A stretch of DNA of 64,000 nucleotides. Source: Planctomycetota bacterium. Lineage in GTDB: Bacteria > Planctomycetota > Phycisphaerae > WQYP01. The stretch is taken from assembly GCA_021810145.1 (NCBI GenBank), contig JAJZJL010000002.1, positions 4,643-68,642 of the forward strand, given 5' to 3'. Below the pieces are notes generated by a model. The model was given only the letters and a program-made list of their open reading frames with translations. It had not been told where the DNA came from and did not search any database. Both the position numbers and the translations under genes were made by a program. How positions within the stretch are numbered: the stretch's first letter is position 1; the number at the start of each line of letters is the position of its first letter. Below are positions 1-64,000 of this stretch, one piece after another.

Positions 1-528
1 AAGCGGATGATCCGATCCGGGATCACCGACTTTTCTCCGATTGGCGCCAATGGATCGCCATAATGCCACAAGATTGGCCGCCCCCACCATCGAAAGTAAT
101 AACGCCGACACGATCCCGCCGAATATACCGCCGAATGCCATTAAGTGGCTTAGCGCGCTGCGCACCTGTTGCACGCTTAAAATAAGTAAAAGCGACAGCA
201 CCATGACCACCGTGGAATGCCCGAGAGAAAACATGAAACCCACGGAGACGCTCTGCCGGCCTTCGCTTAGAAGCCGGCGGGTAATACTGTCGATGGCGGC
301 GATATGGTCGGCATCCATCGCATGGCGCAGGCCGAAAGCGAAAGCCAGAATAGCCAGTGCCAGAAGCGATTGATTGTCGGCCAGGATCAGAACGCTTAAC
401 GTCCAGAGAAACAATCCCATCAGCAGCAGAGATGACAACAAGGCGATTGCCCGCTGCCTCAAGGCGTCAAGCGAATCGCCCTTAGTTCCAGCGCGCCGCA
501 GCAGGAATTCGGTGCGGCTGAATAACAT
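1..528 (-). CDS. NiCoT-family high-affinity nickel/cobalt permease (HoxN/NixA-like). Partial; the 3' end runs off the window start.
   Basis: Minus-strand translation from the ATG at 528 (GGAGAA RBS 6 nt upstream) reads MLFSRTEFLLRR...FGLRHAMDADHIAAIDSITR...FSLGHSTVVM. The HAxDADHIAAID segment is the NiCoT signature motif. The frame stays open to position 1, so the ORF track does not list it. An alternative in-frame ATG at 549 overlaps the hppA stop (TGATG). Confidence 0.75.
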   Translation of the reverse strand, partial: MLFSRTEFLLRRAGTKGDSLDALRQRAIALLSSLLLMGLFLWTLSVLILADNQSLLALAILAFAFGLRHAMDADHIAAIDSITRRLLSEGRQSVSVGFMFSLGHSTVVMVLSLLLILSVQQVRSALSHLMAFGGIFGGIVSALLLSMVGAANLVALWRSIGANRRKVGDPGSDHPL

Positions 529-548
529 TGACGTTCTCCATTGTTCCA

Positions 549-3173
549 TCACACCGATTCAAGCTGCTTTTCCATTTCCGCCATTTCCCGGGTTTCATGC
601 TTGGAGCGGTATACGGCCCAGGCGATCACCGCGATTGCCAATACGCCGATGGTTGCGGCAATCCAGGGAAATGGGCTTAATGGGTGGACGACGACGGAAT
701 TGTGCATGTTGCTTTCGGCTCTCCAAAGTGAAGCATCGAAGGGCAGCATCAGCGGCAATGCCAGCAGCGCCACCATGTTCATGACTTTTAACAGAGGATT
801 AATCGCAGGTCCGGCGGTATCCTTCAGCGGATCACCGACGGTGTCGCCGGTAACGGAGGCTTTGTGGCGTTCAGAACCTTTGCCGGTATTGGCTTTCAAA
901 TTCCGGGCTTCATCTTCAATGGTTTTCTTGGCGTTGTCCCAGGCACCGCCGGAATTGGTCATGAATACCGCCAGCAATTGTCCGGAAAGAATCGCTCCCG
1001 CAAGAAAGCCGGCCAGCGCAACCACGCCCAGAAGAAATCCCACGAGAATCGGCGAGAGAATGGCCAGGAATCCCGGTCCGATTAACTCACGCTGGGCCGT
1101 GGCTGTGCAGATATTGACCACTCGGGCATAATCAGGTTTGGTTTCACCGCTCCAGATTTTTTCATCCTGAAACTGCAATCGACATTCCTTGACAATTAAA
1201 AACGCCGCACGCCCCACGGCGCGAATGGTCATCGAACTGAAAAGGAACGGCACAGCGCCGCCCAGCAGCAATCCGACCAGCAATTTCGGACTGGCAACGG
1301 TCATAATACCGGAGATAACCTGATAAGCCTCACCGCTGATGCGCGCATGATCAGATACGCCTCCGGTAGCCACGAGCGTAATAAATGCCGCGTAAAGACT
1401 CACTGCCGCAATGACAGCCGAACCGATCGCCACGCCCTTGGTCAGTGCTTTGGTGGTATTGCCCGTGGCATCCAGATCCGCGAGTACCTGCCGGGCGGCA
1501 CTGTGCTGCTGCGCTCCCATTTCTTCCGCATCGTAACCCATTTCACCTATGCCGTTGGCATTATCCGCCACCGGGCCGAAGACATCCATACTCAGTGTGT
1601 TACCGGCAAGTGTCAGCATTCCGATACCGACCATGGCAACACCGTAAGCGACAAAAATTGGATTGGTCCCGTAAAATATCAGGCTGCTGGCGGTAAGACA
1701 GCAGGAAATGATAACAATGGCACTGACGCTGCTTTCCAGCCCCACCGCCAATCCGGCGATGATGTTGGTGGCATGTCCGGTGGAACAGGATTTAACCAGT
1801 GAATCCACCGGAGGCTCATGGGTTCCGGTGAAATATTCGGTCGATAAATTCAGCGTAAGAGCCAATATCACGCCAATGAACGTAGCCTCCGCCGGGCGCA
1901 TATCCAAACCCTGAATACCGAAATTAGCCCACCATGGCGCGGAACCCAGTACATGCTTCAAACTCGGATTGGCGGCAATTGCGGCGGCCCCAAAACGCAG
2001 ATAGAGAAATCCCACCAGCAGGAAGCCGACCGTGCTGATGACGGCACCAAGACGATAGCCGCGATTAATGGCGGCCATGGCATCTTTATCCGATCCCTTG
2101 TCCGCGGCCCGCACGCTGAACGTGGCAATCATATCCGAGCAAACCCCCACCGCCCGCACCAGCAACGGAAAAAGCATTCCGATGTGCCCGAAACTGGCCC
2201 AGCCCAGAATCATGGCCGCGACCATTGTCACTTCGTAACTTTCAAAAATATCGGCAGCCATACCCGCGCAATCACCGACATTATCGCCGACATTATCCGC
2301 TATTGTTGCGGCATTACGCGGATCGTCTTCCGGAATATCCTTTTCCACTTTTCCGACAAGGTCAGCACCGACATCGGCGGCTTTGGTATAAATTCCCCCG
2401 CCGACACGCATGAACAAAGCCAGGAGCGTTCCGCCAAAACCAAACCCCAGTAACGCTTCGGGAGCCCGATTACCGAAATACATAAAAATGGTCGTTGCCC
2501 CCAGAAGCCCCAGGCCGTCGTTCAGCATGCCCGTTACGGTTCCCGTGCGATAACCGAGTTGCAGCGCTTTTCCAAAACCCTGGCGGGCGGCGGCAGCCAC
2601 TACCACGTTGCCTTCCGTTGCCATCAGCATACCAATGGTTCCCACGGCCATGGAAAACAGGGATCCCATGAGAAAGGCAATACCGCGACCAATCGGTAGA
2701 CTGGCTCCCGCCGCCGTTGTCCAACTGGCGGTACCCACCAGGATAAAGGTGATCAGCACAATTAAAGGCAACAGGGTTCGGCGTTGCCGGCCAAGATATG
2801 CGATTGAGCCTTGCCGGATGGCATGGGCAACTTCCTTCATTTTTTCCGTTCCATGATCCGCCCGGCGGATAATCCGCATGAGCAGTACGGCATACGCCAA
2901 ACCGGCCAGCGCGATAAACAAAACAGCAAAGAGAGCATAACGTTCAAAAGCGGTAAACGTGGATGTGTATAGAAATCCAAAAGGATGAAATACGCCGGTG
3001 ACAGAGTTCTGCACATGGGCCGCCCCGGGCACCGAACCCTCGGGATAATGGCTGCGCGTTAACGTTATGTAGACAGCGAGAAACAGGATCAGAACGCCAG
3101 TCATGGCTGCACTTTTCGCATGGCCTGCGATAAAGGTTTTCAATTCACTCCAGGACATTGGCATAAAGAACAT
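549..3173 (-). CDS. hppA: Membrane-bound proton-translocating inorganic pyrophosphatase (H+-PPase).
   Basis: 874-aa polytopic protein with GGG(I)YTKAADVGADLVGKVE, DNVGDNVGDCAGMAADIFESY and DATGNTTKA motifs typical of V-type H+-PPases. The Lys in GNTTKA suggests a K+-independent type. It has a ~95-aa N-terminal extension with extra TM helices, so the true start may be a downstream Met. Confidence 0.92.
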   Translation of the reverse strand: MFFMPMSWSELKTFIAGHAKSAAMTGVLILFLAVYITLTRSHYPEGSVPGAAHVQNSVTGVFHPFGFLYTSTFTAFERYALFAVLFIALAGLAYAVLLMRIIRRADHGTEKMKEVAHAIRQGSIAYLGRQRRTLLPLIVLITFILVGTASWTTAAGASLPIGRGIAFLMGSLFSMAVGTIGMLMATEGNVVVAAAARQGFGKALQLGYRTGTVTGMLNDGLGLLGATTIFMYFGNRAPEALLGFGFGGTLLALFMRVGGGIYTKAADVGADLVGKVEKDIPEDDPRNAATIADNVGDNVGDCAGMAADIFESYEVTMVAAMILGWASFGHIGMLFPLLVRAVGVCSDMIATFSVRAADKGSDKDAMAAINRGYRLGAVISTVGFLLVGFLYLRFGAAAIAANPSLKHVLGSAPWWANFGIQGLDMRPAEATFIGVILALTLNLSTEYFTGTHEPPVDSLVKSCSTGHATNIIAGLAVGLESSVSAIVIISCCLTASSLIFYGTNPIFVAYGVAMVGIGMLTLAGNTLSMDVFGPVADNANGIGEMGYDAEEMGAQQHSAARQVLADLDATGNTTKALTKGVAIGSAVIAAVSLYAAFITLVATGGVSDHARISGEAYQVISGIMTVASPKLLVGLLLGGAVPFLFSSMTIRAVGRAAFLIVKECRLQFQDEKIWSGETKPDYARVVNICTATAQRELIGPGFLAILSPILVGFLLGVVALAGFLAGAILSGQLLAVFMTNSGGAWDNAKKTIEDEARNLKANTGKGSERHKASVTGDTVGDPLKDTAGPAINPLLKVMNMVALLALPLMLPFDASLWRAESNMHNSVVVHPLSPFPWIAATIGVLAIAVIAWAVYRSKHETREMAEMEKQLESV

Positions 3174-3751
3174 CCTTTCCGCGCACAGTCAGCGCGATCC
3201 TCAACCCGCGCCCCGCCTGCTTCCAATTCCGTCTGGCATCGCAAAGCGCAACATATTTCCGCAGCTTGATTGTTATTGTTAGATGCACGAATGCGAAACG
3301 CAAGCGATATTTTTTAGATTGTTTATCCACCCACATCCATGTAAGTTTCGGCTACCGCCCTGGAATTCCGTCGGGATGCGATGAGCTTTCAATGACCGCT
3401 CTACCGGATGTGACATACATTTTACCCTTGTCAATACTTGATAATTGTGCATATTTCAGTCTGTCATGCGGGGATCGACATGCTCTTCGCCATGCACAGA
3501 TTTCACGAACATTCTCATGAGTGATTAGGACCTTTACGGATATGCGGACACGGAGATTCACCTATCCCCATTACCGCGTTTTTCTGATTCTGATTTTCAA
3601 CCATACGACCGCGGTTACGGACCTAAGATTTTCACCGATGGCCTTTATGGTTAAACGACCTATATCCGGTAGAGGGATTGTCCTGATGATTTTAACGGCA
3701 TCAGCACATTACCATTGAATCGATGCAGAGCAGAGGCTCGCTTGGGTGGTG

Positions 3752-3767
3752 TGTGAATCGATTCACG
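3752..3767 (+). promoter_or_regulatory. CRP/FNR-family-like palindrome TGTGA-N6-TCACG. It is embedded in a 30-bp near-perfect inverted repeat (~3745-3774), ~40 nt upstream of the hypF start.
   Basis: Read directly: ggtggtgTGTGAatcgatTCACGcaccacc. The arms are 15 bp with one mismatch. The spacing and half-sites match the CRP/FNR consensus TGTGA-N6-TCACA. It sits in the divergent hppA/hypF intergenic region. Confidence 0.4.
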
Positions 3768-3806
3768 CACCACCGGAAGCCTGATGGCTCGGCCGAGGTG
3801 TGCAGC

Positions 3807-6191
3807 ATGAACACACGGTGGGACAACCCGGACGTACAACGCCGCCGCTGGATCATCCACGGTCAGGTGCAGGGCGTGGGCTTCCGACCTTACGTCTATC
3901 GTCTGGCAAACCATGCACAAATCAGCGGCTTTGTGGCCAACGACGCGAGCGGGGTCATCATTGAAGCACAAGGACCGTGCGGAAAGCTGGAGTATTTCAG
4001 TGAAACACTCCAGCGCAATGCACCACCGCTGGCCCGGATCGACGACATGACGCAGGTCATTATTGACCAGCAGGCAGACGAGCACGATTTTTACATCATG
4101 CCAAGTGACGGCCGCGGGCCGGTCCACACCGCCGTCACTCCCGATACCGCATTGTGCGACGAATGTCGGCAGGAAATGTTTGATCCATCCAATCTCCGAT
4201 TTCATCACGCGCTGATCACCTGTACCAATTGCGGCCCGCGCTACAGCATTATTCTTGACGTTCCATACGACCGCCCCGCCACGACCATGGCATCATTTAC
4301 GATGTGCAACCGGTGTTATAAGCAATACAACGCGCCGGCCGACCGACGATTCCACGCCCAGCCCATCTGCTGCCCGGATTGCGGACCTCATATTGAACTG
4401 GTCGACACCGGGGGCCAACCGCTGCCGGGCGATCCGATTGTACAGGCGGCGGAAATGCTGCTGAACGGCGCGATCATCGCCATTAAAGGCATCGGCGGCT
4501 TTCATTTGGCGGCGCGCGCCGATGATGAGTCGGCGATCATGCGATTGCGCGAACACAAACTGCGTGACAACAAACCATTTGCCATTATGTGCCGCAGCGT
4601 GTCTGACGCCCGGCAGTTTATAAAAATCAGCCCACAAGGCCAGAAAGCCATGGAATCCGCAATGGCACCGATTATTCTGGCCATGCGGCAACCTGATGCA
4701 CCCGTGGCGCGGGCAGTGGCGGGTGCCAACTGTCGGCTGGGAGTGATGCTTCCATACACGCCCATTCAACATCTGCTTTTTTCTCAAATGGCGAAGGCTT
4801 TGACGGCCCTGGTAATGACCAGCGGCAATATCACAGACGAACCTCTGGCGATCGGCAATTCCGAGGCAATAGAGCGGCTGGGCGGCATGTGCGATGCGTT
4901 TTTGTGGCATAACCGCCCGATCGCCCGCTGTATTGATGACTCGGTACTTTTGGATATGGGACCGGGACAACCACCTGTGCCGATCAGACGTTCGCGCGGC
5001 TATGTTCCATCAGCGATAGCGCTGCATACGGGAACAGGCGTAACCGGTTTATGCCTGGGTGGAGAGTTGAAAAACACCGTCGGCCTTGTAATGGATTCAC
5101 AGGTCATATTAAGCCAGCATCTGGGGGATCTCACCAACCAGTTGGCGCGAACGCAGTTCATCCGGAGCATTAATGATTTGTGCCGATTGTACAAAGCCAC
5201 GCCACAATTCATAGCCCATGACATGCATCCGCTCTATATCAGCGCCCGGCACGCCGCACAGTTGGCGGCGCAATTTAATGCACCGCTGATTGCCGTACAG
5301 CACCATCATGCGCATGCTGCGTCCGTAATGGCTGAACATGCTGTGCACGGTCCGGTTTTGGCGTTGATCTGTGATGGGACCGGATTGGGCCTCGATGACA
5401 CGGGCTGGGGTTGCGAACTGCTGTGCGCAAGTGCCACGGCCTTCCATCGCGTTGCATCGCTGAATCCGATTCTCCTGCCCGGCGGAGATGTGGCGGCAAA
5501 GGATATTACCCGCAGCGCCGTAGCGCTTCTCTATCAGAGCTTTGGAATGGAATTTGACCAGCATCCCGCCGCGCGGCGACTTGTTCCTGAGGATTCGGAT
5601 CGCAAGATGCTGAAACTCATGATGGCTCGAAAGCTGCAGTGTGTCAGTTCCAGCAGTGCCGGACGACTGTTTGACGGCGTGGCCGCGATGCTGGGACTTT
5701 GCACACGCAACTGCTTTGAAGCCCAGGCGCCCATGGCGCTGGAATCCGCAGCGGCCATGGCTCCGGCACGGGTTCAGACGGGGAAATTCTGGGAGATTAT
5801 GCACGATCAACAAGGCATCAAGAGACTGGACTTACGGCCTCTGATTCAATATCTGCTGCTGCAGCAGCAAAATGACATGCCGGTGGAATTACTGGCGGCG
5901 GTATTCCAAAGTCAGTTCGCGGCGGGATGGGAGGACATTATTTGCCGCGCGGCGGCTGATACACACATTGATACGGTGGCATTATCTGGCGGCGTATTTG
6001 CCAACCAGCTCTTCGCCAACGACCTGACGCATCGGCTGGAACATCACAACCTGAAGGTGCTGCGCCATCGCATCGTACCACCCAATGACGGTGGACTTGC
6101 GTTGGGTCAGGCGCTGGTGGCGGTAACCCGATGGATGAATGAATATGGCGGCTCGCAATCATCCGCTACGGAGTGTGGAACATGTGTTTAG
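3807..6191 (+). CDS. hypF: [NiFe]-hydrogenase maturation carbamoyltransferase HypF.
   Basis: N-terminal acylphosphatase domain (WIIHGQVQGVGFRPYVYRLA), tandem CxxC zinc fingers (CDECRQEMFDPSNLRFHHALITCTNCGPRYSII; CNRCYKQY...CCPDCGP), then YrdC and Kae1-like carbamoyltransferase regions. I chose the ATG at 3807 (GAGGTG RBS) rather than the ORF-track start at 3723. Confidence 0.92.
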   Translation: MNTRWDNPDVQRRRWIIHGQVQGVGFRPYVYRLANHAQISGFVANDASGVIIEAQGPCGKLEYFSETLQRNAPPLARIDDMTQVIIDQQADEHDFYIMPSDGRGPVHTAVTPDTALCDECRQEMFDPSNLRFHHALITCTNCGPRYSIILDVPYDRPATTMASFTMCNRCYKQYNAPADRRFHAQPICCPDCGPHIELVDTGGQPLPGDPIVQAAEMLLNGAIIAIKGIGGFHLAARADDESAIMRLREHKLRDNKPFAIMCRSVSDARQFIKISPQGQKAMESAMAPIILAMRQPDAPVARAVAGANCRLGVMLPYTPIQHLLFSQMAKALTALVMTSGNITDEPLAIGNSEAIERLGGMCDAFLWHNRPIARCIDDSVLLDMGPGQPPVPIRRSRGYVPSAIALHTGTGVTGLCLGGELKNTVGLVMDSQVILSQHLGDLTNQLARTQFIRSINDLCRLYKATPQFIAHDMHPLYISARHAAQLAAQFNAPLIAVQHHHAHAASVMAEHAVHGPVLALICDGTGLGLDDTGWGCELLCASATAFHRVASLNPILLPGGDVAAKDITRSAVALLYQSFGMEFDQHPAARRLVPEDSDRKMLKLMMARKLQCVSSSSAGRLFDGVAAMLGLCTRNCFEAQAPMALESAAAMAPARVQTGKFWEIMHDQQGIKRLDLRPLIQYLLLQQQNDMPVELLAAVFQSQFAAGWEDIICRAAADTHIDTVALSGGVFANQLFANDLTHRLEHHNLKVLRHRIVPPNDGGLALGQALVAVTRWMNEYGGSQSSATECGTCV

Positions 6192-6469
6192 CGGTACCGG
6201 CAAAACTGATTCGACAGGATGGCCAGCAGGGCATTGTCGACCTGCACGGCAATCGCCTGCCGGTTAATACGATGATGACTCCCGAGGCCAAACCCGGCGA
6301 CTGGATCTTAATTCATGCCGGATTCGCCATCGAGCGGCTTAATCCGGAGGCGGCCCGTGAAACCTTTGCACTGTTGGAAGAAGTTGACCGAACCAGCGGC
6401 AACAGCGATTACCGGCCCGATGCGCAACAAAACACCGCAACACCGGCTGTGCGAGGAGATATGTCATGA
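6182..6469 (+). CDS. hypC: Hydrogenase maturation factor HypC/HupF.
   Basis: Starts MCLAVPAKLI. The Met-Cys start is the HypC hallmark and the protein has an OB-fold-like sequence. GGAG sits 9 nt upstream. It overlaps the hypF stop. The C-terminal extension is longer than in canonical ~90-aa HypC. Confidence 0.85.
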   Translation: MCLAVPAKLIRQDGQQGIVDLHGNRLPVNTMMTPEAKPGDWILIHAGFAIERLNPEAARETFALLEEVDRTSGNSDYRPDAQQNTATPAVRGDMS

Positions 6470-7602
6470 GTTCGACACACGCCTTCACGGATAATCTGTT
6501 GCAGCGCCTGCGGGAAGCGGCAGCAGCCATTGGACAGAACGTGGCGTTCATGGAAGTATGCGGAACGCATACCACCAGCGCTTTTCGTTGCGGCTTGCCC
6601 AGCGTTCTGCCTCCCAATGTACGACTCATCAGCGGGCCGGGCTGTCCGGTGTGTGTCACGTCCCAGGGCGATATTGACAGGCTCATTGATCTCGGCGCGC
6701 GGCGGGATGTCATTTTATGCACCTACGGCGACATGCTGCGGGTTCCGGGACGGCATGGAAATCTTGAAAATGCCCGGGTACGTGGAGGCCGGATTGAGGT
6801 TGTCTACAGCAGCATGGACGCAGTAAAACTGGCGCAAAAGCAACCGGATCGTGAAGTGGTATTTGCCGCGGTAGGCTTTGAAACCACCGCTCCGGCCACG
6901 GCTGCGGCCATTTGCGAAGCGCAACGGCTCAATATTGGAAATTTCAGCGTCCTGGCAAGTCACAAACGCATCATTCCCGCGATGCGGGCACTTTTGACCG
7001 ATGGAGAAATTCCCAAAATCAAAGGATTTCTCTGTCCGGGGCATGTGTCGGTGATTATCGGCTCGGAAGTATATCAGAGCATTGTTGATCAGTTCGGGGT
7101 GTCATGTGTGGTCGGTGGTTTTGAACCACCGCAATTGCTTTCCGCCCTGGTATGTCTGATCGAACTGGTTGTAAATAACAAAACCGCCCTGGTGAATCAG
7201 TACCCCGAAGCGGTGCACGCCAGGGGAAATCGCTGGGCACTGACACTGCTTGAGAAGATTTTTGAACCCGGCGCGGCCCGCTGGCGCGGCATGGGTACCA
7301 TACCTGACAGCGGCCTGATACTGCGAAGCGATTATCAGAGCTTTGATGCAGCACGGCGATTCAATCTGCCTGAACCGCAGGAGCGTGAACCGGCAGGATG
7401 TATTTGCGGCAAGGTTATCAGTGGCGCGGCGCTTCCCGGACAATGCCGGCTCTTTGGACGAGCCTGTACGCCCATTTCACCGATCGGCCCCTGCATGGTC
7501 AGTTCCGAAGGTACATGCTCGGCATGGTTTAAGTATGGTAAAAGCAACCAACGGACAATTCCGCCTGCACACTTAAATGAATTGCTGGAGGTTTCGTCAT
7601 GA
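6466..7602 (+). CDS. hypD: Hydrogenase maturation factor HypD.
   Basis: FMEVCGTHT, GPGCPVCV and CPGHVSVI Fe-S motifs characteristic of HypD. ATGA overlap with hypC. Confidence 0.92.
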   Translation: MSSTHAFTDNLLQRLREAAAAIGQNVAFMEVCGTHTTSAFRCGLPSVLPPNVRLISGPGCPVCVTSQGDIDRLIDLGARRDVILCTYGDMLRVPGRHGNLENARVRGGRIEVVYSSMDAVKLAQKQPDREVVFAAVGFETTAPATAAAICEAQRLNIGNFSVLASHKRIIPAMRALLTDGEIPKIKGFLCPGHVSVIIGSEVYQSIVDQFGVSCVVGGFEPPQLLSALVCLIELVVNNKTALVNQYPEAVHARGNRWALTLLEKIFEPGAARWRGMGTIPDSGLILRSDYQSFDAARRFNLPEPQEREPAGCICGKVISGAALPGQCRLFGRACTPISPIGPCMVSSEGTCSAWFKYGKSNQRTIPPAHLNELLEVSS

Positions 7603-8654
7603 ACAGACCATCTGTCAATCATGCAACAGCGCAGCTTCACGCCACACCCGCGCCATTTACGCACATCGCCTTGGCACATGGCGGCGGTGGGCAATTAACC
7701 GATGCACTGCTGCGCGATATTGTCATGCCCCGACTGGGTAATCCGGCGTTATCCCAGCTTCTGGACTCCGGGATTATTCCAGGCGGAAAACTCGCCTTAA
7801 CCATTGACAGCTACGTTGTTCAACCGCTGTTTTTCCCCGGCGGCGATATTGGTCGCCTGGCCGTCAGCGGAACAGTCAATGATTTAGCCGTATGCGGCGC
7901 GCATCCGCGGGCTTTGGCGCTGTCGATGATTCTGGCGGAAGGTTTGGATCGCAAAGTGCTTGAGCGCGTGCTGGACTCGGTCGCGGCAACCGCCGGCGAA
8001 GCGGGCGTGAGGATTATTACCGGCGACACCAAAGTGGTGGGAAGCGGACAGGCGGACGGAATATATCTGACTTCGGCCGGGGTTGGTGAATTAATGGGCC
8101 ATCCGCTACCGCATCCGGATCATATCGAGCCTGGCGATGTGCTGATGATCAACGGCCCGATTGGAGAGCATGGCCTGGCAGTGATGCTGGCACGTGAAAT
8201 GCCCGAAGTGGAAAGTGCTTTACGCAGCGATGTATCGCCGCTCAATGGTCTTATCGAACACTTGCGATGCGCGGTTCCGGAGGTGGTTTTTATGCGTGAT
8301 CCGACGCGCGGTGGTCTGGCTGGCGTTGCCGCCGATCTGGCCGCACGCACGGGCTTGCGCATCAATCTCGAGGAAACGCACATTCCCATTCGCCCGGAGG
8401 CCAAACACGCCGCGGACATGCTGGGGCTGGACCCGCTGGACATTGCCAATGAAGGAAAAGTGTTTGTGGCGGTGCGGCCCGCCCAGGCCCAGGCCGCGCT
8501 TCATGCCATGCGACAACATCCGCAGGGACGTGAGTCGCAGATTATCGGCTATGTAACTTCTGAAAAAGACGGGGTCTGTACTCTGCATACGTCCATCGGC
8601 GGATGGAGAGTGCTGCAGAAGCCATATGGAGAACAATTGCCGCGCATCTGCTGA
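7599..8654 (+). CDS. hypE: Hydrogenase maturation factor HypE (AIR-synthase-related ATPase).
   Basis: PurM-like fold motifs (LAHGGGG, GDTKVVG) and the HypE-specific C-terminal ...PRIC with the terminal Cys. ATGA overlap with hypD. Confidence 0.92.
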   Translation: MNRPSVNHATAQLHATPAPFTHIALAHGGGGQLTDALLRDIVMPRLGNPALSQLLDSGIIPGGKLALTIDSYVVQPLFFPGGDIGRLAVSGTVNDLAVCGAHPRALALSMILAEGLDRKVLERVLDSVAATAGEAGVRIITGDTKVVGSGQADGIYLTSAGVGELMGHPLPHPDHIEPGDVLMINGPIGEHGLAVMLAREMPEVESALRSDVSPLNGLIEHLRCAVPEVVFMRDPTRGGLAGVAADLAARTGLRINLEETHIPIRPEAKHAADMLGLDPLDIANEGKVFVAVRPAQAQAALHAMRQHPQGRESQIIGYVTSEKDGVCTLHTSIGGWRVLQKPYGEQLPRIC

Positions 8655-8693
8655 AGTCAAGCGGGATGTTGCAGCTTTGAAGGAGGTTTTACC

Positions 8694-9206
8694 ATGCCAG
8701 TTAATACGGTTCTACCCAAGCCTCCCACCGAAGACAAACGGTGGAAAATTATTGAAACCACCATGCGGCGCAATGATTTCCAACCCGACGCCCTGATTGA
8801 AAGTCTGCACAGCGTGCAGCAGACGTTCGGCTTTCTGGATATTCCATCCATGCGTTGGGTGGCCGCAGCGCTGAAAGTGCCTCTGTCCAAGGTGTACGGC
8901 GTTGCAACATTTTATCATTTTTTCACACTTAAACCGCAGGGGAAGCATGTTTGTGTCGTCTGCATGGGAACGGCATGTTACATCAAAGGCGGCCGGCAGC
9001 TTCTGGATGAAATACAGCGGCATTATGCCATTGCGGAAGGACAGACCACCAAAGATGGCCAGCTTTCCCTGCTGGTGGCCCGATGCATTGGAGCATGCGG
9101 CTTGGCTCCGACGGTGGTGGTTGACGGAAATGTTCTTGGCAAACGGTCTGCCGCGGAACTTCTGGCGGCTCTGGATGAAACGGTGGAAAGGAAGCGGCAA
9201 TCATGA
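8694..9206 (+). CDS. hoxE: Bidirectional hydrogenase diaphorase subunit HoxE (NuoE-like 2Fe-2S thioredoxin-fold protein).
   Basis: CxxxxC...CIGACGLAP NuoE-type 2Fe-2S motif (VCVVCMGTACYIKGG...ARCIGACGLAPTVVVDG). Sits upstream of hoxF. Confidence 0.85.
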   Translation: MPVNTVLPKPPTEDKRWKIIETTMRRNDFQPDALIESLHSVQQTFGFLDIPSMRWVAAALKVPLSKVYGVATFYHFFTLKPQGKHVCVVCMGTACYIKGGRQLLDEIQRHYAIAEGQTTKDGQLSLLVARCIGACGLAPTVVVDGNVLGKRSAAELLAALDETVERKRQS

Positions 9207-10861
9207 AACCTGAAGAACTAATAAGCATGATGGAAAAGGCACGCGCGGATTCGTCCGCTTTCGAGCATGAAATCCGTGTCTGCACGGAATCAGGATGCAT
9301 GAGCCTGCAGAGCGATACCCTGCTCAAAGCCCTTGGAGATGAAGTCAAAACCCGCGGCATGACGGATAAAATCTGCGTCAAAGGCGTTGGCTGCATGGGG
9401 CTTTGCTGCAATGGACCGCTGGTTCAGGCCGACACGGCAATGTATCAATTTGCCAAGCCGGAACATGCCTCCGCTATTGTGCAAGGACTTTCAACACAGC
9501 CCGTTGCCGAGTTGCTCTGCAACACACAGCAGCCCTTCTTCACCCGCCAAAAACTTGTCGTGCGGGAGAATTCGGGGCACGTTGATCCGGAAAGCCTGGT
9601 CGACTGCATCGCCCACGGTGCCTATCAGGCCCTGCTTAAAGCCCTCACCACGATGACGCCCCATCAGGTCATACAGGAAATTTCTGATTCCGGCCTGCGC
9701 GGACGCGGCGGAGCGGGTTTCCCAACCGGACTGAAATGGGCCACCGTCTCAAAAGCCGGCGGCAGCGACAAATATGTGATCTGTAATGGTGATGAAGGCG
9801 ATCCGGGCGCATTCATGGATCGCAGTGTCATGGAAGGTGATCCGCATCGGGTGCTGGAAGGAATGGCCATCGCCGCATATGCGGTAGGTGCCGAAAACGG
9901 CGTTATTTATGTCCGGGCGGAGTACCCTCTGGCGGTCAAACGCCTGACGAAAGCCATCAATCTGGCGCGACGGCATGAGTTGATCGGCCATAATATTTTT
10001 GGAACCAAATTCAGCTTTAATGTCGAATTGCGGCTCGGTGCCGGAGCGTTTGTATGCGGCGAGGAAACCGCACTGATCGCAAGTGTGGAAGGCAAGCGCG
10101 GCGTTCCGCGGCCACGGCCGCCCTACCCGGCGAATTCCGGCCTCTTTGGCTGTCCCACGCTTATCAACAATGTGGAGACATATGCCAATGTCGCCCCGAT
10201 TATCAACAAGGGAGCGGCATGGTTTGCGCAGATCGGAACGGAAAAAAGCAAAGGCACAAAAATTTTCGCTCTGACCGGAACCGTCAAAAACTGCGGCCTG
10301 ATTGAAGTCGCCATGGGAATGCCGCTTCGCGAGATCATTTACGATATCGCCGGCGGCGTTCCGAATGGAAAAGCATTTAAAGCCGTGCAGACCGGCGGTC
10401 CATCGGGCGGGTGTATTCCCGCGGAACTTTTGGATATTACCGTGGATTATGAATCGCTGGCCAAAGCCGGATCCATCATGGGGTCCGGCGGCATGATTGT
10501 CATGGACGAAACCAGCAACATGGTGGATGTGGCCCGGTTCTTCATGGAATTCTGCATGACTGAAAGCTGCGGCAAGTGCGTTCCCTGCCGCGTGGGAACC
10601 TATGAAATGCATCAACTGTTGAATCGTATTTGTGAAAAGCGGGGCACGCCGGAAGACCTGCAATTACTGAAGGATTTATGCGGTATGGTCAAACAGACCA
10701 GCCTGTGCGGATTGGGTCAATCCGCACCAAATCCGGTACTCAGCACGTTGCGCTATTTTGAACATGAATACCTGGATCTTGTCAATCAAACTCAGGCCGC
10801 GCACGCAGACCAAAGCCCTGCCGCCACGGGTGAACATATTGAACTGGAGGTGCTCCCATGA
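9203..10861 (+). CDS. hoxF: Bidirectional hydrogenase diaphorase subunit HoxF (NuoF-like NAD(H)/FMN-binding).
   Basis: GRGGAGFPTGLKW FMN/NADH-binding motif, C-terminal ESCGKCVPCRVG 4Fe-4S motif and N-terminal 2Fe-2S thioredoxin-like domain. ATGA overlap with hoxE. Confidence 0.9.
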   Translation: MKPEELISMMEKARADSSAFEHEIRVCTESGCMSLQSDTLLKALGDEVKTRGMTDKICVKGVGCMGLCCNGPLVQADTAMYQFAKPEHASAIVQGLSTQPVAELLCNTQQPFFTRQKLVVRENSGHVDPESLVDCIAHGAYQALLKALTTMTPHQVIQEISDSGLRGRGGAGFPTGLKWATVSKAGGSDKYVICNGDEGDPGAFMDRSVMEGDPHRVLEGMAIAAYAVGAENGVIYVRAEYPLAVKRLTKAINLARRHELIGHNIFGTKFSFNVELRLGAGAFVCGEETALIASVEGKRGVPRPRPPYPANSGLFGCPTLINNVETYANVAPIINKGAAWFAQIGTEKSKGTKIFALTGTVKNCGLIEVAMGMPLREIIYDIAGGVPNGKAFKAVQTGGPSGGCIPAELLDITVDYESLAKAGSIMGSGGMIVMDETSNMVDVARFFMEFCMTESCGKCVPCRVGTYEMHQLLNRICEKRGTPEDLQLLKDLCGMVKQTSLCGLGQSAPNPVLSTLRYFEHEYLDLVNQTQAAHADQSPAATGEHIELEVLP

Positions 10862-11586
10862 GACCGGCTACATCAACCGTTGAATCTCTCACACTGCAAA
10901 TCGACGGCAAAGACATAAGCTGCCGAAGCGGTGAGACAATTCTTCAGGTTGCGCGTGATAACAATATTGATATTCCGACGCTGTGTTTTCTGGAGGGCCT
11001 TACGGTTTGGGGAGGTTGCCGGTTGTGCATGGTGGAGATTGCCGGATCACCCAAGCTTCATGCCGCCTGCGCCACAACCTGCGCCGAGGGGATGGTGGTC
11101 AGCACGGCGTCCCCGCGTCTGAAAGAATATCGCAAGATGATTGTGGAAATGCTCTTTGCGGAACGAAATCATGTGTGCGCGGTATGCGTCAGCAATGGGC
11201 ACTGTGAATTGCAGAATATGGCAGTGAAACTGGAAATTGACCATGTGCGGTTCCCGTATCGCTTCCCGCATCTGGAAGTTGATAATTCACACGATGCCAT
11301 GCGACTGGATCAAAACCGATGCATTTTATGCGTACGCTGCGTGCGCGTATGCGGAGAAATTGAAGGCGCTCATACCAAAGATGTAAAAGGCCGGGGCGTG
11401 CTGGCCGCCATTATTCACGATCTGGATCAGCCCTGGGGTGAAAGCGAGACGTGCACCGCCTGCGGAAAATGTGTTAACGTGTGCCCCACAGGCGCATTAA
11501 CCCACCGCGGCACGGCCGTTGGTGAAATGACCAAAAAAGCCCAGTTTTTACCGTATCTGACATTAATGCGGGAGGCCAAATCATGA
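10858..11586 (+). CDS. hoxU: Bidirectional hydrogenase diaphorase subunit HoxU (NuoG N-terminal-like Fe-S protein).
   Basis: 2Fe-2S ferredoxin N-terminus (CRSGETILQ...CFLEGLTVWGGCRLCMVEI) followed by CxxCxxCxxxCP 4Fe-4S motifs. Confidence 0.88.
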   Translation: MRPATSTVESLTLQIDGKDISCRSGETILQVARDNNIDIPTLCFLEGLTVWGGCRLCMVEIAGSPKLHAACATTCAEGMVVSTASPRLKEYRKMIVEMLFAERNHVCAVCVSNGHCELQNMAVKLEIDHVRFPYRFPHLEVDNSHDAMRLDQNRCILCVRCVRVCGEIEGAHTKDVKGRGVLAAIIHDLDQPWGESETCTACGKCVNVCPTGALTHRGTAVGEMTKKAQFLPYLTLMREAKS

Positions 11587-12149
11587 CCAGTTCCACAACC
11601 AGACCAACCGTGGCCACCGTGTGGCTTGATGGCTGCTCGGGGTGCCATATGAGCCTCATGGACCTTGATGAACGGCTTATTACGCTTGCCGGACTGGTGG
11701 ATATTTTACATTCGCCGGTGGTAGACCCGAAAGAATTCCCGCAAAGCGTGGATTTGACGCTCGTGGAAGGCGCGGTCAGCAGCGAAGAGGATCTGCATAA
11801 AGCCAGAACCATCCGCGCGCACAGCAAATATGTCATCGCCATGGGCGATTGTGCGGTTACAGGCAATGTTCCGGCCATGCGTAACTACTGGGATCGCTCT
11901 GAATTATTCGACCGCGCTTATGTGGAAAATGCCCAGGAACCCGCGTCGCCCGAAGAACGCAAAGCCTTGCTTCCGCTGGTGGTCGTACCGCCTCTACGCC
12001 CCCATGCCACACCGCTGCATGAGGTGATCAAAGTTGATGTTTTTCTGCCCGGTTGCCCGCCACCGGCTGATGCGATCTGGTTTGTGCTGACGGAATTACT
12101 GGCCGGACGCGTGCCCAACGCCATGAGCGTCTCGCGCTTTGGAAAATAG
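11583..12149 (+). CDS. hoxY: [NiFe]-hydrogenase small subunit HoxY.
   Basis: VWLDGCSGCHMSL proximal-cluster motif and GDCAVTG...PGCPP motifs of the NiFe small subunit. ATGA overlap with hoxU. Confidence 0.88.
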   Translation: MTSSTTRPTVATVWLDGCSGCHMSLMDLDERLITLAGLVDILHSPVVDPKEFPQSVDLTLVEGAVSSEEDLHKARTIRAHSKYVIAMGDCAVTGNVPAMRNYWDRSELFDRAYVENAQEPASPEERKALLPLVVVPPLRPHATPLHEVIKVDVFLPGCPPPADAIWFVLTELLAGRVPNAMSVSRFGK

Positions 12150-12190
12150 CCGGCGACCGGACGAACGGGCTTTGAAAAGAGGATGTTATC

Positions 12191-13621
12191 ATGACTCAAA
12201 CCATTACCATTGACGGCGTTACCCGCATTGAAGGACATGCGAAAATAACGATCCATCTGGATGATGCCGGAAAAGTCCGCGATGCGCAGTTTCATGTGAC
12301 TCAATTCCGCGGATTTGAGAAATTTGTGGAAGGCCGGCCGCTGACCGAGATGCCTGGCATTATGGCTCGAATCTGCGGAATCTGTCCTGTCAGTCATCTG
12401 ATGGCGGCGGCCAAGGCGTGCGATGATATTCTGGCGGTCCAAATACCTCCCACGGCGAATAAACTTCGCCGGATAATGAATTTAGCGCAATTGGTGCAGA
12501 GCCACGCGCTATCGTTTTTCCATCTCTCGAGTCCGGATCTGCTTTTTGGTATGGACGGCGATCCCATGCGGCGCAATATCTTCGGGCTGATTCGAGAACA
12601 TCCGGATTTTGCGCGTGATGGCATACTGCTGCGCAAATTCGGACAGGATGTTATCGCCTTGCTGGGGGGAAAAAAAATTCACCCGGCCTGGGTGGTACCG
12701 GGCGGAGTCAATTCACCTCTGACGGAAGAAACCCGCGACGCGATTTTGAAAGAAATTCCCGCCGCCATCGCCCGTGTGGATCGGGCCTTGAATTATTTTC
12801 ATGAAATTGAAGATCACTACCCCGCCGAAGTCGATGCGTTCGCTAACTTCCCGACGCTATTTGCCGGACTGGTAACGCCTGAAGGCCTCCTGGAACATTA
12901 TGACGGAGCCTTGAAATTTGTCGATCACAACGCCACGCCGGTGGCGGAACTCAGCTTGAGCGATAGCAGCCATTATGGAACGCTTATCAGCGAAGCAGTT
13001 GAGAATTATTCATACCTCAAGTTCCCGTATTTCAAGCCCCGTGGATACCCTGCCGGAATTTACCGCGTGGGCCCGCTGGCGAGGCTGGTTGTGGCTGAAC
13101 GATGCGGTACCATACGAGCGGACATGGAATTAGGTGTCTTTCGCACGCGTCTGGGCCGGGCGCCTCAGAGCAGTTTTCATTATCACTGGGCGCGGCTCAT
13201 TGAAATTCTCTTTGGCATAGAAATGATACAGCGACTGCTGCAGTATCCGGATATTCTCAACACCCATATCCGTTCGCGTGCCAGACCCAATCGGCTTGAG
13301 GGCGTGGGTATTTCCGAGGCTCCACGCGGCACCCTGATTCACCATTATAAAATCGATGAAAATGGCCTGATCCGATGGGCCAACCTGATCATCGCCACCG
13401 GGCATAACAACCTGGCGATGAATCTGGGCGTGCGACAGGTTGCCGAGAGATTTGTCGATGGCAACAAACTGCAGGAAGGCATGCTCAATCGCGTGGAGGC
13501 GGTGATTCGCTGCTTTGATCCGTGCCTGAGCTGCTCCACCCACGCGCTGGGGCAAATGCCGCTGCGAATTGAACTTTGTAGGTCAGATGGCGAGGTGTGC
13601 GATGTGCTGCAACGAAACTGA
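12191..13621 (+). CDS. hoxH: [NiFe]-hydrogenase large subunit HoxH.
   Basis: N-terminal RIEGHAKI...[10 protein letters not shown] and C-terminal [12 protein letters not shown] Ni-binding motifs, plus a C-terminal tail as expected for protease processing. Confidence 0.92.
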
Positions 13622-14174
13622 TTTCGCCGCCGCCCGGTATCACACATTGCTGATCGGCTATGGCAACACCTTACGCGCTGATGACGGAGCCGGGCCGGCG
13701 GTCATCAAAAAGCTCTCCGCGGTTCTGCCGGCGTATTGCGTTGAATTTGTGCGGCTCATCGCGTGCGGACAATTAACGCCGGAGTTGGCGCTGGACATCG
13801 CCGAGGTCCGTCGTGTTATTTTCGTGGATGCCAGCATGGCGCTTTCTCCCGGGCAATTGACTGTCAGGCCAATCCATCGGGAAGAATCCAACATCCTTAC
13901 CGGCCACCATTTCACGCCCGGAATACTGCTGAACATGACCCAACGCGCCTTCGGCGCATGTCCCATCGCGTGGGTGGCGGCGATCGGATGTCAGTCCACG
14001 GACATCGGTGACAAGCTTACTCCACAAATCGCCGCCGCGGTTGATCGGCTGGTATCGCATCTGCGTAACGGCATCTGCCAGTGGATTAACGGAAACAATT
14101 TTTTGCCGGAAGTGCTCACGGATGTGGTACCGGCTGCCATCATGCACAAACAAGCAGGAAAGGATTATTTATGA
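13602..14174 (+). CDS. hoxW: Hydrogenase maturation endopeptidase (HoxW/HybD family).
   Basis: LLIGYGNTLRADDGAGP motif typical of hydrogenase maturation proteases. It overlaps the hoxH 3' end. The start is uncertain; I chose the ATG at 13602 over 13569. Confidence 0.78.
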   Translation: MCCNETDFAAARYHTLLIGYGNTLRADDGAGPAVIKKLSAVLPAYCVEFVRLIACGQLTPELALDIAEVRRVIFVDASMALSPGQLTVRPIHREESNILTGHHFTPGILLNMTQRAFGACPIAWVAAIGCQSTDIGDKLTPQIAAAVDRLVSHLRNGICQWINGNNFLPEVLTDVVPAAIMHKQAGKDYL

Positions 14175-17100
14175 ATACTCAGGGACATACAACCATTGAC
14201 GGCAATGAGGCGGCAGCCAGCGTGGCCTACCGTACCAGCGAAGCGGCGGTGATTTACCCCATTACTCCCTCAAGCCCGATGGGGGAATTTTTTGATGAGT
14301 GGTCCACACGCGGGCAAGCCAATATCTGGGGTGATGTGCCGAAAATTGTGGAAATGCAGAGTGAAGGCGGCGCGATCGGCGCTGTGCATGGTGCCCTGCA
14401 GGCCGGATCGCTATGCACCACCGCCACCTCATCACAGGGATTGCTGCTGATGATTCCCAACCTATACAAAATCGCGGGCGAACTTACCAGTTTCGTCATT
14501 CAGGTGGCGGCGCGTTCTCTCTCGACCCATGCACTGTCCATTTTCGGCGATCACTCTGATGTGATGGCATGCCGGCAGACGGGTTTCGCCATGCTGGCTT
14601 CGATGAATGTACAGGAAGCACACGATCAGGCGGCTGTTGCATTGGCAGCCAGTTTGCGAAGCAGAGTTCCATTCATCCATTTCTTTGACGGGTTTCGCAC
14701 TTCGCATGAGCTTAACGGCGTTGCCATGCTTTCCGATGACCAGCTTCGCACCCTGATTCCCCAACAGTGGATTGCCGCGCATCGGAAGCGGGCGTTAACA
14801 CCTGACGCACCGGTGCTGCGCGGTACGGCGCAGAATCCAGATACGTTTTTCCAGGCGCGCGAAGCGGCCAACCCTTTTTACGATGCGCTGCCGGGCATCA
14901 TTGTTGAAGAAATGCGGCGGTTTGGACAACTTATCGGGCGGCCGTATGAACCTTATGAATACAGAGGCCATCCACAGGCGTCGCGCGTGATGATCATCAT
15001 GGGATCGGGAGCCGAAACCACCAGTGAAACGGTGCGGTATCTCCTGCAACAGGATCAGCGCGTCGGTTGCGTGATTGTGCGAATGTTTCGTCCGTTTGCG
15101 GGGGATTTGCTGGTCAGGGCCATTCCCGCAACGGCCCGGAAAATCGCAGTCATGGATCGCACGAAAGAGCCGGGATCCGCCGGCGAACCGCTGTATCAGG
15201 ATGTCGTGACCTCACTGGCTCGGGCGAAGATGACCGGTGCATTACCCATGGGTGAATTGCCGATGGTCATCGGTGGGCGATATGGCTTATCAAGCAAGGA
15301 ATTTACACCCGCGATGGTCAAAGCCGTATTCGACGAGCTGGATCAGGCCCATCCAAAGGCCCGGTTTACAGTCGGAATTAATGATGACGTTACACATCTG
15401 TCACTGAAAGTTGATGAGAGTTTTGATCTGCCTATGGGAGATGTGGTTCAGGCCGTATTTTATGGATTAGGCGCGGATGGTACCGTGGGAGCCAATAAGA
15501 ACTCCATAAAAATTATCGGCGATCAGACCGACTTACATGCCCAGGGTTATTTTGTTTACGATTCCAAAAAATCAGGTGCCATGACCATCTCGCATCTGCG
15601 ATTCGGAAAAGAGCCGATCCATGCCGCTTATCTGATTCGCAAGGCCAACTTCATTGCCTGCCACCAGTTTGAATTTCTCCAGCGCATGGACATTCTGGAG
15701 TTGGCCGCCCCCGGTTCGGTATTTCTGCTTAACGCACCGTTGGAGGCTCAACAACTATGGGATCATCTGCCGGTGGAAATCCAGCAGACCATTATCGAAA
15801 AGCGCCTGCGACTGTTTGCGATAGACGCAAACGCCGTAGCCCGCGACACCGGCATGGGCCGGCGAATCAATACCATTATGCAAACAGCTTTTTTTGCCAT
15901 ATCCGGGGTGTTACCGCGCGCTGCGGCGATCGAAGCCATTAAAAAGGCGATCAAAAAGTCCTATCAAAAGCGTGGCGAGGAAGTGGTTCAGCGGAATTAC
16001 AACGCGGTGGATCAGACGTTGGCCAATTTGCATGAAATCACCGTTCCTGCCACCGCCACTTCCGCCATTCGCCAGGAAAGCTTCACACAGCCGGCCATGC
16101 CGCCATTCACCCAACGGGTGCAGGCGGTCATGATGGCGGGAAAGGGCGATTTGTTGCCTGTCAGCGCATTTCCAGTTGACGGCACCTGGCCGACCGGCAC
16201 AACCAAATGGGAAAAGCGCAACATCGCGGTAGAAATTCCGGAATGGGATCAGCAATTCTGCATCCAATGCAACAAGTGCGCCTTTGTTTGTCCGCATGCG
16301 GCCATTCGGGCGAAACTTTATGACGCCGGCGAATTAGCCGGTGCGCCAAAACTCTTTAAGCACATGGCCTACAAAGCGCCCGATTTTAAGGGCATGTCCT
16401 ATACGCTGCAGGTGGCTCCCGAAGATTGCACGGGATGCGGATTGTGTGTGGAAGTCTGCCCGGCCAAGGATAAGGCAAATCCCAAGCACAAAGCCATTAA
16501 TATGGTTCCACAACGCCCCATCCGCGATCGTGAACGCGACAACTTCAATTTCTTTCTGAACATTCCGGAACTGGATCGCACACGCATTGCGCGATTGGAT
16601 GTGAAAGCCAGTCAATTCCTGCTGCCATTGTTTGAATTCAGCGGAGCCTGCGCCGGGTGCGGCGAAACGCCTTATATTAAATTACTGACCCAATTGTTTG
16701 GAGATCGATTGATTATCGCCAATGCCACAGGTTGTTCCTCAATCTATGGCGGCAATCTTCCCACCACCCCCTATACCACCAACCGCGATGGCCGCGGCCC
16801 GGCATGGAATAATTCCCTCTTTGAGGATAATGCCGAATTCGGTATGGGTATGCGGCTGAGCGTGGACCAGCACATCCGGCAAGCGCAACGTCTGCTGCGG
16901 GAACTTTCGGGTCATATCGGCGATAGCTTAACTTCCGCCATCCTTCAAGCGGATCAAACATCGGAAAAGGCAATAGCCGATCAGCGGCAACGGGTGGTGG
17001 AATTGCGCAAAGTCCTCCAGAACATCGATCAACCTCAAGCCGCGGCGCTGGCGCAAATAGCCGATTATCTGGTTCGCAAGAGCGTCTGGATCATCGGTGG

Positions 17101-17782
17101 CGATGGATGGGCATATGACATTGATTTTGGCGGACTGGATCATGTTTTGAGTCTGCCTTTTGATATCAATATTCTGGTTCTGGACACGGAAGTGTATTCC
17201 AATACCGGCGGCCAAAGTTCCAAGAGCACTCCCATTGGCGCAGTAGCCAAATTTGCCGCCGCCGGAAAAGCCACCCAGAAAAAGGACCTGGGACTTATGG
17301 CGATGAGTTATCGGCATGCCTATGTGGCAAGTGTCGCTTTTGGAGCCAATGATAATCACACCGTTCGCGTTTTCAGTGAAGCCGCAAGTTACCCCGGCCC
17401 ATCATTGATTATTGCATACAGCCACTGCATTGCGCATGGGTATGATCTCAAATTCGGGATCAATCAGCAGAAATTAGCCGTGGATAGCGGCGTGTGGCCG
17501 CTGTATCACTATGACCCGCGACTGCTGGCCCGCGGAAAACCGCCGCTGCAGATTGATTCGCCGAGCCAAAAGGCCAATGTGCGCGATTATCTTCGCAATG
17601 AGACACGCTTTTCCATGATTGAAAAAATGAATCCTGAAAGATTCCGCATGCTTTCGGAAGCATCCGTACGCAATACCGCCGAACGATTGGCACTGTACAG
17701 CCGGCTTGCGAGCTTTGCGTTTCCGGAACCCGAGGCCCCGGCTGAAGCAAGTCTAGCCGCCGATGAGGCGAAAGGAGAATAA
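14171..17782 (+). CDS. nifJ: Pyruvate:ferredoxin (flavodoxin) oxidoreductase, single-polypeptide PFOR.
   Basis: 1203 aa. The N-terminus MNTQGHTTIDGNEAAASVAYRTSEAAVIYPITPSS is canonical. It has two 4Fe-4S ferredoxin motifs (CIQCNKCAFVCPHAAI, CTGCGLCVEVCP) and TPP-binding GGDGWAYDIDFGG. ATGA overlap with hoxW. Confidence 0.93.
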   Translation: MNTQGHTTIDGNEAAASVAYRTSEAAVIYPITPSSPMGEFFDEWSTRGQANIWGDVPKIVEMQSEGGAIGAVHGALQAGSLCTTATSSQGLLLMIPNLYKIAGELTSFVIQVAARSLSTHALSIFGDHSDVMACRQTGFAMLASMNVQEAHDQAAVALAASLRSRVPFIHFFDGFRTSHELNGVAMLSDDQLRTLIPQQWIAAHRKRALTPDAPVLRGTAQNPDTFFQAREAANPFYDALPGIIVEEMRRFGQLIGRPYEPYEYRGHPQASRVMIIMGSGAETTSETVRYLLQQDQRVGCVIVRMFRPFAGDLLVRAIPATARKIAVMDRTKEPGSAGEPLYQDVVTSLARAKMTGALPMGELPMVIGGRYGLSSKEFTPAMVKAVFDELDQAHPKARFTVGINDDVTHLSLKVDESFDLPMGDVVQAVFYGLGADGTVGANKNSIKIIGDQTDLHAQGYFVYDSKKSGAMTISHLRFGKEPIHAAYLIRKANFIACHQFEFLQRMDILELAAPGSVFLLNAPLEAQQLWDHLPVEIQQTIIEKRLRLFAIDANAVARDTGMGRRINTIMQTAFFAISGVLPRAAAIEAIKKAIKKSYQKRGEEVVQRNYNAVDQTLANLHEITVPATATSAIRQESFTQPAMPPFTQRVQAVMMAGKGDLLPVSAFPVDGTWPTGTTKWEKRNIAVEIPEWDQQFCIQCNKCAFVCPHAAIRAKLYDAGELAGAPKLFKHMAYKAPDFKGMSYTLQVAPEDCTGCGLCVEVCPAKDKANPKHKAINMVPQRPIRDRERDNFNFFLNIPELDRTRIARLDVKASQFLLPLFEFSGACAGCGETPYIKLLTQLFGDRLIIANATGCSSIYGGNLPTTPYTTNRDGRGPAWNNSLFEDNAEFGMGMRLSVDQHIRQAQRLLRELSGHIGDSLTSAILQADQTSEKAIADQRQRVVELRKVLQNIDQPQAAALAQIADYLVRKSVWIIGGDGWAYDIDFGGLDHVLSLPFDINILVLDTEVYSNTGGQSSKSTPIGAVAKFAAAGKATQKKDLGLMAMSYRHAYVASVAFGANDNHTVRVFSEAASYPGPSLIIAYSHCIAHGYDLKFGINQQKLAVDSGVWPLYHYDPRLLARGKPPLQIDSPSQKANVRDYLRNETRFSMIEKMNPERFRMLSEASVRNTAERLALYSRLASFAFPEPEAPAEASLAADEAKGE

Positions 17783-17786
17783 GGTT

Positions 17787-18809
17787 ATGGATATGTCTAC
17801 AAACTATATGGGATTTGAACTTCCGCATCCGCTGATTCCCGGAGCATCTCCGATGGTCGGCGATATGGATACCGTTCGCCGCCTGGAAGATGCCGGCGCT
17901 CCAATGATTATCATGCACTCAATATTTGAGGAGCAACTGGTTAAAGAAGAGCTGTACGTGGACTGGACACTAACCCAGGGAGAGTACAACTCAAGCGAAG
18001 CATCCAGCTATCTTCCAACGCCGTACAATTTTCGTCTGGGACCGGATGCCTATCTTACGCAGTTGCAGAAAATAAAGGCTGCCGTGCATGTGCCGGTGAT
18101 TGCCTCGCTGAATGGGCGTACGCTTGGCGGCTGGACCGCCTACGCGAAGTTGCTGGAGGACGCCGGAGCCGACGGCATTGAATTGAATCTCTACGATCTG
18201 GCACTTTCAGCGTTTCGGGATTCGACGGATGTTGAACGCGAATCTCTGGCGATCATACAGGACGTGCGAAAGGCGGTTGAAGTTCCTTTGGCCGTGAAGC
18301 TGTCACCGTTTTATACTTCGCCGGTGCATTTTGTCGCTCAGGCAGTCAAATCCGGTGCGGGAAGCGTGGTGATCTTCAATCGCTTTTATCAAGCCGACAT
18401 TGATATTGAAAATCTCACGGTAACACGGGAACTCAAGCTCTCCACATCCGATGAACTTTTACCCCGCCTGCGATGGACCGCGGCGATCAGTGGACAGGTA
18501 GATTGCCAGGTGGCCATTACCGGTGGCGTTCAGAATGCCCGCGACGCCGTAAAGTGCCTGATGGTTGGGGCAGACGCCGTGCAAATCGTTTCAGCGCTTT
18601 TGGAATATGGTGCGGACCATCTGACGGTATTGCGCAATGCCCTGGCCGAATGGATGCAGTCCCATGAATATACATCCGTGAAACAGATGAAAGGCTCCAT
18701 GAGCATGGCGCGATCATCGGAGCCGGAACTCTTCGAGCGAGGCAATTATATTCAGATTCTTCAGGGGTGGAAAAAAGCGGAATCCGGCATGGAGTGTTTC
18801 TGGAGCTGA
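17787..18809 (+). CDS. Dihydroorotate-dehydrogenase-like FMN TIM-barrel protein lacking the catalytic Cys/Ser.
   Basis: Class-1 DHOD-like layout: PVIASLNG, VKLSP, IFNRF, ITGGV and VGADAVQIVSAL are all present. The active-site NISCPN is replaced by NLYDLA. Start 5 nt after the nifJ stop. Confidence 0.7.
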   Translation: MDMSTNYMGFELPHPLIPGASPMVGDMDTVRRLEDAGAPMIIMHSIFEEQLVKEELYVDWTLTQGEYNSSEASSYLPTPYNFRLGPDAYLTQLQKIKAAVHVPVIASLNGRTLGGWTAYAKLLEDAGADGIELNLYDLALSAFRDSTDVERESLAIIQDVRKAVEVPLAVKLSPFYTSPVHFVAQAVKSGAGSVVIFNRFYQADIDIENLTVTRELKLSTSDELLPRLRWTAAISGQVDCQVAITGGVQNARDAVKCLMVGADAVQIVSALLEYGADHLTVLRNALAEWMQSHEYTSVKQMKGSMSMARSSEPELFERGNYIQILQGWKKAESGMECFWS

Positions 18810-18812
18810 ATC

Positions 18813-19247
18813 ATGCATGAAGTTTCAATTGCGGAATCGTTGATTGCGTTAATCCGCCGTCACCTGCCGGCGCATCAGCGCCTTGTTCAGGCTACGGTGC
18901 GCATCGGACCGATGCACGGCATAGTACCGGAGGCCATGGAAATGGCATGGAATATCGCCAGTGCTGATGCGGGCTGGAAGGGATCACGGTTAATCGTCAT
19001 GACACCGCCCTGGCGATTGCGTTGTGTGGTGTGCGGGCGCTGCTGGGAACCGGTAACGGTTGACGAGCATTGCGTTTGTGGAGCCGCACACGTTGAGATT
19101 TTAGGCGGCGATGAGTTCCAATTGGATAGCATTGATGTTCATTCGGCGGCGAAACATCGCAGGCGGAACACCGCGCGACATGGCCGAGGCCGTCCGAGAA
19201 CTTTTACAAGGGGAGTCGCACATGAGCACCAAAGTTCCCATCGTTGA
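18813..19247 (+). CDS. hypA: Hydrogenase nickel-incorporation protein HypA, with a ~30-aa basic C-terminal extension.
   Basis: MHEVSIAESLIALIRRHLP N-terminus with the MHE Ni-binding motif, and a Zn site CVVCGRCW...HCVCG. The ORF continues ~30 aa past the usual HypA end and overlaps hypB. Confidence 0.85.
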   Translation: MHEVSIAESLIALIRRHLPAHQRLVQATVRIGPMHGIVPEAMEMAWNIASADAGWKGSRLIVMTPPWRLRCVVCGRCWEPVTVDEHCVCGAAHVEILGGDEFQLDSIDVHSAAKHRRRNTARHGRGRPRTFTRGVAHEHQSSHR

Positions 19248-19932
19248 AAATGTGCTCAAACTTAACGATGAATTGGCCCTGCAGAATCGGGAACTTTTTC
19301 AACGCTCCGGTGTGTTTGCCGTGGATTTAATCGGTGCCCCCGGTGCGGGAAAAACCGCTCTTCTGGAGTTCACGCTTCGGCAACTCAAGGACGTCATCAA
19401 CATCGGCGTGATTGTCGGTGATCCGGCAACCAGCCGCGACGGAGATCGTCTGGCCAAATACTCGCGGCATATTGTGCAGGTCAACACCGGAAGCGGGTGC
19501 CACCTCGATGCGAATCAGGTGCGCCATGCCATGGATAAACTCAAACTCGCCGATCTGGATGTACTGATTATTGAAAACGTGGGAAATCTCATCTGCCCGG
19601 TCTCCTTTAATTTGGGCCAGCACTGCAAGATCGGCATGTTCAGCGTCAGTGAAGGCGATGACAAAGCCGCCAAGCATCCGAATCTGGTTGTATCCGCTGA
19701 TCTGCTGATTCTGAATAAAATGGATCTGATTCCTTATATCCCATTTGATCTCGCACGCTTCCGGCAGGATGTTGAACATCTTAATCGCGCCGCCCCTTTG
19801 CTGGAAATTTCCGTTGTGCGCAATCAGGCCGCATCATGGCTGGACTGGTTGACGGCTCGCGCCGGGCAACAGAAGTCATTCCGAAAGGCCGGCAAGCATA
19901 AGGAAAAGGCCGTGGCAAGGAGTCAACGATGA
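19222..19932 (+). CDS. hypB: Hydrogenase nickel-incorporation GTPase HypB.
   Basis: GAPGAGKTALLE P-loop, ENVGNLICP and NKMDL G-motifs of the HypB/UreG family. I chose the ATG at 19222 with an AAGGGGAG RBS. It lacks an N-terminal His-stretch. Confidence 0.9.
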   Translation: MSTKVPIVENVLKLNDELALQNRELFQRSGVFAVDLIGAPGAGKTALLEFTLRQLKDVINIGVIVGDPATSRDGDRLAKYSRHIVQVNTGSGCHLDANQVRHAMDKLKLADLDVLIIENVGNLICPVSFNLGQHCKIGMFSVSEGDDKAAKHPNLVVSADLLILNKMDLIPYIPFDLARFRQDVEHLNRAAPLLEISVVRNQAASWLDWLTARAGQQKSFRKAGKHKEKAVARSQR

Positions 19933-20312
19933 AACTTGCGGTACCGGTATTGAATGGACAACTGTTCCCACACTTCGGCAGAAGTTCCGAGTTTGCGTTT
20001 TTTCAGTTCGATGCCACCACCGGAAACATTGTGTCAAAAGAGATTCTCGCCGCTCCCCCGCATGAACCGGGAATACTTCCCGCCTGGCTTCAATCGCACC
20101 GGATCAGTGTTTTGATAACCGGAGGAATCGGCGCACAGGCGGCCGAGCTGTGCCGCCGCAATGCAATACAGGTTCTGGCCGGCGCTCCTTCGGAGCCGGT
20201 TGAAAGGATCGTTACCGACTGGTTGCAGGGGCGTCTCGAACTTCATGCCAACGTGTGTACGCGGGATGAACATCATGAACATCGTCAGTGCGGAGAACAT
20301 CACCATGTCTGA
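19929..20312 (+). CDS. NifX/NafY/NifB-C-terminal-like (dinitrogenase FeMo-cofactor-binding family) small protein with a His-rich C-terminal tail.
   Basis: MKLAVPVLNGQLFPHFGRSSEFAFFQF...ISVLITGGIGAQAAELCRRNAIQVLAG matches the PF02579-type pattern (MKIAIP..HFG....GGIG..A...L...GI.V). The tail is HANVCTRDEHHEHRQCGEHHHV. ATGA overlap with hypB. Confidence 0.65.
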   Translation: MKLAVPVLNGQLFPHFGRSSEFAFFQFDATTGNIVSKEILAAPPHEPGILPAWLQSHRISVLITGGIGAQAAELCRRNAIQVLAGAPSEPVERIVTDWLQGRLELHANVCTRDEHHEHRQCGEHHHV

Positions 20313-20736
20313 TATGATTAAGCCACCAGCTCCCGGAGGTATTGCTTACGGTCCAAGTTGGCCGCACGCAATGAAAATACCGTTCGCCCTGAACATTCCA
20401 GGCATAGCACGGCAGGTCTCGGATTGCGACACGGTTTATGTGAAACATCCCGAGATCATGCATGAGGATATCTTTTCGTCCCCGCGTGGCCGCACGATGA
20501 CCAACGGCCTGTTGCGGCAGGGGCGAGCGGCAGCATCGCAATTAATCATCACGTTTCGCCAGCCGGCGGGGCTGAATATGCCCGCACCGTTGCAGGCCTG
20601 GATGATTACGAGAAAGCCTCAGGTGTTCCGCTTACCTGCCGCGATTATGCAGGATGGCGTGGCTAAGGCGGAAGCCCGCGCAAGCTTGATGTTGCCCAAG
20701 TGGAAAGACCTGGCAATACTGGACATACCGCAATGA
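20305..20736 (+). CDS. Hypothetical protein (144 aa) translationally coupled to the NifX-like gene.
   Basis: ATG at 20305 with GGAG 9 nt upstream. It overlaps the previous stop (ATGTCTGA). I recognised no family. The listed ORF 20161-20736 probably over-extends 5'. Confidence 0.35.
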   Translation: MSDMIKPPAPGGIAYGPSWPHAMKIPFALNIPGIARQVSDCDTVYVKHPEIMHEDIFSSPRGRTMTNGLLRQGRAAASQLIITFRQPAGLNMPAPLQAWMITRKPQVFRLPAAIMQDGVAKAEARASLMLPKWKDLAILDIPQ

Positions 20737-21086
20737 TATCGAACGTGGCCAATACGGTTTTGCTCGAAAACGCCGCACTTCAAGAGCTTTTTGCGGATCA
20801 GCGAGTTTCTGTGCTTTTGGCCAACATGGGTGCTCTGCTTAATGCAATTGATGATGCCGGAGAATGGCGGCGGATCAAACAATACCACACGCCGCGAGTT
20901 CCAGGTTGTTCCAGCAGGAATCAACTGCAACGAGTCGGTCTGGCTGTAACGCCGGGCCGGAAATTCTATTGGCAGGAACCACAACAAGTACTGAATTGCC
21001 CGCCGCATCGACCGTCGTTGCGACCTGGTGGTCTTCCCGCTTCCTCCGGAGAGCAGGACGATCAGACCACTGACCGGCAATCTTAA
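20733..21086 (+). CDS. Hypothetical protein. Low confidence; the C-terminal half is low-complexity.
   Basis: ATGA overlap with the preceding ORF. The N-terminal half looks helical and protein-like (MISNVANTVLLENAALQELFADQRVSVLLANMGALLNAIDDAGEWRRIK). The end is uncertain. Confidence 0.2.
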   Translation: MISNVANTVLLENAALQELFADQRVSVLLANMGALLNAIDDAGEWRRIKQYHTPRVPGCSSRNQLQRVGLAVTPGRKFYWQEPQQVLNCPPHRPSLRPGGLPASSGEQDDQTTDRQS

Positions 21087-21142
21087 GCCAATAGCAATAA
21101 GGGCCGTCAATACTTTTCACTGACTCCGGAAGAGAGGTTGCC

Positions 21143-21763
21143 ATGAAGCGAGTACTGGTCAATATTATCATCGACACCCTGGCAGCAATGGTGATGCTGG
21201 GATTGCTCGCCACCGGAATTATTTTGCGTTTTACGCTCCCTCCACGCAGCGGCCGCGTACGGACGCTGTGGAGTATGAGCCGGCACCAGTGGGGCGACCT
21301 GCACTTCTGGTTGGCACTGGCAGCTGTGGCAATTGTACTTCTACATCTGGCACTGCACTGGGATTGGGTAGTCTGCATCGTGCGCCGCTGGCTGGTCGGC
21401 GTTAATCAAGGTGGCCCCAGCAAGCGTTTACGAGTGTTTAGCGCCATAATTACGGCACTGATTGTCGCTTCGGCGATAACAAGTTTCTGGTGGATTTCCA
21501 CGCGGTCTGTAAAGCCCGCCGGTATGATTCAATCCGGGGGAAACGGATTTTCAAGCTCCGGATCCAACCTCCCCGGCAGCATGACTCTGGTTCGGACCGC
21601 CGCCACCTTGCATTGTTCCATCGCGGAGGTAAAGCATCGACTGGGATTGGCTTCCACCACTCCTGAAAGTGAACGGCTCGGCCAAATCGCCAGAGAACGG
21701 GGAGTAACCATGCGGGAAATTCGAAACCGCCTGGAATTGCAGAGCCGACACACCCAACCTTGA
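21143..21763 (+). CDS. DUF4405-like polytopic membrane protein with a ~90-aa cytoplasmic C-terminal extension.
   Basis: GAGAGG RBS. 3-4 TM helices with the conserved His/Trp pattern RHQWGDLHFWLALAAVAIVLLHLALHWDWVV reminiscent of DUF4405. The C-terminal part is HTH-like (LGQIARERGVTMREIRNRLE). Confidence 0.5.
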   Translation: MKRVLVNIIIDTLAAMVMLGLLATGIILRFTLPPRSGRVRTLWSMSRHQWGDLHFWLALAAVAIVLLHLALHWDWVVCIVRRWLVGVNQGGPSKRLRVFSAIITALIVASAITSFWWISTRSVKPAGMIQSGGNGFSSSGSNLPGSMTLVRTAATLHCSIAEVKHRLGLASTTPESERLGQIARERGVTMREIRNRLELQSRHTQP

Positions 21764-22258
21764 CGTGCACTGCAGTGAATCTCAATTTATTGCTGGAGGT
21801 GAAACAGGGACGCAATGACCTTTCCCGGCGACTGGCTCTGATTGTCCACTGCGTTCGCACCCCGCGGCGAGATACTCCGCGAACCCCGATGTCCCGCCAG
21901 CTTCACCTTCGCCGGCAATACGTTGCGTTCCATGCCCCTGCCCTTCGCCCGGCATGTGGAGCGACCGCAAAACGTCCGTGGTTATGGATTTAACATTAAC
22001 TGACGATCCGCAACAAAACCTGTGCGTGTGTCGCGCCGATAATCAGCCAATACGGCGCACTATTTCTGCCACCACAGGTGGAAGATACGCCCCGCCGCAT
22101 GATTCATAACGTGACATATACACACACATATGCCATGGCAGCGACGCTCTTTTCCTGCGATACCATTATTCCATCACAGATCCCCCCGGACGTTCATATC
22201 ATTGGCGTCCCCGTTCCGCGGTTTACAACCACATGATGCATGTCCCCTTTAAAATATC

Positions 22259-22300
22259 GTGGTACGGGCGATTCCGGCCCACTTTTTTTTATTTTTTTTG
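22259..22300 (+). terminator. Putative intrinsic terminator: bulged GC hairpin (GTGGtacGGGCgattccgGCCCAC) followed by a long T-tract.
   Basis: Hairpin plus ttttttttattttttttgcttttttttc, read directly. It may instead only be the UP-like T-rich region of the adjacent promoter. Confidence 0.35.
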
Positions 22301-22310
22301 CTTTTTTTTC

Positions 22311-22339
22311 TTGACATCGGCAGGTACAAAGTCTATGGT
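22311..22339 (+). promoter_or_regulatory. Strong sigma70-like promoter: TTGACA, 17-nt spacer, TATGGT, preceded by ~30 nt of T-tracts (UP-element-like).
   Basis: cTTGACAtcggcaggtacaaagtcTATGGTg. Unusually AT-rich for this genome. It would give a ~200-nt leader before the ORF at 22549. Confidence 0.45.
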
Positions 22340-22548
22340 GCCTTTTGTAGCTTGAGGATGGTCCTCTTGCGCGAAGACCGGTTCCAGCGGGCCGTAACAG
22401 TACAGACCGATGGAGAACGGGATCGAAGCGGGGCGTGTGCACGCGCCAGGCAACTCCAGCCTTTTCCTCTTCTCTCGTAATTTTTCACCACCACATGCTG
22501 ACGCGGCCAAGCGGAGCCAGAGTTTCCTTTTAAGGAAAGGGTAAAACC

Positions 22549-22881
22549 ATGCAAAGTCGAAGAAATCTTATTGGATGGGCTGCCGCCCTGCTCATGATGG
22601 CTGCCTTCTGGGCGATCACCCCGGTCGTTCATGCCCAACAGTGGCAAGGGGCGCAACAACCAGCCCAGGCGAAAAGCCAGACCTTTGTTGGCAGGGTTTT
22701 CAAGCTCCAGGGCGGAAAGTACGCCTTGATCACAGGCAAAACACCGCAGGGCCAGGTGGCTGGGCACTATCTGAAGAATCTCCACAGTCCCAAGAAATAT
22801 GTTGGCAAAACGGTGAAGGTCACTGGGACCTTGAACATGAAAACCAACACGATCCATGTAAAAAAAATCCGGACCGAATAA
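22549..22881 (+). CDS. Small secreted protein (110 aa) with a signal peptide, possibly OB-fold/BOF-like.
   Basis: AGGAAAGGG RBS. N-terminal signal peptide (LIGWAAALLMMAAFWAITPVVHA). Mature part is Q-rich then beta-rich (KYVGKTVKVTGTLNMKTNTIHVKKI). Bracketed by its own promoter and a perfect terminator. Confidence 0.55.
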   Translation: MQSRRNLIGWAAALLMMAAFWAITPVVHAQQWQGAQQPAQAKSQTFVGRVFKLQGGKYALITGKTPQGQVAGHYLKNLHSPKKYVGKTVKVTGTLNMKTNTIHVKKIRTE

Positions 22882-22914
22882 TCGGGGCCGGACCGTGATC
22901 GTATCTTGTGCAAT

Positions 22915-22953
22915 GACAGAGAGGCTGCGGCCGCAGCCTCTCTGTCAATTTTT
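22915..22953 (+). terminator. Rho-independent terminator.
   Basis: Perfect 16-bp inverted repeat GACAGAGAGGCTGCGG/CCGCAGCCTCTCTGTC followed by AATTTTT, 34 nt after the stop at 22881. Confidence 0.75.
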
Positions 22954-23120
22954 AGACGCGAACATACGCTGATGGCCGTGCACTGGTTGCCGTTGCCCTT
23001 ACTGTGAAGACCGCCCAGGGTGCGCGCATCGCCATCGCGGTCGGTAAGGCTTGCTCGGCATCAGTGTCGGTGCACCCATCTCGCCATTCCATTTGGACAG
23101 AGCCAAAGTTCCTGTGAATT

Positions 23121-23438
23121 TTGCGCAACGTTTCCGCCGAGCAATTTGAACTCTTGGCGATGTCCCATGCGGTCCGGCTCTTATTTGATCGGGCAGTATA
23201 TTTGAATTGTTACGGCACATTCCCCAGTCGCCTAATCAAGCTTTCGCCCACGTACCTTTCTACGATTCCACACGACCCATACACCGGAAAACCATTTGGC
23301 TACACTGCCAGCCCGAACGGCTGCACGGTTTACAGCCCCGGCAGATTTCCATCGCGATTGACAACTGGCATACACATTCTGCCCGGCCGCCCCATCCTGG
23401 CCTACCTGAGCTTGCCGGCGGGGAGATATCCCCTCTAA
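23121..23438 (+). pseudogene. Remnant of a type-II-secretion pseudopilin (GspG/PulG-like) gene lacking the N-terminal prepilin signal/TM helix.
   Basis: AVRLLFDRAVYLNCYGTFPSRL...IPHDPYTGKPFGYTASPNGCTVYSPG parallels the GspG C-terminal region (ALELYKLDNGRYPTTEQGL...DPWGNPYQYVSPG). I could not find a GFTLIELLVV-type N-terminus upstream in any frame. Confidence 0.35.
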
Positions 23439-23790
23439 GCATCCGCCGAGCGGGGGCCGCTTGTGCCACGAACCGCCGTTTTTTTCACCTCGCGTTTTTG
23501 GTAATCGGAGGCTGTTGTGTAGTGAAACACCAAGTTTCGCCGAGCACCGGCACATGAATGTGTCAACTGACATTGCTTTCAACCGAGTTGTGTTGGCCGG
23601 TGCATTTATTCATGGCCTGGCGGAATTCACCGTGGCGGAGTGCGATAGACTCGATGGCCCGTACTAGTGCAGATGGGGAGACGATAACGGGTGGCTGGTC
23701 AATATGTCAGATGGAATATTTCCGCCTTAGATTCAAAACTTCCGCCGGCGGCATTAGAATAGCTGGGAGTTTGCCGGCTGTACCAAGGAG

Positions 23791-25350
23791 TTGCCATTGA
23801 AATTGAATCCCCGTGATTTCGCCGTACCTTCCCTTGCTGATTTTAAAAAGCTCGCGGTGCCAGGAGCCATTATACCGGTATATGTTCCGGTTGCGGGGGA
23901 TTATCTCACGCCCGTATCCGCATATCAGCGCTTACGCGGCACCTCGGGGTATTCCTTTTTGCTGGAATCTGTGGTTGGGGGCGAACGCGTAGCGCGGTAT
24001 TCGTTCCTTGGTGCGGCTCCGACAATGGTGTTTGAAGCGCGTGATCAGGAAATGACAGTTTACAACCGCCCCGATCATGCCGATACCACGCGCAGCGTTT
24101 CGCAATCATCGGACCCGTTGGCCGAATTCGAAAAACTTCTTGGTCACGCCAAAGCGGTGCGATTGCCCGATCTCCCGGCGTTTACCGGCGGCGCAGTGGG
24201 CTACGCCGGGTATGATACCGTGCGATATCTGGAGCCGGAAAAGCTCGCATCCCCGCCGCGGGACACCCGTCATCTGCCGGATATTATTTTTGGCATTTAT
24301 GACGATCTGATCATCTTCGATCATGTTAAAAAGACTATTTTACTGGTAGCCAATATTCGGGTAAATGATTCTGACATCGACAAATTGTATGACGGCGCGG
24401 TGGATCGCATCGCCAGAATGATACAAACGCTCGGTACGCCGACGGCCATGCACCTGGACATGTTGAAACTCAATGTGGATGCAACACCGGCGTATGAAAG
24501 CAATTTTACCCGTGCGGGGTTTGAACATGCGGTGGATGCCGCCAAAGAATACATCAAGGCGGGAGATATATTCCAAGTTGTGTTATCGCAATGTCTCAAT
24601 ATGCGGACAAAAGCCGATCCCTTTGATATTTACCGTGCGTTGCGTGTGATTAATCCATCGCCGTTCATGTTCTATCTTAACAGCCCGGGTTGCACGCTCG
24701 TGGGATCCTCGCCGGAAATCATGTGCCGCGTTGAAGACGGCATAATTACCAACCGCCCGCTGGCGGGAACACGCCGGCGCGGCAAAACCCCGGAGGAGGA
24801 TTTCGCATTGGAAGCGGAACTGCTGGCTGATCCGAAGGAACGCGCCGAGCATGTGATGCTGGTGGATTTGGGCCGCAATGATGTGGGACGGGTATCCGTG
24901 CCGGGATCGGTAAAAATCAGCGATGCGATGACCGTGGAGCGTTACAGCCATGTGATGCACATAACCACCAATGTCACCGGCAAACTGGCGGAAGGCAAAA
25001 CCTGCTTTGATGCTTTGCGCAACACGCTGCCGGTGGGGACGGTCAGCGGGGCGCCAAAAATCCGAGCCATGCAGATTATCGATGAACTTGAGCCAACACG
25101 GCGCGGCCCCTATGCCGGGGCGGTAGGGTATATTGATTACGCCAAAAACATGGATACGTGCATCGCATTGCGCACCATGGTCATTACGCCGGAAGCCGAC
25201 AATTCCGGCGCACCTGCACACCGCGTATATGTGCAGGCCGGAGCCGGCCTGGTAGCTGATTCGGTGCCCGCCAGCGAATATCAGGAATCTTTAAATAAAG
25301 CCGCGGCACTGCTTAAAGCGGTGGCGATGGCTGAGGCGGGTTTGACTTAA
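23791..25350 (+). CDS. trpE: Anthranilate synthase component I (chorismate-binding enzyme).
   Basis: LESVVGGERVARYSFLGAAP, GAVGYAGYD, PFMFYL, LAGTRRRG, GGAVGYIDY motifs of TrpE. TTG-type start region with an AAGGAG RBS. No trpG follows. Confidence 0.9.
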   Translation: MPLKLNPRDFAVPSLADFKKLAVPGAIIPVYVPVAGDYLTPVSAYQRLRGTSGYSFLLESVVGGERVARYSFLGAAPTMVFEARDQEMTVYNRPDHADTTRSVSQSSDPLAEFEKLLGHAKAVRLPDLPAFTGGAVGYAGYDTVRYLEPEKLASPPRDTRHLPDIIFGIYDDLIIFDHVKKTILLVANIRVNDSDIDKLYDGAVDRIARMIQTLGTPTAMHLDMLKLNVDATPAYESNFTRAGFEHAVDAAKEYIKAGDIFQVVLSQCLNMRTKADPFDIYRALRVINPSPFMFYLNSPGCTLVGSSPEIMCRVEDGIITNRPLAGTRRRGKTPEEDFALEAELLADPKERAEHVMLVDLGRNDVGRVSVPGSVKISDAMTVERYSHVMHITTNVTGKLAEGKTCFDALRNTLPVGTVSGAPKIRAMQIIDELEPTRRGPYAGAVGYIDYAKNMDTCIALRTMVITPEADNSGAPAHRVYVQAGAGLVADSVPASEYQESLNKAAALLKAVAMAEAGLT

Positions 25351-25684
25351 TGGCCTCGCCGATCAATGCGATTGCGGCAGGCGGATCGGCGACCTCAATG
25401 ATCAGTTGCGCATAACGGTCATGCCGCAATTCAACCGTAATTGCCTTGGCGGGATTATGCACATCCCAGAATACTTTGTCCGCGTCGACATGAAACGTTC
25501 CGGCGGTAATCACACCGGGTATGTAGGTGCCGGGTGCCCGGATGCCGCGCACCGCCTCACGCGTGGCGTGCACGTCGGCAATATGTTCAAGCGGAATGGT
25601 CAGGCTGCTTTTAAGCGACCAGATCTTATCCCAGCCGATTACCTGGACAATCAGTTTGCCGTCTTCAATTCGCACTTCCGTCAT
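25313..25684 (-). CDS. Hypothetical small protein (123 aa), possibly a bacterial PH-like fold.
   Basis: Protein-like sequence MTEVRIEDGKLIVQVIGWDKIWSLKSSLTIPLEHIADVHATREAV... with an AGGTGA-like RBS. Convergent with trpE and overlaps its 3' end by ~38 nt. Confidence 0.45.
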   Translation of the reverse strand: MTEVRIEDGKLIVQVIGWDKIWSLKSSLTIPLEHIADVHATREAVRGIRAPGTYIPGVITAGTFHVDADKVFWDVHNPAKAITVELRHDRYAQLIIEVADPPAAIALIGEAIKSNPPQPSPPL

Positions 25685-26014
25685 AAGTCACCGCCCTTCA
25701 CCTTCGGTTTACTCCAATACTTATCTTATCCCGCAGGCATGAGGCATTGCAATTTCAATTCCCCCGCAAAACGCACGTCCGATTGCAGCGCCGCCGATGA
25801 AGCCGCAATCTCCGTCTCGTCGCTGGGCCGGTATTGCGGGGCGGTTCAAAATATTAAAATCCTGTATAATGTGCCTCCGATACCGCAAGGCATAAGCGTG
25901 TGCGGCATGGGCATACGGCGGAGGGTTGATCCCAATTTGAGGCATCCACCCGAAAACCGGGTGCCATAGAGAACACTGAAGTTTGGTTGAGTAATAAAAC
26001 CCGAAAGGAAATGT

Positions 26015-27817
26015 GTGAAGTTTAAGCGTACTGATTATTGTGGGAAACTCGGAAAAAATGATGTCTCGCGGCAGGTTGTGGTAACGGGATGGGTGCAATC
26101 CTACCGCGATCATGGTGGGGTGGTATTTGTGGATGTACGAGACCGCACAGGGATTGTACAAATTGTATTCCGCCCGGAAATGGCGGAGGTATATGCGCTG
26201 GGCCGGCAGTTGCGCCATGAAGATGTGATTCTGGTAAAAGGTCACGTGCTGGCACGCGCGGCGGAAGCGGTAAATCCGAAAATCCCCACCGGTGAAATTG
26301 AAGTCACCGTGGACGCCATTGAATTGGCGAACAAGGCGGATACCGCCCCGTTTTCACCCACGCAACATGATCCAGTAAATGAAGATACGCGTCTGAAGTA
26401 TCGCTATATTGATTTGCGCCGCGCCGATATGGCCCAGGCGATGATCACCCGGCACCGCGTAACCAAAATCATGCGCGATTATTGTGATGAGCATGGCTTT
26501 CTGGAAATTGAAACCCCCATGCTCTACAAAAGCACACCCGAAGGCGCCCGTGAATTTCTGGTGCCTTCCCGGCTGCACCCCGGCGAATTTTACGCCCTGC
26601 CGCAAAGCCCGCAGCTATTCAAACAGGTGCTGATGGTGGCCGGCATGGACCGCTACATGCAAATCGCCCGATGTTTCCGGGACGAGGATTTGCGAATGGA
26701 TCGACAACCGGAATTTACGCAGCTTGATCTGGAAATGAGCTTTGTTGATCGCGAAGATGTCATTGACCTGATCACCGGGTTGCTGGTGCGGCTTTGGAAA
26801 GAAGTCCTCAATGTGCAGTTGCCCGCAACATTTCCGCGCATGGGTTGGCGGGAAGCGATGGATCGTTTCGGCATCGATCGCCCGGACACGCGTTATGGAA
26901 TTGAATTAAAAGATATCAGCGATATTGTGCCGCAGACAGATTTTTCCGTATTCAAAGACGCCGTCAGCTCTGGCGGCTGTGTGAAGCTGATCGCGGTTCC
27001 CGGCGGAGCGGCGCTGACGCGCAAACAACTGGATCAACTTACGGAAGATGCAAAAAAACTGGGAGCCAAGGGGCTGGCCTGGATCAAGCTTGGCGGCGAA
27101 GCGGGTGCTGGAAATATGGGTGGCCCGATTGCCAAGTTCATTCCCGCAGCGCAGCAGCAGGCCATTCGCCGGCGCTGCGAAGCCAATGATGGCGATATCC
27201 TCCTCGGCGTTGCCGATAAACTTGAAACAGCCTGGAAAGTACTGGGCGAACTGCGTCAATCGCTGGCCAGACAACTTAAATTAATCCCGGAAAATCGTTT
27301 TGACTTTCTGTGGGTGGTGGATTTTCCAAGCTTTGAACATGACCCGGCGGCTGATCGCTTCATCGCGCGACATCATCCTTTTACCGCCCCGCTGGATGAA
27401 GATATACCACTGCTGGAAACGCGGCCGCTGGACGTTCGGGCCAAGGCGTATGACATTGTGCTTAACGGCATAGAAATTGGCGGAGGATCCATCCGTATTC
27501 ATCAGCGCGACGTGCAGTCCAAAATCTTTTCCCTGCTCGGCATTTCGCCGGAACAGGCGCAGAAAAAATTCGCCTTCCTTCTGGACGCTCTGCGGTTTGG
27601 CGCACCTCCGCATGGCGGCATAGCACTGGGCCTGGATCGACTTCTGATGCTGATGCTGAACCGTCAAAGCATCCGTGAGGTTATCGCCTTCCCGAAAACC
27701 CAGAGCGGCACGGACTTGATGACCGAAGCACCGTCCGCGGTGGATCCACGGCAGCTTCTGGAATTGTCCGTGGCCGTGGTGCATCCTGCCGCGGTCGGTA
27801 CCCATGTGAAAGCATAA
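26015..27817 (+). CDS. aspS: Aspartate--tRNA ligase.
   Basis: 600 aa. N-terminal OB anticodon-binding domain, class II motifs (FRDEDLR, GGGSIRIHQ, GLDRLLM) and the AspRS insertion domain. GTG start with an AGGAA RBS. Confidence 0.93.
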   Translation: MKFKRTDYCGKLGKNDVSRQVVVTGWVQSYRDHGGVVFVDVRDRTGIVQIVFRPEMAEVYALGRQLRHEDVILVKGHVLARAAEAVNPKIPTGEIEVTVDAIELANKADTAPFSPTQHDPVNEDTRLKYRYIDLRRADMAQAMITRHRVTKIMRDYCDEHGFLEIETPMLYKSTPEGAREFLVPSRLHPGEFYALPQSPQLFKQVLMVAGMDRYMQIARCFRDEDLRMDRQPEFTQLDLEMSFVDREDVIDLITGLLVRLWKEVLNVQLPATFPRMGWREAMDRFGIDRPDTRYGIELKDISDIVPQTDFSVFKDAVSSGGCVKLIAVPGGAALTRKQLDQLTEDAKKLGAKGLAWIKLGGEAGAGNMGGPIAKFIPAAQQQAIRRRCEANDGDILLGVADKLETAWKVLGELRQSLARQLKLIPENRFDFLWVVDFPSFEHDPAADRFIARHHPFTAPLDEDIPLLETRPLDVRAKAYDIVLNGIEIGGGSIRIHQRDVQSKIFSLLGISPEQAQKKFAFLLDALRFGAPPHGGIALGLDRLLMLMLNRQSIREVIAFPKTQSGTDLMTEAPSAVDPRQLLELSVAVVHPAAVGTHVKA

Positions 27818-28006
27818 GCGCATCAGGATGTTCGGCGTTGATCGTTACACTGAAATCGAAAACTCGAACTTCAATAATTACGGTCGAACCCTCGATAAGT
27901 TTACCGGCAGACTCTAAGATATGTGCAGGCTGCGGCGTTATGTGGTGGTACAAGCGAGGGCTTGATCAGGCTCTGACAAAGCCGAAACTGGAACGGATAT
28001 ATCAGT

Positions 28007-29461
28007 ATGATTGATCGTGTAAGAACCAAAACAGTCATTACCATGGGACCGGCCTGTGCCACGGCTGAAATATTCAGCCAACTGGTGCAAACCGGCGTGT
28101 CGGTGGTGCGGCTGAATTTTTCACATGGTGACCTGGCACAACGCGAGGCATTTTTGGCCGTGGCCCGCAGCGAATCACATCATCCGCCTCTGGCAATCAT
28201 GGGCGATTTGTGCGGGCCGAAAATACGCCTGGGCAAGGTCATGGACGGCGGAATGGCCGTGGCAAAAGGTGATGTGATTGCCATTCAGCGCGAGCCGATT
28301 CTGGGGCAAAACAATCTCCTGTCTTCCAATTATGCCTGTCTGGTCGATGATGTGCAGGTTGGACAATCCATTCTCATTGATGATGGTTGCATTCGCGCCA
28401 CGGTAATTGAAAAAGCTCCGGATATTGTCCGATGCCGCATTGATGTCGGCGGCAGAATTCAATCCAACAAAGGGATCAATCTGCCGCAGACCCGGCTTTC
28501 AATTCCCAGCGTAACGGATAAAGACTGGCGGGATATTGACTGGGCCATTGAACACCAGTTGGACTATCTGGCTCTGTCATTTGTGCGCAGCGCCGACGAC
28601 GTGCAAAGTGTTCGCCGGTATCTTGAGAGCCGAAAATCCGATATTGATCTGGTGGCAAAAATTGAAATGCCGCAGGCGATTGATGATCTTTCCGCCATTC
28701 TGGATTGTGCGGATGCGGTATTGGTGGCGCGCGGCGACATGGGTGTGGAAATGGAACTTACCGCCGTTCCGCTGTTGCAGAAAAAAATTGTCGATGCGGC
28801 CCACGAAGCCGGCAAACCGGTTATTGTCGCCACGCAGATGCTGCAATCCATGGTCGATAATCCCACGCCGACCCGCGCGGAGGTTTCGGATGTGGCCAAT
28901 GCCATTTTAGATGGTGCCGACGCCGTGATGCTTTCCGGCGAAACGGCCGTTGGAAAATATCCGCTTGAGGCCGTGCAGACCTTGCGCGATATCGCGGATA
29001 AAACCGAACGGTATATTGTCCAGAAGGGCATTCGCACGGAGCCGCCGCGGTTATTACAAATCAGTCACCACCGCACCGCCGCCATCGCGCACGGAGCCAT
29101 CGCCATTGCGCGTGATATTAACGCCCGGATGGTGGTAGTCTGGTCACAGGCCGGAGGGTCGGCTCGATATCTGTCAAAAAACCGCTTTCCAATCCCGATT
29201 GTCGCCCTGTCAACGGATCCGGCGGCGGTGCGCCGTATGGCAATGTATTATGGCGTCACGGCAGTTCATGCGGTACTTCCACAGCACTTTGACGATCTGC
29301 CCGCGATGGTCGATGATCTATTGCAGCGTGAGCACTGGGCGCATCAGGGAGATCGCGTTGTGATTGCCGCCGGAGCACCCATTGGAACCGCCGGTGCCAC
29401 CAATAGTTTAAGCGTCTATACGGTCGGCGACCATGCCCGCACCAGCGGTGAAAGGCAATGA
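28007..29461 (+). CDS. pyk: Pyruvate kinase.
   Basis: TKTVITMGPAC, VVRLNFSHGD, MVARGDMGVE, LSGETA and C-terminal regulatory domain motifs. Confidence 0.92.
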   Translation: MIDRVRTKTVITMGPACATAEIFSQLVQTGVSVVRLNFSHGDLAQREAFLAVARSESHHPPLAIMGDLCGPKIRLGKVMDGGMAVAKGDVIAIQREPILGQNNLLSSNYACLVDDVQVGQSILIDDGCIRATVIEKAPDIVRCRIDVGGRIQSNKGINLPQTRLSIPSVTDKDWRDIDWAIEHQLDYLALSFVRSADDVQSVRRYLESRKSDIDLVAKIEMPQAIDDLSAILDCADAVLVARGDMGVEMELTAVPLLQKKIVDAAHEAGKPVIVATQMLQSMVDNPTPTRAEVSDVANAILDGADAVMLSGETAVGKYPLEAVQTLRDIADKTERYIVQKGIRTEPPRLLQISHHRTAAIAHGAIAIARDINARMVVVWSQAGGSARYLSKNRFPIPIVALSTDPAAVRRMAMYYGVTAVHAVLPQHFDDLPAMVDDLLQREHWAHQGDRVVIAAGAPIGTAGATNSLSVYTVGDHARTSGERQ

Positions 29462-29934
29462 ACAAAAAGGCCATGATAACTTCCATGAATATCGGCAGTG
29501 CTTTGCAATATTCCACCCGGTCAGGTTGCCGGATACGGCGTCGGATCCAGATTGTGTCGCTTCTGGGGGCCTTGGCGCTGGCGCTGCCACTGCTTGCCGG
29601 ATGCGGGGTCATTCTGCATCATTATCCTGAACCCAATGTCGGCTGGCATTCTAAGAATTATTCGATTGTCTTTGGCGTCTTGACTCAGCATGACACCAAT
29701 CCGGTTTCCTGGACCATCCGCTATTCGTCCGTATATGCCGGCGATAAGTATGGCGGAAAATTCGCGTTGACGCCGAATTCCGCGCTGATTGGATATGTAC
29801 CCGGTAATACGGTGGAAATTCATGGCCATCCCGAACCAAAGCGGCTTAACAAAGCCGGCACGGGCACGCTTTATCACGTTACCAGTATCCGCCTGTGGCT
29901 CGGCAAGGGCCGCCCCAATTACCTGACGCGGTAA
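29458..29934 (+). CDS. Lipoprotein, hypothetical.
   Basis: ATGA overlap with pyk. Signal peptide with lipobox LPLLAGC. No recognisable domain. Confidence 0.55.
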   Translation: MNKKAMITSMNIGSALQYSTRSGCRIRRRIQIVSLLGALALALPLLAGCGVILHHYPEPNVGWHSKNYSIVFGVLTQHDTNPVSWTIRYSSVYAGDKYGGKFALTPNSALIGYVPGNTVEIHGHPEPKRLNKAGTGTLYHVTSIRLWLGKGRPNYLTR

Positions 29935-29938
29935 ACCG

Positions 29939-30187
29939 CTACAGCAGCGCCCGCAGGCCGGCCATCGCCATGATCACAATACTGATAATGAAACTGAACG
30001 CGGCGATGGCGATTACCAACGTCACCAGCCACAGGCCGATCAGGCACAAGCGGGGAATCCATTCGGTTTGTGGATCACGCAGTTCCTCCAGATCTGACCG
30101 CCAGCGGCCGAGCATCTCCTTGAGCCACCACAGTGCAAAGACCAACAGGATTGCAGCAAATAACATTCCGAATGATGGCATGTTCAA
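29939..30187 (-). CDS. Small hydrophobic membrane protein (82 aa), hypothetical.
   Basis: GGAG RBS ~9 nt upstream. Two predicted TM helices. Confidence 0.35.
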   Translation of the reverse strand: MNMPSFGMLFAAILLVFALWWLKEMLGRWRSDLEELRDPQTEWIPRLCLIGLWLVTLVIAIAAFSFIISIVIMAMAGLRALL

Positions 30188-30229
30188 GGCTCCTGTTTGC
30201 TATCGGAGCATCCGCAATTTGTGCGGCGT

Positions 30230-30949
30230 TCAGGACTGCTCTGATAATCCCAGCCATTGATCGAGTTGTGTCAGTGGCACCTGCTGGAGACTTTCAAAGG
30301 GAAAATCTGCCCATTTCCGCACTGATTCAGGTGTGCTGGTCGTTGCAATTCCCAGCACACGCAATTCCGCACCATGAGCCGCCGCCGCTCCACCCTCGGT
30401 GTCTTCAATGACCAGGCTTCGCTGCTTATCCAAAATGCCGTCGCATTGAATATTCAGGCGATCAAAAGCCAGCGTATACCCTTCCGGATCGGGTTTGGAG
30501 CGTCTGACATCTTCAATGGAGACAATCACAGGAAAATATCGATCAAGAAAGAAGGATTTCAGAAGCGTTTCAATTTCCTGACGCCGCGCACCACTGCAAA
30601 TGCCACAGACAACGTCGCGCGATGCCAGATGTTTAATTAATTCGGTAACTCCCGGCATGGCGACAGGTGCCTGGCCGATGCGGCCATCCATAATCTTGTC
30701 TTTTAAGGTGCAGAGTTTCTCAACCAGCGCCTTGGGCGGATTAATGCCGTGATCCTGGAGCATTAACCGGAATGCCTCAAAATTTCCAAATACGATATAA
30801 CGCGAATAATAGCGATCCGAAGATATTTGAATGACCCGCCCCACCGCTTTGCTTCCGGCAAGCAGAACCTGATTGTACGCCGCCAGATGCAATTCTTCCG
30901 TGTTGGCAATCACACCGTCGAAATCAAATATCACACAAGACTTGGCCAT
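30230..30949 (-). CDS. HAD-superfamily hydrolase (subfamily IA, beta-phosphoglucomutase-like).
   Basis: Motif I FDFDGVIANTE, motif II ICSGA, motif III/IV K...EDTEGG. Confidence 0.8.
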   Translation of the reverse strand: MAKSCVIFDFDGVIANTEELHLAAYNQVLLAGSKAVGRVIQISSDRYYSRYIVFGNFEAFRLMLQDHGINPPKALVEKLCTLKDKIMDGRIGQAPVAMPGVTELIKHLASRDVVCGICSGARRQEIETLLKSFFLDRYFPVIVSIEDVRRSKPDPEGYTLAFDRLNIQCDGILDKQRSLVIEDTEGGAAAAHGAELRVLGIATTSTPESVRKWADFPFESLQQVPLTQLDQWLGLSEQS

Positions 30950-30952
30950 AGA

Positions 30953-31690
30953 TTATCCGAATTCGTCGCCTTTGAAACTGTGGCCCAGATACGTCTGGCG
31001 AACCAGCGGATTATTGATCAGTTCCTTCGGCGTTCCCTGCGCCATGACCTGGCCCTCGGAAATAATCAGCGCCCGATCGCACACTTCCAACGTTCGCTGC
31101 ACATTATGATCGGTAATCAGAATGGCTTTGTCCATTTGTTCGCGCAACTGTCGAATTTCGCGCTGCAGATCTTCAACCGCAATGGGGTCCACCCCACTGA
31201 AGGGTTCATCCAGCAGAATCAGCGAAGGATTGGTAATCAGCGCCCGGGCTATTTCCAGCTTCCGGCGCTCACCGCCGGAAAGGGTATATGCTTTCTGCTT
31301 TCGTGTTTTGGTCAGGCCAAACTGTTCCAGCAACCGGTGCGCTTCTTCACGCCGCTGCGGGCCGCTGCGACGGGTCTGCTCCAGAATTGCCAGCAGGTTT
31401 TGTTCCACCGTCAGCCGGAGGAACACGGAGGGTTCCTGTGACAGATATCCCATCCCGCGCCGCGCGCGCTTGTACATAGGAAGATGAGTAATATCCACAC
31501 CGTCAAAAAGCACAGTCCCGGCGTCAGGCCGGATCATACCGATGGCCATGCGAAAGCTGGTGGTCTTCCCCGCACCGTTGCGGCCCAACAGACCGACCAC
31601 TTCCTTATGCCCTACCTCAAATGACACCCGGTTGACCACGGTGCGTGTGCCATAGCGCTTTACCAGATTTTGTGCCGATAAAAGATTCAA
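30953..31690 (-). CDS. lptB: LPS export ABC transporter ATP-binding protein LptB.
   Basis: 245 aa. Walker A GRNGAGKTT, signature LSGGERRKLEIARAL, Walker B ILLDEP. The size and sequence pattern are typical of LptB rather than a generic ABC ATPase. Confidence 0.8.
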   Translation of the reverse strand: MNLLSAQNLVKRYGTRTVVNRVSFEVGHKEVVGLLGRNGAGKTTSFRMAIGMIRPDAGTVLFDGVDITHLPMYKRARRGMGYLSQEPSVFLRLTVEQNLLAILEQTRRSGPQRREEAHRLLEQFGLTKTRKQKAYTLSGGERRKLEIARALITNPSLILLDEPFSGVDPIAVEDLQREIRQLREQMDKAILITDHNVQRTLEVCDRALIISEGQVMAQGTPKELINNPLVRQTYLGHSFKGDEFG

Positions 31691-31822
31691 CCAACACCAT
31701 ACCGCCGCAAATGCCGGTCTTGCGCCGCCAACATGGCTGTCGCAAAAATCGGCTGTGCAGCATTGTCACGATTGCCCGCCGGTATGGCAAGCGAATGACG
31801 GAGGAATAATATTCCGTGATGC

Positions 31823-32326
31823 CTATTGACCATTGGTCGCCGCGGATCCAACAGCCTGAACGGATGGCGGCGATTTGGCCTGAACTTTCAGCGGCATCAG
31901 TCGCATGGCACCGGCACACATGATAATAATAGCGCCGCAAATCAGGCTGGCGGTATACCATTTTTTTGCCTCAGCGCGGAACGGAGCGAACATCGCGGCC
32001 CGTCCGGCGAGAACGGAAAGCAGAAAAAAAAGCCCCAGTGCCGCCAGGAGCTTGATGGTCAGCAATAGTTGATACAGCGGCGGCTCCGCGGGTAGATCTA
32101 CCACCACAACAAGCCAGTAGACGCCCGAAATAATCTGCAACAGGATCACCATTCCCAGAAACATCCGCCAGGGCTTATTGATTTTCTCAATAATCGCCGC
32201 GCGACGCTCCGAGTCTTCTGCGGCCAATGCGGGCAGGAGAAACAAGCGAATAAAGAAAGGCGAGCCGATTAAAACAGTCGCCCCGCCAATATGCAGCCAA
32301 CGCATGAACAATGTTATTGAATTCAT
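31823..32326 (-). CDS. Hypothetical polytopic membrane protein.
   Basis: 4-5 hydrophobic helices. No family recognised. Confidence 0.45.
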   Translation of the reverse strand: MNSITLFMRWLHIGGATVLIGSPFFIRLFLLPALAAEDSERRAAIIEKINKPWRMFLGMVILLQIISGVYWLVVVVDLPAEPPLYQLLLTIKLLAALGLFFLLSVLAGRAAMFAPFRAEAKKWYTASLICGAIIIMCAGAMRLMPLKVQAKSPPSVQAVGSAATNGQ

Positions 32327-32853
32327 TGCGAATTACCTCTCAAAACCGGGTGCTTGATCACGGTTACCACCGGGAAATCAATACGCCATTGCCGGGGGAA
32401 TTTTGGCGTAGATCAGATCGGGGCATCTCGCCGCACACTTTGCGATATTCCGCCCCAATTACGCACCATTACCTCAGCCAGATACCCATACCAACGTAAT
32501 GTCCAGTAGTCTTTTCACGAATCTGTTCCCGGATGACCAAGTTCAAAAGCGTAAAATCCATCGCGGCCAACAACCTCAGCATACAACCGTCATCGCAATT
32601 CCTTTCGTTGCCTATCCTGCCGCAGTTAAAATAATACCGGCTTCAGCCGGTTCAAGAAAGCAGTCGCTGTCCACACGGTCCATACGCCGCTACAGCCAAG
32701 GATAATGTAAAAATGGCGCAACTGGATTAAAAGTAATGCGTACACCCTCAACGGGTACGCATCGGGTTTATAAAGTGCCGCGGCCAGCCCGCGCGGCCCG
32801 TTGCGGGCACTCGCTTCCAGGGCAGTCCGGCCGCCGATTCAGCATGCAGGGCG

Positions 32854-34152
32854 CTAGGTCTTGATTAAATCCAATGACTTAAACCCCTTGCCCAGAATTG
32901 CCCCGCTGTCCGCCTTGAGCCAGTTCGACAGGATACTTGCGTAAACGCTGCGAAAGTCAGTGGTGAATTTCAGGTCCCCCATTTGCAGATGTTCCTTGGC
33001 CAATGAGGGCTGTGTGCCGATCAATCCGGACTTTATACCGCCACCAAGAATGAACATCGGTGCCGCGGTGCCATGGTCGGTTCCCAGACTCGCATTTTCC
33101 GCCACGCGACGGCCAAATTCCGAAAATGTCACCACCATGGTTTTCTGATGCAACCCCTGCAATTTAAGATCCCGCATAAACGCCGATAGCCCGTCCGAGA
33201 TATCCGCCATCAGCGTATCATGCGCTTTTTGCTGCTGGGCATGGGTATCAAATCCGCCCATCGACACATAATAAACCCGGGTCGGTAAGTTTGATGCGAT
33301 CATCCTTGCCACAAGACTTAACGATTTCGCAAGTTGCGACGCCGGATAGCTGACATGATTCTGTGCTTTATCCACGGCCTGGCGTATATCACGGCCTGAA
33401 ATTTCCGCATCCAACGCCGTTCGCTGCAGAAAATCCAATTCCTGATTGGCACAAAGCGGACAGGGCGTATCATGTGGACCAATACCGTTGATGCTGCGGT
33501 ACACATCCCTCAACTGCTGATGCGCTTTATCCCCACCTCGTCCGGGCAACCATTGGAATTGATCGGGCGTCTGGAAGGATACCGGCTCAAATTTGCTTCC
33601 GCCCAGGGCCACCGGCGATAGCGGCCCGATACTGATGGCCGCATCCGGACCGACGGGATCGGTTCCAGAACACTGGGCGTCAAAGTATCTTCCCAACCAG
33701 CCGTGCTTACCGATTCTCGCAGGTTCGGCGGTCTCCCAGATTGCTGTTGATCTGAAATGCGACCGGTTCGGATTGGGGTAACCGACACCCAGAATCACTC
33801 CCAGTTCCCCGGCATCAAATAGCGCTTTCATACCCTTCATTGCCGGATGAAGCGCCAGTGAATTTCCCAGTGACAGCAGGTTGTTGGTAATGGCCAGATG
33901 TGGCCGAGCCCGGCGATAGTCGTCATTATCCACCGGTATGACTGTAGACAATCCATCGTTTCCACCACCCAGTTGCACGACCACCAGTACGCGCTCATCA
34001 CCGCGCCCCGCCGCCGTTTGTGTCAATGGATGATCCGCGGGATTATTCATTGCAAACGCCGTTCGCTGAAGAAAGGCCGGCAGCGTGGACGCTGCGGAAA
34101 GAATGGTCAATCCACGGGCGACAAAAACACGGCGCGTATGCAGCATATCCAT
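32854..34152 (-). CDS. DUF1501 (sulfatase-like) protein with a Tat signal.
   Basis: N-terminal RRVFVARGLTILSAAS twin-arginine signal, and the DUF1501 fold characteristic of the DUF1800/DUF1501 gene pairs abundant in Planctomycetes and Verrucomicrobia. Confidence 0.85.
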   Translation of the reverse strand: MDMLHTRRVFVARGLTILSAASTLPAFLQRTAFAMNNPADHPLTQTAAGRGDERVLVVVQLGGGNDGLSTVIPVDNDDYRRARPHLAITNNLLSLGNSLALHPAMKGMKALFDAGELGVILGVGYPNPNRSHFRSTAIWETAEPARIGKHGWLGRYFDAQCSGTDPVGPDAAISIGPLSPVALGGSKFEPVSFQTPDQFQWLPGRGGDKAHQQLRDVYRSINGIGPHDTPCPLCANQELDFLQRTALDAEISGRDIRQAVDKAQNHVSYPASQLAKSLSLVARMIASNLPTRVYYVSMGGFDTHAQQQKAHDTLMADISDGLSAFMRDLKLQGLHQKTMVVTFSEFGRRVAENASLGTDHGTAAPMFILGGGIKSGLIGTQPSLAKEHLQMGDLKFTTDFRSVYASILSNWLKADSGAILGKGFKSLDLIKT

Positions 34153-34265
34153 GATTCACCTCTTGCACATTTTCTGACGTTTGGTTGTCAGCATTATCCA
34201 TTCGCTTTCGCCATATAACCGCCGGTTCCGAGATACCATCCGCCGGGCACAGGTCGGATGGGCAG

Positions 34266-35792
34266 TTAACACAACTGGTACTCCGGCATAGCCATAATCA
34301 GTTCCACCAACTCCAGGAGCCGCCAATGTGTTGAACCATCGGCGGTATTCAACGGTCGGCTGTCGGTTGAGTCTGATCCATTGAGAACCCGTATCAAATC
34401 GGAGCGTTTGGCAGGCTCAATTTCATCCGCAATCAGTCGATTGAGAAAATAATCGACGGCACCATCGGTAGTGGCAATACCGGCACGCGCCAGGTCCAGT
34501 TCCGGTGAAAAGCCGGTCTGAAATTCTGTCAGTAAGGCGGAATGCGGTTGATTCCATGCGGAACTTCGGGCGTGGCTTGGACGACGCCCCGTTACCAGAG
34601 CCGCGGGCATATCGTAGCGGGCAAATAAGGTACTGGTGTTAATCCACGCCCTCCCGTGGGGCCAGCCGCCGACATTCGGCGCTTCAAATAATTCCTGCCC
34701 CATGGATTTCATACTGTAAAGCATGCCATTGGCATTGGGAGCGGGCACATTCAATGCCCGAAAACTCCCGGCCACGAGTTCCATCGGTGATTTAATTTTA
34801 CGCCGCATAACTGCGTCTGAAAAAAACCAGCGGCTGGAAAACAACTGCTCCAGCACCGGCGCCATGCGCCAATCAGATTCGCGTAATTTCTGCGCCAGTG
34901 CGTCGACAATTTCGGGGGGCGGATCATCCGAGGTAAAAAATGCCGAAAGTTTGAACGCGAAATGTTTCGCGGTTGCGGGCTGCTGGAAAATAATCCGGAC
35001 AATATCATCACCGTTGAAGTTGCCGGTATGACCAAGGAAGGTCTTTTCCCCGTCATCATGCTCAAACGGACGGAATACGAAATGATCACCCACAAATGTC
35101 CACCCGGTCCAGGCGCGAGCGGATTGCCGCACATCCTCCTCGGTATAGTTGCCGATTCCCATGGTAAAAAGTTCCATAAGTTCCCGCGCATAGTTTTCAT
35201 TCGCGTGACCCTTGCGGTTCTGATTGTTGTTCAAATACCGAAGCATGGCGGGATCTCTGCTGATGTTCAAGGTCAGCACCTTGGCGCTTCCGGTGGCAAA
35301 TTCCCGGAACAACTGATTCTGCATATACATGTGGTAAGCGTTATTCACGGAAGAAAACGCGCTGACAAATAAGCCATGCCAGAACAGCGTCATTTTCTCT
35401 TGCAATGGCCGTCTGGTTTTCACCATCCGGTTAATCCACCAGCAGCGCATCTCCTGCATCTTGGAAAAGCCAGCCTGAACTGTGAGTTGAAAATACTCCC
35501 GCCGTTGCGCTTTGGTCAGTGGTCTGAGGAACCGGCGGATTTCCCGAAAATTAGAAAATTCCCGGTGGGATAACGGCCCGAATTCCAGTGCGGGAAGATC
35601 ATCTGGAATGCTCTGATAATACACAATATGGTTAATCGCCTCATGGGGTCCCATGCGCACCAGAGCGGCAATATCCTCCGGCGTACCACCAAATCCGGCG
35701 CGGTTCAACAGATGGCTGGCAGTACGCCAATTCCATTTAAATGAATGATCCGACCAGATGGGGGTCAAAATGGATTCCGAAGCCGTGAGCAT
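34266..35792 (-). CDS. DUF1800 protein, partner of the DUF1501 protein.
   Basis: 508 aa. Conserved N-terminal ASHLLNRAGFGGTPEDI motif of DUF1800. Immediately upstream of the DUF1501 gene on the same strand. Confidence 0.85.
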   Translation of the reverse strand: MLTASESILTPIWSDHSFKWNWRTASHLLNRAGFGGTPEDIAALVRMGPHEAINHIVYYQSIPDDLPALEFGPLSHREFSNFREIRRFLRPLTKAQRREYFQLTVQAGFSKMQEMRCWWINRMVKTRRPLQEKMTLFWHGLFVSAFSSVNNAYHMYMQNQLFREFATGSAKVLTLNISRDPAMLRYLNNNQNRKGHANENYARELMELFTMGIGNYTEEDVRQSARAWTGWTFVGDHFVFRPFEHDDGEKTFLGHTGNFNGDDIVRIIFQQPATAKHFAFKLSAFFTSDDPPPEIVDALAQKLRESDWRMAPVLEQLFSSRWFFSDAVMRRKIKSPMELVAGSFRALNVPAPNANGMLYSMKSMGQELFEAPNVGGWPHGRAWINTSTLFARYDMPAALVTGRRPSHARSSAWNQPHSALLTEFQTGFSPELDLARAGIATTDGAVDYFLNRLIADEIEPAKRSDLIRVLNGSDSTDSRPLNTADGSTHWRLLELVELIMAMPEYQLC

Positions 35793-36236
35793 GGCAGATA
35801 CTCCCGAAATTCAGTTGCAATTGCGTCCGATACATCTTCAATTATCGGCATAGATTGAAATCCGGCATCAGAAGGCATCGCGGCAATGGAAAAATGCCGC
35901 GACAACCAGCGATGCAGGCTCAATTGAATCAAACGCCAGGATCGCTCCAAAGTTGCAACACTCTGTGCAAAGCTGTGACCGCCGCCGCAACAACGATGTG
36001 TCTTCACTTGGGCGGGCAGGCCTGCTTGAACGTGGCGCACCACGCAAGTTCGTGGTTAATATGTTTCTCGGCGCGCGCCTGGCAATAGGTTTTACCGCAC
36101 CGCAGCCAATTTCGACTTCCACGGATTGATCTATGTCTGGCGAACCCTTTGGCCTTGGGCCGAACCAGCATCGTTGCGTCGTCGCGTCCCTGGGCAGTTG
36201 GCCATCCGCAACTTTCCATGTCGCAGTTCGTGTGGC

Positions 36237-37316
36237 ATGATGATGACCATGAAGCTGCCACAATTGCTATTGTTAAATCACTGGATCGCCACCACTGTAA
36301 TGCTCGGCATGATCGGTTGGATTGGCATTACTCCGGCATATTCGGATTATCCTGCCGGACCGAGTCCTAAAATTATCATGATGCCCCAACCGGCCCGACC
36401 GACATGGAAACTCGGTAGCATGGCCCCGTCGTTGCATATAATGGAGTTGTCCGGCCAAAAGATCTCTTTATCGCAGTTTTTGGGCAAGCCGTTGGTTCTG
36501 GAATTCGGCAGCCTCACCGAGCCGGCATTTCGCCTGAGTGCCCCAAGCATGAACTGGCTGGCGCGCAAATGGAAAAACAAGGTGCAATTTCTGGTTGTTT
36601 ACCAAAGTGAATCGCATCCTGACGGAACCAGTCGGGAACTGCAAGTCAATCAAAAAGCCGGATTGTCAATTCCGCAGGCGAGAACTCAGCCTCAACGCGC
36701 TGCCGATGCCCGGCTGGCACAGCGAAAATTACACCTCCAGATTCCATTAATTGCCATTGACAACGCGGATAATCAAACGGCCAAGGCTTATGGATCGCTG
36801 CCCAATATGACCTTTCTTATTAACGCCCACGGACAATTGCTTGCAGCCTGGCCATGGATGACTCCATGGCAACTCAATGGTGCCATTCAGGCCCTGCTGG
36901 CGGGCAAAGCGATTCCATACGGTGATATGAGCGCTGGCTTTACGCCAAATACCATGCCACCGATGGAGTTTGATTATCGCGCCCTGCCACCGGCGTCACC
37001 GCAGATTCTCGCCGCCGCCATTGATCGCGCCGGCGTTACCCGGCATCAACTGGCAAACATTATTCCGGCCGTCACCGCTTTTTCATCCGCCTTGCTCAAA
37101 ACCCGGGAACACATTGCGCAGCTGCGTTCCGCGAAAGGGCAGTTTAACGGTGCCTTTCGTCGGTCTGTGCGTAAAGCTTTTGATTCACTTGGAAAATCAG
37201 CCGCGGAATTAAAGCGATCCCTGCGGCAGTTTCTGAACAATCAGCAATATCAGGAAATTTTATCCGCCATCGACCGCGGTCGGATGCGCCGCATATTTGA
37301 CCAACCAAGGCCGTGA
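36237..37316 (+). CDS. Secreted thioredoxin-fold protein of the iodothyronine-deiodinase-like family, with the redox Cys/Sec positions replaced, plus a ~150-aa C-terminal extension.
   Basis: Signal peptide MKLPQLLLLNHWIATTVMLGMIGWIGITPAYS. GKPLVLEFGSLTEPAF...VQFLVVYQSESHPDG aligns with the deiodinase core RPLVLNFGSCTUPPF...FLVIYIEEAHPSDGW, but with C to L and U/C to E. Confidence 0.6.
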   Translation: MMMTMKLPQLLLLNHWIATTVMLGMIGWIGITPAYSDYPAGPSPKIIMMPQPARPTWKLGSMAPSLHIMELSGQKISLSQFLGKPLVLEFGSLTEPAFRLSAPSMNWLARKWKNKVQFLVVYQSESHPDGTSRELQVNQKAGLSIPQARTQPQRAADARLAQRKLHLQIPLIAIDNADNQTAKAYGSLPNMTFLINAHGQLLAAWPWMTPWQLNGAIQALLAGKAIPYGDMSAGFTPNTMPPMEFDYRALPPASPQILAAAIDRAGVTRHQLANIIPAVTAFSSALLKTREHIAQLRSAKGQFNGAFRRSVRKAFDSLGKSAAELKRSLRQFLNNQQYQEILSAIDRGRMRRIFDQPRP

Positions 37317-37459
37317 TTCACACAAGCGTCAGGACAATCAACCGCTTAAGATGACCGGCACCGGCCCGCATAACACCCGTCGCACGCCATCCGGATTGCA
37401 ACCGGGATGGAAACCCGCGGCCGTTTTAACTTTGGCTTGACATCCATCATTTCCACGAT

Positions 37460-37487
37460 TTGAAATATTTGCCAACCGATGTATAAT
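37460..37487 (+). promoter_or_regulatory. Putative rpsA promoter: TTGAAA, 16-nt spacer, TG-TATAAT (extended -10).
   Basis: gatTTGAAAtatttgccaaccgaTGTATAATa, ~200 nt upstream of rpsA. It is preceded by the GGAAACCCGCGGCCGTTTTAACTTTGG-TTGACA motif. Confidence 0.45.
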
Positions 37488-37690
37488 ATTTGGCTTATTC
37501 ACGGTCTGATGAATTGTCTATGCCAGACATGCCCGAAGACTGCGATTAAACCCGGCAAGGCATCAGCCCGGGATTCGATTGGCATTGTAGCTGATTGAAT
37601 AATGTCTGGGCCGGTCTTTTTCGCCCGTCATTTCCGCTGCTTACACACTTTTTAACGGCGGTTGCAACGGGGAAAGGTTCCAAGTCGTTT

Positions 37691-39403
37691 ATGGTGAATT
37701 TCGCACTGCTCAAAGAATTAGGCCTTGATGATCAGGCCGCATCCGTTGAAATCCAGAACAAATTTGAGAATATTGACGATGCTCAAATTGGCGGACTGCT
37801 GGAAAAAAGCGGCAACAGCTTTACCAACGGATCCATGCTTAAGGGAAAAATCGTTAATATTCGCGGGGATGATGTTGTTCTTGAAATCGGCCTCAAGAGC
37901 GAAGGCGTTCTGTCACTAATGCGCGAATTTGATGATCCGGCATCCGTGGAAGTCGGTGATGAAATCACCGTCCTGCTGGAGCAGGTGGAATCCGAAAATG
38001 GACTGGTACAAATTTCCAAACGCAAGGCCGACCGCATTATCGGTTGGGAAACCATTGTTAACACCAAAAAAGAGGGAGACCCGGTCAGCGGCAAAGTTAC
38101 CCGCAAAATCAAAGGCGGCCTGCTGGTGGACATCGGCGTTCCGGTATTCCTGCCCGCTTCCCAGGTGGATATCCGCCGCCCGGCGGATATCGGCGAATTC
38201 ATCAACAAAACCATTGACGCCGAAATTCTTAAAATTGATCTTGAACGCCGCAACATTGTTATCAGCCGGCGCAAGCTTATGGAACGCCACCGCACCGAGG
38301 CCAAGCAGAAACTCTTTGATGAAATTGTCGTGGGACAGGTGCGGAAAGGTACCGTTAAAAATATTGCCGATTTCGGCGCATTTGTGGACCTTGGCGGGGT
38401 CGATGGCCTGCTGCACATTACCGATATGAGCTGGGGCCGCATCAATCATCCGTCCGATATGGTCAAGCTGGATGAGGAAATTGAAGTGGCGGTTCTGAAT
38501 GTGGACCGTGAAAAAGAAAAAATCGCCCTGGGCCTCAAGCAGAAACACGCTTCGCCATGGGAACACGTTGATGAGAAATATCCCATTGGCACCCGCATCA
38601 AGGGTCAGGTCACCAACATTATGAGCTATGGCGCATTTGTGAAGCTCGAAGAAGGTGTTGAAGGCCTTGTGCATATTTCAGAAATGAGCTGGACCAAACG
38701 CATCAATCATCCTGGCGAAATGCTCTCCGTGGGTGAAGAAGTTGATGTTGTGGTGCTGGAAGTCAATAAAGGCAAACAGGAAATCAGCCTCGGCGTTAAA
38801 CAGACCGAAGCCAATCCATGGACCGTTCTGGCTGAGAAATATCCTCCCGGAACCGTCGTCACCGGGAAGGTTCGCAACCTGGCCAACTACGGAGCCTTTA
38901 TCGAAATTGAAGAAGGCATTGACGGCCTGCTGCATGTCAGTGATATGAGCTGGACCAAGAAAATTGTCCATCCCAGCGAAATGATCAAGAAGGGCGATTC
39001 CATTCAATGCGTGGTTCTCAGCGTTGATCAGGAAAAGAACCGCGTGGCTCTGGGCGTCAAGCAACTGGCGGAAGATCCATGGCTGCACGCCATTCCGACC
39101 AACTACCACCCGGGCATGATCGTCAAGGGCAAAGTTACCAAGATCACCAACTTTGGCGTGTTTGTGGAACTTGAACCGGGTCTGGAAGGCCTGCTGCACA
39201 TCAGCGAACTTTCAGATAACAAAGTTGAAAATCCGCAGGACATGGTCAAACTCGATGACGAACTGGAAGTCAAGATTCTCCGTGTGGATATCGAAGATCG
39301 GAAGATCGGTCTTTCGCTCAAGCGAGCCCAATGGGGCGAAGAACGGGAATCTTCGGAATCGGAACGTCCGGCCAAGAAATACCGCGGTGGTCTGGAAGGC
39401 TGA
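37691..39403 (+). CDS. rpsA: 30S ribosomal protein S1.
   Basis: Six tandem S1 domains (repeated GxVxxIxxFGAFVxLxxGxxGLxHISE blocks). The N-terminus aligns with E. coli S1. ATG at 37691 chosen over the TTG at 37595. Confidence 0.92.
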   Translation: MVNFALLKELGLDDQAASVEIQNKFENIDDAQIGGLLEKSGNSFTNGSMLKGKIVNIRGDDVVLEIGLKSEGVLSLMREFDDPASVEVGDEITVLLEQVESENGLVQISKRKADRIIGWETIVNTKKEGDPVSGKVTRKIKGGLLVDIGVPVFLPASQVDIRRPADIGEFINKTIDAEILKIDLERRNIVISRRKLMERHRTEAKQKLFDEIVVGQVRKGTVKNIADFGAFVDLGGVDGLLHITDMSWGRINHPSDMVKLDEEIEVAVLNVDREKEKIALGLKQKHASPWEHVDEKYPIGTRIKGQVTNIMSYGAFVKLEEGVEGLVHISEMSWTKRINHPGEMLSVGEEVDVVVLEVNKGKQEISLGVKQTEANPWTVLAEKYPPGTVVTGKVRNLANYGAFIEIEEGIDGLLHVSDMSWTKKIVHPSEMIKKGDSIQCVVLSVDQEKNRVALGVKQLAEDPWLHAIPTNYHPGMIVKGKVTKITNFGVFVELEPGLEGLLHISELSDNKVENPQDMVKLDDELEVKILRVDIEDRKIGLSLKRAQWGEERESSESERPAKKYRGGLEG

Positions 39404-39433
39404 TTTCCAATCATCGCTTCGCATCCTTATTAA

Positions 39434-39468
39434 TCGGGCGCGGGTTGATCCCCGTGCCCGTTTTTTTT
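39434..39468 (+). terminator. Rho-independent terminator downstream of rpsA.
   Basis: CGGGCGCGGG-ttgatcc-CCGTGCCCG hairpin followed by T9. Confidence 0.65.
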
Positions 39469-39632
39469 TTAGCGCCTGTTTGAAAAGTCCGATGCGGGCT
39501 CATTGGCTTGGCAAATAGTTGGATGCAAGGACGCAGATCCGAAGGATATTCCGGAACATGTTGAGGATCGAGGACGCCGCAGACGGCCGTATGCCCCCCA
39601 AGGCGCTCCCGGTGGAGGTTCCAAACAGGCTA

Positions 39633-40835
39633 TTACAACCACCAGCGGAAGGAATAGGCCAATGTACTGACAAATCGCTGTTTGAGGGTGCGCTTTTCGC
39701 AGTCGGCAAAACGCACGCGGCGGCTGCGGCGCATTTCGTTGCGGGCAACACGAATGACCGCCTGGGCAAATGCCTGCGATCGAATCACAACCATAAATTC
39801 CAGATTAATGTACAAACTGCGCGGATCCATGTTGGCTGAACCGACTACCGTCCACTGACGGTCAATAACCATGGCCTTTGTATGCATAACACGGTTTTTC
39901 CGCTCATATAACCGTATCCTCAATTGCAGCAGTTTGCGATACAGATACCACGTTGCATACTGGGCGACGGGAACGTCCGTCAGGCTGGGAACCAGCACGT
40001 GCACGTGCACATTGCGGCGACGAGCCCGGATGATTTCCCGCATCACCCGGCCTACGGGAATAAAATAGGCCATCGCTATAACCACACTATGGTTGGCGGA
40101 TCGCAGCAATCGACGAAACACTCTTGGCGCGCGGCTGAATTTCAACCCGGGACCGGTATCAAAAAATTGAATCGACTCGTCCGACTGGCGAAGACTCACG
40201 CGCCGATAGTCGCGCGGCCGCCACGCCATTTTCTCCCCTTTAGCGTGCATCCATGACCGTTCAAAACTATCGGCCACTTCCACTTGTTGCGGGCCGGCCA
40301 GTCGAATATGCAAATCCCGCCAGGCCGCGCTCGGATCAACGGACGGATCCGTCGGTGATGCCCGGAACAGGCGACCATGATCATGAATATTCATGCCGCC
40401 AAAATAAGCGCAACATTCGTCAACAACCAGCAGCTTTCGATGATCGCGCCGATTAAGAATGATAAACGCGGCCACAGAGTGCAACGCCTCCTTAATCCGG
40501 TGATAGGCATGCACCTGCACGCCCGCCGCAGCCATTTTTCTGAATATTTCCGGATTGGTGTGCTGACTGCCCAATGCATCATACAGCAACCGCACATCAA
40601 GTCCCTCCTGAGCGCGGCGCTGCAGGGCATCGGCTATGGTATAGGAGGCCAGATCATCGGAATAAATATACGTTTCCAGCCAGACCCGGCTTTTTGCCGC
40701 AGCGATATCCAGAAGCATTGCTTCAAACAGCAGATGGGTTTGGGTAAACAATTCCAGCGTATGCCCCGCTGCCTCAACACGCGCCACGGCTCCGGGTGTT
40801 ACGGCGGCGGTGTCAGGTGAGGAGGACATATTCAT
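39633..40835 (-). CDS. cls: Phospholipase-D-family cardiolipin synthase (ClsB-like).
   Basis: Two HKD motifs (HRKLLVVD...GGMNI and HTKAMVIDRQWTVVGSANMD), ~400 aa. Confidence 0.85.
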   Translation of the reverse strand: MNMSSSPDTAAVTPGAVARVEAAGHTLELFTQTHLLFEAMLLDIAAAKSRVWLETYIYSDDLASYTIADALQRRAQEGLDVRLLYDALGSQHTNPEIFRKMAAAGVQVHAYHRIKEALHSVAAFIILNRRDHRKLLVVDECCAYFGGMNIHDHGRLFRASPTDPSVDPSAAWRDLHIRLAGPQQVEVADSFERSWMHAKGEKMAWRPRDYRRVSLRQSDESIQFFDTGPGLKFSRAPRVFRRLLRSANHSVVIAMAYFIPVGRVMREIIRARRRNVHVHVLVPSLTDVPVAQYATWYLYRKLLQLRIRLYERKNRVMHTKAMVIDRQWTVVGSANMDPRSLYINLEFMVVIRSQAFAQAVIRVARNEMRRSRRVRFADCEKRTLKQRFVSTLAYSFRWWL

Positions 40836-40859
40836 CAGGCTCGCTCCGGCGGCGCGATA

Positions 40860-41249
40860 TCAGCCCGCACACGGGGCATGGACCCGGGCGGGAACCAGGC
40901 AGATAAATTCAAAATTGTCCGCACCGGAATTACGGAACTGGTGCATCTCATTGGCAGGCACATAAACCACATCACCGGGTTTTAACGCCTTGGTGCCATC
41001 GGGAGTCAAGGCTTCACCTCGACCGGAGAGAATGAGCACTTCATGCTCATAATCGTGGTGGTGATGCGGTGTAAATCCGCCGGGTTCAACGGTAAATTTG
41101 CGCATGGCGAAATTCGGGCACTGTTCCAGCGGCCCCAGAAGCATACGCATGGTTACACGATTGGCTCCGGCCATGGTTACAGGCTTGGCCGGAACAGCAT
41201 CACTGCTTTTAATGATCATAGCACACTCCAGTTGCCCCGCGACGATCAT
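40860..41249 (-). CDS. Cupin-domain protein.
   Basis: Cupin motifs G(x)5HxH(x)3E (FTPHHHHDYEHEVLILSG) and PxGxxH (PANEMHQFRN). The true start may be an internal Met. Confidence 0.6.
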   Translation of the reverse strand: MIVAGQLECAMIIKSSDAVPAKPVTMAGANRVTMRMLLGPLEQCPNFAMRKFTVEPGGFTPHHHHDYEHEVLILSGRGEALTPDGTKALKPGDVVYVPANEMHQFRNSGADNFEFICLVPARVHAPCAG

Positions 41250-41258
41250 GCGCGGAAA

Positions 41259-41729
41259 TTACTGCGGATTCCCGCTGGATAGATCATAAATCCATGGTTC
41301 CATCGCCCGGTTAAAATCCAGTAATTCCTCGGGCTTGAAAAATCTGGCAACTTCCGCCCTGGCGGTTTCCGGAGAATCGCTGCCGTGAATCAAATTAAAC
41401 GCGCTGGATACGCCAAAGTCGCCGCGAATGGTGCCCGGTTCAGCTTTAAAACCGAACGTGGCACCCATCATTTTCCGGCTGACATCAATGATATTATTCC
41501 CCTCCAGCACCAGCAGCACCACGGGGCCGCTGGTCATAAATGCCACCAGCGAATCATAAAATGGTTTGCCCTTGTGCATGGCATAATGTTCGTGCGCCAC
41601 AGCCGGTGCAATGCGGGCAAGCTTCATGCCCGCAATTTTCAGCCCCTTTTGCTCGAAACGGGTGATAATGCTTCCAATGAGTCCGCGCTGCACGGAATCC
41701 GGCTTGAGAATAATTAAAGTGCGATCCAT
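41259..41729 (-). CDS. ndk: Nucleoside diphosphate kinase.
   Basis: MDRTLIILKPDSVQRGLIGSIITRFEQKGLKIAGMK and NLIHGSDS active-site His motif. Confidence 0.9.
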   Translation of the reverse strand: MDRTLIILKPDSVQRGLIGSIITRFEQKGLKIAGMKLARIAPAVAHEHYAMHKGKPFYDSLVAFMTSGPVVLLVLEGNNIIDVSRKMMGATFGFKAEPGTIRGDFGVSSAFNLIHGSDSPETARAEVARFFKPEELLDFNRAMEPWIYDLSSGNPQ

Positions 41730-41868
41730 AACCACGTTTGCTCCAACCCAATTAAATTCTGCACCGCCAAAACCTTTTCCGCGGTGCGTTCCATTGCGTA
41801 TATCCTAAGGTTTGGCATATTTCCGGCAAGTCTCGCCGGTTGGATCCGCCCGTTTCCGTTGGCCGTTG

Positions 41869-42579
41869 TCAATCAATAACCACCGCGCACAGATATTTCG
41901 GACCATGCACACCGGTAACCAGATTCATCTCAATATCCGCGGTTTTGCTCGGTCCGTTGATAATCACAACGTTCGACGCCATCCGCCCGCCGGTATCACG
42001 CAGCACATGCGGCAGCGCATCAATCATATCCGCCACAATGCGCACCGCCGGCACCAGAACAATATGCAGAGGAATGGTCAACGTGGTGGAGCGGCCAAAT
42101 CCGGGATCACTCCATACCATCAACGCTCCGCTGTCCGCCAGACCATAGCGGCAATCCGTAATGCCGGCATCACATTGAAATACCAGCTTTTCACAATCGG
42201 GATCGGTCCAGAGATGAATCTGATACCCTTGGGACTGCAGATGGCCGGCCACAGCGTCTTCCGGCAAATCCGCCAGATTGACCATAATGGATTTGACCGA
42301 TCGTCCGGCCAATAGTTCGTCAATGGCCGCATGAATCCCCTGCGGGTTGGTGCGCAGAACGGTCATGCCGTTGGCCCTGGCCTGCTGAATCCATCGGTCC
42401 ACACGTCGGGAATCGCCCGCGGGAACCTGCCGCACCAGTTTTTCCAGAATTTCCGGACGGGCGTCGGGGGCCGGCGGCGACCCTTGGGCGCTGTGGCCCA
42501 GGGCATGGCGCACGGAAGTGAGAAACTCCGCGCGACGCGCCTGATTGCTTTCGGAAATCTCTTGGGTACTCATCGCCAT
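41869..42579 (-). CDS. lutC: Lactate utilization protein C (LutC/YkgG, LUD domain).
   Basis: 236-aa LUD/DUF162-like protein, last gene of the three-gene lutA-lutB-lutC arrangement. Confidence 0.7.
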   Translation of the reverse strand: MAMSTQEISESNQARRAEFLTSVRHALGHSAQGSPPAPDARPEILEKLVRQVPAGDSRRVDRWIQQARANGMTVLRTNPQGIHAAIDELLAGRSVKSIMVNLADLPEDAVAGHLQSQGYQIHLWTDPDCEKLVFQCDAGITDCRYGLADSGALMVWSDPGFGRSTTLTIPLHIVLVPAVRIVADMIDALPHVLRDTGGRMASNVVIINGPSKTADIEMNLVTGVHGPKYLCAVVID

Positions 42580-42615
42580 GATGTTATCACTTTCTTTGAC
42601 CGCTAAAACCCGAAC

Positions 42616-44088
42616 TTACTTTCCACGCTGCTGGCTGGCGCGGTATTGTTTATAGGCGTATCGGAAATCATGTTGGGGCGGCATCGGAAAATCCCGATGC
42701 GCGGTCCACCCCTGAGCCGGAGGCGGCAATTTTCTAATCCAGCCATCCTTCTTTCCGATTGCGCGCATCATCAGGCGCTGGGCGATTTGCCCGAGGCGGT
42801 AGCTCCAGCCATGCCGCAAGCCCCAGGCCCACAGCTTGAAAACAATTCGTTCCGGAGCGCTGGTAATGCCCTTTTCCACCTGATCTCGTTTTAATTTGAT
42901 CAGAAACTCGGGAATATTAATTTTCACCGGGCAGGCCTCAAAACACGCGCCGCACAAACTCGACGCATGAGGCAAATGTTTGTGATTTTCCAGTCCGTTA
43001 AACAGCGGCGTTAATAATGCGCCAATCGGCCCCGGATACACGCTGCCATATGTCCGCCCCCCCACCTTGCGGTAAATCGGGCAGGCATTAAGACACGCAC
43101 CGCACCGGATACATCGCAGCGTATCGCGGTATTCACCGGCCAGTATCTTCGTGCGGCCATTATCCATAATAATGAGATGAAATTCCTCCGGTCCGTCGTG
43201 CTCGCCGGGCCGCCGGCAACCGGTGATGATATTCGTGTACTGCGTTAAAGCCTGCCCGGAAGCCGACCGCGCCAATAGTTTCAGAAACACCGGCAGATCA
43301 TCCAGGGACGGGATGATTTTTTCCATTCCCATCAGCGCAACATGAATCCGCGGCCGCGTGGTACACATGCGGCCATTGCCTTCATTGGTGCATAACACAA
43401 TCGAACCGGTTTCAGCAATGGCAAAGTTCACACCGCTGATACCCATATCCGCCTGGTTAAACCGATTGCGCAAATACACCCGGGCCATTTCCGCAAGTTC
43501 CTGCGGATTATCCGTAAACGGCGTTTTGAAATAGCGCTCAAATACCCGTCCGATCTCGGTGGCATTCTTGTGTATGACCGGCATGACAATATGCGTGGGA
43601 TGATCGTGATCCACCTGCAGAATAAATTCACCAAGGTCCGTTTCCAGCGGTTCAATGCCGGCGGCGACCAGGGCTTCATTAAGCTCCGTTTCCTCACTGA
43701 CCATGCTTTTGCTTTTCACCACCAGCTTGCTGCCGGTTCGCCGGGCGATATCCACAATCAGCTCATTGGCCTGTTCCCGGGTGCTCGCGAAATAGACCCC
43801 GCCGCCATGTTTGATAACATTGCGTTCCAGAAGTTCCAGATAGTAATCCAGATGATCCAGCGTGTGGCGCTTAATCGTTCCGGCCAATTGCCGCAGGCCG
43901 TCGGCATCGGGCAGTTCCGCGAGACTGCCGCGGCGGCCATAATCCTTTTTGGTTACGGAATTATCCAGCGCCGCATGCAAAGCCGCATCCGCTGATGCGC
44001 TGTGGGCCTCACTGAGAAAATCGGGGTGAAATACCGGCAGAGACATGCGACGTTTGGGTGATTTCGGGGATTCAAGCTCGCTGATCAT
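42616..44088 (-). CDS. lutB: Lactate utilization protein B (LutB/YkgF), iron-sulfur protein.
   Basis: 490 aa with two 4Fe-4S motifs (CIRCGACLNACPIYRKVGG; CGACFEACP) and a LUD domain. Confidence 0.85.
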   Translation of the reverse strand: MISELESPKSPKRRMSLPVFHPDFLSEAHSASADAALHAALDNSVTKKDYGRRGSLAELPDADGLRQLAGTIKRHTLDHLDYYLELLERNVIKHGGGVYFASTREQANELIVDIARRTGSKLVVKSKSMVSEETELNEALVAAGIEPLETDLGEFILQVDHDHPTHIVMPVIHKNATEIGRVFERYFKTPFTDNPQELAEMARVYLRNRFNQADMGISGVNFAIAETGSIVLCTNEGNGRMCTTRPRIHVALMGMEKIIPSLDDLPVFLKLLARSASGQALTQYTNIITGCRRPGEHDGPEEFHLIIMDNGRTKILAGEYRDTLRCIRCGACLNACPIYRKVGGRTYGSVYPGPIGALLTPLFNGLENHKHLPHASSLCGACFEACPVKINIPEFLIKLKRDQVEKGITSAPERIVFKLWAWGLRHGWSYRLGQIAQRLMMRAIGKKDGWIRKLPPPAQGWTAHRDFPMPPQHDFRYAYKQYRASQQRGK

Positions 44089-44840
44089 GAAACGTTTGCC
44101 CCCGCAGTATGTTCAATGGCCGCAGCGATAACCTGCGCAATATGCCGCACCTGAAAGGGCGCTTCCATCCGATGGCCGGCACCGCCGATATTCATGGCAC
44201 AGCCTCCGTCATTAACGATCATGGTTTGCGCACCGGTTTTTATGCCGCATTGCACCTTATCACGGACCATGGCACCACTGATATCGGAATATTTAACGGC
44301 AAATGTGCCGCCAAATCCGCAGCACTGCTCCGATTTTTCCAGTTCTGTAAACTGCACCCCGCCGATCTGCTTGAGCAAACGTATTGCCGGTTCACCGGTA
44401 GCGCCAAGGCCGCGCAGGTGGCAGGTAAAATGATAGGTGAGCTTTTCGTCTTTCGGCAGCGTCAGTCCGGTCAAATCCACCTTGAGTATCTTGGTCAGAA
44501 ATTCAACATACTCGTAGCACCGGGCGACAAAATCCTCCGCGAGCTTCCGCTGATCCGGATCGTCATGAAATAATTCAACGTAATGATCCCGTATCATGGC
44601 GCAGCATGACCCGGACGGCGTGACGATGTAATCCGCATCATGAAACACATCAATCATCTTCACGGCCAAAGCACGGGCTTCCGCGGGAAATCCGTTATTA
44701 AACGCGGGCTGCCCGCAGCACGTCTGGGCCGTGGGAAAATCAACGCTGCAACCAAAATGTTCCAGCGTTTTAACCACCGCCATACCCACATCAGGTGCGA
44801 ATAGATCGGTAAGGCATGTAACAAACAGGCAGACTTTCAT
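44085..44840 (-). CDS. lutA: Lactate utilization protein A (LutA/YkgE), CCG-domain Fe-S oxidoreductase.
   Basis: MKVCLFVTCLTDLF...AQTCCGQP and the second CCG motif (FTCHLRGLG...CCGFGG). ATGA overlap with lutB. Confidence 0.85.
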   Translation of the reverse strand: MKVCLFVTCLTDLFAPDVGMAVVKTLEHFGCSVDFPTAQTCCGQPAFNNGFPAEARALAVKMIDVFHDADYIVTPSGSCCAMIRDHYVELFHDDPDQRKLAEDFVARCYEYVEFLTKILKVDLTGLTLPKDEKLTYHFTCHLRGLGATGEPAIRLLKQIGGVQFTELEKSEQCCGFGGTFAVKYSDISGAMVRDKVQCGIKTGAQTMIVNDGGCAMNIGGAGHRMEAPFQVRHIAQVIAAAIEHTAGANVS

Positions 44841-44892
44841 GCGTTCATTATATAGCCAGCCAGAGAATCTGGCGAGAACCGACTATTTCATG

Positions 44893-44950
44893 CCAGGCCA
44901 AAGTTAAATTATCCATTACCTGACCAAAGTTAAATTGTCCTGCTTGGCGG
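44893..44950 (-). promoter_or_regulatory. Two direct repeats of AATTTAACTTTGG, 26 nt apart, in the lutA upstream region. The first is preceded by GGACAA.
   Basis: Reverse complement of 44893-44950 reads GGACAATTTAACTTTGGtcaggtaatggatAATTTAACTTTGGcc. The same motif family recurs at ~37420, ~50270, ~50901 and ~59990. Confidence 0.4.
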
Positions 44951-45150
44951 ACGCGTGCACGAGGCTTGTCGGGCCACCATGGCAAAACGCCTGCCATGCC
45001 GCGCGAAATAACGCAGGCGGCCGAGAATCCCAACCCGCGCCACTCCGCGCATAACTAACCGTGCATCTTTCGCAAGCCAGGCAACCTGAACCGGCTGATC
45101 CGCACCTTCAGTCCTTGCGTTTCCATCGCAAAACAAGTCCGCCGTAATAT

Positions 45151-46155
45151 TCATGCCTGCCGGAACTCGGGCAGTCCGGCTCGGCGTGCAATTTCTACGG
45201 CAAGATTCTTGAAATCTTCCCGCACGTTGCCAACCGCTTGCGTATGCGCGCCCAACGCTCCGTCAGCGGGCGTCAAATGGAACATCGGCTTCCGCGCCTC
45301 CTGTGCCAATGGCATAAGACTGCGGTAATCCTTTAGCTTGGCGATGCAGTTAGGATCATCCTCAATACCAACCACCCCCGCCCCCGTCTTCCCGAGCACG
45401 CTGTTTTCATAGGTGGCGGGAATCTTGGCGATCCAACGATCAAATGCCTGCACCGGCCGGTCCAGCCGGATAGAATGACGTATGACCATATATCCGATGG
45501 TTTTAATGAGCCCCTGTGGCAGTTCAACCGCGTTGTGCGGCTGCTTTGCCAATCGGTCCTGCCACTGCTGCCGCCATTCGCGAAGGGCCGGGCCGAGATT
45601 TTCCAGCCCCTGCAGAGAAAAAAGATCTGGCCCCAGGGGAATGACCACAAAGTCACAGCCTATCAGCGCCGCGCGATTGATTGCGCCCAGGTTAGGCCCA
45701 ACGTCCACAACAATGGATTTGGCCCCGAATCGCCGTGCGGCATTCTGCGTGATGCGCCAGAGCGCTGACACCACACGAAATGATCTTTCTCTACCATCCA
45801 GACATTTCGGCCAATCCTGCGCCAGTTCATCTTCGAAGCGCGAGAGCCTCATATCACCCGGAACAAGCGCCAGATTATCCGTAATGATTTCGTAATCGGG
45901 ATCCGCTATATCGCCGACCCCGTTGATCAGCGGTTCCAGACATTGGTAAACAGTGGATGCCCTTTCACTGTGCCAAAGCGTGGTCGCCAGGGTCTCTTCA
46001 TCAATGAACGCCGCGGTCAGATTACTCTGCGGATCAAGGTCCGCCGCCAGGACTTTCATCCCTGAATCGGAGAACATCCATGACAAATGATAAACCAGGG
46101 ATGTTTTACCGACCCCGCCCTTGTTGTTAAAAAAACCAATAACGGGAATACTCAT
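45151..46155 (-). CDS. ParA/MinD-family P-loop ATPase with a ~80-aa C-terminal extension.
   Basis: Deviant Walker A FNNKGGVGKTS, LDPQSNLT, and a hydrophobic Walker B (SIVVDVGPN). 334 aa. ATGA overlap with the upstream COG2865 gene. Confidence 0.75.
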   Translation of the reverse strand: MSIPVIGFFNNKGGVGKTSLVYHLSWMFSDSGMKVLAADLDPQSNLTAAFIDEETLATTLWHSERASTVYQCLEPLINGVGDIADPDYEIITDNLALVPGDMRLSRFEDELAQDWPKCLDGRERSFRVVSALWRITQNAARRFGAKSIVVDVGPNLGAINRAALIGCDFVVIPLGPDLFSLQGLENLGPALREWRQQWQDRLAKQPHNAVELPQGLIKTIGYMVIRHSIRLDRPVQAFDRWIAKIPATYENSVLGKTGAGVVGIEDDPNCIAKLKDYRSLMPLAQEARKPMFHLTPADGALGAHTQAVGNVREDFKNLAVEIARRAGLPEFRQA

Positions 46156-47348
46156 GAACGCTTCCTCAACACCACCGCAATGTGGAATTCTTCAACCTGA
46201 AAATCCGGTGAAGGATTGCCATTCCGTTCCATTTCCTGTCGGGCCTGCGCAATGCCGAACCCGAAGCGCTGCACATAACCCAGGTGCTTCATGGCCTCGG
46301 CGAGATAGCTGTTTCGGTAATCATTCGCCCCCGGACGACCAAAATTCTCCCGTGTGACGCGCCCAAATGGTCCGCCGGGGTTTTGAATCTCCACCCGGTC
46401 GGCAAACCACGTAATCCGGATCGGGGCGTTGGTCCCTTCATAACTGCGGTGCATGACCGCGTTTCTGGCAATTTGCTGCAATGCCACAAGCGGATAATCA
46501 GGCCGGCGGATCTCACGGTCGGCGGAAGTAAAGTCAATCGCGGTTTGAATGTTGATTTTCAGGAGTTCGTCGAGACTGTTCAGCAAGATCGGCAATGGAC
46601 CGCGGATTTCCCGGGAGTCAGAAATTGGATCGCCGATTTGTCCGCCGGCAATTCGAACAAACTGAATGTATGCACCTGGAATAAAGTCAGCAGGTTCGGT
46701 ACCGAGCACCAAAATCCCACAGTTAGTAGGGCGAACCGGCACTGGGGCGGCAGCAAGCCGAAGGGCCACGAGTTGCTCCTCCAGTGTCCGATGATTTTCA
46801 GCAAGCGTCTCCGGTGATATCGCCCGGGGCAGATAGACATCTCTGAACAGTTGTTTATCCAGATTCTCAAGCGTTGCCCTGTTTGCAGTTTGCAGATCGA
46901 ATGGCGTGTCCTTGAAGCGGCGCTTCTCCACCAGCAGGTGTTCCTGCTGCTGCGACGCGATGGCCAGGCGCGGACCGATGCGGACCCACGCTGTTCCACG
47001 ATAGCGCACCGGCGGAGCCTCCGCAGGCTCCACGACGATGACAGCCACATCCCGGCCGCCGAGCACTTTTTTCTGAACCGTTATGTGCGGCAGCGGCAGG
47101 ATATTGCCATCCGTGGCTGTATCGGCAAGTGTCAGCAGCAAACGTTCCGTTATCTCCAGTCCGGCCGATTGGCCATCATCCTCAACACCGATAAAGATCG
47201 CGCCGGGCTTTCTATGGTCGGGCAGGTCGTTGGCAAACGCGCAAAGTGTTTTGCGAATTCCATCCATGTTGGAAATATCCCGCTTCCGCTCCGCGCGGTC
47301 TGATTCCGTTTCAGCAAGCAGATTTTCAAGCTCGGCATCACTTAGCAT
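46152..47348 (-). CDS. COG2865-type protein: N-terminal AlbA_2 (Schlafen-like) domain plus C-terminal HATPase_c_4 domain.
   Basis: ERKRDISNMDGIRKTLCAFANDLPDH...GAIFIGVEDDG (AlbA_2), and REIRRPDYPLVALQQIARNAVMHRSYEG...IRITWFADRVEIQNPGGPFG (HATPase_c_4). Start at Met36 (47348) with an AAAGGTG RBS. The listed ORF over-extends to 47453. Confidence 0.75.
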   Translation of the reverse strand: MLSDAELENLLAETESDRAERKRDISNMDGIRKTLCAFANDLPDHRKPGAIFIGVEDDGQSAGLEITERLLLTLADTATDGNILPLPHITVQKKVLGGRDVAVIVVEPAEAPPVRYRGTAWVRIGPRLAIASQQQEHLLVEKRRFKDTPFDLQTANRATLENLDKQLFRDVYLPRAISPETLAENHRTLEEQLVALRLAAAPVPVRPTNCGILVLGTEPADFIPGAYIQFVRIAGGQIGDPISDSREIRGPLPILLNSLDELLKINIQTAIDFTSADREIRRPDYPLVALQQIARNAVMHRSYEGTNAPIRITWFADRVEIQNPGGPFGRVTRENFGRPGANDYRNSYLAEAMKHLGYVQRFGFGIAQARQEMERNGNPSPDFQVEEFHIAVVLRKRS

Positions 47349-47805
47349 TACAAACACCTTTGTGTTTTCCCGGTCCGTTCCTTTGGACCAGACCGGATTA
47401 TTGTGGCATTCTACAGGATAATGGCCCAACCGGCAGCAGGGCGACGCGTGCAACGGAGGAATGGTAATGTTTCCGCAAGTTCGCAGTCCCGATGCCTAAC
47501 GGGAGGAGGCATCCTATGGCCGTTCGTCGCGGACGCGAAGCCAATGTGACCGACGATTCCGTTCTTGATATCGGCCAATGCGTAAGGCGTCAGCCCCCCG
47601 CCGTTTGCCCGCCGCGTTAGTTGCCCCGTCCCCATTGCGACAATAATGTAAATGCCCAACCCGGCGATTGCGTGGCGCATCACACCGCGCTTCCCCAAAA
47701 AATCGCGCAAGCCTCGATAGCACCAAAGCGCAATTCCCGCAACTGGATGGCCGGAACAAGCACTTGTCCAATGACTGAAGACCGGGCCGGTGGAAATGTG
47801 CGGGT

Positions 47806-48816
47806 TTAAAATTGCTTAAGAAATCGGACGTCGTTTTCAAATAACAGGCGAATGTCTTCAATGCCATGCTTGCGCATGGCTATGCGTTCCACTCCCAGGC
47901 CGAAGGCAAATCCGGTGTATTTTTCCGGATCGATTTTCACGGTTTCAAGCACATTGGGATCAACCATGCCGCAGCCGCCAAGTTCCACCCATTTGGAACT
48001 TCCGTCCGCATAATGAAATCGCACATCAAATTCCGCACTCGGTTCGGTAAATGGAAAGAAACTCGGACGAAAGCGGGTTTCCACATCGGCACCAAAAAAG
48101 GCTTTGGCAAACTGATCAATGCACGTTTTCAGATCCACCATGGTAATATCTTCATCCACCACCAGGCCTTCAATCTGATGGAACATGAAACTATGCGTGG
48201 CGTCAACGGTATCCGGACGGTACACCCGTCCCGGGGCGATAATGCGTACCGGCGGCTTGTGCGTTTCCAGCACCCGTATCTGCACGGAACTGGTTTGCGA
48301 CCGGAGCATAAACGGAGCCGCGCCGGATGGTCGCTGCAGATAGAAATTATCCAGCGGATCGCGCGCCGGGTGGTGCCGCGGAACATTCAATGCCTCAAAA
48401 TTATGAAATTCATCTTCGAGTTCCGGGCCTTGCGCGATGGAGAAGCCCATGCGGCCGAATAATTCCGTCAGCGCATCAATGGTTTGATGAACAATATGCA
48501 AAGATCCGGGATGATAATCGCCAAATGTGATCCGCCCCGGTTCGGTAATATCAACCAGCACCTCGGCGGAACCGGCGCTTGAGCCCAGCCGGTCCTTGGC
48601 TGCATCATAACCGCTTTGAACGGCCTGTTTGACTGAATTTAATTTGGCACCGTAAGCGCGTTTCTGATCATTGGGAAGGCTTTTGAGTTGATCGCTGGCC
48701 ACCTTCAACAGGCCTTTGCTGCCAAGATATTTAATCCGGAAGGCCTCAATCTGATCAGCGCTGCTTAAGGAGGAAAGCTCCTGCTGTGCCTGGGCCAGTA
48801 ATTCATCAAGATTCAC
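47806..48816 (-). CDS. pheS: Phenylalanine--tRNA ligase alpha subunit.
   Basis: MNLDELLAQAQQEL...FRIKYLGSKG N-terminus, class II motifs (FRPSFFPFTEPSAEFDV, GCGMVDPNVL). Confidence 0.92.
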   Translation of the reverse strand: MNLDELLAQAQQELSSLSSADQIEAFRIKYLGSKGLLKVASDQLKSLPNDQKRAYGAKLNSVKQAVQSGYDAAKDRLGSSAGSAEVLVDITEPGRITFGDYHPGSLHIVHQTIDALTELFGRMGFSIAQGPELEDEFHNFEALNVPRHHPARDPLDNFYLQRPSGAAPFMLRSQTSSVQIRVLETHKPPVRIIAPGRVYRPDTVDATHSFMFHQIEGLVVDEDITMVDLKTCIDQFAKAFFGADVETRFRPSFFPFTEPSAEFDVRFHYADGSSKWVELGGCGMVDPNVLETVKIDPEKYTGFAFGLGVERIAMRKHGIEDIRLLFENDVRFLKQF

Positions 48817-49071
48817 GTTGAATTACTCCCGGAAAAAGGCACGTCTGTCCATTTTCAACACACCCGGCCGAACACCCTGCCGCTCAACCGTTCAGATGCC
48901 CCGTGTGTGTCTCCCCATCATAATCGCTTTACCGCCCCCGGTCCGGCGAATACCGCCCATTATCGCGCCTCCCTGACTGCGTTGATCGGATAACCCATCC
49001 GATCACCCCAGATCAGAAGCGCCACCCATACCGCATGCCGCCTGGAGAGATCACCCGCTGGTTAATTCGTT

Positions 49072-49440
49072 TCAGGCCGCCTTCAAACCCAGTGCATCGC
49101 GTACCTTGGCCACAATGGCGTCAAACGCGGCTGGATCGGCGATGGCAATTTCACTGAGGCTCTTGCGGTTAAGTTGAATATTGGCTTTGGCAAGTCCGGA
49201 AATAAGTTGGCTGTAACGCAAACCTCGGCTGCGCGCCGCGGCGGTCAGACGGGTAATCCAAAGAGCGCGATAATCGCGCTTCTTTTCCTTGCGGCCGCTG
49301 AACCGGTTGGCACCGGCCCGCAGCAGCGTTTCGTGCGCTGTTTTATACAGCTTGCTGCGTCCACCGACAAACCCCTTGGCGCGTTTCAGCAAACGTTTGT
49401 GCCGTTGTTTCCGGGCGGCACCGACTCTTACTCGTGGCAT
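49072..49440 (-). CDS. rplT: 50S ribosomal protein L20.
   Basis: MPRVRVGAARKQRHKRLLKRAKGFVGGRSKLYKTAHETLLRAG... matches L20. Confidence 0.92.
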   Translation of the reverse strand: MPRVRVGAARKQRHKRLLKRAKGFVGGRSKLYKTAHETLLRAGANRFSGRKEKKRDYRALWITRLTAAARSRGLRYSQLISGLAKANIQLNRKSLSEIAIADPAAFDAIVAKVRDALGLKAA

Positions 49441-49535
49441 GGTAAATTCCTCAACAAATTCTTCAGGTCTTCAATGTTCTATCACGTTGTCGCCCCGCCG
49501 CCGGAAAACAAACCACCGGCTGACGCGACCGATTC

Positions 49536-49739
49536 TTACCGACCCGCCGGGCCAAGCAACGTGATCATCTTATCCGCAAACGGGCCGCTGAGACTGGTCG
49601 TACCGCGCAAACGCCGCCGCCGATTACCGGACTTGGCACTCTGCAAATGCCCCTTATTGTGCTTATGGAATTTGACTTTTCCAGTCGCGGTCACTTTAAC
49701 CCGCTTTTTAATTCCCTTGTGTGTTTTATGCTTGGCCAC
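49536..49739 (-). CDS. rpmI: 50S ribosomal protein L35.
   Basis: (M)AKHKTHKGIKKRVKVTATGKVKFHKHNKGHLQSAKS... GTG start at 49739 with AGGAG 7 nt upstream. The listed ORF over-extends to 49769. Confidence 0.75.
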   Translation of the reverse strand: MAKHKTHKGIKKRVKVTATGKVKFHKHNKGHLQSAKSGNRRRRLRGTTSLSGPFADKMITLLGPAGR

Positions 49740-49970
49740 GCCAAAACTCCTAACCAAATCAACGCTCAAAGCTCCAATATTCGCCCGGCCTCACGACAAG
49801 CTGCGCCCATGACCCAAGCAAATCGAGCCACGTAGTATATTCGCTTGCCCCCTCGCCGTCCACTGCTTGATCTCCCCGGCTCATTTTCCAGCCACATAAC
49901 ACATTTTTCACCAATTCCAACCGCCAACTGGCGCCCGCCCGCGCCTGTCAACAGCGCTCCGTTGAGGCGC

Positions 49971-50098
49971 TACCCGCATTCCCGATCGTCATCGGGGCCG
50001 GAAACCCGTGGCCGTTTTCGGGAATCGCGCCATCAAAAACCTTCACGTCACGCCCGCGGCCAAGGGCCATGGGATTCCCTCCCGATAGCCATCGGGGC
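49971..50098 (+). repeat. Copy A of a ~127-bp structured direct repeat (paired with 51205-51329, ~80% identity).
   Basis: tacccgcattcccgatcgtcatcgggg..ggaaacccgtggccgttttcgggaat..ccatc..aac.ttcacgtcacgcccgc.gccaa.gg.catgggattcc.tcccgatagccatcggg. Contains internal hairpins (cccgat-N4-atcggg twice). Confidence 0.7.
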
Positions 50099-50428
50099 TG
50101 CATGGTGGCGCGATTGGACGAATAACAACAATCCACCATGGCAGGCGTCGCACGCTACCGCGCGACGGCCGCGCCCGGCATCCGCAACTGCGGGTGCAAA
50201 TCCCCGTCCGTTCTCGCGAATACAGCCTCGACGACGTTCACGACACCTCCGCGTCCTGGCAAGGAGAACCTTTTAACTTGGGTTAAACAGCGGACAACTT
50301 AACTTTGGCATGCCACTACCCGTTGACTTTGCGGACTCTTCGAGATATACAGCGATCATCTGATCTGCGAAATTGCTCGCCATGCGGCGTGGCTGGCCTT
50401 TGGATCGTCATGGGCATTGAGTCACTTT

Positions 50429-50848
50429 ATGAACAGCAACAGCAAAGTCGTTAAGGATTTCATCGATACAGTCCTCAATCGTGGGGACATCGATTCCTCA
50501 GGTCAGTTCTTTTGCGATGATATGGTCGAGCAGGTTCCACTACCCGGTCAGGGTCCCGGCCTGGAGGGGCTGAAGGATGTATTGCGCGGAATGCGCGCTG
50601 CGTTTCCGGACATGCACTGGACTATCGAGGAACAAATCTGTGAGGGCGATAAGGTGGTGACCCGCTTTGAGTGGACCGGCACCCACCGGGCGGAGTTTCT
50701 TGGCGTGCCCGCCACAGGTCGCCCCGTGAAGGCGTGGGGCATGGTCATTGACCGACTGGAGGATGGAAAAATCAAGGACACCCGGATTCTGATGGATGCG
50801 CTCGGATTGATGATGCAGCTTGGTGCCTTGCCGCGCCCGCAGTCCTGA
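50429..50848 (+). CDS. SnoaL-like / predicted ester cyclase (NTF2-like fold), 140 aa.
   Basis: KDFIDTVLNRGDIDSSGQFFCDDMVE...MRAAFPDMHWTIEEQICEGDKVVTRFEWTGTH...GRPVKAWGMVIDRLEDGKIKD fits the SnoaL/COG5485 pattern. ATG at 50429 (track start 50417 is TTG). Confidence 0.72.
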   Translation: MNSNSKVVKDFIDTVLNRGDIDSSGQFFCDDMVEQVPLPGQGPGLEGLKDVLRGMRAAFPDMHWTIEEQICEGDKVVTRFEWTGTHRAEFLGVPATGRPVKAWGMVIDRLEDGKIKDTRILMDALGLMMQLGALPRPQS

Positions 50849-51204
50849 GTGTGACGCCGCCCGACCGCTTGAGCCAACGGCGATTGCCCCTTGAGTTGAT
50901 GGACAATTCGCGTTATCAGGCGGCGACCTGATCTGCGGAACTGCTCGCCGGTCGGCGTGGCTCAGTTCCGCATCATTTGGCAGCATGCATATAACGGCGT
51001 CCATCCGCCAAGACATTCTCATTGAAGCCAGTCCGGCGCGAGCATTGGCCGTGGATTGGCAGGTTGCTCGTCTGCCGGAACCGATGGGCCGAATTTCCTA
51101 AAAGCCACACAGCTGCGTTTGAGTGCAAAAGCCGTCTCATGTCCGCTACTGAATCCAGAGCTATCCCCATCCCGTAACCATCAACAATCCGCCGTGGCAC
51201 GCAT

Positions 51205-51329
51205 TACCCGCATTCCCAATCTCAATCCGGGGGGGAAACCGTGGCCGTTTTCGCGAATGGGGCCATCGATAACATTCACGTCACGCCCGCTGCCAACGGT
51301 CATGGGATTCCTTCCCGATAGCCATCGGG
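51205..51329 (+). repeat. Copy B of the ~127-bp direct repeat.
   Basis: Column-by-column alignment with 49971-50098, offset ~1233 bp, same orientation. Both copies are intergenic. Confidence 0.7.
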
Positions 51330-51371
51330 AAGGAATGACGGCGTAAAGCTTCGATGAATTGTTTTCCGGCT

Positions 51372-53315
51372 TTACCCCGGCTGGCTGACGGGGCGATGGC
51401 GGCCTGATACGTAGACGGTCAGAACCATCAGATCGGCGGGGGTTATTCCTTCCAGGCGGGAAGCCTGCCCCATGGTGCGCGGACGAAATTTTTCCAGAGC
51501 TTGCCGGGCTTCAGCGCGCAGTTCCGCAATTGCCCGAAAATTCATATTCGGTGAAATGATCTTATCCTCCAATTCCGCCATGCGTTCGGCGGCATGTTTC
51601 TCACGGAGAATATATCCGGCGTATCGCGCTTCAATTTGAATCTGTTGCATCAGTATCTGCCGCGCCGGATCGGCCAGCAGTGCGGTCAATTGCGGTCCAT
51701 CAGGGCCGAGCATGGCCGGCAGAGCCGTCAGTTCCAGATCCGGGCGTCGCAGCAAATCCATGGCCGTACCACCCCCCGGCACACGCAAGGCTCTCATCTG
51801 TTGCGTCAACTGGCGCATGGCGGCGAGTTTATTTTCCAGGCGTTGAACGCGCGCCGGTTCCGCCAGGCCGAGTTCGGCGGCCAGCGGCGTAAGACGCTGG
51901 TCGGTGTTGTCGCTGCGCAACGTGAGCCGATATTCCGCGCGGCTGGTAAACATGCGATAGGGTTCGGTGGGGGTTTTGGTAATCAGGTCATCTATCATCA
52001 CGCCGATATAAGCCTGATCCCGCCGCAGCACAAACGGCCCCTGGGCGCGAATTTTCAGCGCGGCATTGATGCCTGCCATCAATCCCTGTCCCGCCGCTTC
52101 TTCATACCCGCTGGTGCCGTTGAGCTGTCCGGCAAAGAACAATCCATCGGCGCGATGGGTTTCCAGCGTGGCCCCGATTTGATGCGTGGGGGAAAAGTCA
52201 TATTCCACGGCATAACCGTGCCGCAGAATTACCGCTTTTTCCAGCCCCGCAACGCTGTGGACCATCCGCTCCTGCACATCCACGGGCAGAGACGTGGATA
52301 TGCCATTGCAGTAAATTTCATTGGTGTCCAGGCCTTCGGGTTCCAGAAAAATCTGGTGCTGGGTTTTGTCCGCAAAGCGCACCACTTTATCCTCAATGCT
52401 CGGGCAGTAGCGCGGGCCGCGACTGATAATCTGCCCGCTGTACATCGGTGCCCGGTGCAGATTGGCCCGGATCAGATCGTGAATGGCGGCATTGGTGTAG
52501 GTGATATGACACGGCACTTGCGCAAGGCCGGGAAACCGCGAGCCTAACGGCGCAGCGACGGTACCGGATAAATCACTGAACGGTATTGGCGGAACATCTC
52601 CATGCTGCGGTTCCAGCGATGAAAAATCCACCGTTTCCCGGGCCACGCGCGGCGGCGTGCCGGTTTTCAGCCGTTGCAATTCAAAGCCGAGCTTAATAAG
52701 CGCGCCGGATAATCCGACGGCGGCCTGTTCTCCCACCCGGCCACCTTCGGTTTTCTTTTCCCCGGTGTGCATGAGTCCGCGCAAAAATGTGCCGGTGGTA
52801 AGAATGGCGCAGCGGCAAGTCAATTTTCGACCGGATTTCAGTTCAATGCCGGTCACCCGCCATGCCGGCGCTTCATGATGGCCTGATGGGTCAACAAGTA
52901 TATCATCCGCAATGTCCGCGATGATTTGCAGATTGGGGCAGTGTTCCGTCAGCAGCCGCTGCACCGCCTGCGCGTAGCGGTATTTATCCGCTTGCGCACG
53001 CGGAGATTGCACCGCCGGACCTTTGGAACGATTCAGCAGACGAAACTGAATACCCGTGGCATCAATGGCATGAGCCATCAAGCCGCCAAGAGCGTCAATT
53101 TCGCGTACGATCTGGCCCTTGGCCAATCCGCCAATGGCGGGATTACAGCTCATGCGGCCAATGGCGGCGGGGTCCATGGTAATCATCGCCACGGTGCCAC
53201 GATCACCCAGCAGGCGCGATGCGGCCCACGCGGCTTCCGCACCGGCGTGGCCGCCGCCGACGACAACAATATCAAAATATGCAGCTTGATCGGTCATGCT
53301 TTGAAAATATTCCAT
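51372..53315 (-). CDS. mnmG: tRNA uridine-5-carboxymethylaminomethyl modification enzyme MnmG (GidA).
   Basis: FDIVVVGGGHAGAEAA FAD motif, conserved MnmG core and C-terminal helical domain. Start taken at MEYFQSM (53315). The track ORF extends to 53375. Confidence 0.92.
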   Translation of the reverse strand: MEYFQSMTDQAAYFDIVVVGGGHAGAEAAWAASRLLGDRGTVAMITMDPAAIGRMSCNPAIGGLAKGQIVREIDALGGLMAHAIDATGIQFRLLNRSKGPAVQSPRAQADKYRYAQAVQRLLTEHCPNLQIIADIADDILVDPSGHHEAPAWRVTGIELKSGRKLTCRCAILTTGTFLRGLMHTGEKKTEGGRVGEQAAVGLSGALIKLGFELQRLKTGTPPRVARETVDFSSLEPQHGDVPPIPFSDLSGTVAAPLGSRFPGLAQVPCHITYTNAAIHDLIRANLHRAPMYSGQIISRGPRYCPSIEDKVVRFADKTQHQIFLEPEGLDTNEIYCNGISTSLPVDVQERMVHSVAGLEKAVILRHGYAVEYDFSPTHQIGATLETHRADGLFFAGQLNGTSGYEEAAGQGLMAGINAALKIRAQGPFVLRRDQAYIGVMIDDLITKTPTEPYRMFTSRAEYRLTLRSDNTDQRLTPLAAELGLAEPARVQRLENKLAAMRQLTQQMRALRVPGGGTAMDLLRRPDLELTALPAMLGPDGPQLTALLADPARQILMQQIQIEARYAGYILREKHAAERMAELEDKIISPNMNFRAIAELRAEARQALEKFRPRTMGQASRLEGITPADLMVLTVYVSGRHRPVSQPG

Positions 53316-53404
53316 CCTGTCAAAACGGGACACCGTACCGGGCCATTTGGATTCCAATGCATGCACCGCACACACAACGGTTCAGCCTGGCCATTTGGCC
53401 CGCG

Positions 53405-54457
53405 TCAGCGTTGCGAAATCAAATCCGCTTCGCGCTGGCGTTGCGTGGCGCGATGCAAAATCCGCTTTTCCCTCCGTGTTAAACTGTGCATTCCCTTTTC
53501 GCTGACTTTTTCAAGAATTTTGTCCACCATCTGCTGCTCCTTCATGGCCCGATGATCGCGCCGGCTGATCCAATGCAGCCAGCGCTGCAGCAGCCGCTTG
53601 CGCTTGGGCGCCGGCAAATCGCTGATGTTGGCACTGGAGGAAATCAGTTGATCAATGATGCCGGGGCCATCCACCTGCAGTGCCCGGCGGCGCTGCAGCG
53701 AATCAAAAAACAGCAGGGCGAAAACCAGCATACCCATCAGATTCAGGCCGTAGGCGGACAGCGCAAACAGCGGCACCGCCACAACCATACCGGTAAGACA
53801 GGTAATGTCGACGGACTTGTAGGCACCGGTCATAGGCCAGAGAGTCGCCTGCAGCAGATAAGCGCCGTCAAACCAGTAAAACGGGAGCAGATTGATGGCA
53901 ACAAGAAAAATATTGGCCATGCAGAACATGTACAGCGCGGAGGCCAGAAAATTGGGTGCCAGGGACATGGCAATAAAATCGGGCTGCAACGGGCCGAACG
54001 CCGCTTCAAGAATCCGCGGTGTAACATGCCAACTGATATTGACGATGGTACCGACAAACATCGCGGCGATGGCGTTGGCCAGAATACCGCCGCCTTGCGC
54101 GGCAAACATGGGCCAGGCCGCCGGCGGGTGCATGGGCGGAATCATATTTCCCGCGGGCCACATAAGAAAATCGTCGTGCCGGCCGCCCACAAGCTGCGCG
54201 GTAATCCGGTGGCCGAATTCATGCACCAGAAGCGCCGCCAAAATACCCGCAATAGCCAGCACCGCCAGCACCAGCGCTCCGGTATGCAGCACATTAAGCA
54301 GCGTCAATGCCGCCAGCAGTATCAGCCAGAAATTCGCCTGTATGCGAATACCGAAGCAGGTCCCCAGCGGCAACGACCAGGTGAGAAGCGACCGCACACC
54401 GCCTCCGCCCCAGTTGTTCCCAAACCCACGGTTATAATCACGATCACGCCAACTCAT
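53405..54457 (-). CDS. M50-family (site-2-protease-like) membrane zinc metalloprotease with a charged C-terminal cytoplasmic extension.
   Basis: HEFGH zinc motif within a TM helix, multiple TM segments, C-terminal Arg/Lys/Glu-rich ~100-aa tail. Confidence 0.72.
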   Translation of the reverse strand: MSWRDRDYNRGFGNNWGGGGVRSLLTWSLPLGTCFGIRIQANFWLILLAALTLLNVLHTGALVLAVLAIAGILAALLVHEFGHRITAQLVGGRHDDFLMWPAGNMIPPMHPPAAWPMFAAQGGGILANAIAAMFVGTIVNISWHVTPRILEAAFGPLQPDFIAMSLAPNFLASALYMFCMANIFLVAINLLPFYWFDGAYLLQATLWPMTGAYKSVDITCLTGMVVAVPLFALSAYGLNLMGMLVFALLFFDSLQRRRALQVDGPGIIDQLISSSANISDLPAPKRKRLLQRWLHWISRRDHRAMKEQQMVDKILEKVSEKGMHSLTRREKRILHRATQRQREADLISQR

Positions 54458-54498
54458 ACACGCTACACGCTTTCATTCTGGCACATTCAGGCCGGCTC

Positions 54499-55068
54499 TT
54501 ATACGCCGGACCCGTTCCTTATTAAGTATTTTAACACAACGGCAATCGTTTTTCCGTCCACAATTTCGTTCGATGCGATCATCTGAAGGATTTTGTCCGG
54601 GGCGATGGGTTCCACGGTGATGGTTTCGTTTTCTTCCAGGGCCTGCGGGCCGGGGGTTAAACCGGCGGCGATAAAGGCATACATTTTTTCCGTCAGAATG
54701 CCCGGTGAGGTATAAAACCAGCCAAAAGGCTGAATATCGCCAGCCTGATAGCCGGTTTCCTCAATAAGTTCACGGCCGGCGCAAAGTTCGGGCGGTTCGG
54801 GTGGTTCAAGCGTACCGGCGGGCAGTTCCCAAAGCCATTGGCCCACGGTATGCCGCAGGTTGCGGATCATGACAATTCTGCCATCTTTCAGCACGGGCAA
54901 AATAATCACAGCGCCGGGATGCACCACCACTTCCCGCACCAGATGCTTGCCGGAGGCGGTGGTAACATTTCGCAGAGCCATATCCACCCGCGTGCCTTTG
55001 TAAACAATCTGGTCATTGGAACTTCCGGGCGATTGCACATTCATGATATTGATCCTTTCGTGATACAT
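54499..55068 (-). CDS. NUDIX hydrolase (ADP-ribose pyrophosphatase-like).
   Basis: Nudix box GTLEPPEPPELCAGRELIEETGY (GX5EX7REUXEEXGU). The start may be the internal Met at 55044. Confidence 0.75.
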   Translation of the reverse strand: MYHERINIMNVQSPGSSNDQIVYKGTRVDMALRNVTTASGKHLVREVVVHPGAVIILPVLKDGRIVMIRNLRHTVGQWLWELPAGTLEPPEPPELCAGRELIEETGYQAGDIQPFGWFYTSPGILTEKMYAFIAAGLTPGPQALEENETITVEPIAPDKILQMIASNEIVDGKTIAVVLKYLIRNGSGV

Positions 55069-55109
55069 TTCATGACACTTCCATTGCGGCGATCATATAA
55101 TAGCAGAGT

Positions 55110-56711
55110 ATGGTACCAATTTCCGACAACCATGAACCGGAATTGCCGCCGCCAGATACGGACTTTGACGAACAAATTGTCGAGGAAGTGCCGACCGGCG
55201 AAGTTACGCTTCCCCTGCCGACCGAGCCAACCGAAGCGCGGTTAAGCCGCCTGCACAGCAAAGCGCGGGCGCTGGATCAGATTCCGGGCGTTTATCTGCT
55301 TAAAGATACCCGGGATGTGGTCATTTATGTTGGCAAATCGCGCTCTCTGCGGGATCGCGTCAGCAGTTATTTTCTCGCCAGTACGGACCTGGGGCCTGTT
55401 AAACAGCGATTGCTGGATTATGTGGTCGATTTTGACACACTGACCTGCGATTCAGAAGTCGAAGCGCTGCTGATGGAAAGCCGATTGATTAAAGATCTGC
55501 ATCCGCGATTCAACGCCCGGCTTTCCGATGGCAAAAGCTATCCGTATCTGGAAATTACCACGCGTGAAGATTTCCCCGGTGTATATGTCACACGCAAGCC
55601 GCAAACCAGCGGCACCAAACTGTATGGCCCGTTTATCAGCGGGTATGCCCTCAAACAGGCACTGATTTACATGCAGCGCGCGTTTAAATTTCGCACCTGT
55701 CATCTGGAAATTTATGCCGACGATCAAAAGCGCCGCCACTTTCGCCCATGCCTGCTGTATGCCATCAAACAGTGTACGGCACCATGCGCGGACAAAATCA
55801 GCCGGGAGCAATATGCCCGTGATATGGATCGATTTAAGCATTTTCTGGAGTCCCGCCGGGGTGACGCGTTAAAGCAGATGACCGCGGAAATGGAAGCGGC
55901 TTCAGCGGCGCTGGAATTTGAAACCGCGGCACAGTTACGGGATCAGATCAAGGCGTTAAGATCTCTGTCGCATCGCGGAAAAAGTGCCAAGGTGATGCAG
56001 CCGGAATTGTTCTTCCCGGATCATCAGGCCGGTTCGCGGCAACTGCAGGAAGTGCTGGAACTCGACGAACCGGTGCGTTCCATGGAGGCCATCGACATCG
56101 CCCATTTTCAGGGTGAAGCAACGGTCGGGTCGCTGGTGTGTTTTATGGATGGCCGGCCATTTAAGGATGGCTACAAACGCTTTCGCATTAAAACGGTAAC
56201 CGGTATTGATGATTTCCGGTGCATCGCGGAGGTGGTTTCCCGGCGCTACCGGGAGGCGGGGCAGGGCAACGAGTTGTTCCCGGATGTGATACTCATTGAC
56301 GGCGGCCTGGGCCAGCTTCATGCCGCGCAGGGGGCCTTTGCGCAAATGGATGTCAAACCGCCGATGGTCATCAGTCTGGCCAAGCGTGAAGAAGAAATAT
56401 ATATGCAGGGTCGCCCGATGCCCTTTAAGCTTTCCCGCACCAGCGCCGCACTGAAGCTTTTACAATTTGCCCGGGATGAAGCCCACCGCTTTGCCCAGAG
56501 TTATCATCACCTGTTAATTGCCCGGCGGCAATTTCAGGATACTCTGCGCGGCAGCAAGGGCAAAATAAAAGCCAAACGCCGAACCAAATCGAAAGCGGCT
56601 TCCGCCGGTTCATCCGGAGAACCCGCGGAAACTGCATCGAATGAATTCAAAGTGATCCAAGCGCAAGACATCGCCGCCTTGCCCCCCAAACCCGGCATGA
56701 AGACACCCTGA
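55110..56711 (+). CDS. uvrC: Excinuclease ABC subunit C-like protein: GIY-YIG, UvrBC-interaction and RNase-H-like endonuclease domains. Apparently lacks the C-terminal (HhH)2 domain.
   Basis: GIY-YIG (IPGVYLLKDTRDVVIYVGKSRSLRDRVSSYF), UvrB-interacting helix (LEFETAAQLRDQIKALR) and a downstream UvrC endonuclease region. 533 aa versus ~600 aa in canonical UvrC. The tail is Lys/Ser-rich and low-complexity. Confidence 0.78.
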   Translation: MVPISDNHEPELPPPDTDFDEQIVEEVPTGEVTLPLPTEPTEARLSRLHSKARALDQIPGVYLLKDTRDVVIYVGKSRSLRDRVSSYFLASTDLGPVKQRLLDYVVDFDTLTCDSEVEALLMESRLIKDLHPRFNARLSDGKSYPYLEITTREDFPGVYVTRKPQTSGTKLYGPFISGYALKQALIYMQRAFKFRTCHLEIYADDQKRRHFRPCLLYAIKQCTAPCADKISREQYARDMDRFKHFLESRRGDALKQMTAEMEAASAALEFETAAQLRDQIKALRSLSHRGKSAKVMQPELFFPDHQAGSRQLQEVLELDEPVRSMEAIDIAHFQGEATVGSLVCFMDGRPFKDGYKRFRIKTVTGIDDFRCIAEVVSRRYREAGQGNELFPDVILIDGGLGQLHAAQGAFAQMDVKPPMVISLAKREEEIYMQGRPMPFKLSRTSAALKLLQFARDEAHRFAQSYHHLLIARRQFQDTLRGSKGKIKAKRRTKSKAASAGSSGEPAETASNEFKVIQAQDIAALPPKPGMKTP

Positions 56712-56763
56712 GCCTGAAGCGATGCGCGGATGGTTCTTGGCGTGAAGCGGCATCGCGGCTATC

Positions 56764-59733
56764 ATGCGACGGGTGATGACTGAACGACACATTGCACTAC
56801 CGGTTATGGTGGATGCCACATTGGACGCCGCGGATATGGCTGCGGCGCTGCGGCAACTGGATGTCGGCGAATTGCGATTATCCGGCCATGACCGTCTTTT
56901 ATATGCGACCGACGCCTCGCTGTATCAGGTTATGCCGCTGGGCGTGGTGATTCCCGATTCCGCCACGCACATTGCAACACTGCTGGAATTTTGCCGCAGA
57001 CAACGCATTGCCGTGTTGCCGCGGGGCGGCGGCACGAGCCTGGCGGGCCAATGTACCAACCGGGCATTGGTGCTGGATTTATCACCCCGATTCCGCGGCG
57101 TGGAACAAGTCGATATTCCCGGACGAACATGTGTGGCCCAGGCTGGAATAACCATTGACCAGATCAACAGCCATCTGGCGGCAAGCGGACTATTTTTCGC
57201 TCCGGATCCGGCCACCGTGGCGCAGGCCGCGCTGGGAGGGTGCATTGGCAATAATGCCGCCGGGGCACGGTCGATCCGGTATGGCCGCACCAGCGAAAAT
57301 CTTGACGCTCTGCACGTGGTGCTCACCGACGGGCAGGAGCTTTGGCTGGAAGCCGGCGCGGGGCGGCGCAATGCCGTTGCACTGAAACTCGCACAGCGGG
57401 TGGCGGATGTGGTCCGGAAATATGCCGCTGAAATCCGCGATCGATACCCGAAACTCATTCGCCGCAACGCCGGATATTCGCTGGATCTGATCCTGCGGCA
57501 ATTGGATGCCGGCACAACGCCGGAGGATTTGAATCTTACTGGTCTGCTGTGCGGCAGTGAAGGCTCGCTGGCGGTGATCACAGCGGCACGGTTGAAACTC
57601 CAGCCGATTCCCGCGGCGCGGGGTCTGGCTATTCTGGCGTTTGACAGTCTGGAGCAGGCGCTGGATCGGCTGCTGCCAATTTTAGATACGCAACCCAGTG
57701 CCGTGGAACTGCTGGACGCGGTGGTACTGCAGGCGGCGCAGGGAAATGCCGAAGCGCGGCGGCAGTTGGAAGTTATGCCGCTGATCAACGGGCAACTGCC
57801 GGCGGCGGTGCTGTATGTTGAATATCAGGCGGAACATTCCGATCGGGAACTTGACACATCTCTGGCGCATCCGGCGCTACAGGCTCCGGCGGCGCGGATA
57901 TTCCGGCAACCAACGGAAATGCTGCGCGCCTGGGCACTGCGCAAGAGTACCGAAGCGCTTCTGCACGCGGTATCAACCACCCGCAAACCCATTACCTTCG
58001 TGGAAGATAATGCCATTCCGGTGGCGCGCCTGGCGGAATTTATCGGCCGGTTTAAGGCGATTATCGAAGCACGCGGCACCACCGCCGCCTATTACGCCCA
58101 CGCTTCGGTGGGCGTATTGCATCTGCGTCCGATGCTTAATCTGCATGATCCCGCTGATCAGCAGGCCATGCGGGAAATTGCTCTGGAAACCGCCCGACTG
58201 GCACGCGACTGCGGCGGCGTGATGTCGGGGGAACATGGTGACGGGCGGGTACGCGGGCCGCTGCTGGAGGAATATTTCGGACCGGAAATCATGCGAGCCT
58301 TTGCCGAAATCAAGGCGATATTCGATCCCGCGGGAATCTTGAATCCCGGCATGATTGTCAACACCGGTCCGGTGGAATCCATCACCTCGCATCTGCGCCA
58401 GGAAGCGCAACGGAAAACACTTCACATAGACACTGCAACATATTTTGATTACTCAGATCAGGAATCTTTCACCGGCGCGGTGGAAATGTGCAATGGCTCG
58501 GGCTTTTGCCGTAAAACATCCGGGGGAACCATGTGCCCGTCCTATCGGGCCACCCTGGATGAACGACATTCACCCCGGGGAAGAGCCAACGCCTTGCGCG
58601 CCAGCATTCTGGCCACGTCGGATCATCCCAACTGGACCGATGCCGCAACGCTGGAAACCCTTGATTTATGCCTGTCCTGCAAGGCCTGTAAAACCGAATG
58701 CCCCAGCAGCGTGGATATTGCCCGGCTCAAAGCGGAATACATGGCCCAGCGCTACCGAGAAATCGGTCCGTCGCTGGCCAGCCGCATGTTCGGCCATGTG
58801 CGGACGCTTAACAAATTTGGCGCACTGATGCCGACGTTGGCCAATCGGGTGCAGTCGATCTCACCCGTGCGAGCCATGATGAACCGGCTGTTGAACCTGG
58901 CACCACAACGCCAGTTGCCCGAGTTTTCCACAGCGTTGACCACGTTGTTTGACAAGGGCCTGATGCAAGCCAACCCCGCCACTGGCCCCAGAGTGGTACT
59001 GTTTGCGGACTGCTTTACGAATTACAATGAATCGCATATTGGCGTGTCCGCCACGCGGGTGTTGCAGCGGCTTGGCTATCGGGTGGAAATCTCTGGCCGC
59101 GGGTGCTGCGGAAGAGCGATGATTTCCAACGGATTGCTGCGCAGCGGCCGGGATACAATCCGCGATACGCTGTCTCTGCTGACACCCGCCATTATGGATC
59201 AGCAGGTTCTCGCGATTGTTGTCTGCGAGCCATCCTGCCTCAGTGCCATGGTCGATGATTGGCAGCATTTCAACGACATTGGCCCGTCTGACGTACTGAA
59301 ACAATTGGCCCGGAAAGCCATTTCGCCAACCGATTTTGTGCAGCAGCGGTGGAGCGATCATCCTGTGCCACCCGCGTTAAAACCGCAAACAGCCGGACCG
59401 GTATTGTTTCATGGCCATTGCCATGCCAAAGCCCTCTGGGGAACCGGAAAGGATGCCGATTTATTACAGCGCCTGACCGATGGCAAAGCGACAATCCTGC
59501 CCACCGGCTGTTGCGGCATGGCCGGGGGATTTGGCTATATGCGCAATCATTATGAATTATCCATGAGGATTTTTGGCCAGAAAGAATTTGATCCCATTCG
59601 CGAGGCGTCAGATCAAACGGTCATTCTTGCCCCCGGCACGTCGTGCCGGCATCAGATTCAACATGCCACTGATCACCCGGCTCTGCACCCCGTGCAATGG
59701 CTGGCGGAATTATTAGACGACGGTTCACATTAG
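56764..59733 (+). CDS. YdiJ-like FAD-binding and Fe-S cluster-binding 2-hydroxyacid (D-lactate/D-2-hydroxyglutarate) dehydrogenase (GlcD-GlcF fusion architecture).
   Basis: 989 aa. N-terminal FAD-linked oxidase domain (VLPRGGGTSLAGQ), central 4Fe-4S motifs (CNGSGFCRKTSGGTMCP; CLSCKACKTECP), C-terminal tandem CCG domains (CCGRA...; GCCGMAGGFG). Confidence 0.85.
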   Translation: MRRVMTERHIALPVMVDATLDAADMAAALRQLDVGELRLSGHDRLLYATDASLYQVMPLGVVIPDSATHIATLLEFCRRQRIAVLPRGGGTSLAGQCTNRALVLDLSPRFRGVEQVDIPGRTCVAQAGITIDQINSHLAASGLFFAPDPATVAQAALGGCIGNNAAGARSIRYGRTSENLDALHVVLTDGQELWLEAGAGRRNAVALKLAQRVADVVRKYAAEIRDRYPKLIRRNAGYSLDLILRQLDAGTTPEDLNLTGLLCGSEGSLAVITAARLKLQPIPAARGLAILAFDSLEQALDRLLPILDTQPSAVELLDAVVLQAAQGNAEARRQLEVMPLINGQLPAAVLYVEYQAEHSDRELDTSLAHPALQAPAARIFRQPTEMLRAWALRKSTEALLHAVSTTRKPITFVEDNAIPVARLAEFIGRFKAIIEARGTTAAYYAHASVGVLHLRPMLNLHDPADQQAMREIALETARLARDCGGVMSGEHGDGRVRGPLLEEYFGPEIMRAFAEIKAIFDPAGILNPGMIVNTGPVESITSHLRQEAQRKTLHIDTATYFDYSDQESFTGAVEMCNGSGFCRKTSGGTMCPSYRATLDERHSPRGRANALRASILATSDHPNWTDAATLETLDLCLSCKACKTECPSSVDIARLKAEYMAQRYREIGPSLASRMFGHVRTLNKFGALMPTLANRVQSISPVRAMMNRLLNLAPQRQLPEFSTALTTLFDKGLMQANPATGPRVVLFADCFTNYNESHIGVSATRVLQRLGYRVEISGRGCCGRAMISNGLLRSGRDTIRDTLSLLTPAIMDQQVLAIVVCEPSCLSAMVDDWQHFNDIGPSDVLKQLARKAISPTDFVQQRWSDHPVPPALKPQTAGPVLFHGHCHAKALWGTGKDADLLQRLTDGKATILPTGCCGMAGGFGYMRNHYELSMRIFGQKEFDPIREASDQTVILAPGTSCRHQIQHATDHPALHPVQWLAELLDDGSH

Positions 59734-60113
59734 ACATATGCTCAAATACCGGGTAATTGCATTCGTCCGGCGCGGGAAATAGTCCAATTGCGAATTCACT
59801 TTCCTCAGACGGGCGACCGATGTAAATCCCCGGACGGTCCGGTTATTTAAGCAGCCCTGCCTGGCATAACTGCAAATGAAATGTGGCAGATCGACCGCTG
59901 CTCTTTCCATGGGTCGCGGTCCAGCGGAATGGCCGGCTGGCAGCATAACCCCGCAAGCCCGCCACGCCCCGTCGCGTCAGGCGGGACGCTTTAACTTGGG
60001 TTAAGTGACGGACAATTTCGCTTTCGCCTGACACAGCTTTTGCACAACTTGTAATTTTACGGGGGTTTTATATACTAGCGGGTCTGGAATGAACCTGAAT
60101 TGGAGTTTGGATT

Positions 60114-60389
60114 ATGCCTCATATTTGTCATTATACCGGTCGCAAGACACGCATTGGCCGGCAGTGTACCTATCGCGGTAAGGCCAAATACCTCGGTGGC
60201 GTTGGTATCAAGATTACCGGTCGATCCGCACGGAAATTCAAGCCAAATCTGCAAAAAGTACGCGTGCTTATTGATGGCAAACCGGCCCGCGTCTGGGCGT
60301 CGGCCAAGGCGCTGAAAAGCGGCCTGGTGACCAAGCGCGTGGCGCGGCGGTTCGTCTATCGCAAACCCGCTGAAAATGCGGCAGCCTGA
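60114..60389 (+). CDS. rpmB: 50S ribosomal protein L28.
   Basis: [17 protein letters not shown]...[31 protein letters not shown] matches the L28 pattern (CxVTGK...RRFxPNLQ...V). GGAG RBS. Confidence 0.85.
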
Positions 60390-60480
60390 CGTGGTTCCGA
60401 CCGCAAGTGTGCGGGCAAGCCGCCCGGCAAACCGCATTGCAGGTTGAAAAGCCCCATAAAGTGAATATTATTCTTATAAT

Positions 60481-60512
60481 ACGAGGCCTGTACAGGGCCT
60501 CGTATTTGTTTT
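60481..60512 (+). terminator. Rho-independent terminator after rpmB.
   Basis: ACGAGGCC-tgtacag-GGCCTCGT hairpin followed by ATTTGTTTT. Confidence 0.65.
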
Positions 60513-60525
60513 GAATGGTGCATCT

Positions 60526-60837
60526 ATGGCTGATACCCTTAATGAAACGCAGGTTCGCCACGTCGCGAGACTCTCCCGATTGAAACTTTCTGACAACGAC
60601 GTGCCGCGGCTGAGCAAGCAGATCTCCTCGATTCTCGATTATGTGGCACAACTGCAGGAAGCCAATGTGGATGGCTTGGAGCCAATGGCTCACCCGTTGC
60701 CGCTGCATTCCGTGATGCGTGAAGATGCGATAAGCGAATCGCTGACCGTTCAACAGGTTCTGGCGAACGCGCCGGGCAAGGCGGGGGCGTTTTTTACGGT
60801 ACCCAAGGTTCTGGATGCCGGCATGGGCGGCGGCTAG
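60526..60837 (+). CDS. gatC: Glu-tRNA(Gln)/Asp-tRNA(Asn) amidotransferase subunit C.
   Basis: MADTLNETQVRHVARLSRLKLSDNDVPRLSKQISSILDYVAQLQEANVDGLEPMAHP matches GatC. Confidence 0.85.
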   Translation: MADTLNETQVRHVARLSRLKLSDNDVPRLSKQISSILDYVAQLQEANVDGLEPMAHPLPLHSVMREDAISESLTVQQVLANAPGKAGAFFTVPKVLDAGMGGG

Positions 60838-60965
60838 GCTGCATATCGATTTTTTCCGGCGGCGGCCAGCCAGCCACGGCCCAGTGCCCGATTGACAACA
60901 TTCCGGCGCTGGCGAGGTTGCAAGCAGCCGGGCGTGTCGTAAGATAAATGAATGTGCTCGGGGAT

Positions 60966-61586
60966 ATGAATATGTACTTGGTTCGTTATGCGGCAACACT
61001 TCCGGCGGCTTTAGCCCTGCTTTTACTGGCGGGTTGTGCGGGATACAATCCACTGGCACACCCGCAGAACAGCTACCGGGCCAATTTGACCAATCATGTT
61101 ATTTCAATGCGGGAACTCGCACCGCCGGCGCAGCAATCCGGCATTTCGTCCGGATCGGTAATGCCCGGACAACTTGAGCCGGCCGCTCCAGCCGGCACCT
61201 ATAGCTTTACCGTTCCCTACACGGTCACAAGTTTTAAAAAATCAACCGCAACCTACCGGCAGTATCTGCTTTATAATGGCCGGCCAACACCGAATCAAAA
61301 GCCGTTCTGCGTATTAACCGTAGCGGCAAAAGTGGCCAGAAATTGCAGCAACAGCCTGAAATTTAATGTCCATTCGACACGCACCTTTATTCTTAATGGC
61401 CTGGCGGCCCGCGAATGGAGCGGTTATACCACTGCCGGCAACCCGTTTGCGGAACTTATTGTGTCACACCTTGGCGGAGGGGACAAACTGGACGCACTGG
61501 CGATTGCCCCCAATGATCAGATCCGGGAAATGGCACTTAAGATTTTAAGCTCAATCCACTGGACGCCCGACACCAGTGGAGAATAA
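60966..61586 (+). CDS. Lipoprotein, hypothetical, inserted between gatC and gatA.
   Basis: Signal peptide with lipobox LLLAGCAG. No recognisable domain. Start is either 60948, 60966 or 60972. Confidence 0.5.
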   Translation: MNMYLVRYAATLPAALALLLLAGCAGYNPLAHPQNSYRANLTNHVISMRELAPPAQQSGISSGSVMPGQLEPAAPAGTYSFTVPYTVTSFKKSTATYRQYLLYNGRPTPNQKPFCVLTVAAKVARNCSNSLKFNVHSTRTFILNGLAAREWSGYTTAGNPFAELIVSHLGGGDKLDALAIAPNDQIREMALKILSSIHWTPDTSGE

Positions 61587-61693
61587 CACCGCATGACCAA
61601 CGGACATGGACCGGTGCCAGCATGGGGTACGACCGGCGAGTCGCCGAAATATTTTCAGGGATTTACCGATCCCTCTAGACTTGGATACATTCA

Positions 61694-63160
61694 ATGATCA
61701 ATGAGTTAAGCGCACTGGAAGTTCGTAATAAAATTGCATCGGGCGAACTTACCGCTCAAGCCGCCGCACAGGCAAGTCTGTCCGCCATTACGCAATCGGA
61801 TCAACATTTGCACGCCTATAACGCGGTATTTGCGGATCGGGCGATGGAAAAAGCTCAGACCATTGATCAGTCCAAAGCCGCCGGCAAACCGCAGGGACTT
61901 TTAGCCGGCGTTCCCATTGCGATAAAAGACAATTTATGTACAACATTTGGCGCTACAACCTGTTCGTCAAAAATGCTTCAGAATTTTCACAGTCCGTATG
62001 ACGCGACGGTTGTCAAAAAACTCGAGCAGGCCGGCGCGGTCATATTGGGCAAAACCAATCTTGATGAATTTGCCATGGGCAGTTCCACTGAAAATTCCGC
62101 TTTTGGCCCGACACGAAATCCGTGGAATACCCGGTGTGTTCCCGGCGGATCGTCCGGCGGATCTGCCGCCGCCACCGCGGCGAGACTGTGTGCGGCCTCG
62201 CTGGGATCGGACACCGGCGGATCAATCCGGCAGCCCGCATCGTTGTGTGGCATTGTCGGCTTGAAACCAACGTATGGTCTGGTATCGCGCTATGGTCTGG
62301 TGGCGTTTGCCAGTTCGCTTGATCAGATCGGCCCGATGACCCGCACCGTGGAAGATGCGGCCCTGCTGCTGCAGGTTATTGCGGGTCATGATCCATTGGA
62401 CAGCACAAGCTGGCCGGAACCGGTACCGGATTACCTTTCTGATCTGGACAAGCCGCTGCAGGGCGTGCGGATCGGTCTGCCCGCTGAATTCAGCGGCGCG
62501 GGTATTGAACCGGAAGTCAGCGGGGCTGTGGCCAAAGCGGTGGAGTTTTATCGCAGCCAGGGAGCCACGGTGGTACCGGTCAATCTGCCGCACACAAAAT
62601 ACGGCATTGCCGCCTATTACGTCATTGCGCCGGCGGAAGCGTCCAGCAATCTCTCCCGTTATGACGGCGTACATTACGGCCACCGCACCGCCCGGCCGGA
62701 AAATTTATTTGATCTTTACGCCGCCAGCCGGGCCGAAGGCTTCGGTCCGGAAGTGCAGCGGCGCATCATGCTGGGCACCTACGCTTTGTCCTCCGGATAT
62801 TACGACGCTTATTACCTGCGGGCTTTGCGGGTGCGGCAATTGATCAAGCAGGATTTTGACCGGGCGTTTGAAAAATGCGATTTTATCGCGTGCCCCACCT
62901 CCCCCACCGTGGCCTTTGAACTCGGAGCCAAAAGCGGCGATCCGTTGCAGATGTATCTGTGCGATGTATTTACGGTAACATGCAACATTGCCGGCATTCC
63001 GGGAATGAATATTCCGTGCGGATTTTCCCAGGCGGGCCTGCCCATCGGCCTGCAGATATTAGGCCCGACATTCAGCGAACAGCGCATGTTGCGACTGGCG
63101 CGGATGTATGAAAAAAATCACGATTGGCACACACGGAAACCCTCACCGCCACAGGCATAA
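61694..63160 (+). CDS. gatA: Glu-tRNA(Gln) amidotransferase subunit A (amidase-signature enzyme).
   Basis: GVPIAIKDNLCT, GGSSGGSAAAVAA amidase-signature motifs, 488 aa. N-terminus typical of GatA (LSALEVRNKIASGELTA). Confidence 0.92.
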   Translation: MINELSALEVRNKIASGELTAQAAAQASLSAITQSDQHLHAYNAVFADRAMEKAQTIDQSKAAGKPQGLLAGVPIAIKDNLCTTFGATTCSSKMLQNFHSPYDATVVKKLEQAGAVILGKTNLDEFAMGSSTENSAFGPTRNPWNTRCVPGGSSGGSAAATAARLCAASLGSDTGGSIRQPASLCGIVGLKPTYGLVSRYGLVAFASSLDQIGPMTRTVEDAALLLQVIAGHDPLDSTSWPEPVPDYLSDLDKPLQGVRIGLPAEFSGAGIEPEVSGAVAKAVEFYRSQGATVVPVNLPHTKYGIAAYYVIAPAEASSNLSRYDGVHYGHRTARPENLFDLYAASRAEGFGPEVQRRIMLGTYALSSGYYDAYYLRALRVRQLIKQDFDRAFEKCDFIACPTSPTVAFELGAKSGDPLQMYLCDVFTVTCNIAGIPGMNIPCGFSQAGLPIGLQILGPTFSEQRMLRLARMYEKNHDWHTRKPSPPQA

Positions 63161-63337
63161 CCGGGCGGCCACCGCCCTCGAGGCATGGTGAAGCCGCCAC
63201 CCGTAAGAATCCGTGTGGCATCCGCGGTACGCAACAACATGTGTATGCGTCCGACCATGAAATCAGGGCCGTTCCGGCCCCGCTGCCCCGCAGCCCGGTC
63301 TTGGAAGATCGGTGCAGCGCCATCATGAGGTGGACAC

Positions 63338-64000
63338 ATGATTACTCGACGGCATCTTGGTGCAATTTGCTGCTTTCTTCTTCTTGGACTCGCTGCGCCT
63401 TGCAGCGCTCAAGCCACAGAGCCCGAGTCCGCCGGTTCTCTCTACCTGAGTAAAGCGAAGTTCCACAAACTTGCCGCGGCCGCGTTGGCTTGGGCCGGCA
63501 AGCATCCACATTCGCCGGACAGTCCGCGCCTGCTGCTGCGGGTTATCATGGCTGCGAAGGTACGAGGCGACGATCCCACCGATCTGGGTACGGCGGAACG
63601 GCAAATGCTGCTGGACTTTCCGGATAGTACCGAAGCACGCTATTTCCTTGCCGGCATATCGGATACTACAACACCCGGCGGCAAGCGGTATCGTCAGCTT
63701 GTCACCGCACTTTTACAGTGGTTCACCTACCACCCGAATATGAAGAATTGCAAGGCCTTAGATGGTGTCATCCGCAATGGCCTGCGGAGGTTCGGCATAA
63801 AAGCGGTATACAATAACAACTATCAGGACGCCCTGTTGTGCTACCTCGTCGCGCATCGCGCCGGCGACAACCCCGTGGCCAACGAGATGCTCGGTGCCAC
63901 TGAACCGTCAAGCTCAGATTGGAAATCTCCCAAGGCGGTTGCCAGCGCGGAGGTTCGGGAAGTGGTGATCGAAAGAGGCGCAACGGCGATACAGAGACTC
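63338..64000 (+). CDS. Secreted hypothetical protein. Partial; it continues past the window end.
   Basis: ATG at 63338 preceded by GAGGTGGA. Signal peptide MITRRHLGAICCFLLLGLAAPCSAQA. The frame is open for 221 codons to the window end, so it is absent from the ORF track, which lists only closed ORFs. Confidence 0.45.
   Translation, partial: MITRRHLGAICCFLLLGLAAPCSAQATEPESAGSLYLSKAKFHKLAAAALAWAGKHPHSPDSPRLLLRVIMAAKVRGDDPTDLGTAERQMLLDFPDSTEARYFLAGISDTTTPGGKRYRQLVTALLQWFTYHPNMKNCKALDGVIRNGLRRFGIKAVYNNNYQDALLCYLVAHRAGDNPVANEMLGATEPSSSDWKSPKAVASAEVREVVIERGATAIQRL

Follow-up and report, generated by a model that had tools for sequence, protein, structure and literature searches.

Introduction

DUF5818 (PF19135) is a family of small uncharacterised bacterial proteins, and a literature search found no published work on it. 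Among exported proteins with an OB fold are the BOF-family protein YgiW (PDB 1nnx) and, in Tannerella forsythia, the potempins, which inhibit proteases (PDB 8b2n, 8ehb). Sigma-70 promoters can be preceded by an A/T-rich UP element or by phased A-tract curvature, E. coli rrnB P1 being an example. To our knowledge, the promoter consensus and promoter rules in Planctomycetota are poorly known. Rho-independent terminators typically combine a GC-rich stem with a T run, and membrane-anchored ECF sigma fusions with long C-terminal extensions form another described type of gene.

We compared these systems with a gene-poor stretch of about 2 kb (positions 21764-23790) that lies in a window of 64,000 nucleotides from a contig of an uncultured planctomycete, the window being the whole stretch of DNA analysed. 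A small protein encoded there has the core, the signal peptide, and the Q-rich linker of DUF5818. Its likeness to YgiW and to the potempins is at the level of the fold only, with 16-19% sequence identity and no Pfam match to their families, and does not establish function. The candidate promoter of the gene also has a -35 hexamer, a 17-nt spacer, and 27 nt of upstream T tracts in the manner of rrnB P1-type promoters, but differs from these in being a candidate from sequence whose hexamers occur at chance frequency. The terminator of the gene, 33 nt past the stop codon, likewise consists of a GC-rich stem and a T run, and departs from the usual arrangement in that the run has only 5 T and the stem is unusually long. 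As for ECF sigma fusions, an intact allele in the sister strain L020 fits the type, whereas the window keeps only about the last 105 codons.

Organisation of the stretch

We estimate a probability of about three in four for the following account. The stretch, from the genome of a Phycisphaerae-like planctomycete, would be composed of three adjacent parts that have nothing to do with one another. The first would be a functionless spacer after the hydrogenase/PFOR/hyp/DUF4405 cluster, read through as far as a weak hairpin with a long T run behind it. The second would be a one-gene unit, in which phased T tracts and a sigma-70-like promoter give a transcript with a ~200-nt leader encoding the putatively secreted OB-fold DUF5818 protein, and which a very stable intrinsic terminator would close. 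The third would be a strain-variable zone between this terminator and trpE, holding only scars here, among them the tail of an ECF sigma-factor gene of which one sister strain has the intact form. The features, with the evidence for each, are as follows.

21143-21763, + strand: DUF4405 membrane-protein gene, last of the hox/PFOR/hyp cluster, at the left edge of the stretch (Pfam PF14358, E = 3e-15; gene calls in sister strains)
21764-22258, no strand: non-coding, neutrally evolving spacer (variable sites, indels, no Rfam match, fold z-scores)
22259-22282, + strand: weak interrupted hairpin of 4 + 3 bp, immediately ahead of the T tracts (folding energy and z-score)
22283-22309, + strand: three T8 tracts with a 9-10-nt period, UP-element-like or curved DNA, abutting the -35 hexamer (sequence composition)
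22311-22339, + strand: candidate sigma-70-type promoter TTGACA-17-TATGGT (top match of a local scan, 10/12)
22347-22548, + strand: putative ~200-nt 5' untranslated leader (few variable sites; candidate promoter upstream)
22549-22881, + strand: gene for a 110-aa DUF5818 protein with a signal peptide, a Q/P-rich linker, and a ~65-aa OB-fold domain (homologues, Pfam, codon-position pattern, predicted structure)
22914-22947, + strand: intrinsic terminator, a perfect palindrome (15 bp and a 4-nt loop) followed by ATTTTT (terminator scan, folding, strain comparison)
22961-23091, no strand: hypervariable flank, present as two haplotypes and containing a 10-bp indel, adjoining a deletion junction (strain comparison)
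23121-23438, + strand: pseudogene, the 3' remnant (about the last 105 codons) of a 735-aa ECF sigma-factor fusion gene (L020 comparison, tblastn, junction alignment)
23644-23733, no strand: site replaced by a 4.8-kb restriction-modification-like island in strains L023 and L025 (strain comparison)
23732-23760, + strand: promoter-like site of trpE, TTCAAA-17-TAGAAT (promoter scan)

On the + strand, the gene order is HoxH, PFOR, DHODH, HypA, HypB, a NifX-like gene, two small genes, DUF4405, the 2-kb stretch, trpE, aspS, and pyk. Copies of the locus that are identical or 97-100% identical are present in several metagenome assemblies and MAGs (e.g., GCA_027428675.1). The closest DUF4405 homologues outside the species share 56-61% identity and belong to Phycisphaerales and Tepidisphaerales MAGs and to metagenome contigs. 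Relatives at an intermediate distance were looked for and not found, and the non-coding comparisons rest on strains with 97-100% identity. Variable sites were counted over collinear blocks in 12 strains, and a second comparison comprised 15 sequences. In the upstream genes, 0.69, 0.34, and 3.0% of the first, second, and third codon positions vary among the 12 strains, and the value of 3.0% was used as the neutral rate. Codon-usage scoring could not separate the reading frames, as the codon bias of the genome is too weak.

The coordinates given in the original prediction for the ORF, the promoter, the T tracts, the terminator, and the fragment ORF were all confirmed. The 64-kb window has about six ORF-free gaps of 500-630 nt, so the stretch is unusual mainly in having two such gaps around one small gene. 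A scan for tRNA and tmRNA found no genes. Scanning positions 20500-25000 with the Rfam 15 covariance models at E <= 10 gave only noise on the terminator palindrome, where the top scores, 24 bits, fell short of the cut-off of 50, and no match in the spacer or the leader.

The spacer evolves neutrally

The ~500 nt at 21764-22258 had been proposed to be an unannotated small RNA that ends at a hairpin and a T tract. The region is poor in ORFs, its 3' end is formed by a hairpin followed by T8, and it is probably on a transcript, given that the terminator scan detected none directly past the DUF4405 stop codon. Against this proposal, 16 of the 495 positions vary (3.2%), which is the density at third codon positions (3.0%) and not that at first and second positions (0.3-0.7%; 12 strains). 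The strains also differ by frameshifting indels: the length of the C run at 22181 varies by 1-3 nt, and a deletion of 1 nt occurs at 22220. The folding z-scores of the two strands (-1.9 and -1.8) are not significant, the Rfam scan was negative as noted above, and the only promoter-like site toward the 5' side is a 9/12 match at 22173. The sequence is moreover found in this species alone; no repeat and no similarity elsewhere were detected. A small RNA in the spacer is thus very improbable. The spacer is unconstrained DNA, drifting neutrally and without a function of its own. Since no terminator follows the DUF4405 gene, it is probably transcribed only as read-through and would be the 3' part of the operon before it.

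The hairpin and T tract proposed to end the spacer do exist, but the hairpin (22259-22282) is weak, with a dG of -11.5 kcal/mol and a z-score of -1.5, and it failed the terminator scan. It may act as a weak terminator of the upstream operon.

Remnants of genes were also sought in the spacer. A 77-aa ORF (21760-21993) has seven of its eight substitutions at codon position 1 or 2, and a search against 1.84 billion representative proteins yielded no true homologue; two matches were repeat artefacts, one the translation of a tandem repeat and the other a TPR protein. Downstream of their DUF4405 gene, relatives have a conserved 78-aa ORF and a TatD-like gene. Searching the spacer for these two genes gave only noise with tblastn (E > 0.05) and no match with an nhmmer DNA profile. 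Homologous loci of acidobacteria-like type have a small gene divergent from the DUF5818 gene, and a minus-strand remnant of this neighbour was tested for in the spacer and is absent. A tblastx match of the spacer to L028 was rejected as spurious, being antisense within an ABC permease gene. Separately, some 50 nt past the DUF4405 stop codon resemble the ribosome-binding region of the relatives, a segment too short for proof.

T tracts and the candidate promoter

The segment 22268-22330 is the most AT-rich 40-nt neighbourhood in the window, with a GC content of 0.22 against 0.55 overall, and the T8 tracts make up three of the seven A/T homopolymer runs of at least 8 nt. Phased T tracts of this kind occur nowhere else in the window. 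Their length varies, seven strains having one or two additional T at 22291. Directly downstream stands the candidate promoter, which has a perfect -35 hexamer, a -10 hexamer matching at 4/6 positions, and a 17-nt spacer. Hexamer matches of at least 10/12 number 8 in the 64-kb window, not above the 6.3 +/- 2.3 expected by chance, so the site carries weight only through its position at the T tracts. The strong promoter of the original prediction is accordingly borne out in one respect, the combination of T tracts and promoter being unusual for this genome, and not in the other, as hexamer matches by themselves are about as frequent as chance predicts.

The chance frequency of the hexamers also leaves room for a different explanation, in which the T tracts serve chiefly as the U tail of the upstream operon's terminator, TTGACA-17-TATGGT is a chance match, and a closer, unrecognised promoter drives the gene without a long leader. 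A hairpin does stand before the T tracts, in six homologous loci a promoter block is conserved 45-70 nt ahead of the start codon, and the promoter consensus of the phylum is, as far as we know, poorly defined. On the other side, the hairpin is weak (z = -1.5), three phased T8 runs exceed what a terminator tail needs, and these runs adjoin a -35 hexamer that is perfect and stands at the ideal spacing of 17 nt. Nor can a good promoter be seen closer to the gene, because the block that aligns with the promoter of the homologues reads CTGACG and lacks a -10 hexamer. We regard this explanation as unlikely, at perhaps one chance in a handful, and retain TTGACA-17-TATGGT as the candidate promoter of the DUF5818 gene. 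Promoter activity and the transcript ends are inferred.

The putative leader has few variable sites

With the candidate promoter in place, the transcript would begin with a leader of ~200 nt (22347-22548). Only 1 of its 202 positions varies among the 12 strains, against the neutral 3.0%, and 2 vary among the 15 sequences. The deviation from the neutral rate has a Poisson p of ~0.016, uncorrected for the ~10 segments tested. Its neighbours vary normally, with 4/88 variable sites in the promoter region and 8/333 in the coding sequence (12 strains). As it has fewer variable sites than neutral DNA, the leader may have a function that the above account does not name.

A regulatory role is possible from the sequence. 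The leader could be a lineage-specific cis-regulatory RNA that, by covering the ribosome-binding site, controls how the DUF5818 mRNA is translated, which would agree with the paucity of variable sites between normally varying flanks. A small hairpin, UUUCCU/AGGAAA, is predicted to overlap part of the ribosome-binding site at 22533-22542, and the unpaired probability over AGGAAA is 0.03-0.3. Folding does not set the leader apart, however: its z-score as a whole is -1.67, which is not exceptional, and that of the hairpin segment at the ribosome-binding site is 0.0. The leader matches no Rfam model even at E <= 10, nearby intergenic regions are equally poor in variable sites (0/189 and 1/295), and covariation is not visible at 97-100% identity. 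The six homologous loci of other lineages have a proximal promoter and no comparable leader; their alignments, with the promoter block conserved close to the start codon, speak against a leader RNA common to DUF5818 loci. We therefore consider a cis-regulatory leader of this kind doubtful, and the fuller proposal, an undescribed cis-regulatory RNA of this planctomycete lineage that is kept by selection and gates translation through the masking hairpin, more doubtful still.

The DUF5818 gene and its predicted product

The original prediction of a 110-aa secreted protein, possibly with an OB fold, agrees with our results, in that homologues and the codon pattern identify a real gene and the predicted structure is an OB fold. 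Among the 12 strains, variable sites in the gene are distributed as 1/1/6 over codon positions 1/2/3, a pattern that marks it as translated. By these counts, the gene is real and under purifying selection. With phmmer, the protein has 12 homologues with E-values from 2e-64 to 2e-9. Those to proteins labelled PF19135 range from 1e-26 to 2e-9, and 17 columns of the alignment are invariant, as for homologous domains. The aligned proteins have in common a signal peptide ending in a conserved A-Q, a Q/P-rich linker, and a GK.VKVTG...N.IHV core. Against the PF19135 model itself, the window protein scores 23 bits (E = 5.6e-5), below the gathering cut-off of 27 bits, and all 13 aligned proteins match at E <= 0.01, the best at 2e-12. 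The nearest relatives beyond the species share 55-58% identity, stand in other gene contexts, and have a short leader.

The N-terminus is organised as a Sec-type signal peptide, in which the basic region MQSRRN is followed by the hydrophobic core LIGWAAALLMMAAFWAITPVV and by HA-Q with an A-x-A-type cleavage site. Cleavage would occur after VHA at residue 29, and both A29 and Q30 are conserved in the family. The twin arginine of the signal peptide is not conserved, and the match to TAT_signal has an E-value of 0.16. Export by a cleavable signal peptide can be inferred from these sequence features. In the predicted structure, which has a pLDDT of ~90 apart from the low-confidence residues 1-38, the elements follow the order β1-3, helix, β4-5. 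The five strands form a closed barrel in the model with the helix between strands 3 and 4, and the protein is thus confidently predicted to fold as a small OB barrel. By analogy with other exported OB-fold proteins, it is most likely a periplasmic or secreted binding module.

Downstream of the gene, the perfect-stem terminator that had been predicted proved to be real. Its arms (22914-22930 and 22931-22947) are 100% complementary, and the hairpin has a dG of -30.4 kcal/mol and a z-score of -6.0. In strain L007, a compensatory change from A-U to G-C at 22918/22943 keeps the stem. The stable GC-rich hairpin lies downstream of the gene and is immediately followed by the T5 run, as in an intrinsic terminator.

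A scar zone before trpE

Beyond the terminator, the strains diverge. In the segment 22961-23078, 14 of 118 sites are variable, and two haplotypes differ at 12% of positions; the whole flank (22961-23091) is 82.5% identical to L020. At the adjoining junction, L020 has 2214 bp in place of window positions 23092-23211, which complete an intact 735-aa gene at L020 10768-12975. The protein encoded by this gene contains Sigma70_r2 and r4 domains, with a Sigma70_ECF match, followed by a hydrophobic segment and an extension of ~470 aa. By tblastn, its residues 648-735 align with the window at 90% identity. At the nucleotide level, the final 227 nt of the remnant are identical to L020 and the first ~90 nt are diverged. 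Since only residues ~631-735 have a counterpart in the window and Sigma70 regions 2 and 4 are deleted, the fragment is a remnant and not a member of the ECF sigma factors. With the sigma domains, the membrane segment, and the start codon deleted, the ORF at 23121-23438 is a pseudogene.

This fragment had been described as a decapitated GspG-like pseudopilin. The alignment with L020 upholds the decapitation; the pseudopilin assignment fails, as the fragment is the tail of an ECF sigma fusion and no T2SSG or GspG match was obtained. In its favour, the frame is open over 105 codons, and by eye the C-terminal half carries a motif, G-x-F-P ... P-x-D-P-Y-x-G-x-P-F-x-Y, which recalls type II secretion pseudopilins. 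Yet the only start codon of the ORF is a TTG without a ribosome-binding site, the gene callers did not call it in any strain, and its variable-site density (1.8%) is close to the neutral 1.4%. The fragment has no Pfam match at E <= 1 and no NCBIfam match. The intact L020 protein matches only sigma-factor families in Pfam at E <= 0.1, and T2SSG (PF08334) is not among them; in a comparison of its extension with PDB sequences, no GspG chain was among the matches and no PDB relative was found. A prepilin cleavage/methylation motif with its hydrophobic helix is missing from the fragment, and the L020 protein starts with Sigma70_r2/r4 instead. One search with the C-terminal 200 aa of the ECF protein returned no homologue, but has little weight because it also missed the protein itself. 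A functional small gene for a pseudopilin-like protein has next to no probability, and the reading is already contradicted by the sequence data.

About 200 bp beyond the ECF remnant, L023 and L025 carry the 4.8-kb island in place of 23644-23733. It encodes a C5 cytosine methylase, an HATPase-type restriction-enzyme-like protein, and a protein of the PP_RS20740 family, and its right-hand end meets the -35 of the promoter-like site of trpE. A 37-aa ORF at 23554-23667 that gene callers mark is cut by the island and is therefore dispensable. Further downstream follow the AAGGAG ribosome-binding site (23785-23790) and the trpE start at 23797.

Discussion

The importance of these results beyond correct annotation is small, and the remaining lead, a weak one, is the leader with its few variable sites. 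Two points of annotation stand out. The uncharacterised DUF5818 family gains a confident OB-fold prediction, and a pseudogene that readers could mistake for a pilin fragment is identified. The 2-kb gene-poor stretch is ordinary genome architecture: neutral decay, together with strains gaining and losing genes, can account for such a patch in a compact genome, and no hidden RNA gene is needed.

Conserved genes next to DUF4405 and DUF5818

Loci of relatives that carry the DUF4405 gene share a small ORF.

L028 6630-6866, L033 4344-4580, L035 4630-4866, L036 1410-1646, L038 4630-4863: conserved 77-78-aa ORF

The ORF lies directly downstream of the DUF4405 gene and is followed by a TatD-like gene; the window has neither of the two after its DUF4405 gene. 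The consensus of the encoded protein is MMNRNxVLExYYLDCRCMLLELAA...DRAxRILQLxSDPVG, and it has no match in Pfam. In L029, the ORF is present as a degraded copy.

The loci of other lineages with DUF5818 homologues have the following features.

L018 1053-1505, L044 199-570, L047 740-1174: conserved 123-150-aa gene, divergent from the DUF5818 gene
L011, L014, L018, L044, L047, L050: conserved TTGAC(A/C)-N16-17-TAGCCT-like block, located 45-70 nt before the start codon of the DUF5818 gene

The block is probably the promoter of the DUF5818 genes in these lineages. The 123-150-aa gene, which has no Pfam record, occurs in one group of loci, where it lies ca. 250-310 nt from the DUF5818 gene and is transcribed divergently. 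In L011, a 613-aa Trans_reg_C/TPR regulator is the upstream neighbor instead.

Strain variation around the DUF5818 gene

Within window 22283-22309, strains differ in the length of the middle T tract, the difference being one or two T. This variation sits upstream of the -35 hexamer of the candidate promoter, the spacer of which is unaffected. An imperfect inverted repeat (22271-22291 and 22859-22879; 16 of 21 nt, built around T8/A8) flanks the candidate promoter and the DUF5818 coding sequence on both sides, and probably arose by chance.

Further downstream, a short block at 22961-23078 occurs as two haplotypes, with a 10-bp indel. Because the haplotypes differ at ca. 12% of sites, whereas the surrounding DNA differs by only 1-3%, recombination with a more distant lineage is suggested beside the deletion junction. 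The gene truncated at this junction is intact in L020, a sister-strain locus.

L020 10768-12975: gene for a 735-aa protein

ECF sigma domains form the N-terminal part of the protein. They are followed by a hydrophobic segment and then by a C-terminal extension, which is ca. 470 residues long and for which Pfam and PDB contain no relative. A single homologue search with the last 200 residues returned nothing, and the same search missed the protein itself. By eye, the last ca. 50 residues contain a pseudopilin-like motif.

Immediately upstream of trpE, some strains carry an island.

L023 11087-15909, L025 1364-6186, opposite strand: 4.8-kb island in place of window 23644-23733

Its products are a C5 cytosine methylase, a PP_RS20740-family protein of 391 aa, and a HATPase_c_3 protein of 641 aa with weak matches to models of type II restriction enzymes. 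The island probably serves in restriction-modification or a related kind of defence.

Follow-up and report, generated by a model that had tools for sequence, protein, structure and literature searches.

Here we present a deiodinase-like protein, predicted to be secreted, in which the catalytic selenocysteine (Sec) or cysteine has been replaced by a conserved glutamate. Our favoured reading, held tentatively and at somewhat less than an even chance, is that it acts as a periplasmic, non-redox, ligand- or client-binding (holdase-type) protein of envelope protein homeostasis. Its gene occupies a small part of the window, the whole 64,000-nucleotide stretch of DNA that was analysed. Bacterial deiodinase-like proteins have so far been listed as selenoprotein or Cys homologues and assumed to be redox enzymes, yet the redox residue is missing from most of the nearest family members, a carboxylate is fixed in one Phycisphaerae clade together with apparently remodelled surroundings, and the deiodinase-like domain is almost always accompanied by helical units of the Spy/CpxP-type LTXXQ kind. 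A vague annotation can in this way be turned into a hypothesis, that of periplasmic client or ligand binding instead of redox catalysis. The clade also offers a natural Cys-to-Glu/Asp experiment on the peroxiredoxin/deiodinase scaffold. The value lies in protein-family function and thioredoxin-fold evolution, with no medical or ecological implication as yet.

The gene, its predicted export and the deiodinase-like domain

The list of open reading frames and their translation place a complete gene at 36237..37316 on the + strand, with its stop codon at 37314-37316. The 359-aa product is deiodinase-like, is identical (100%) to a database protein present on 14 contigs (P0001), and has 17 full-length homologues. 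A longer reading frame opens at TTG 36126; this start was dropped because the homologues and P0001 begin at the MMMTMK methionines (MMxMK). The N-terminus carries a Lys followed by a hydrophobic stretch at residues 10-32, and the AF2 model has a helix at residues 8-31. The predicted Sec signal peptide (36237..36344, + strand; residues 1-36) would be cleaved after A-Y-S36 and before the invariant D37, at a junction, A-Y-[AS] / D-[YF]-P-x-G-P-S-P, that is kept across the family in the 17-homologue alignment. The signal peptide proposed by the sequence-only reading is consistent with these features, and we infer a cleaved Sec signal and predicted export to the periplasm. A Pro-rich linker follows (36345..36407, + strand; residues 37-57); it is modelled at low confidence (AF2 pLDDT below 50 for residues 30-51), and its positions D37, P39, G41, P55 and W57 do not vary within the core clade. 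Searches within the window found no paralogues of the gene and neither RNA elements nor tRNAs.

The linker leads into a deiodinase-like thioredoxin-fold domain (36408..36902, + strand; residues 58-222), recognised from PF00837, NF038285, phmmer and Foldseek. T4_deiodinase (PF00837) is the top Pfam match and the sole Pfam family above threshold for the window protein, with 58 bits against a gathering cut-off of 27 (E = 1.1e-15) over residues 58-196, so the best HMM match is to the deiodinases and not to an unrelated redoxin. AhpC-TSA (PF00578) reaches 22.5 bits against a cut-off of 26 and Redoxin (PF08534) 17.1 against 26.6; with both scores below threshold and no peroxidatic Cys, the protein falls outside the peroxiredoxins. 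The NCBIfam model NF038285 ('deiodinase family protein') matches residues 58-201 with 86.9 bits, short of its cut-off of 250, and the match covers only model positions 177-320 of 347. A phmmer search against PDB sequences returned mouse Dio3 (4tr3, E = 3e-8) and Dio2 (9h48, E = 9e-7) at the top. The structure prediction proposed from the sequence led the same way: Foldseek with the AF2 model ranked Dio2 9h48 first (E = 8e-9, TM on target 0.72) and Dio3 4tr3 seventh. In this domain pLDDT is mostly 80-92, falling below 50 in the omega-loop residues 126-135. By profile, sequence and modelled fold, it is confirmed that the window protein is built on the thyroid-hormone deiodinase scaffold.

The active site and its clade

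The active-site segment LEFGSLTEPAFR (36498..36533, + strand; residues 88-99) was delimited by the Dio3 alignment and the codons. In the phmmer alignment FGSLTEPAF stands opposite FGSCTCPPF, and VYQSESHP opposite IYIEEAHP. The deiodinase motif FGSCT(U/C)PPF is thus read in the window protein as FGSLTEPAF, in which Sec170 becomes E95 (codon GAG, 36519-36521) and Cys168 becomes L93; by the same alignment, His219 becomes A148 and Cys239 becomes P170. This bears out the two replacements, C to L and Sec/Cys to E, that had been noticed from the letters alone. We also considered that the active site might conceal a wrongly called Sec (UGA) codon or a frameshift, and rejected both: the codon reads GAG, and the frame runs on unbroken and is conserved. 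The Cys count in the whole window protein is zero, and an in-frame UGA is absent. The translation thereby shows thiol or selenol chemistry to be impossible for this protein; with no Cys or Sec in its mature form, its function must therefore be non-thiol and non-selenol; the earlier wording of a "non-redox or differently catalytic" member may hold in either of its two senses.

The T4_deiodinase profile match and the fold match would by themselves favour a genuine deiodinase or another thiol/selenol oxidoreductase, such as a peroxidase or disulfide reductase. Against this, there is neither a Cys nor an in-frame UGA, the catalytic codon is GAG, and both candidate resolving cysteines are missing, so that we give such an activity practically no chance. 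It is refuted by the sequence, barring a thiol cofactor recruited in trans, and nothing suggests such a cofactor. Reductive deiodination of iodothyronines by a protein with this composition, lacking Sec and Cys alike, is chemically implausible.

The scaffold around the lost nucleophile has been retained. The stretch Y122-Q-S-E125-S-H127-P128 (36600..36620, + strand) matches the omega-loop anchor of Dio3, with Y122 equivalent to Tyr197, E125 to Glu200 and H127 to His202, while S92 is equivalent to Ser167, T94 to Thr169 and R154 to Arg225; the roles of these anchor-network residues in Dio3 have been described (PMC7506546). All six positions are invariant or nearly so, Y122 and E125 being invariant and H127 nearly, and R99 is conserved across the bacterial family.

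A neighbour-joining tree places the window gene in a clade of 38 representative clusters that is monophyletic, and the genome matches of this clade are all Phycisphaerae or unclassified Planctomycetota MAGs. Within it the residue at the Sec position is Glu in 30 clusters, Asp in seven and Asn in one. The motif [LVI]EFGS[LIM]TEP[AT]F[RH] is present in 17/17 close homologues at an overall identity of only 41-71%, a pattern which suggests that the E95 segment is under purifying selection and is the most conserved part of the protein. No Cys is conserved in the mature clade proteins, most of which have none and a few of which have one or two at varying positions. The survey of bacterial homologues that had been proposed gave a different picture outside the clade: among the 128 nearest other bacterial deiodinase-like representatives the Sec position holds Ser (53), Cys (49), Ala (14) or Thr (7), with Val also present in sister clades. 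The position equivalent to Cys168 is Cys in 0/128 of these relatives and is mostly Tyr. The sequence-only reading was right that both cysteines are substituted here; the substitution is unusual only in its carboxylate. Judged from these alignments, the conserved carboxylate is the distinctive feature of the clade, and Cys loss itself is common among bacterial relatives.

The same reading had called the family one best known in animals. It is not mainly animal: the clade profile recovers, at E <= 1e-10, 760 representative clusters, and "deiodinase-like proteins" have been on record from bacteria since 2005 (Zhang et al. 2005, PMC1088965). A distant relative (P0018) combines TPR repeats with the deiodinase-like domain. 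A literature search for bacterial deiodinase-like proteins with LTXXQ units or non-Cys active sites found none.

The positions that separate the E/D clade from the mainstream are M191, T192, F193, L201, P206 and M208. Most of them fall in two clade-specific segments, P189-N190-M191-T192-F193 and P206-W207-M208 (36801..36860, + strand), where N190 is invariant in the clade alignment A4 and W207 is common to clade and mainstream. From thioredoxin-fold topology, we infer that M191/T192/F193 and P206/W207/M208 line a remodelled site near E95. Because these positions near the site are co-substituted and the clade is monophyletic, remodelling is favoured over decay. The opposite view would be that the domain is a catalytically dead relic (a pseudoenzyme), kept only to support or space the helical domain, with a Glu that has no specific role. 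Every redox residue is indeed gone, the gene evolves faster than all its neighbours, and Ser, Ala, Thr and Val are tolerated at the Sec position in sister clades. However, the active-site segment is the most conserved one, and in a monophyletic clade E or D is held by 37/38 clusters, with neighbouring residues fixed alongside it. Neutral decay would not give this pattern, and we regard a relic as very improbable.

The C-terminal helical domain and the gene neighbourhood

Beyond the end of the deiodinase-like domain at about residue 222, the protein continues for ~137 aa, of which the last ~100 aa are helical. The extension of ~150 aa first reported is therefore present, slightly shorter, and it is not an anonymous tail: the helical domain (36996..37298, + strand; residues ~254-354) has two LTxxQ-like motifs, V267-T-R-H-Q271 and L333-N-N-Q-Q337, both degenerate, and is probably a divergent LTXXQ (Spy/CpxP-type) unit. 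Modelled alone with AF2, it forms a helical bundle with a pLDDT of 84.5. When the clade C-termini (A3) were aligned by hhalign with the LTXXQ units of mainstream relatives (A5), the probability was 94.6% and E = 6.5e-8 over 74 columns. Units of the A5 type lie above the Pfam LTXXQ cut-off of 24.3 in two of the seven mainstream relatives scanned (P0043, 28 bits; P0045, 25.7), and an HMM made from the mainstream units matches 98/127 mainstream relatives. The same HMM matches the C-termini of P0021, P0033, P0035 and P0022, and not the window-like core.

Direct searches were less telling. Pfam LTXXQ (PF07813) gave no match to the window protein at its threshold, and among 22 clade C-termini a single one attains E = 0.029. 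Pfam and PDB-sequence searches with the C-terminal domain returned nothing significant, and fold searches with its model returned generic helical bundles, Spy and CpxP being absent among the matches listed; the CnrXs matches were no better than those to many generic bundles. In mainstream bacterial relatives one or two LTXXQ units stand at the N-terminus, and in the window clade a single probable unit stands at the C-terminus. On this profile evidence, the C-terminal extension is probably a relocated LTXXQ-type helical unit.

The neighbouring genes are DUF1800/DUF1501, rpsA, LpxI and an esterase-FGE fusion, with no chaperone or stress signal among them. A divergent DUF1800-DUF1501 pair adjoins the gene in homologues down to 48% identity; neither the 42% homologue nor the wider clade has it, and the flanks there are an esterase-FGE-sulfatase fusion and LpxI. 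Within the syntenic block the window gene evolves faster than any other (~62% identity, compared with 87-96% in the neighbours), yet its motif is kept. Downstream, rpsA has its own strong promoter-like site, and the window gene looks monocistronic. The context was rejected as a guide to function, as the neighbours appear to represent plain lineage synteny and not an operon. In the neighbourhoods compared, no conserved metal-resistance, catabolic or transport genes surround the gene.

This last result bears on two further explanations. The first is a periplasmic metal-binding protein, whether chaperone, buffer or sensor, with a putative Cys-free site made of Glu95, His127, Met191, Met208 and Trp207, a Met/His/carboxylate arrangement like those that serve to bind copper and other metals in the oxidising periplasm. 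In that case the LTXXQ-type unit would resemble those of the metal-linked superfamily members ZraP and CnrX. We consider this fairly unlikely, given the unremarkable CnrXs matches and the lack of conserved metal-resistance or transport genes nearby. Moreover, the Ser, Ala and Thr variants abundant in sister clades are poor metal ligands, and metal binding is therefore not the function of the whole family.

The second is an enzyme with a new, non-redox chemistry on the deiodinase scaffold. Its substrate would be a small molecule in the retained omega-loop pocket, with Glu95 (Asp in relatives) serving as general base or nucleophile and His127 assisting, for example in a hydrolytic or isomerase-type reaction of an aromatic or halogenated compound. 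The network that shapes the deiodinase pocket is fully conserved (PMC7506546), which agrees with such a role. Glu and Asp are interchangeable yet otherwise strictly kept, a classic catalytic signature, and the pocket residues peculiar to the clade suggest that the specificity is new. An enzyme is also supported by the GST superfamily, likewise of thioredoxin fold, whose chemistry is switched when the residue at the N-terminal end of helix 1 (Cys, Ser or Tyr) changes. However, the neighbourhoods hold no conserved catabolic or transport genes, no carboxylate catalyst is known to us at the Sec/Cys position of a thioredoxin fold, and the family-wide fusion to a chaperone-type helical unit points to protein clients, not small molecules. 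On balance, we judge an enzyme of this kind unlikely.

Proposed function and known systems

In the favoured reading, that of a ligand- or client-binding periplasmic protein, two modules are combined. The first is the deiodinase-like, peroxiredoxin-type thioredoxin-fold domain, with the hydrogen-bond scaffold of its pocket retained (Ser, Thr, Tyr, Glu, His and Arg), its nucleophilic Sec/Cys swapped for a conserved carboxylate (Glu95, or Asp in some relatives), and its pocket neighbours apparently remodelled in a clade-specific manner (Leu93, Met191, Thr192, Phe193, Pro206 and Met208). The second would be the C-terminal helical unit, of the LTXXQ type known from Spy, CpxP and ZraP, which are periplasmic chaperones and sensors. 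The fixed carboxylate would sit in the anion pocket that takes a thiolate or sulfinate in relatives and, by analogy, may permanently imitate the hyperoxidised state in which peroxiredoxins are active as chaperones, while the Spy-like unit could supply client binding, dimerisation or both. The analogy with a sulfinate mimic is taken from the 2-Cys peroxiredoxins, whose chaperone form is decamer-dependent. In the Arabidopsis 2-Cys peroxiredoxin, the Cys-to-Asp variant C54D, a mimic of the sulfinate or hyperoxidised state, has the highest chaperone activity (PMC5806080), and Spy, a periplasmic chaperone that works independently of ATP, carries two LTxxQ motifs (PMC4791398).

A strict Glu/Asp beside a conserved His is, nevertheless, no less typical of a catalyst or a metal site than of a passive binder. 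A bolder proposal, possible though doubtful, is that a functionally active carboxylate-His centre has arisen from the thiol/selenol site, either as a new non-redox enzyme or as a Cys-free Met/His/carboxylate metal site, and that the bacterial deiodinase-like proteins (Cys, Ser, Ala and Glu types, nearly always with LTXXQ) form an unrecognised class of periplasmic proteostasis proteins.

With the animal deiodinases DIO1-3 (PF00837; 4TR3, 9H48), the window protein shares the thioredoxin/peroxiredoxin-like fold with the deiodinase-type insertion, the elements FGSxTxPxF and Y-x-x-E-x-H-P, and the Arg that closes the omega loop (Arg225). It differs in having Glu, Leu, Ala and Pro where the animal enzymes have Sec170, Cys168, His219 and Cys239, and in lacking the conserved Trp207 of their AHxxDGW motif. 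The animal enzymes are anchored by an N-terminal membrane helix, whereas the window protein is predicted to be secreted and soluble, with a C-terminal helical domain; they carry out reductive deiodination via a selenenyl/sulfenyl intermediate, which is impossible for the bacterial protein.

With Spy, CpxP and ZraP (PF07813) it probably has in common an all-helical, predicted periplasmic unit of ~100 aa that shows two LTxxQ-like motifs where helices start; the link is made profile to profile, by way of the LTXXQ units of mainstream relatives. In the window protein this unit is joined to a thioredoxin-fold domain, and the predicted monomer is a compact helical bundle. The hyperoxidised 2-Cys peroxiredoxins and their Cys-to-Asp mimics offer, as an analogy, a carboxylate at the position of the peroxidatic Cys in a peroxiredoxin-type fold; in the window protein, however, the carboxylate is natural and permanent and the domain is of the deiodinase type. 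In the "chaperedoxin" CnoX (YbbN), a helical chaperone module of TPR type is fused to a thioredoxin-fold domain whose active site is atypical, but CnoX is cytoplasmic, keeps Cys and belongs to a different thioredoxin subfamily. Like the window protein as read here, it links a thioredoxin-fold domain that lacks classical redox activity to a helical module for client binding, the homology extending to the fold only.

The other bacterial deiodinase-like proteins share with the window protein the invariants F90, S92, P96, R99, Y122, E125, N138, R154, D175 and W207, predicted export, and, probably, helical units of the LTXXQ type. In these relatives one or two helical units precede the domain and the catalytic position is occupied by Cys, Sec, Ser or Ala, whereas the window clade, restricted to Phycisphaerae, reverses the order, places Glu or Asp at that position, and has the residues M191, T192, F193, P206 and M208 of its own.

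The gene product and its deiodinase-like core

The gene is an intact open reading frame of 359 codons at window positions 36237-37316 on the forward strand, found in the ORF list and confirmed by translation, in a window whose G+C content is 54.9%. A longer reading frame from TTG 36126 was rejected since the homologues all begin at the MMxMK methionines. An identical database protein, P0001 (359 aa), is recorded on 14 contigs under the sole name "hypothetical protein". Residues 1-36 combine a lysine-bearing N-region with a hydrophobic stretch, modelled by AF2 as a helix at 8-31, and together with a junction kept across the family, A-Y-[AS] / D-[YF]-P-x-G-P-S-P, are consistent with a cleaved Sec signal peptide. 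There follow a proline-rich linker (residues 37-57), the deiodinase-like domain (58-222), a disordered stretch and a helical domain (approximately 254-354; pLDDT 84.5 when modelled alone). The AF2 model of the whole protein, built with 17 homologues as input, has a mean pLDDT of 70; most of the thioredoxin-fold core lies at 80-92.

The sequence-only reading had proposed a deiodinase-like thioredoxin-fold protein in which the redox residues are replaced, and both profile and structure searches bear this out. T4_deiodinase (PF00837) matches residues 58-196 with E = 1.1e-15 and 58 bits against a threshold of 27, and is the sole Pfam family above its curated threshold, AhpC-TSA and Redoxin both falling below theirs. 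The NCBIfam model for the bacterial "deiodinase family protein", NF038285, scores 86.9 against a cut-off of 250, the deiodinase-like part alone being matched. Among PDB sequences the top matches are mouse Dio3 (4tr3, E = 3e-8) and Dio2 (9h48, E = 9e-7), and in a Foldseek search of the PDB with the AF2 model Dio2 ranks first (E = 8e-9, TM on target 0.72), with Dio3 at rank 7 amid thioredoxin-like and ResA/TlpA-type proteins. Profile and fold both place the protein in the deiodinase superfamily.

When the protein is aligned with Dio3, FGSLTEPAF pairs with FGSCTCPPF of the crystal construct, which carries a Sec-to-Cys change, and VYQSESHP pairs with IYIEEAHP. The proposed substitutions of Cys by Leu and of Sec/Cys by Glu are thus L93 for Cys168 and E95 for the catalytic Sec170 (mouse numbering); E95 is encoded by GAG at 36519-36521, so it is not a misread UGA. 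A148 stands for His219 and P170 for Cys239, Trp207 of Dio3 is likewise replaced, and the whole protein contains no cysteine. Sec170, Cys168 and Cys239 are the Dio3 residues responsible for redox chemistry, and none of them is left. In Dio3, a hydrogen-bond network of Ser167, Thr169, Tyr197, Glu200, His202 and Arg225 holds the omega-loop in place and gives the substrate pocket its shape (PMC7506546), and all six residues are kept, as S92, T94, Y122, E125, H127 and R154. The protein is unable to use thiol or selenol chemistry while the scaffold of the deiodinase pocket is retained; that it is a true deiodinase or oxidoreductase, for all its profile and fold, is excluded by the sequence and has a negligible probability. 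A new carboxylate-His catalytic chemistry within the retained pocket is improbable in our judgement.

A Glu/Asp clade within the bacterial family

A word-indexed search returned only 17 full-length relatives, at 41-71% identity, from Planctomycetia and Phycisphaerae MAGs, some of them named "deiodinase-like protein" by NCBI, along with two distant deiodinase-like proteins of different architecture. The motif [LVI]EFGS[LIM]TEP[AT]F[RH] is kept in all 17. When 1.84 billion representatives were searched exhaustively with a profile, 1973 matched at E <= 1e-3, 760 at E <= 1e-10 and 45 at E <= 1e-30, and the top of the list splits into an E/D clade, with an acidic residue at the Sec position in all but one member, and the mainstream of bacterial deiodinase-like relatives. 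The 38 E/D proteins share the architecture of signal peptide, deiodinase-like domain and C-terminal helical domain; they carry Glu (30), Asp (7) or Asn (1) at the Sec position and Leu, Ile or Met at the Cys168 position, and the mature proteins have no conserved Cys and mostly no Cys at all. In the mainstream, the domain is C-terminal and preceded by 150-350 aa. Its 128 nearest representatives, a sample skewed to proteins resembling the query profile, have Ser (53), Cys (49), Ala (14), Thr (7), Asp (2), Glu, Val and Asn (1 each) at the Sec position, and true Sec-containing forms would be missed in these counts because gene callers would truncate such proteins. None of the 128 has Cys at the Cys168 position and 83 have Tyr; in half of the Ala forms the residue matching His202 is Tyr instead. 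The replacement of Sec by Glu, suggested as a trait to survey among bacterial homologues, is the majority state in the clade and a single case in the mainstream sample, where Ser and Cys are commonest. From these alignments, redox activity appears to be an unsafe assumption for most members of the bacterial family (mainstream P0041-P0167).

The 38 E/D proteins group as a single clade in a neighbour-joining tree of the domain, and no other sequence falls among them. When 185,579 species-representative genomes were scanned, 13 loci came up, every one of them in a MAG assigned to Phycisphaerae, Phycisphaerales or unclassified Planctomycetota. F90, S92, P96, R99, Y122, E125, N138, R154, D175 and W207 are common to clade and mainstream, while L135, M191, T192, F193, L201, P206 and M208 distinguish the clade. 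From thioredoxin-fold topology, P189-N190-M191 would be the cis-Pro loop and P206-W207-M208 the loop past the last strand, in the region of the Dio3 "clamp" Arg275, both presumably adjoining the active site. A Cys-free metal site formed by Glu95, His127, Met191 and Met208 is in our view unlikely, if less so than a new catalytic chemistry. The single clade member with Asn at position 95, P0033 (326 aa), also has Asn at position 127 (FASITNP / ESNP), one case that hints at functional coupling of the two.

Purifying selection acts on the carboxylate and on a group of residues near it within this monophyletic clade. Within a syntenic block (L005-L008), the deiodinase-like protein, at about 62% identity, is by far the fastest-evolving product, compared with 87-91% for DUF1800/DUF1501, DUF1501 itself being at about 90%, 94-98% for S1 and 95% for an ABC ATPase, and despite this its active-site segment is essentially frozen. 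An inert relic, to which we give little credence, is contradicted by this pattern of conservation.

Gene neighbourhood

The surroundings in the window (a DUF1800/DUF1501 pair, ribosomal protein S1, a PLD-type enzyme and a cupin) are typical of Planctomycetota. The pair (508 and 432 aa; 32854-35792, reverse strand) is divergent from the gene, and in close relatives the gene is likewise flanked by this pair and rpsA. The adjacency is kept in every relative down to 48% identity (L002-L011), disappears in the 42% homologue (L001/L012) and across the wider clade, and is probably synteny; a functional link of the exported DUF1800/DUF1501 proteins with the deiodinase-like protein may exist. At the P0006 locus (L002 3833-5900, L003 3311-5378), a restriction-modification cassette of a SacI-like endonuclease and a D12-class methyltransferase lies between DUF1800 and the deiodinase-like gene, disturbing neither neighbour, and the DUF1800/DUF1501 pairing survives. 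At four of five wider-clade loci (L013, L014 4714-6972 on the reverse strand, L016, L017), the gene upstream is divergently transcribed and codes for a protein of 752 aa in which a BD-FAE/alpha-beta-hydrolase esterase is fused to an FGE-sulfatase domain, which is formylglycine-generating-enzyme-like, and lpxI is the downstream convergent gene at four of five (L014-L017). Among the loci compared no neighbour is kept across both sub-clades, so we treat the neighbourhoods as lineage synteny. In the gap before rpsA, at 37460-37487 on the forward strand, a sigma-70-type promoter-like site close to consensus (TTGAAA, spacer of 16 nt, TATAAT; 11 of 12 matches) suggests that rpsA would be independently transcribed and the deiodinase-like gene monocistronic. 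No tRNA or tmRNA genes, nor Rfam families at gathering threshold, were found in the whole window (1-64000).

The helical extension and a possible function

The C-terminal extension has no significant match to Pfam or PDB sequences, and structure searches with its model return generic helical bundles only. Mainstream N-terminal extensions are repeats such as "LDLSDEQKQKV...ILTPEQQQKL" that match the periplasmic helical family LTXXQ (PF07813), two of seven proteins scanned exceeding the gathering score of 24.3 (P0043, 28.0 bits; P0045, 25.7). An HMM from eight such mainstream units finds 98 of the 127 mainstream representatives, in most cases with one or two matches each, and also the C-termini of the E/D-clade proteins P0021 (E = 6e-10, whole unit), P0033, P0035 and P0022; the window-like core of the clade is not matched by it. 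In profile-profile comparison, clade C-termini align with mainstream units over 74 columns (probability 94.6%, E = 6.5e-8), with "LD..x.LT..Q" and a second "L...(Q/D)Y" motif in register. Throughout the family, the deiodinase-like domain is linked to helical units of the LTXXQ type; by transitive sequence evidence, we read the extension as a divergent unit of this type and the clade as the putative product of a domain-order swap relative to the mainstream. Two distant relatives also join helical repeat modules to a deiodinase-like domain: P0018 (516 aa) has TPR repeats and a Cys-type domain, P0019 (367 aa) LTXXQ-like repeats and an Ala-type domain (FASYSAP).

Our preferred reading, held tentatively and at somewhat less than even odds, is that the protein works in the periplasm in a binding or holdase-type role, without redox chemistry. 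We favour it because LTXXQ proteins, Spy among them, act as periplasmic chaperones independent of ATP, because peroxiredoxin-type domains can switch to chaperone function once the peroxidatic Cys becomes a sulfinate, and because a Cys-to-Asp mimic of the sulfinate state in Arabidopsis 2-CysPrx has the highest chaperone activity (PMC5806080). A fixed Glu or Asp in the anion pocket would then mimic that state permanently.

Bacterial deiodinase-like proteins are known, uncharacterised, and have been treated solely as Sec and Cys forms (PMC1088965, PMC13188914). Since the searchable literature yielded no description of the predominance of non-Cys forms, of the LTXXQ fusion or of the Glu/Asp clade, the protein is a new form in a known family, and it offers what may be a moderately interesting lead on the role of the whole bacterial family. 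Spy has two LTxxQ motifs (PMC4791398), and the helical domain carries two degenerate LTxxQ-like ones, VTRHQ (residues 267-271) and LNNQQ (333-337). With the iodothyronine deiodinases the protein shares the PF00837 profile and the fold, but it lacks their defining catalytic features.

Follow-up and report, generated by a model that had tools for sequence, protein, structure and literature searches.

A module of about 60 bases recurs upstream of functionally unrelated genes in the 64-kb window (the whole stretch of DNA that was analysed), and is probably a copied promoter-upstream element with two putative protein-binding sites rather than the operator of a conserved global regulator. The preferred reading, to which a probability of about 0.45 was assigned, is that of a lineage-restricted dispersed repeat, a portable module acting upstream of promoters through two binding sites arranged as direct repeats. 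The family has a defined architecture, a single orientation, a restricted distribution, uneven conservation and a regular distance to predicted or conserved promoters; protein binding, an effect on transcription and a route of spreading are inferred.

Recurrence and architecture of the repeat

The motif TTAACTTKGG has six exact matches in the window (37426+, 44898-, 44924-, 50273+, 50299+ and 59991+) against 0.15 expected, a number reached in 0 of 100 shuffles, and GGACAATTTAACTTTGG with up to three mismatches likewise has six matches, against 0.11 expected. A position-weight scan of the window returned seven 17-bp units at 21 to 30 bits, the next best score being 12 bits:

37419-37435, + strand, unit D2 (GGCCGTTTTAACTTTGG)
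44940-44924, - strand, unit A1 (GGACAATTTAACTTTGG)
44914-44898, - strand, unit A2 (GGATAATTTAACTTTGG)
50266-50282, + strand, unit B1 (GAACCTTTTAACTTGGG)
50292-50308, + strand, unit B2 (GGACAACTTAACTTTGG)
59984-60000, + strand, unit C1 (GGACGCTTTAACTTGGG)
60010-60026, + strand, unit C2 (GGACAATTTCGCTTTCG, degenerate)

The recurrent motif upstream of genes described in the original prediction is therefore real and far above chance in all three scans. The seven GGACAATTTAACTTTGG-type units make up four intergenic sites, occupying 4 of the 26 gaps in a window that is 86% coding:

37374..37442, + strand, copy D upstream of rpsA, a single unit, in which D2 is fused to part of repeat X (37374-37427) and followed by the heptamer CTTGACA (37436-37442)
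44891..44955, - strand, copy A upstream of lutA, a full two-unit copy with left flank 44955-44941, spacer 44923-44915 and heptamer CCTGGCA (44897-44891)
50258..50315, + strand, copy B upstream of the SnoaL-like gene, a full two-unit copy with left flank TGGCAAGGA, spacer 50283-50291 and heptamer CATGCCA (50309-50315)
59967..60033, + strand, copy C upstream of rpmB, two units (the second degenerate) with a left flank, spacer 60001-60009 and heptamer CCTGACA (60027-60033)

Five intergenic sites had been proposed, and these four were upheld; the fifth, 50901-50915 (GGACAATTCGCGTT), is not a copy and aligns with the spacer of the SnoaL promoter (GGACTCTTCG), not with a unit; it belongs to a duplicate (50880-50962), 71% identical, of the stretch 50312-50394, which holds the SnoaL core promoter and 5'UTR. 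The rpsA site falls outside the range first given for the family, 44893-60035. One clear foreign copy, nearly identical, was found at positions 777-826 of L026, a 5-kb MAG contig, so that the family is known from five copies, all of them intergenic and oriented toward the downstream gene. X-like sequence is also present on the left of copies A and B.

A full copy is about 58-68 bp long and consists of a left flank of low conservation, two 17-bp units spaced at exactly 26 bp (each 26-bp unit being the 17-bp core GGACAATTTAACTTTGG plus a 9-bp spacer) and the heptamer CYTGNCA, after which similarity between copies stops sharply. The 26-nt spacing first noticed at lutA was confirmed and is the same at the SnoaL and rpmB sites; with too low a score, this repeat went unreported by Tandem Repeats Finder. 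What is conserved is an asymmetric, directly repeated unit (GGAC-N3-TTTAAC-TTKGG). The palindrome TTAAC-N4-GTTAA pointed out earlier is exact in units B1 and C1 only, and its enrichment did not hold when mismatches were allowed (4 matches against 2.6 expected).

Copies A, B and C align over 59-68 nt at 71-75% identity, copy A matching B and C at 74-75% over 59-66 nt (blastn) and copy C matching B at 71% over 68 nt. Since this similarity reaches the spacer and flank, they seem to derive from a single sequence and not from operators that arose separately. Pairwise identity, hand-counted among the four two-unit copies, is 83% in unit 1, 85% in unit 2 and 76% in the heptamer, against 52% in the spacer and 57% in the left flank, which suggests that it is the cores that are constrained; alternatively, they could be better conserved because of constraint on the source element and not on the inserted copies.

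Position relative to promoters and distribution

In four of the five copies the terminal CA of the element is separated from the -35 box of the best sigma-70-type promoter by 15-17 bp (15 nt at lutA and rpmB, 16 at L026 and 17 at rpsA), the exception being copy B with 7 nt. The promoters concerned within the window are as follows:

37460..37487, + strand, rpsA core promoter, TTGAAA, 16-nt spacer, TATAAT (11/12 matches), beginning 17 nt past copy D
44847..44875, - strand, lutA core promoter, TCGCCA, 17-nt spacer, TATAAT, beginning 15 nt past copy A
50323..50351, + strand, likely SnoaL core promoter (read by eye), TTGACT, 17-nt spacer, TATACA, beginning 7 nt past copy B
60049..60076, + strand, predicted rpmB promoter (prediction only), TTGTAA, 16-nt spacer, TATACT, beginning 15 nt past copy C

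The rpsA core promoter is conserved in relatives with RpsA 97, 95 and 93% identical, and five relatives share the lutA -10 box as well as its distance from the ATG. With 6 nt between the end of this box and the ATG at 44840, the lutA mRNA is probably leaderless. The SnoaL promoter was not listed by the promoter scan because its second hexamer is without the final T. Relative to the predicted transcription starts the units are centred near -67 and -93. The suggestion of a promoter-proximal element is thus supported by a strand-specific and regular placement relative to predicted promoters, and this position, together with the conservation of the cores, fits a protein-binding site acting on the downstream promoter.

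In the mechanism proposed, the module would have been copied to its present sites by mobilisation or recombination, coming to sit in one orientation directly upstream of unrelated sigma-70-type core promoters. Its two direct-repeat cores may bind a sequence-specific DNA-binding protein, which, placed upstream in a class-I-like manner, would act on the promoter that follows, and the module would be retained because the cores serve as protein-binding sites.

The distribution of the element, judged from sequence comparison, is best read as that of a lineage-restricted dispersed repeat. No copy at 17 bits or more was found in about 190 kb from nine related Phycisphaerae, and six lutA and three rpsA loci from relatives keep the core promoter but show no clear copy. 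Between these species the alignment of orthologous intergenic DNA does not extend beyond about 120 nt from the gene, so that absence in relatives is weak evidence of recent gain. One relative (L095) has a marginal, diverged copy, GGATATTTTAACGTGGACGTGACA, 55 nt upstream of tRNA-Ala (7.3 bits, E = 1.7, not significant) and TTAACGTGG / GATATGTTAACGTGG upstream of rpsA; these look-alikes could mean an older, conserved regulatory site. Within the window, no co-oriented copy was found at the promoters of rpmI-rplT, pheS, aspS, pyk and mnmG. The L026 copy lies upstream of a defence-type helicase gene whose product is 80-94% identical across phyla, and adjoins a horizontally spread defence island. 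Of 24 matches to the two-unit pattern in genome contigs, all but L026 were chance or unrelated coding sequence; a scan of metagenome contigs gave 25 matches, none related, a scan of viral contigs with the 17-mer gave 29, all chance matches in AT-rich coding DNA, and plasmid and phage records (BLAST) showed no similarity to the element.

Structural breakpoints in two contigs coincide with element edges. Precisely at 50257/50258, where copy B has its left edge, the sequence of strain contig L005 departs from that of the window; the contig ends 61 nt beyond the divergence point, with no empty site seen there. Contig L091 starts 3 nt past the second unit. Copies A, B, C and L026 show no duplicated bases at their edges, and a search of the window gave no transposase gene. 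Terminal inverted repeats reach only 5-8 bp, are imperfect and differ between copies (flanking pairs GCCAAG/CCTGGC, TGGCA/TGCCA, GTCAGGCG/CGCCTGAC and GGCAA/TTGCC). Mobility is unproven because of the missing target duplication, the short terminal repeats and the lack of a linked transposase.

Alternative readings and known classes

A global regulator of highly expressed genes, as first suggested, does not agree with targets as heterogeneous as rpsA, rpmB, lutABC, the SnoaL-like gene and the L026 helicase, nor with the other translation and housekeeping promoters of the window, which are without a co-oriented copy, and the rpsA and lutA loci of nine relatives, which are without a clear one. 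A classical regulon, in which a single transcription factor has the 17-bp cores as its operators, evolved or maintained in place at its targets (translation genes, lactate use), would explain why the cores are more conserved than the spacers, why orientation and the -67/-93 position are fixed and why two targets are ribosomal protein genes, and the L095 sequences near tRNA-Ala and upstream of rpsA resemble what it predicts. It is nevertheless rather unlikely, given that similarity also runs through spacer and flanks, that the targets have no function in common, a horizontally transferred helicase being among them, that rpmI-rplT, pheS, aspS and pyk are without a co-oriented copy, and that no significant copy stands at rpsA or lutA in nine relatives, the L095 match itself falling short of significance. 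The constant distance to the -35 box and the uniform orientation are, for their part, unexpected from tolerated random insertion, and they make it unlikely that the repeat is a decaying mobile-element relic without present function (MITE-like, or an IS or transposon end with two transposase-binding repeats and a terminal CA), lying between genes because insertion is tolerated there. Such a relic would account for the sharp 3' boundary ending in CA and the variable 5' extent (the single unit of copy D fused to the X fragment, X-like sequence left of A and B), for short flanking inverted repeats that vary between copies yet stay complementary, for the breakpoints at element edges and for the copy beside the defence island; against it also stand the absence of target-site duplications, of paired inverted copies and of a transposase gene in the window, and of any similar plasmid or phage record.

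The folding energies of the element are no better than those of shuffles (z -1.8 to +0.5, both strands), and an RNA or single-stranded DNA element (an attC-like or REP hairpin, the 3'-UTR or terminator of the upstream gene, or a 5' leader) is largely refuted by this result and very improbable overall. Units B1 and C1 do read RYYYAAC-N4-GTTRRRY, resembling integron core sites, the flanks are able to pair, a weak terminator-like hairpin was flagged by scan at 59974-59989 in copy C, and the upstream gene is co-directional in four copies; however, no Rfam match appears even at E = 1, the element sits upstream of conserved promoters, there is no integrase, and the copies have essential genes between them. 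A bolder form of the preferred reading is decidedly unlikely. In it the element would be a mobile upstream activating module that either targets promoters or is selected there, a two-operator cassette whose 3' CA lands some 16 bp before the -35 box of resident sigma-70 promoters and which brings these genes, and recently acquired ones such as the L026 helicase operon, under one lineage-specific DNA-binding protein; if true, transcription would be rewired by moving operator pairs and not whole promoters.

The motif, which the original prediction could not match to a known consensus, indeed matches none, and no RNA family was matched either (Rfam 15, no match at gathering score in the whole window, nor at E of 1 or less around the sites). 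The exclusion of sigma-54 also held, TGGCAC-N5-TTGCW with up to two mismatches having 28 matches against 46 expected; a -24/-12 promoter has an invariant GG and GC spaced by 10 bp, and only copy C has a near match to it (60029-60044, GA for GG), the other copies having none in register. The Bacteroidota -33/-7 promoter (TTTG / TAnnTTTG) was rejected: TAACTTTG fits TAnnTTTG, yet there are 17 matches in the window against 24.5 expected, and the host is a member of the Phycisphaerae with ordinary TTGACA/TATAAT-like promoters. Promoters formed by the two units themselves on either strand were judged by eye to have hexamers (TTAACT/TAATTT or TTGTCC/TAAATT) that are too weak and not at the best-conserved positions. 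An integron attC site is an imperfect palindrome that folds as single-stranded DNA, bears R''/R' core sites at its ends and belongs to an array beside intI; the present element gives no folding signal, its core-like heptamers are separated by 4 nt within a single unit instead of standing at the two ends, and essential genes (pheS, rplT, rpmI) separate the copies. DnaA boxes are not clustered near the sites, as a replication origin next to mnmG would have them. Tn7 TnsB sites, LytTR repeats, the H-NS nucleation motif, and IHF, Fis, CtrA and LysR boxes show some resemblance but apparently do not fit in spacing or sequence. Literature searches with the sequence strings returned primers only, and a search on Planctomycetes promoters found nothing relevant.

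Relation to known systems and significance

Crp/Fnr-type regulators have class I sites and tandem operators, for example the PrfA box TTAACANNTGTTAA. TTAAC-N4-GTTAA in B1 and C1 has the half-sites and spacing of this group, and class I sites likewise typically lie upstream of the -35 box. However, a palindromic operator of the Crp/Fnr type, with the 14-bp inverted repeat at each site, was rejected: the palindrome is exact in 2 of 9 units, with 4 of 5 half-site bases in one more, and is absent from every second unit; 7 of 9 units are without the second half-site, the unit is asymmetric and directly repeated, and the two sites would lie on opposite helix faces. Sites of this type are centred near -41.5 in class II and at -61.5 plus multiples of 10-11 bp in class I; the centres here are at about -67 and -93 on predicted starts. 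The UP elements of ribosomal promoters similarly place an A/T-rich block (AATTTAACTTT here) upstream of ribosomal protein promoters, but the present element lies at about -58 to -100 compared with -38 to -59, differs in sequence and is absent from the same promoters of sister species.

Putative mobile promoters are defined by at least 50 nt at 80% identity or more with non-homologous genes downstream and upstream (Matus-Garcia et al. 2012, PMC3488235). The present element resembles them as 50-100 nt of homologous sequence upstream of non-homologous genes with non-homologous upstream neighbours, in one genome and on a second organism's contig; its length and gene context agree with the definition, but its identity of 71-75% is under the cut-off, and it would rank as a 'diverged copy' in that scheme. 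It differs further in not containing the core promoter, which lies downstream of it; the -35 and -10 boxes are those of the host locus and are conserved in relatives without the element. With the Correia repeat enclosed elements of Neisseria and promoter-bearing MITEs (PMC2649163, PMC10969869) it shares a small, gene-adjacent intergenic repeat with an inner protein-binding site (putative here), a -35-like sequence at the end (TTGACA, copy D) and an association with rearrangement points. Unlike these, its interior is a direct tandem repeat, it has no long terminal inverted repeat (inverted flanks of 5-8 bp), no TA or other target duplication and no predicted hairpin or RNase III type structure, and all copies face one way.

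The module is compact and sharply bounded and recurs at a fixed distance from core promoters. To our knowledge, almost nothing is known of promoter architecture and transcription factors in the Phycisphaerae and other Planctomycetota. If it is a repeat relic only, the element would be a marker for rearrangement points and assembly breaks in these MAGs. If it is bound by a regulator, two copies of GGACAATTTAACTTTGG 26 bp apart would provide a concrete bait for that protein, and the family would be an example of regulatory rewiring through copied operator pairs.

Structure of the recurrent element

The original prediction of a motif recurring at five intergenic sites was largely correct as an observation: the sites before rpsA, lutA, the SnoaL-like gene and rpmB stand, and the fifth, at 50901, was discarded because it falls within a duplicated stretch of SnoaL promoter and leader, where its match is to the promoter spacer and not to any unit. 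In the 64-kb window the string TTAACTTKGG has six matches against 0.15 expected, and the 17-mer GGACAATTTAACTTTGG with up to three mismatches likewise has six against 0.11 expected. A weight-matrix scan of the window returned seven 17-bp units scoring 21-30 bits, with everything else at or below 12 bits, and an nhmmer profile built from the units found the same copies again (E ≤ 1e-3). The units from the weight-matrix scan and the settings of their sites are listed here.

37419-37435, plus strand: unit D2, the single unit of copy D (rpsA site; upstream neighbour a deiodinase-like gene)
44940-44924 and 44914-44898, minus strand: units A1 and A2, copy A (lutABC site; upstream neighbours a ParA-like gene and a Schlafen/AlbA_2 gene)
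50266-50282 and 50292-50308, plus strand: units B1 and B2, copy B (SnoaL-like gene, divergent from rpmI-rplT-pheS)
59984-60000 and 60010-60026, plus strand: units C1 and C2, copy C (rpmB site; upstream neighbour a large FAD/Fe-S oxidase gene)

Copies A, B and C each carry two units in direct orientation at a spacing of exactly 26 nt, as had been noted at lutA; only B1 and C1 contain the proposed palindrome TTAAC-N4-GTTAA without mismatch. The three copies align across 59-68 nt at 71-75 % identity, and the likeness reaches well past the 17-mers. A heptamer, CYTGNCA, lies directly 3' of every second unit (CTTGACA, CCTGGCA, CATGCCA, CCTGACA), and beyond it the copies diverge completely; on the left, similarity is lost gradually and passes into a second repeat family, X. 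Pairwise identities counted by hand among the four two-unit copies were 83 % for unit 1, 85 % for unit 2, 76 % for the heptamer, 52 % for the spacer and 57 % for the left flank. Each copy is bracketed by short inverted repeats that vary from copy to copy yet remain complementary (GCCAAG/CCTGGC, TGGCA/TGCCA, GTCAGGCG/CGCCTGAC, GGCAA/TTGCC). The element is thus a real repeat family with a sharp boundary.

The window is 86 % coding, and the element occupies four of its 26 intergenic gaps, all within 37-60 kb; no Rfam matches or tRNA genes were found across the whole window. Near-identical MAGs (GCA_0274286xx/0274287xx; JGI 3300010386) match its proteins exactly, and the names of homologues assign these MAGs to Phycisphaerae (Planctomycetota). 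The octamer GGACAAYT occurs at 15 sites in the window against 4.1 expected, four of them in motif units and the others mostly intragenic.

Position relative to genes and promoters

All five copies, including one on a foreign contig, L026, face the downstream gene. Their promoters follow, as best sigma-70-type predictions except where read by eye; the gap runs from the terminal CA of the copy to the -35 box.

Copy D (rpsA): TTGAAA-16-TATAAT from 37460, gap 17 nt
Copy A (lutA): TCGCCA-17-TATAAT from 44875, gap 15 nt
Copy C (rpmB): TTGTAA-16-TATACT from 60049, gap 15 nt
Copy on L026: TTGACA-17-TGAAAT from 843, gap 16 nt
Copy B (SnoaL): TTGACT-17-TATACA from 50323, gap 7 nt, read by eye

The predicted promoter-proximal placement is borne out by this regular distance upstream of core promoters, and the gaps therefore centre the units near -67 and -93 in four of the five copies. 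The rpsA promoter is kept in relatives with RpsA 97, 95 and 93 % identical. The rpsA 5' untranslated region, some 200 nt long (37495-37690), has no Rfam match (E up to 1), shares blocks such as CAGCCCGGGATTC, GATGTAGC, CCGTCATTTCCGC and GGAGAAAGGTTTCAGGTCGTTTATG with relatives (L094-L096, 9800-10000) and is a candidate S1 autoregulatory leader. The lutA mRNA appears to be leaderless, since the ATG follows the end of a TAnAAT -10 box (44840-44856, minus strand) by 6-7 nt, in the window as in five relatives (L093, L031, L033, L034, L035; LutA 76-89 % identical). Two genes between pheS and copy A form a module (45151-47453, minus strand), one for a ParA-like ATPase (AAA_31/CbiA) and the other for a Schlafen/AlbA_2-HATPase_c_4 protein; they resemble accessory or mobile cargo, and in the six related lutA loci examined the pair is absent from the region upstream of lutA.

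Distribution and the adjoining repeat family X

A two-unit pattern scan of GTDB species genomes and JGI metagenomes gave one true copy, on L026 (JAKAEC010000092.1; 5 kb, GC 0.58), the remaining matches being chance occurrences in unrelated AT-rich DNA. This copy reads GGACATTTTAACTTTGG-CTAAGCAGC-GGACAATTTAACTTTGG-CTTGCCA and precedes an SNF2/DUF3883 helicase gene. The first third of the helicase keeps 80-94 % identity among Planctomycetota, Lentisphaerae, Acidobacteria and other groups; a close homologue on contig L090 is placed in a defence-type island, and a sister contig, L091, starts 3 nt past unit 2. No plasmid or phage record held the sequence, and among the data searched the element is confined to the lineage of the window and this one contig. 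A conserved Selenomonadaceae string from the collection scans, TTTAACTTTGGCTGACARRTGGATAATTTCCCGC (L014, L016, L018, L019, L023, L028, L038, L051), is apparently a conserved gene segment and not this element.

No significant copy was found in nine loci of related Phycisphaerae (about 190 kb; LutA 76-89 %, RpsA 93-97 % identical). The top match, GGATATTTTAACGTGGACGTGACA in L095 (13095-13121; 7.3 bits, E = 1.7, not significant), precedes tRNA-Ala(CGC) by 55 nt, and the same genome (RpsA 95 % identical) has GATATGTTAACGTGG upstream of rpsA (9716-9732); these strings may represent a diverged form of the motif family. Orthologous intergenic DNA among these species can be aligned only within about 120 nt of a gene, so absence of the element further upstream is weak evidence of recent gain. 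A strain contig of the same species, L005 (JGI), matches the window to 50257; from there, precisely the left boundary of copy B, it has 61 nt of unrelated sequence (1-61) instead of the copy and then ends. Other assemblies of the species break within the first X copy, L006 beginning at the equivalent of 50103.

Family X measures about 165-200 nt and occurs at 49930-50140, 51163-51371 and, inverted, 47455-47640, two copies being 80 % identical and the third 68 %. Fragments of X lie next to motif copies D (37374-37427) and B (50150-50265), which means that the two families have modules in common. Each full X copy, read on one strand, shows the hairpin CCCGAT-N4-ATCGGG, a Shine-Dalgarno sequence (GGGAGG) and an ATG that starts a frame of 34-40 aa (MA[LV]GRGRDV.V.DG...), annotated as a gene in MAGs; outside the clusters of this clade, the only matches to the peptide are a related 47-aa peptide and one repeat protein. 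X had no Rfam match, and its three copies showed no convincing covariation. Two X copies 1233 nt apart enclose the SnoaL gene, whose core promoter and 5' leader (50312-50394) are duplicated just past its stop codon (50880-50962; 83 nt, 71 % identity) with no obvious gene behind. This duplicate and the flanking X copies suggest that a small gene unit was once duplicated in tandem and that the duplication then decayed.

Interpretation of the element

The favoured reading, at a probability of roughly 45 %, is a portable upstream promoter module whose two direct repeats would be binding sites. Separately evolved operators of a classical regulon are possible but doubtful: similarity runs through spacer and flanks, the gene set is heterogeneous, and positional conservation is missing in relatives, all of which argue for copying. 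The original interpretation is supported in part: the element is promoter-proximal and probably binds a protein, and the data do not support a global-regulator site that is conserved before highly expressed genes. Because the cores are the better conserved part, the copies probably serve, or served until recently, as targets of a sequence-specific DNA-binding protein that would act on the downstream promoter; the constant orientation and 15-17 bp offset support this. That they are functionless relics of a mobile-element end is unlikely. An RNA or single-stranded DNA element is very improbable, as neither strand folds more stably than its shuffled versions (z -1.8 to +0.5), and integron attC sites were rejected on the same behaviour. 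For the portable module, we infer the binding of a protein, any transcriptional effect and the mode of spread alike.

The statement that the motif fits no known consensus, sigma-54 included, held up, as the sequences did not qualify as sigma-54 promoters and the window shows no enrichment of the pattern. Sigma-54-like strings adjoin copies A and C (TGGCAGGCGTTTTGCC, 44996-44981, minus strand; TGACACAGCTTTTGCA, 60029-60044, plus strand, one mismatch at the invariant GG), and the relative L095 encodes RpoN. Bacteroidota-type promoters, a Crp/Fnr-type palindrome, a DnaA-box cluster and Rfam families were likewise rejected, and a literature search found no account of the element. Among described kinds, the element comes nearest to putative mobile promoters, defined as at least 50 nt long, at least 80 % identical and upstream of non-homologous genes (PMC3488235), and to promoter-bearing MITEs. 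The present copies fall under that 80 % cut-off at their 71-75 % identity, and they lie upstream of the core promoter instead of containing it. They differ from MITEs such as Correia elements (PMC2649163) in their direct internal repeats and very short inverted flanks, and, unlike in promoter-bearing MITEs, no target duplication was found at the element edges. The element belongs with dispersed intergenic repeats or mobile promoter modules, a kind of element not described before in Planctomycetota.

Follow-up and report, generated by a model that had tools for sequence, protein, structure and literature searches.

We analysed a 64,000-nucleotide stretch of a Planctomycetota contig (hereafter the window), in which two overlapping genes on the minus strand are placed between pheS and lutABC (Table 1). 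The upstream gene encodes a protein with Schlafen (AlbA_2) and GHKL (HATPase_c_4) domains, hereafter the effector, and the downstream gene encodes its partner, an ATPase of the ParA family. Both open reading frames were found where an initial annotation of this DNA had placed them, and Pfam matches for both products agreed with the domains it had named. The pheS gene occupies positions 47806-48816 and is preceded by rplT and rpmI; lutA, lutB and lutC lie beyond the pair. According to the ORF list, the effector frame reaches a TTG at 47453; the ATG at 47348 is favoured by the gene callers and by all homologues.

Table 1. Features of the Schlafen-GHKL/ParA locus in window coordinates.
Feature	Position	Strand	Details
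Effector gene, Schlafen (AlbA_2) + GHKL (HATPase_c_4)	46152..47348	-	398 aa from ATG 47348; Pfam, family alignment
Partner gene, 'long' ParA/Soj/MinD-fold ATPase	45151..46155	-	334 aa; Pfam AAA_31/CbiA, AF2
Coupling junction	46152..46167	-	Shine-Dalgarno-like GAGGAAG at 46167-46161 within the last effector codons, then ATGA
Candidate own promoter	47408..47415	-	extended -10 TGTAGAAT, ~60 nt upstream of the effector ATG
Schlafen catalytic motif codons	47283..47306	-	E15-S-D-R-A-E20-R-K22 (Ex4ExK), from translation
GHKL N-box codons	46449..46475	-	Q292-I-A-R-N296-A-V-M-H300; alignment A3
Deviant Walker A codons	46102..46122	-	K12-G-G-V-G-K17-T18, signature lysine included; alignment A1
Spacer, pheS stop to effector start	47349..47805	-	457 nt
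Spacer, ParA stop to lutA	44841..45150	-	310 nt; not conserved between loci

The ATGA shared by the two genes (4 nt, positions 46155-46152) recurs in homologous loci: a 4-nt overlap was found in 65 of 72, with an AGGAG-like string at the place equivalent to that in the window. The effector gene may also have a promoter of its own. The string CATTATCCTGTA[G/T]AATG is kept in the three closest loci (the window, L014 and L015), with the sequence further upstream differing; a generic sigma-70 scan did not call the candidate extended -10. The spacer behind pheS matched no Rfam family and held no conserved element outside its last ~100 nt, and no RNA family was found in the spacers flanking the pair. 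A conserved third gene was also sought, and clustering of 316 neighbouring ORFs gave only Hma genes. A 74-aa ORF overlapping the ParA stop was rejected as a third gene, not being conserved.

The initial annotation had proposed that the pair replaced pheT or was inserted in its place, which the sequence around it did not bear out. No pheT-like ORF was found anywhere in the window. The operon was already fragmented, as infC, normally found upstream of rpmI, is absent from that place as well. Around the pair, direct and inverted repeats did not exceed chance, and no tRNA, integrase or composition shift was seen. Among contigs of the species with identical pheS, all 24 of 24 carried the pair at the same site, and thus no empty-site variant exists among them.

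In the effector, a Schlafen nuclease domain and a minimal GHKL ATP-binding domain are joined by a middle region, the layout called 'Schlatpase'. Pfam matched SLFN_AlbA_2 (PF04326) at residues 15-126 (E 4.7e-13; 50.1 bits against a cut-off of 25.3) and HATPase_c_4 (PF13749) at residues 308-394 (E 2.4e-18; 66.3 bits). The catalytic motif Ex4(E/D)xK of prokaryotic Schlafens (as defined in PMC13056530) is present, and its residues E15, E20 and K22 are invariant in family alignment A2. Over 135 pairs, the first Glu was found in 129 of 130 aligned sequences, the second in 134/134 and the Lys in 122/134. Schlafen-GHKL modules in other architectures are experimentally established anti-phage tRNase effectors (PMC13056530; bioRxiv 10.64898/2026.05.29.728809), and by analogy the protein is most likely a Schlafen-type endoribonuclease, a tRNase. 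In the structure model of the effector (pLDDT 60 overall), the Schlafen domain alone is confident, and the GHKL half has low confidence.

The GHKL domain has NPGG and GxG boxes and keeps the Mg-binding Asn (N296, in 135/135 family members). The catalytic Glu four residues before it is replaced by Gln292, and Gln occupies this position in 134/134 family members, whereas all four COG2865 outgroups have ExxxN in the N-box. In RzAgo, the corresponding pair E314/N318 coordinates Mg2+ in the ATP pocket, and an E314 mutant binds ATP without hydrolysing it (bioRxiv 10.64898/2026.05.29.728809). Judged by its motifs, the effector GHKL domain could still bind ATP with the catalytic Glu lost. The protein ends at this domain, lacking the C-terminal wHTH of typical COG2865 proteins; the outgroups (471-509 aa) have ~90-110 extra C-terminal residues. 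In the alignments, only this clade, which has no HTH of any kind, shows the Glu-to-Gln change and the loss of the wHTH; the label 'RecG-like regulator' given earlier is an annotation artefact. A clade-specific Arg in the N-box yields an RNxxxH string, which prompted a comparison with the HEPN proteins of the ParA dyads predicted in 2013 (see below). No Pfam HEPN match was found in the effector, and the identity of its C-terminal domain with that HEPN was rejected by hhalign (probability 0.2% against the Rx4H partner of a sister ParA).

The partner matched the Pfam families AAA_31 (residues 5-202, E 2.4e-27) and CbiA, and its AF2 model was confident (pLDDT 84.7, pTM 0.87). The top Foldseek matches were 3pg5 (uncharacterised DIP2308, E 1e-15), pSM19035 delta, Soj and McdA, and a phmmer search of the PDB also gave 3pg5 as the nearest solved structure (E 7.7e-26). 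The C-terminal extension mentioned in the initial annotation holds as far as length is concerned, the protein being ~70-80 aa longer than Soj; as an appended domain it does not, since the AF2 model is a single ParA/Soj fold with insertions. The Walker A, A' and B motifs are intact. Across the family, K12 was found in 133/135 and K17 in 131/135 sequences, and D39 and D41 of Walker A' in 135/135. In a variant fused to RES, the Walker A of ParA is degenerate and the Gln in GHKL is kept, which indicates that ParA hydrolysis is not required universally; compensation of a dead ParA by a live GHKL domain was not seen in it. Membership of PADLOC PDC-M28 was rejected, the PDC-M28B match (E 1.9e-5) being limited to the P-loop (residues 4-43).

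The ParA/Soj fold and deviant Walker A would suit DNA partition with the Schlafen-GHKL protein as a ParB-like adaptor, and this explanation is effectively refuted by the other features of the pair. The partner scored 57.2 bits with NCBIfam ParA_partition against a cut-off of 180, and all other ParA/RepA/SopA NCBIfam models were likewise far under their cut-offs. The genes stand in the opposite order to parAB, and no ParB, RHH or HTH partner, centromere-like repeats or repeat arrays were found. The pair occurs once, on the chromosome, and its close relatives are not found on plasmids; a plasmid that has a sister ParA-SIR2 dyad carries its own separate parAB.

The linkage of the two genes was evaluated from both sides. 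Schlafen-GHKL sequence lies directly upstream in 79 of 80 ParA-baited genome loci (full length in 71/80), and a full-length ParA gene lies downstream in 67 of 67 Schlafen-baited metagenome loci with room to judge. In total, both genes occur in this order at ~150 loci from at least 12 phylum-level groups, between unrelated flanks and usually with the ATGA overlap seen in the window. The effector and its partner diverge in parallel (mirror-tree r = 0.62, Mantel p <= 0.002), and a single-chain Slfn-GHKL-ParA fusion (P0258) was found on 15 contigs. The adjacency is a conserved two-gene module and not chance, and the possibility raised in the initial annotation, that the genes are not neighbours elsewhere, clearly fails. 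Two further long proteins were set aside: P0004 (536 aa) as an internal-duplication artefact, and P0318 (690 aa), which looks like a frameshifted read-through and no real fusion.

Nucleotide homology between loci is confined to the two ORFs, the site differs even among close relatives, and the spread is patchy, with 378 of 185,579 species genomes matching the patterns used. The pair is a horizontally mobile module. Among the viral contigs, phage records and plasmids searched, no close relatives were found, only sister ParAs of 25-33% identity. Across phyla, the family has a mean identity of 61-64% and constant lengths, a conservation that is unusually high for a defence gene, and ~80% of loci, the window included, are flanked by housekeeping genes instead of defence islands. 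Synthetase genes sometimes adjoin the pair (pheS in the window, thrS in L013, proS in L199); aminoacyl-tRNA-synthetase genes were not enriched among 82 immediate neighbours.

These properties could also be read as those of a housekeeping or regulatory pair, in which the COG2865 protein would be a nucleic-acid-binding regulator, in keeping with its database labels 'transcriptional regulator' and 'RecG-like', and ParA would position it or a cargo, for example in tRNA turnover or translation control under stress in large-genome environmental bacteria. The high conservation with constant length, the mostly housekeeping neighbours, the presence in all contigs read of the window's species and the occasional synthetase adjacency speak for such a role. 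We regard it as highly improbable, given the patchy distribution, the differing sites in close relatives, the lack of an HTH in the clade, the unenriched synthetase neighbours, and the Hma embedding and toxin-bearing sister dyads (SIR2, RES, HEPN) described below.

About 20% of the pairs (14/72 at genome loci, 10/50 at metagenome loci) are part of an operon with the order HmaA-[pair]-HmaB-HmaC. The ParA gene runs with a 4-nt overlap into the HmaB methyltransferase gene at ~20% of homologous loci, which is not the case in the window, where neither Hma homologues nor remnants were found over the whole 64 kb. Schlafen-HK-wHTH proteins have been described as backup effectors of BREX and of DUF499-centred BREX-related (Hma / Type-1 BR) systems (PMC12839542). 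The defence role that the initial annotation had considered thus gains contextual backing from the share of pairs within Hma/BREX-related operons. An ordinary COG2865 protein lies between brxC and pglX in an Azotobacter plasmid.

Dyads of a ParA/Soj-like ATPase and a HEPN protein of the MAE_18760 family were predicted to be toxin-antitoxin systems in 2013, with ParA postulated to act as antitoxin through a nucleotide-dependent conformational change, and some MAE_18760-family HEPN proteins are fused to Schlafen (Anantharaman, Makarova, Burroughs, Koonin, Aravind 2013; PMC3710099). No experimental follow-up of this prediction was found in the literature searched. Among the relatives of the partner, full-length ParA homologues (25-28% identity) adjoin RNxAIH-ending (Rx4H, HEPN-like) proteins on Burkholderia plasmids, others are paired with SIR2 in Vibrio, Salmonella and Spirosoma, and one is fused to RES. 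The pairings of these distant relatives match the antitoxin prediction. PADLOC and NCBIfam profile searches gave no system-level match for the pair, and the novelty suggested for it holds in the sense that no model of either collection covers it; as a kind of dyad, ParA/Soj with an RNase toxin had already been predicted.

To compare how the two genes decay, we counted intact and damaged copies on each side. All 67 of 67 intact Schlafen effectors had an intact ParA, whereas an intact ParA stood next to a deleted, frameshifted or absent effector in 9 of 80 loci (0/67 vs 9/80, Fisher p = 0.004, the counts being drawn from two differently sampled collections, ParA-baited genomes and Schlafen-baited metagenomes). 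Three of the decayed-effector cases belong to Hma operons; there, translation of ParA and HmaB is coupled, and ParA may have been retained for this reason.

The decay pattern bears on the polarity of the switch. In the same two-component immune module with opposite polarity, an ATP-bound ParA dimer would sense foreign DNA or a phage protein and activate the Schlafen nuclease. Loss of ParA should then leave a harmless intact effector for a while; no such case was seen (0/67), and the reverse was seen in 9/80. We consider an activating ParA unlikely, even though an NTPase sensor with an effector is the commonest logic of defence systems, relatives of ParA are attached to several effectors (SIR2, RES, HEPN-like), and the covalent Slfn-GHKL-ParA fusion fits a sensor domain more easily than a classical antitoxin.

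The same asymmetry would be expected of a selfish addiction module without a dedicated immune role, in which ParA would be the antitoxin of a toxic Schlafen RNase, the module being kept because its loss kills the cell. Such a module is in line with what was predicted for the sister dyads in 2013, with the mobility of the pair, for which no vehicle was recognised, with its insertion amid housekeeping genes and with its presence in all contigs read of the window's species. We find it decidedly unlikely as the full account: one fifth of the pairs form part of Hma defence operons, where they are translationally coupled to the methyltransferase gene; plasmids, on which addiction modules thrive, carry no close relatives; and a toxin gene in first position and an 'antitoxin' of this size are atypical. 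One module can be both a toxin-antitoxin and an abortive-infection system, so that addiction is partly nested in the explanation that we prefer.

We propose, with a probability of roughly 0.55, that the pair is a translationally coupled, mobile effector-plus-switch module of the abortive-infection/toxin-antitoxin kind, in which ParA restrains the Schlafen nuclease. The effector, without working GHKL hydrolysis and without a wHTH, would receive a nucleotide-driven switch in trans from its partner, a ParA/Soj-type ATPase that dimerises and is catalytically intact. ParA would hold the nuclease in check in the resting cell, presumably through physical contact with the effector and as an inhibitor rather than an activator. 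This restraint would be lifted when the cell is perturbed, for instance by an infecting phage, by losing the module or by a disturbance of nucleoid or ATP, and the freed nuclease would cut tRNA, its likely substrate by analogy with related Schlafens, and stop translation. Phage is the trigger that we would expect, and the module is probably used against phages.

Several observations weigh against the effector-plus-switch module. Histidine-kinase-type Schlafen fusions tested in E. coli failed to protect it from the phages used (PMC13056530). The conservation of the family, unusual for a defence gene, also speaks against it, as do the housekeeping flanks at ~80% of loci, the absence of close relatives from phage and plasmid collections and the fixed site in all contigs read of the window's species. 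The decay asymmetry comes from differently sampled collections and includes the three Hma-operon cases, the structure model has low confidence in its GHKL half, and the ParA variant with degenerate Walker A still has a Gln GHKL.

The 'long ParA' clade comprises 514 clusters at 50% identity, 3pg5 among them. A broader reading, which we hold tentatively and below even odds, is that this clade forms the common regulatory core of an unrecognised immune or abortive-infection class, in which interchangeable suicide effectors are under the control of a SIMIBI-type ParA/MinD ATPase. For the Schlafen branch, this would mean that the GHKL ATPase of the effector was disabled and its DNA-binding domain lost, both functions passing to ParA in trans. 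If this is true, long-ParA effectors would comprise the Schlafen-GHKL tRNase, a SIR2 or RES NAD+-degrading enzyme and a HEPN RNase, and through control in trans the release of the nuclease could come to depend on the nucleoid state. This would suggest that a DNA-segregation family has been recruited repeatedly to control Schlafen, SIR2, RES and HEPN toxins. Schlafen nucleases were reportedly shown to be anti-phage effectors only in 2025-2026, and to our knowledge the trigger and control mechanism of Schlafen + GHKL, the commonest bacterial architecture, is not yet known. With an effector ATPase that is naturally 'E-to-Q' dead and a separate ParA always present, the pair could reveal how Schlafen activity is gated. 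The 2013 idea that ParA/Soj is the antitoxin of RNase toxins becomes directly testable through it, and cloning should be easy, as the module is compact (2.2 kb) and has a candidate promoter of its own.

Compared with partition ParA proteins (Soj, pSM19035 delta, McdA) and 3pg5, the partner has the same fold and deviant Walker A; it differs from partition ParA in having no ParB-type protein, ~70-80 extra residues and scores far under the curated cut-offs. BREX and Hma backup effectors (PMC12839542) resemble the pair in that HmaA and HmaB flank ~20% of Schlafen-ParA pairs, whereas the embedded version described there has a wHTH and no ParA, and the window copy is stand-alone. Stand-alone Schlatpases are the commonest prokaryotic Schlafen architecture (bioRxiv 10.64898/2026.05.29.728809; PMC13056530), and the Slfn+GHKL supradomain in SLFN-pAgo is an ATP-controlled tRNase, ATP binding by GHKL driving tetramerisation of RzAgo into the active form (bioRxiv 10.64898/2026.05.29.728809). 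With Schlatpase/SLFN-pAgo and pSlfn-HisKinase, the effector has PF04326, PF13749 and the catalytic Ex4(E/D)xK in common. Its clade differs from these in having Gln for the GHKL catalytic Glu, no wHTH, Argonaute or other fused sensor, and an obligatory ParA-type partner, which is mentioned in neither PMC13056530 nor bioRxiv 10.64898/2026.05.29.728809. From the 2013 ParA/Soj + HEPN dyads (PMC3710099) the pair differs in its toxin, which is Schlafen + GHKL and not HEPN, and in the place of the toxin gene, upstream of ParA here and downstream there. It shares with them a ParA/Soj-type ATPase gene tightly linked to an RNase-domain gene, and given that earlier prediction the Schlafen-ParA pair constitutes no new category.

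The initial annotation placed two overlapping genes with Schlafen-GHKL and ParA-type domains here, and both were confirmed by ORFs and domain matches (see the table). A spacer of 457 nt separates pheS from the first gene, which encodes the effector; the second, ParA-like gene is followed by a 310-nt spacer and then, on the same strand, by lutA, lutB, lutC, ndk, a cupin gene and a PLD-family gene. The effector ORF can also be read as a longer frame from a TTG in the ORF listing, but the ATG start is the one chosen by gene callers, shared by all homologues and consistent with a conserved promoter-like element upstream. A candidate extended -10 promoter, TGTAGAAT, is kept in the three closest loci despite differing upstream genes. 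No Rfam element was found in the window. A 74-aa ORF whose ATGA start overlaps the stop codon of ParA was called by one assembly's gene caller (L194); related loci do not conserve it, and it lacks similarity to the methyltransferase HmaB, while its start position is the exact HmaB start site in ~20% of homologous loci. Just upstream of lutA lie two tandem 22-nt direct repeats, CCAGGCCAAAGTTAAATTATCC and CCTGACCAAAGTTAAATTGTCC, 26 nt apart and adjoined by a 10/12 sigma-70-like promoter match; the repeats may serve as operator sites of a regulator of lutABC.

Positions of features in the window and in homologous loci (L-numbers), and state of the effector gene at loci with an intact ParA
Feature	Locus	Position	Strand	Remark
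SnoaL-like gene + mnmG	window	49770-51371		SnoaL-like gene divergently oriented
rpmI	window	49536-49769	-	
rplT	window	49072-49440	-	
pheS	window	47806-48816	-	
Candidate -10 promoter	window	47415-47408	-	
Schlafen-GHKL effector gene	window	46152-47348	-	398 aa; ATG at 47348
SLFN_AlbA_2	window	residues 15-126		effector
HATPase_c_4	window	residues 308-394		effector
RNAVMH (R295-H300)	window	46449-46463		effector
GAGGAAG, ribosome-binding-like	window	46167-46161	-	within effector's last codons
ParA-like gene	window	45151-46155	-	334 aa; ATGA overlap with effector gene
74-aa ORF	window	44930-45154	-	
22-nt direct repeats	window	44893-44940		
Sigma-70-like match	window	44875-44847	-	
Long-ParA + SIR2_2	L100	4992-6847		
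Long-ParA + SIR2_2	L095	4908-7922		
Long-ParA + SIR2_2	L196	1405-5880		
ParA-RES variant	L202	3814-8635		metagenomic
Solo long-ParA	L181	7989-9065		358 aa
Slfn-GHKL-ParA fusion	L199	5001-7196		
Decayed effector	L026, L029			last 40-60 codons only remain
Decayed effector	L034, L039			internal deletions and frame changes
Decayed effector	L084			internal deletion, in frame
Decayed effector	L065			no Schlafen domain
Decayed effector	L083			no C-terminal half
Decayed effector	L045			shortened
Decayed effector	L025			gene absent

The pair had been read as sitting where pheT would be expected after pheS. No pheT is present within the 64-kb window, and insertion at the pheS/pheT junction is unsupported: the surroundings of the pair showed neither repeats nor a tRNA, an integrase or a shift in composition, and the pair is in place in 24/24 contigs read with identical pheS. 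The infC gene is also missing from its usual place upstream of rpmI, and its classical position is occupied by a SnoaL-like gene and mnmG, so in this lineage the infC-rpmI-rplT-pheST cluster is broken at either end. Pairs closely related to this one (72-80% identity) occupy other genomic sites; the module has relocated on evolutionary timescales.

Database relatives of the ParA-like protein number more than 8000; the top 120 are 62-99% identical and 329-344 aa long, except for one 536-aa protein (P0004), an artefact of internal duplication. A second apparent longer form, P0318 (690 aa), was rejected as a frameshifted effector-into-ParA read-through with an Arg/Pro-rich nonsense segment. Relatives of the Schlafen-GHKL protein show 57-99% identity and mostly have 395-400 aa. 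Every neighbourhood inspected, including a gammaproteobacterial 1.3-Mb contig and several Planctomycetota, had both genes in identical order, between flanks that were unrelated. A scan with one genome per species found a relative in 378 genomes; by record title, the best 80 include Planctomycetota, Acidobacteriota, Cyanobacteria, Deltaproteobacteria/Desulfobacterales, Myxococcales, Ktedonobacteraceae, Elusimicrobia, Bacteroidetes, Lentisphaerae, Latescibacterota, Tectomicrobia, Armatimonadetes and others. At 71/80 of these best loci a full-length Schlafen-GHKL gene finishes exactly at the ParA start, with an ATGA overlap in 65/72 loci and an AGGAG-like ribosome-binding string within the effector's last codons. 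Nucleotide similarity between loci starts at the first ATG and stops just before the second stop codon, so what moves is the gene pair. Divergence of one protein is correlated with that of the other (r = 0.62, 135 pairs, Mantel p <= 0.002), and a 731-aa single-chain Slfn-GHKL-ParA protein occurs on 15 contigs. These results indicate that the module is a real, conserved, mobile two-gene unit. The single-chain fusion directly downstream of proS retains Glu in the GHKL N-box (RELVLN), unlike the two-gene clade.

The catalytic motif established for SLFN11 and for prokaryotic Schlafens is Ex4(E/D)xK (PMC13056530); the effector has it as E15-SDRA-E20-R-K22, and the family conserves it. Its C-terminal domain is the minimal GHKL fold of the Schlafen-GHKL supradomain named 'Schlatpase'; in the Schlafen-Argonaute RzAgo, ATP binding by GHKL leads to tetramerisation and an active tRNase, and mutation of E314 abolishes hydrolysis while ATP binding is kept (bioRxiv 10.64898/2026.05.29.728809). 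An alignment of the effector and three of its relatives against four COG2865 proteins of the ordinary kind, one of them located between brxC and pglX, revealed two clade-specific changes. Gln replaces the N-box Glu four residues before the Mg-binding Asn (Q292; 134/134 relatives), so that, from GHKL enzymology and the RzAgo mutant, the effector presumably binds ATP without turning it over. The 90-110-residue C-terminal winged-helix extension of ordinary COG2865 proteins is missing, leaving the effector without its own DNA-binding module. The AlphaFold model is confident for the Schlafen domain only. A clade-specific Arg before the Mg-binding Asn of the ParA-linked clade creates the string RNAVMH, which fits the RNxxxH pattern of HEPN active sites and of HEPN-like partners of sister ParAs (RNDAIH). 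No homology was found by hhalign; the string could have arisen by coincidence or convergence, or could be an element for ParA recognition that both share.

The partner carries an AAA_31/CbiA domain with the deviant Walker A KGGVGKT, and its AlphaFold model has the ParA/Soj fold throughout (pLDDT 84.7, pTM 0.87). The closest solved structure is the uncharacterised DIP2308 (3pg5), followed by pSM19035 delta, Soj, HpSoj, McdA and pNOB8 ParA. Across the family there is almost no variation at the signature lysine, the lysine of Walker A or the aspartates of Walker A'; the protein falls below the threshold of every curated ParA, RepA and SopA family model. An exhaustive search of 1.84 billion representatives returned 514 clusters at E <= 1e-30; judged by these matches, 'long ParA' is a sizeable family.

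Full-length sister ParAs (25-33% identity over ~95% of length; for example a Salmonella protein, E 1e-35) lie in accessory regions of plasmids and prophages. In three cases, from Vibrio ponticus, Salmonella and Spirosoma, the gene of a SIR2_2 protein comes after ParA and overlaps it by 4 nt; a DNA methyltransferase precedes the dyad in Salmonella Infantis and a DEAD/DEAH helicase that in Spirosoma oryzicola, and the V. ponticus plasmid also carries a separate canonical parAB. These dyads had no system match in PADLOC 2.0, and no publication on them was found. In a metagenomic variant, a ParA with degenerate Walker A (HGAVGTT) is fused to a C-terminal RES domain, an NAD+ phosphorylase domain, and a Schlafen-GHKL gene still precedes it; an RNA-ligase-family gene two genes downstream could point to RNA repair. 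Solo copies occur as well. One of them directly adjoins the cI-like XRE repressor of a lambdoid prophage integrated at tRNA-Arg in E. coli IHE3034; DNA identical to this copy is present in 109/5426 complete E. coli genomes. Similar genes are carried by Pf1 and by the P22-like phages ST160/SE1. Cargo for prophage exclusion or defence is typically found at such a position beside the repressor. Several sister copies adjoin small serine recombinases, proposed as defence-locus markers (PMC13552941).

No third gene is conserved with the pair. At 14/72 genome and 10/50 metagenome loci, HmaB (DUF1156 methyltransferase) begins at the ParA stop with a 4-nt overlap; HmaA, an SNF2 helicase, is encoded upstream and HmaC, a DUF499 ATPase, close by. 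This neighbourhood is the Hma system, since reclassified as the Type-1 BREX-related system (PMC12839542). Schlafen-HK-wHTH proteins of BREX-related systems are described as backup suicidal effectors in that study, which makes no mention of a ParA. The remaining ~80% of loci lie among housekeeping genes, including the window, where no Hma remnant was found. The initial suggestion of an accessory, possibly defensive module is partly supported: the pair is conserved, and the Hma embedding backs a defence-type role.

Direction of control was read from gene decay, using ParA (80 genome loci) and the effector (80 metagenome loci) separately as baits. An intact ParA stood beside a damaged or missing effector gene at 9/80 ParA-baited loci; the effector gene of L084, with its in-frame deletion, might encode a functional short form. 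A full ParA was present in 67/67 effector-baited loci with enough room, and at 12 further ones the contig end cuts the pair with the ParA start visible. The contrast (0/67 vs 9/80, Fisher p = 0.004) compares two differing collections, genome and metagenome loci, and three decayed cases lie in Hma operons, in which translation of ParA is coupled to that of the gene after it. One-sided decay of this kind would be expected where an effector is lost unless ParA is there and ParA can outlast the effector, which would make ParA an antitoxin-like restraint and not merely an activator. We consider it somewhat probable (about 0.55) that the module is a Schlafen tRNase effector that would be restrained by a switch, the ParA-type ATPase, with a role in abortive infection or addiction. 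We regard its main rival, in which the parts are unchanged and ParA is an activating sensor, as rather unlikely. Compact, widespread and open to direct testing, the system could explain control of the commonest bacterial Schlafen architecture.

Our literature search found no publication describing Schlafen + ParA or SIR2 + ParA. Anantharaman et al. (2013) described a dyad of a MAE_18760-family HEPN protein, in some cases fused to Schlafen, and a ParA/Soj-like ATPase, and proposed that the dyad is a toxin-antitoxin system in which ParA would be the antitoxin, via nucleotide-dependent conformational change (PMC3710099). Two Burkholderia dyads resemble that system: downstream of each sister ParA, on its strand, lies a gene whose product ends in RN(D/N)AIH, an Rx4H motif of HEPN type; this gene overlaps ParA by 4 nt in B. 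gladioli and begins ~325 nt downstream in B. pseudomallei. Because these ParAs are homologous to that of the window, whereas the window effector, unlike the 2013 toxin, is not a HEPN protein by hhalign, the pair appears to be an abundant version, by these data, of the predicted ParA/Soj and RNase-toxin kind.
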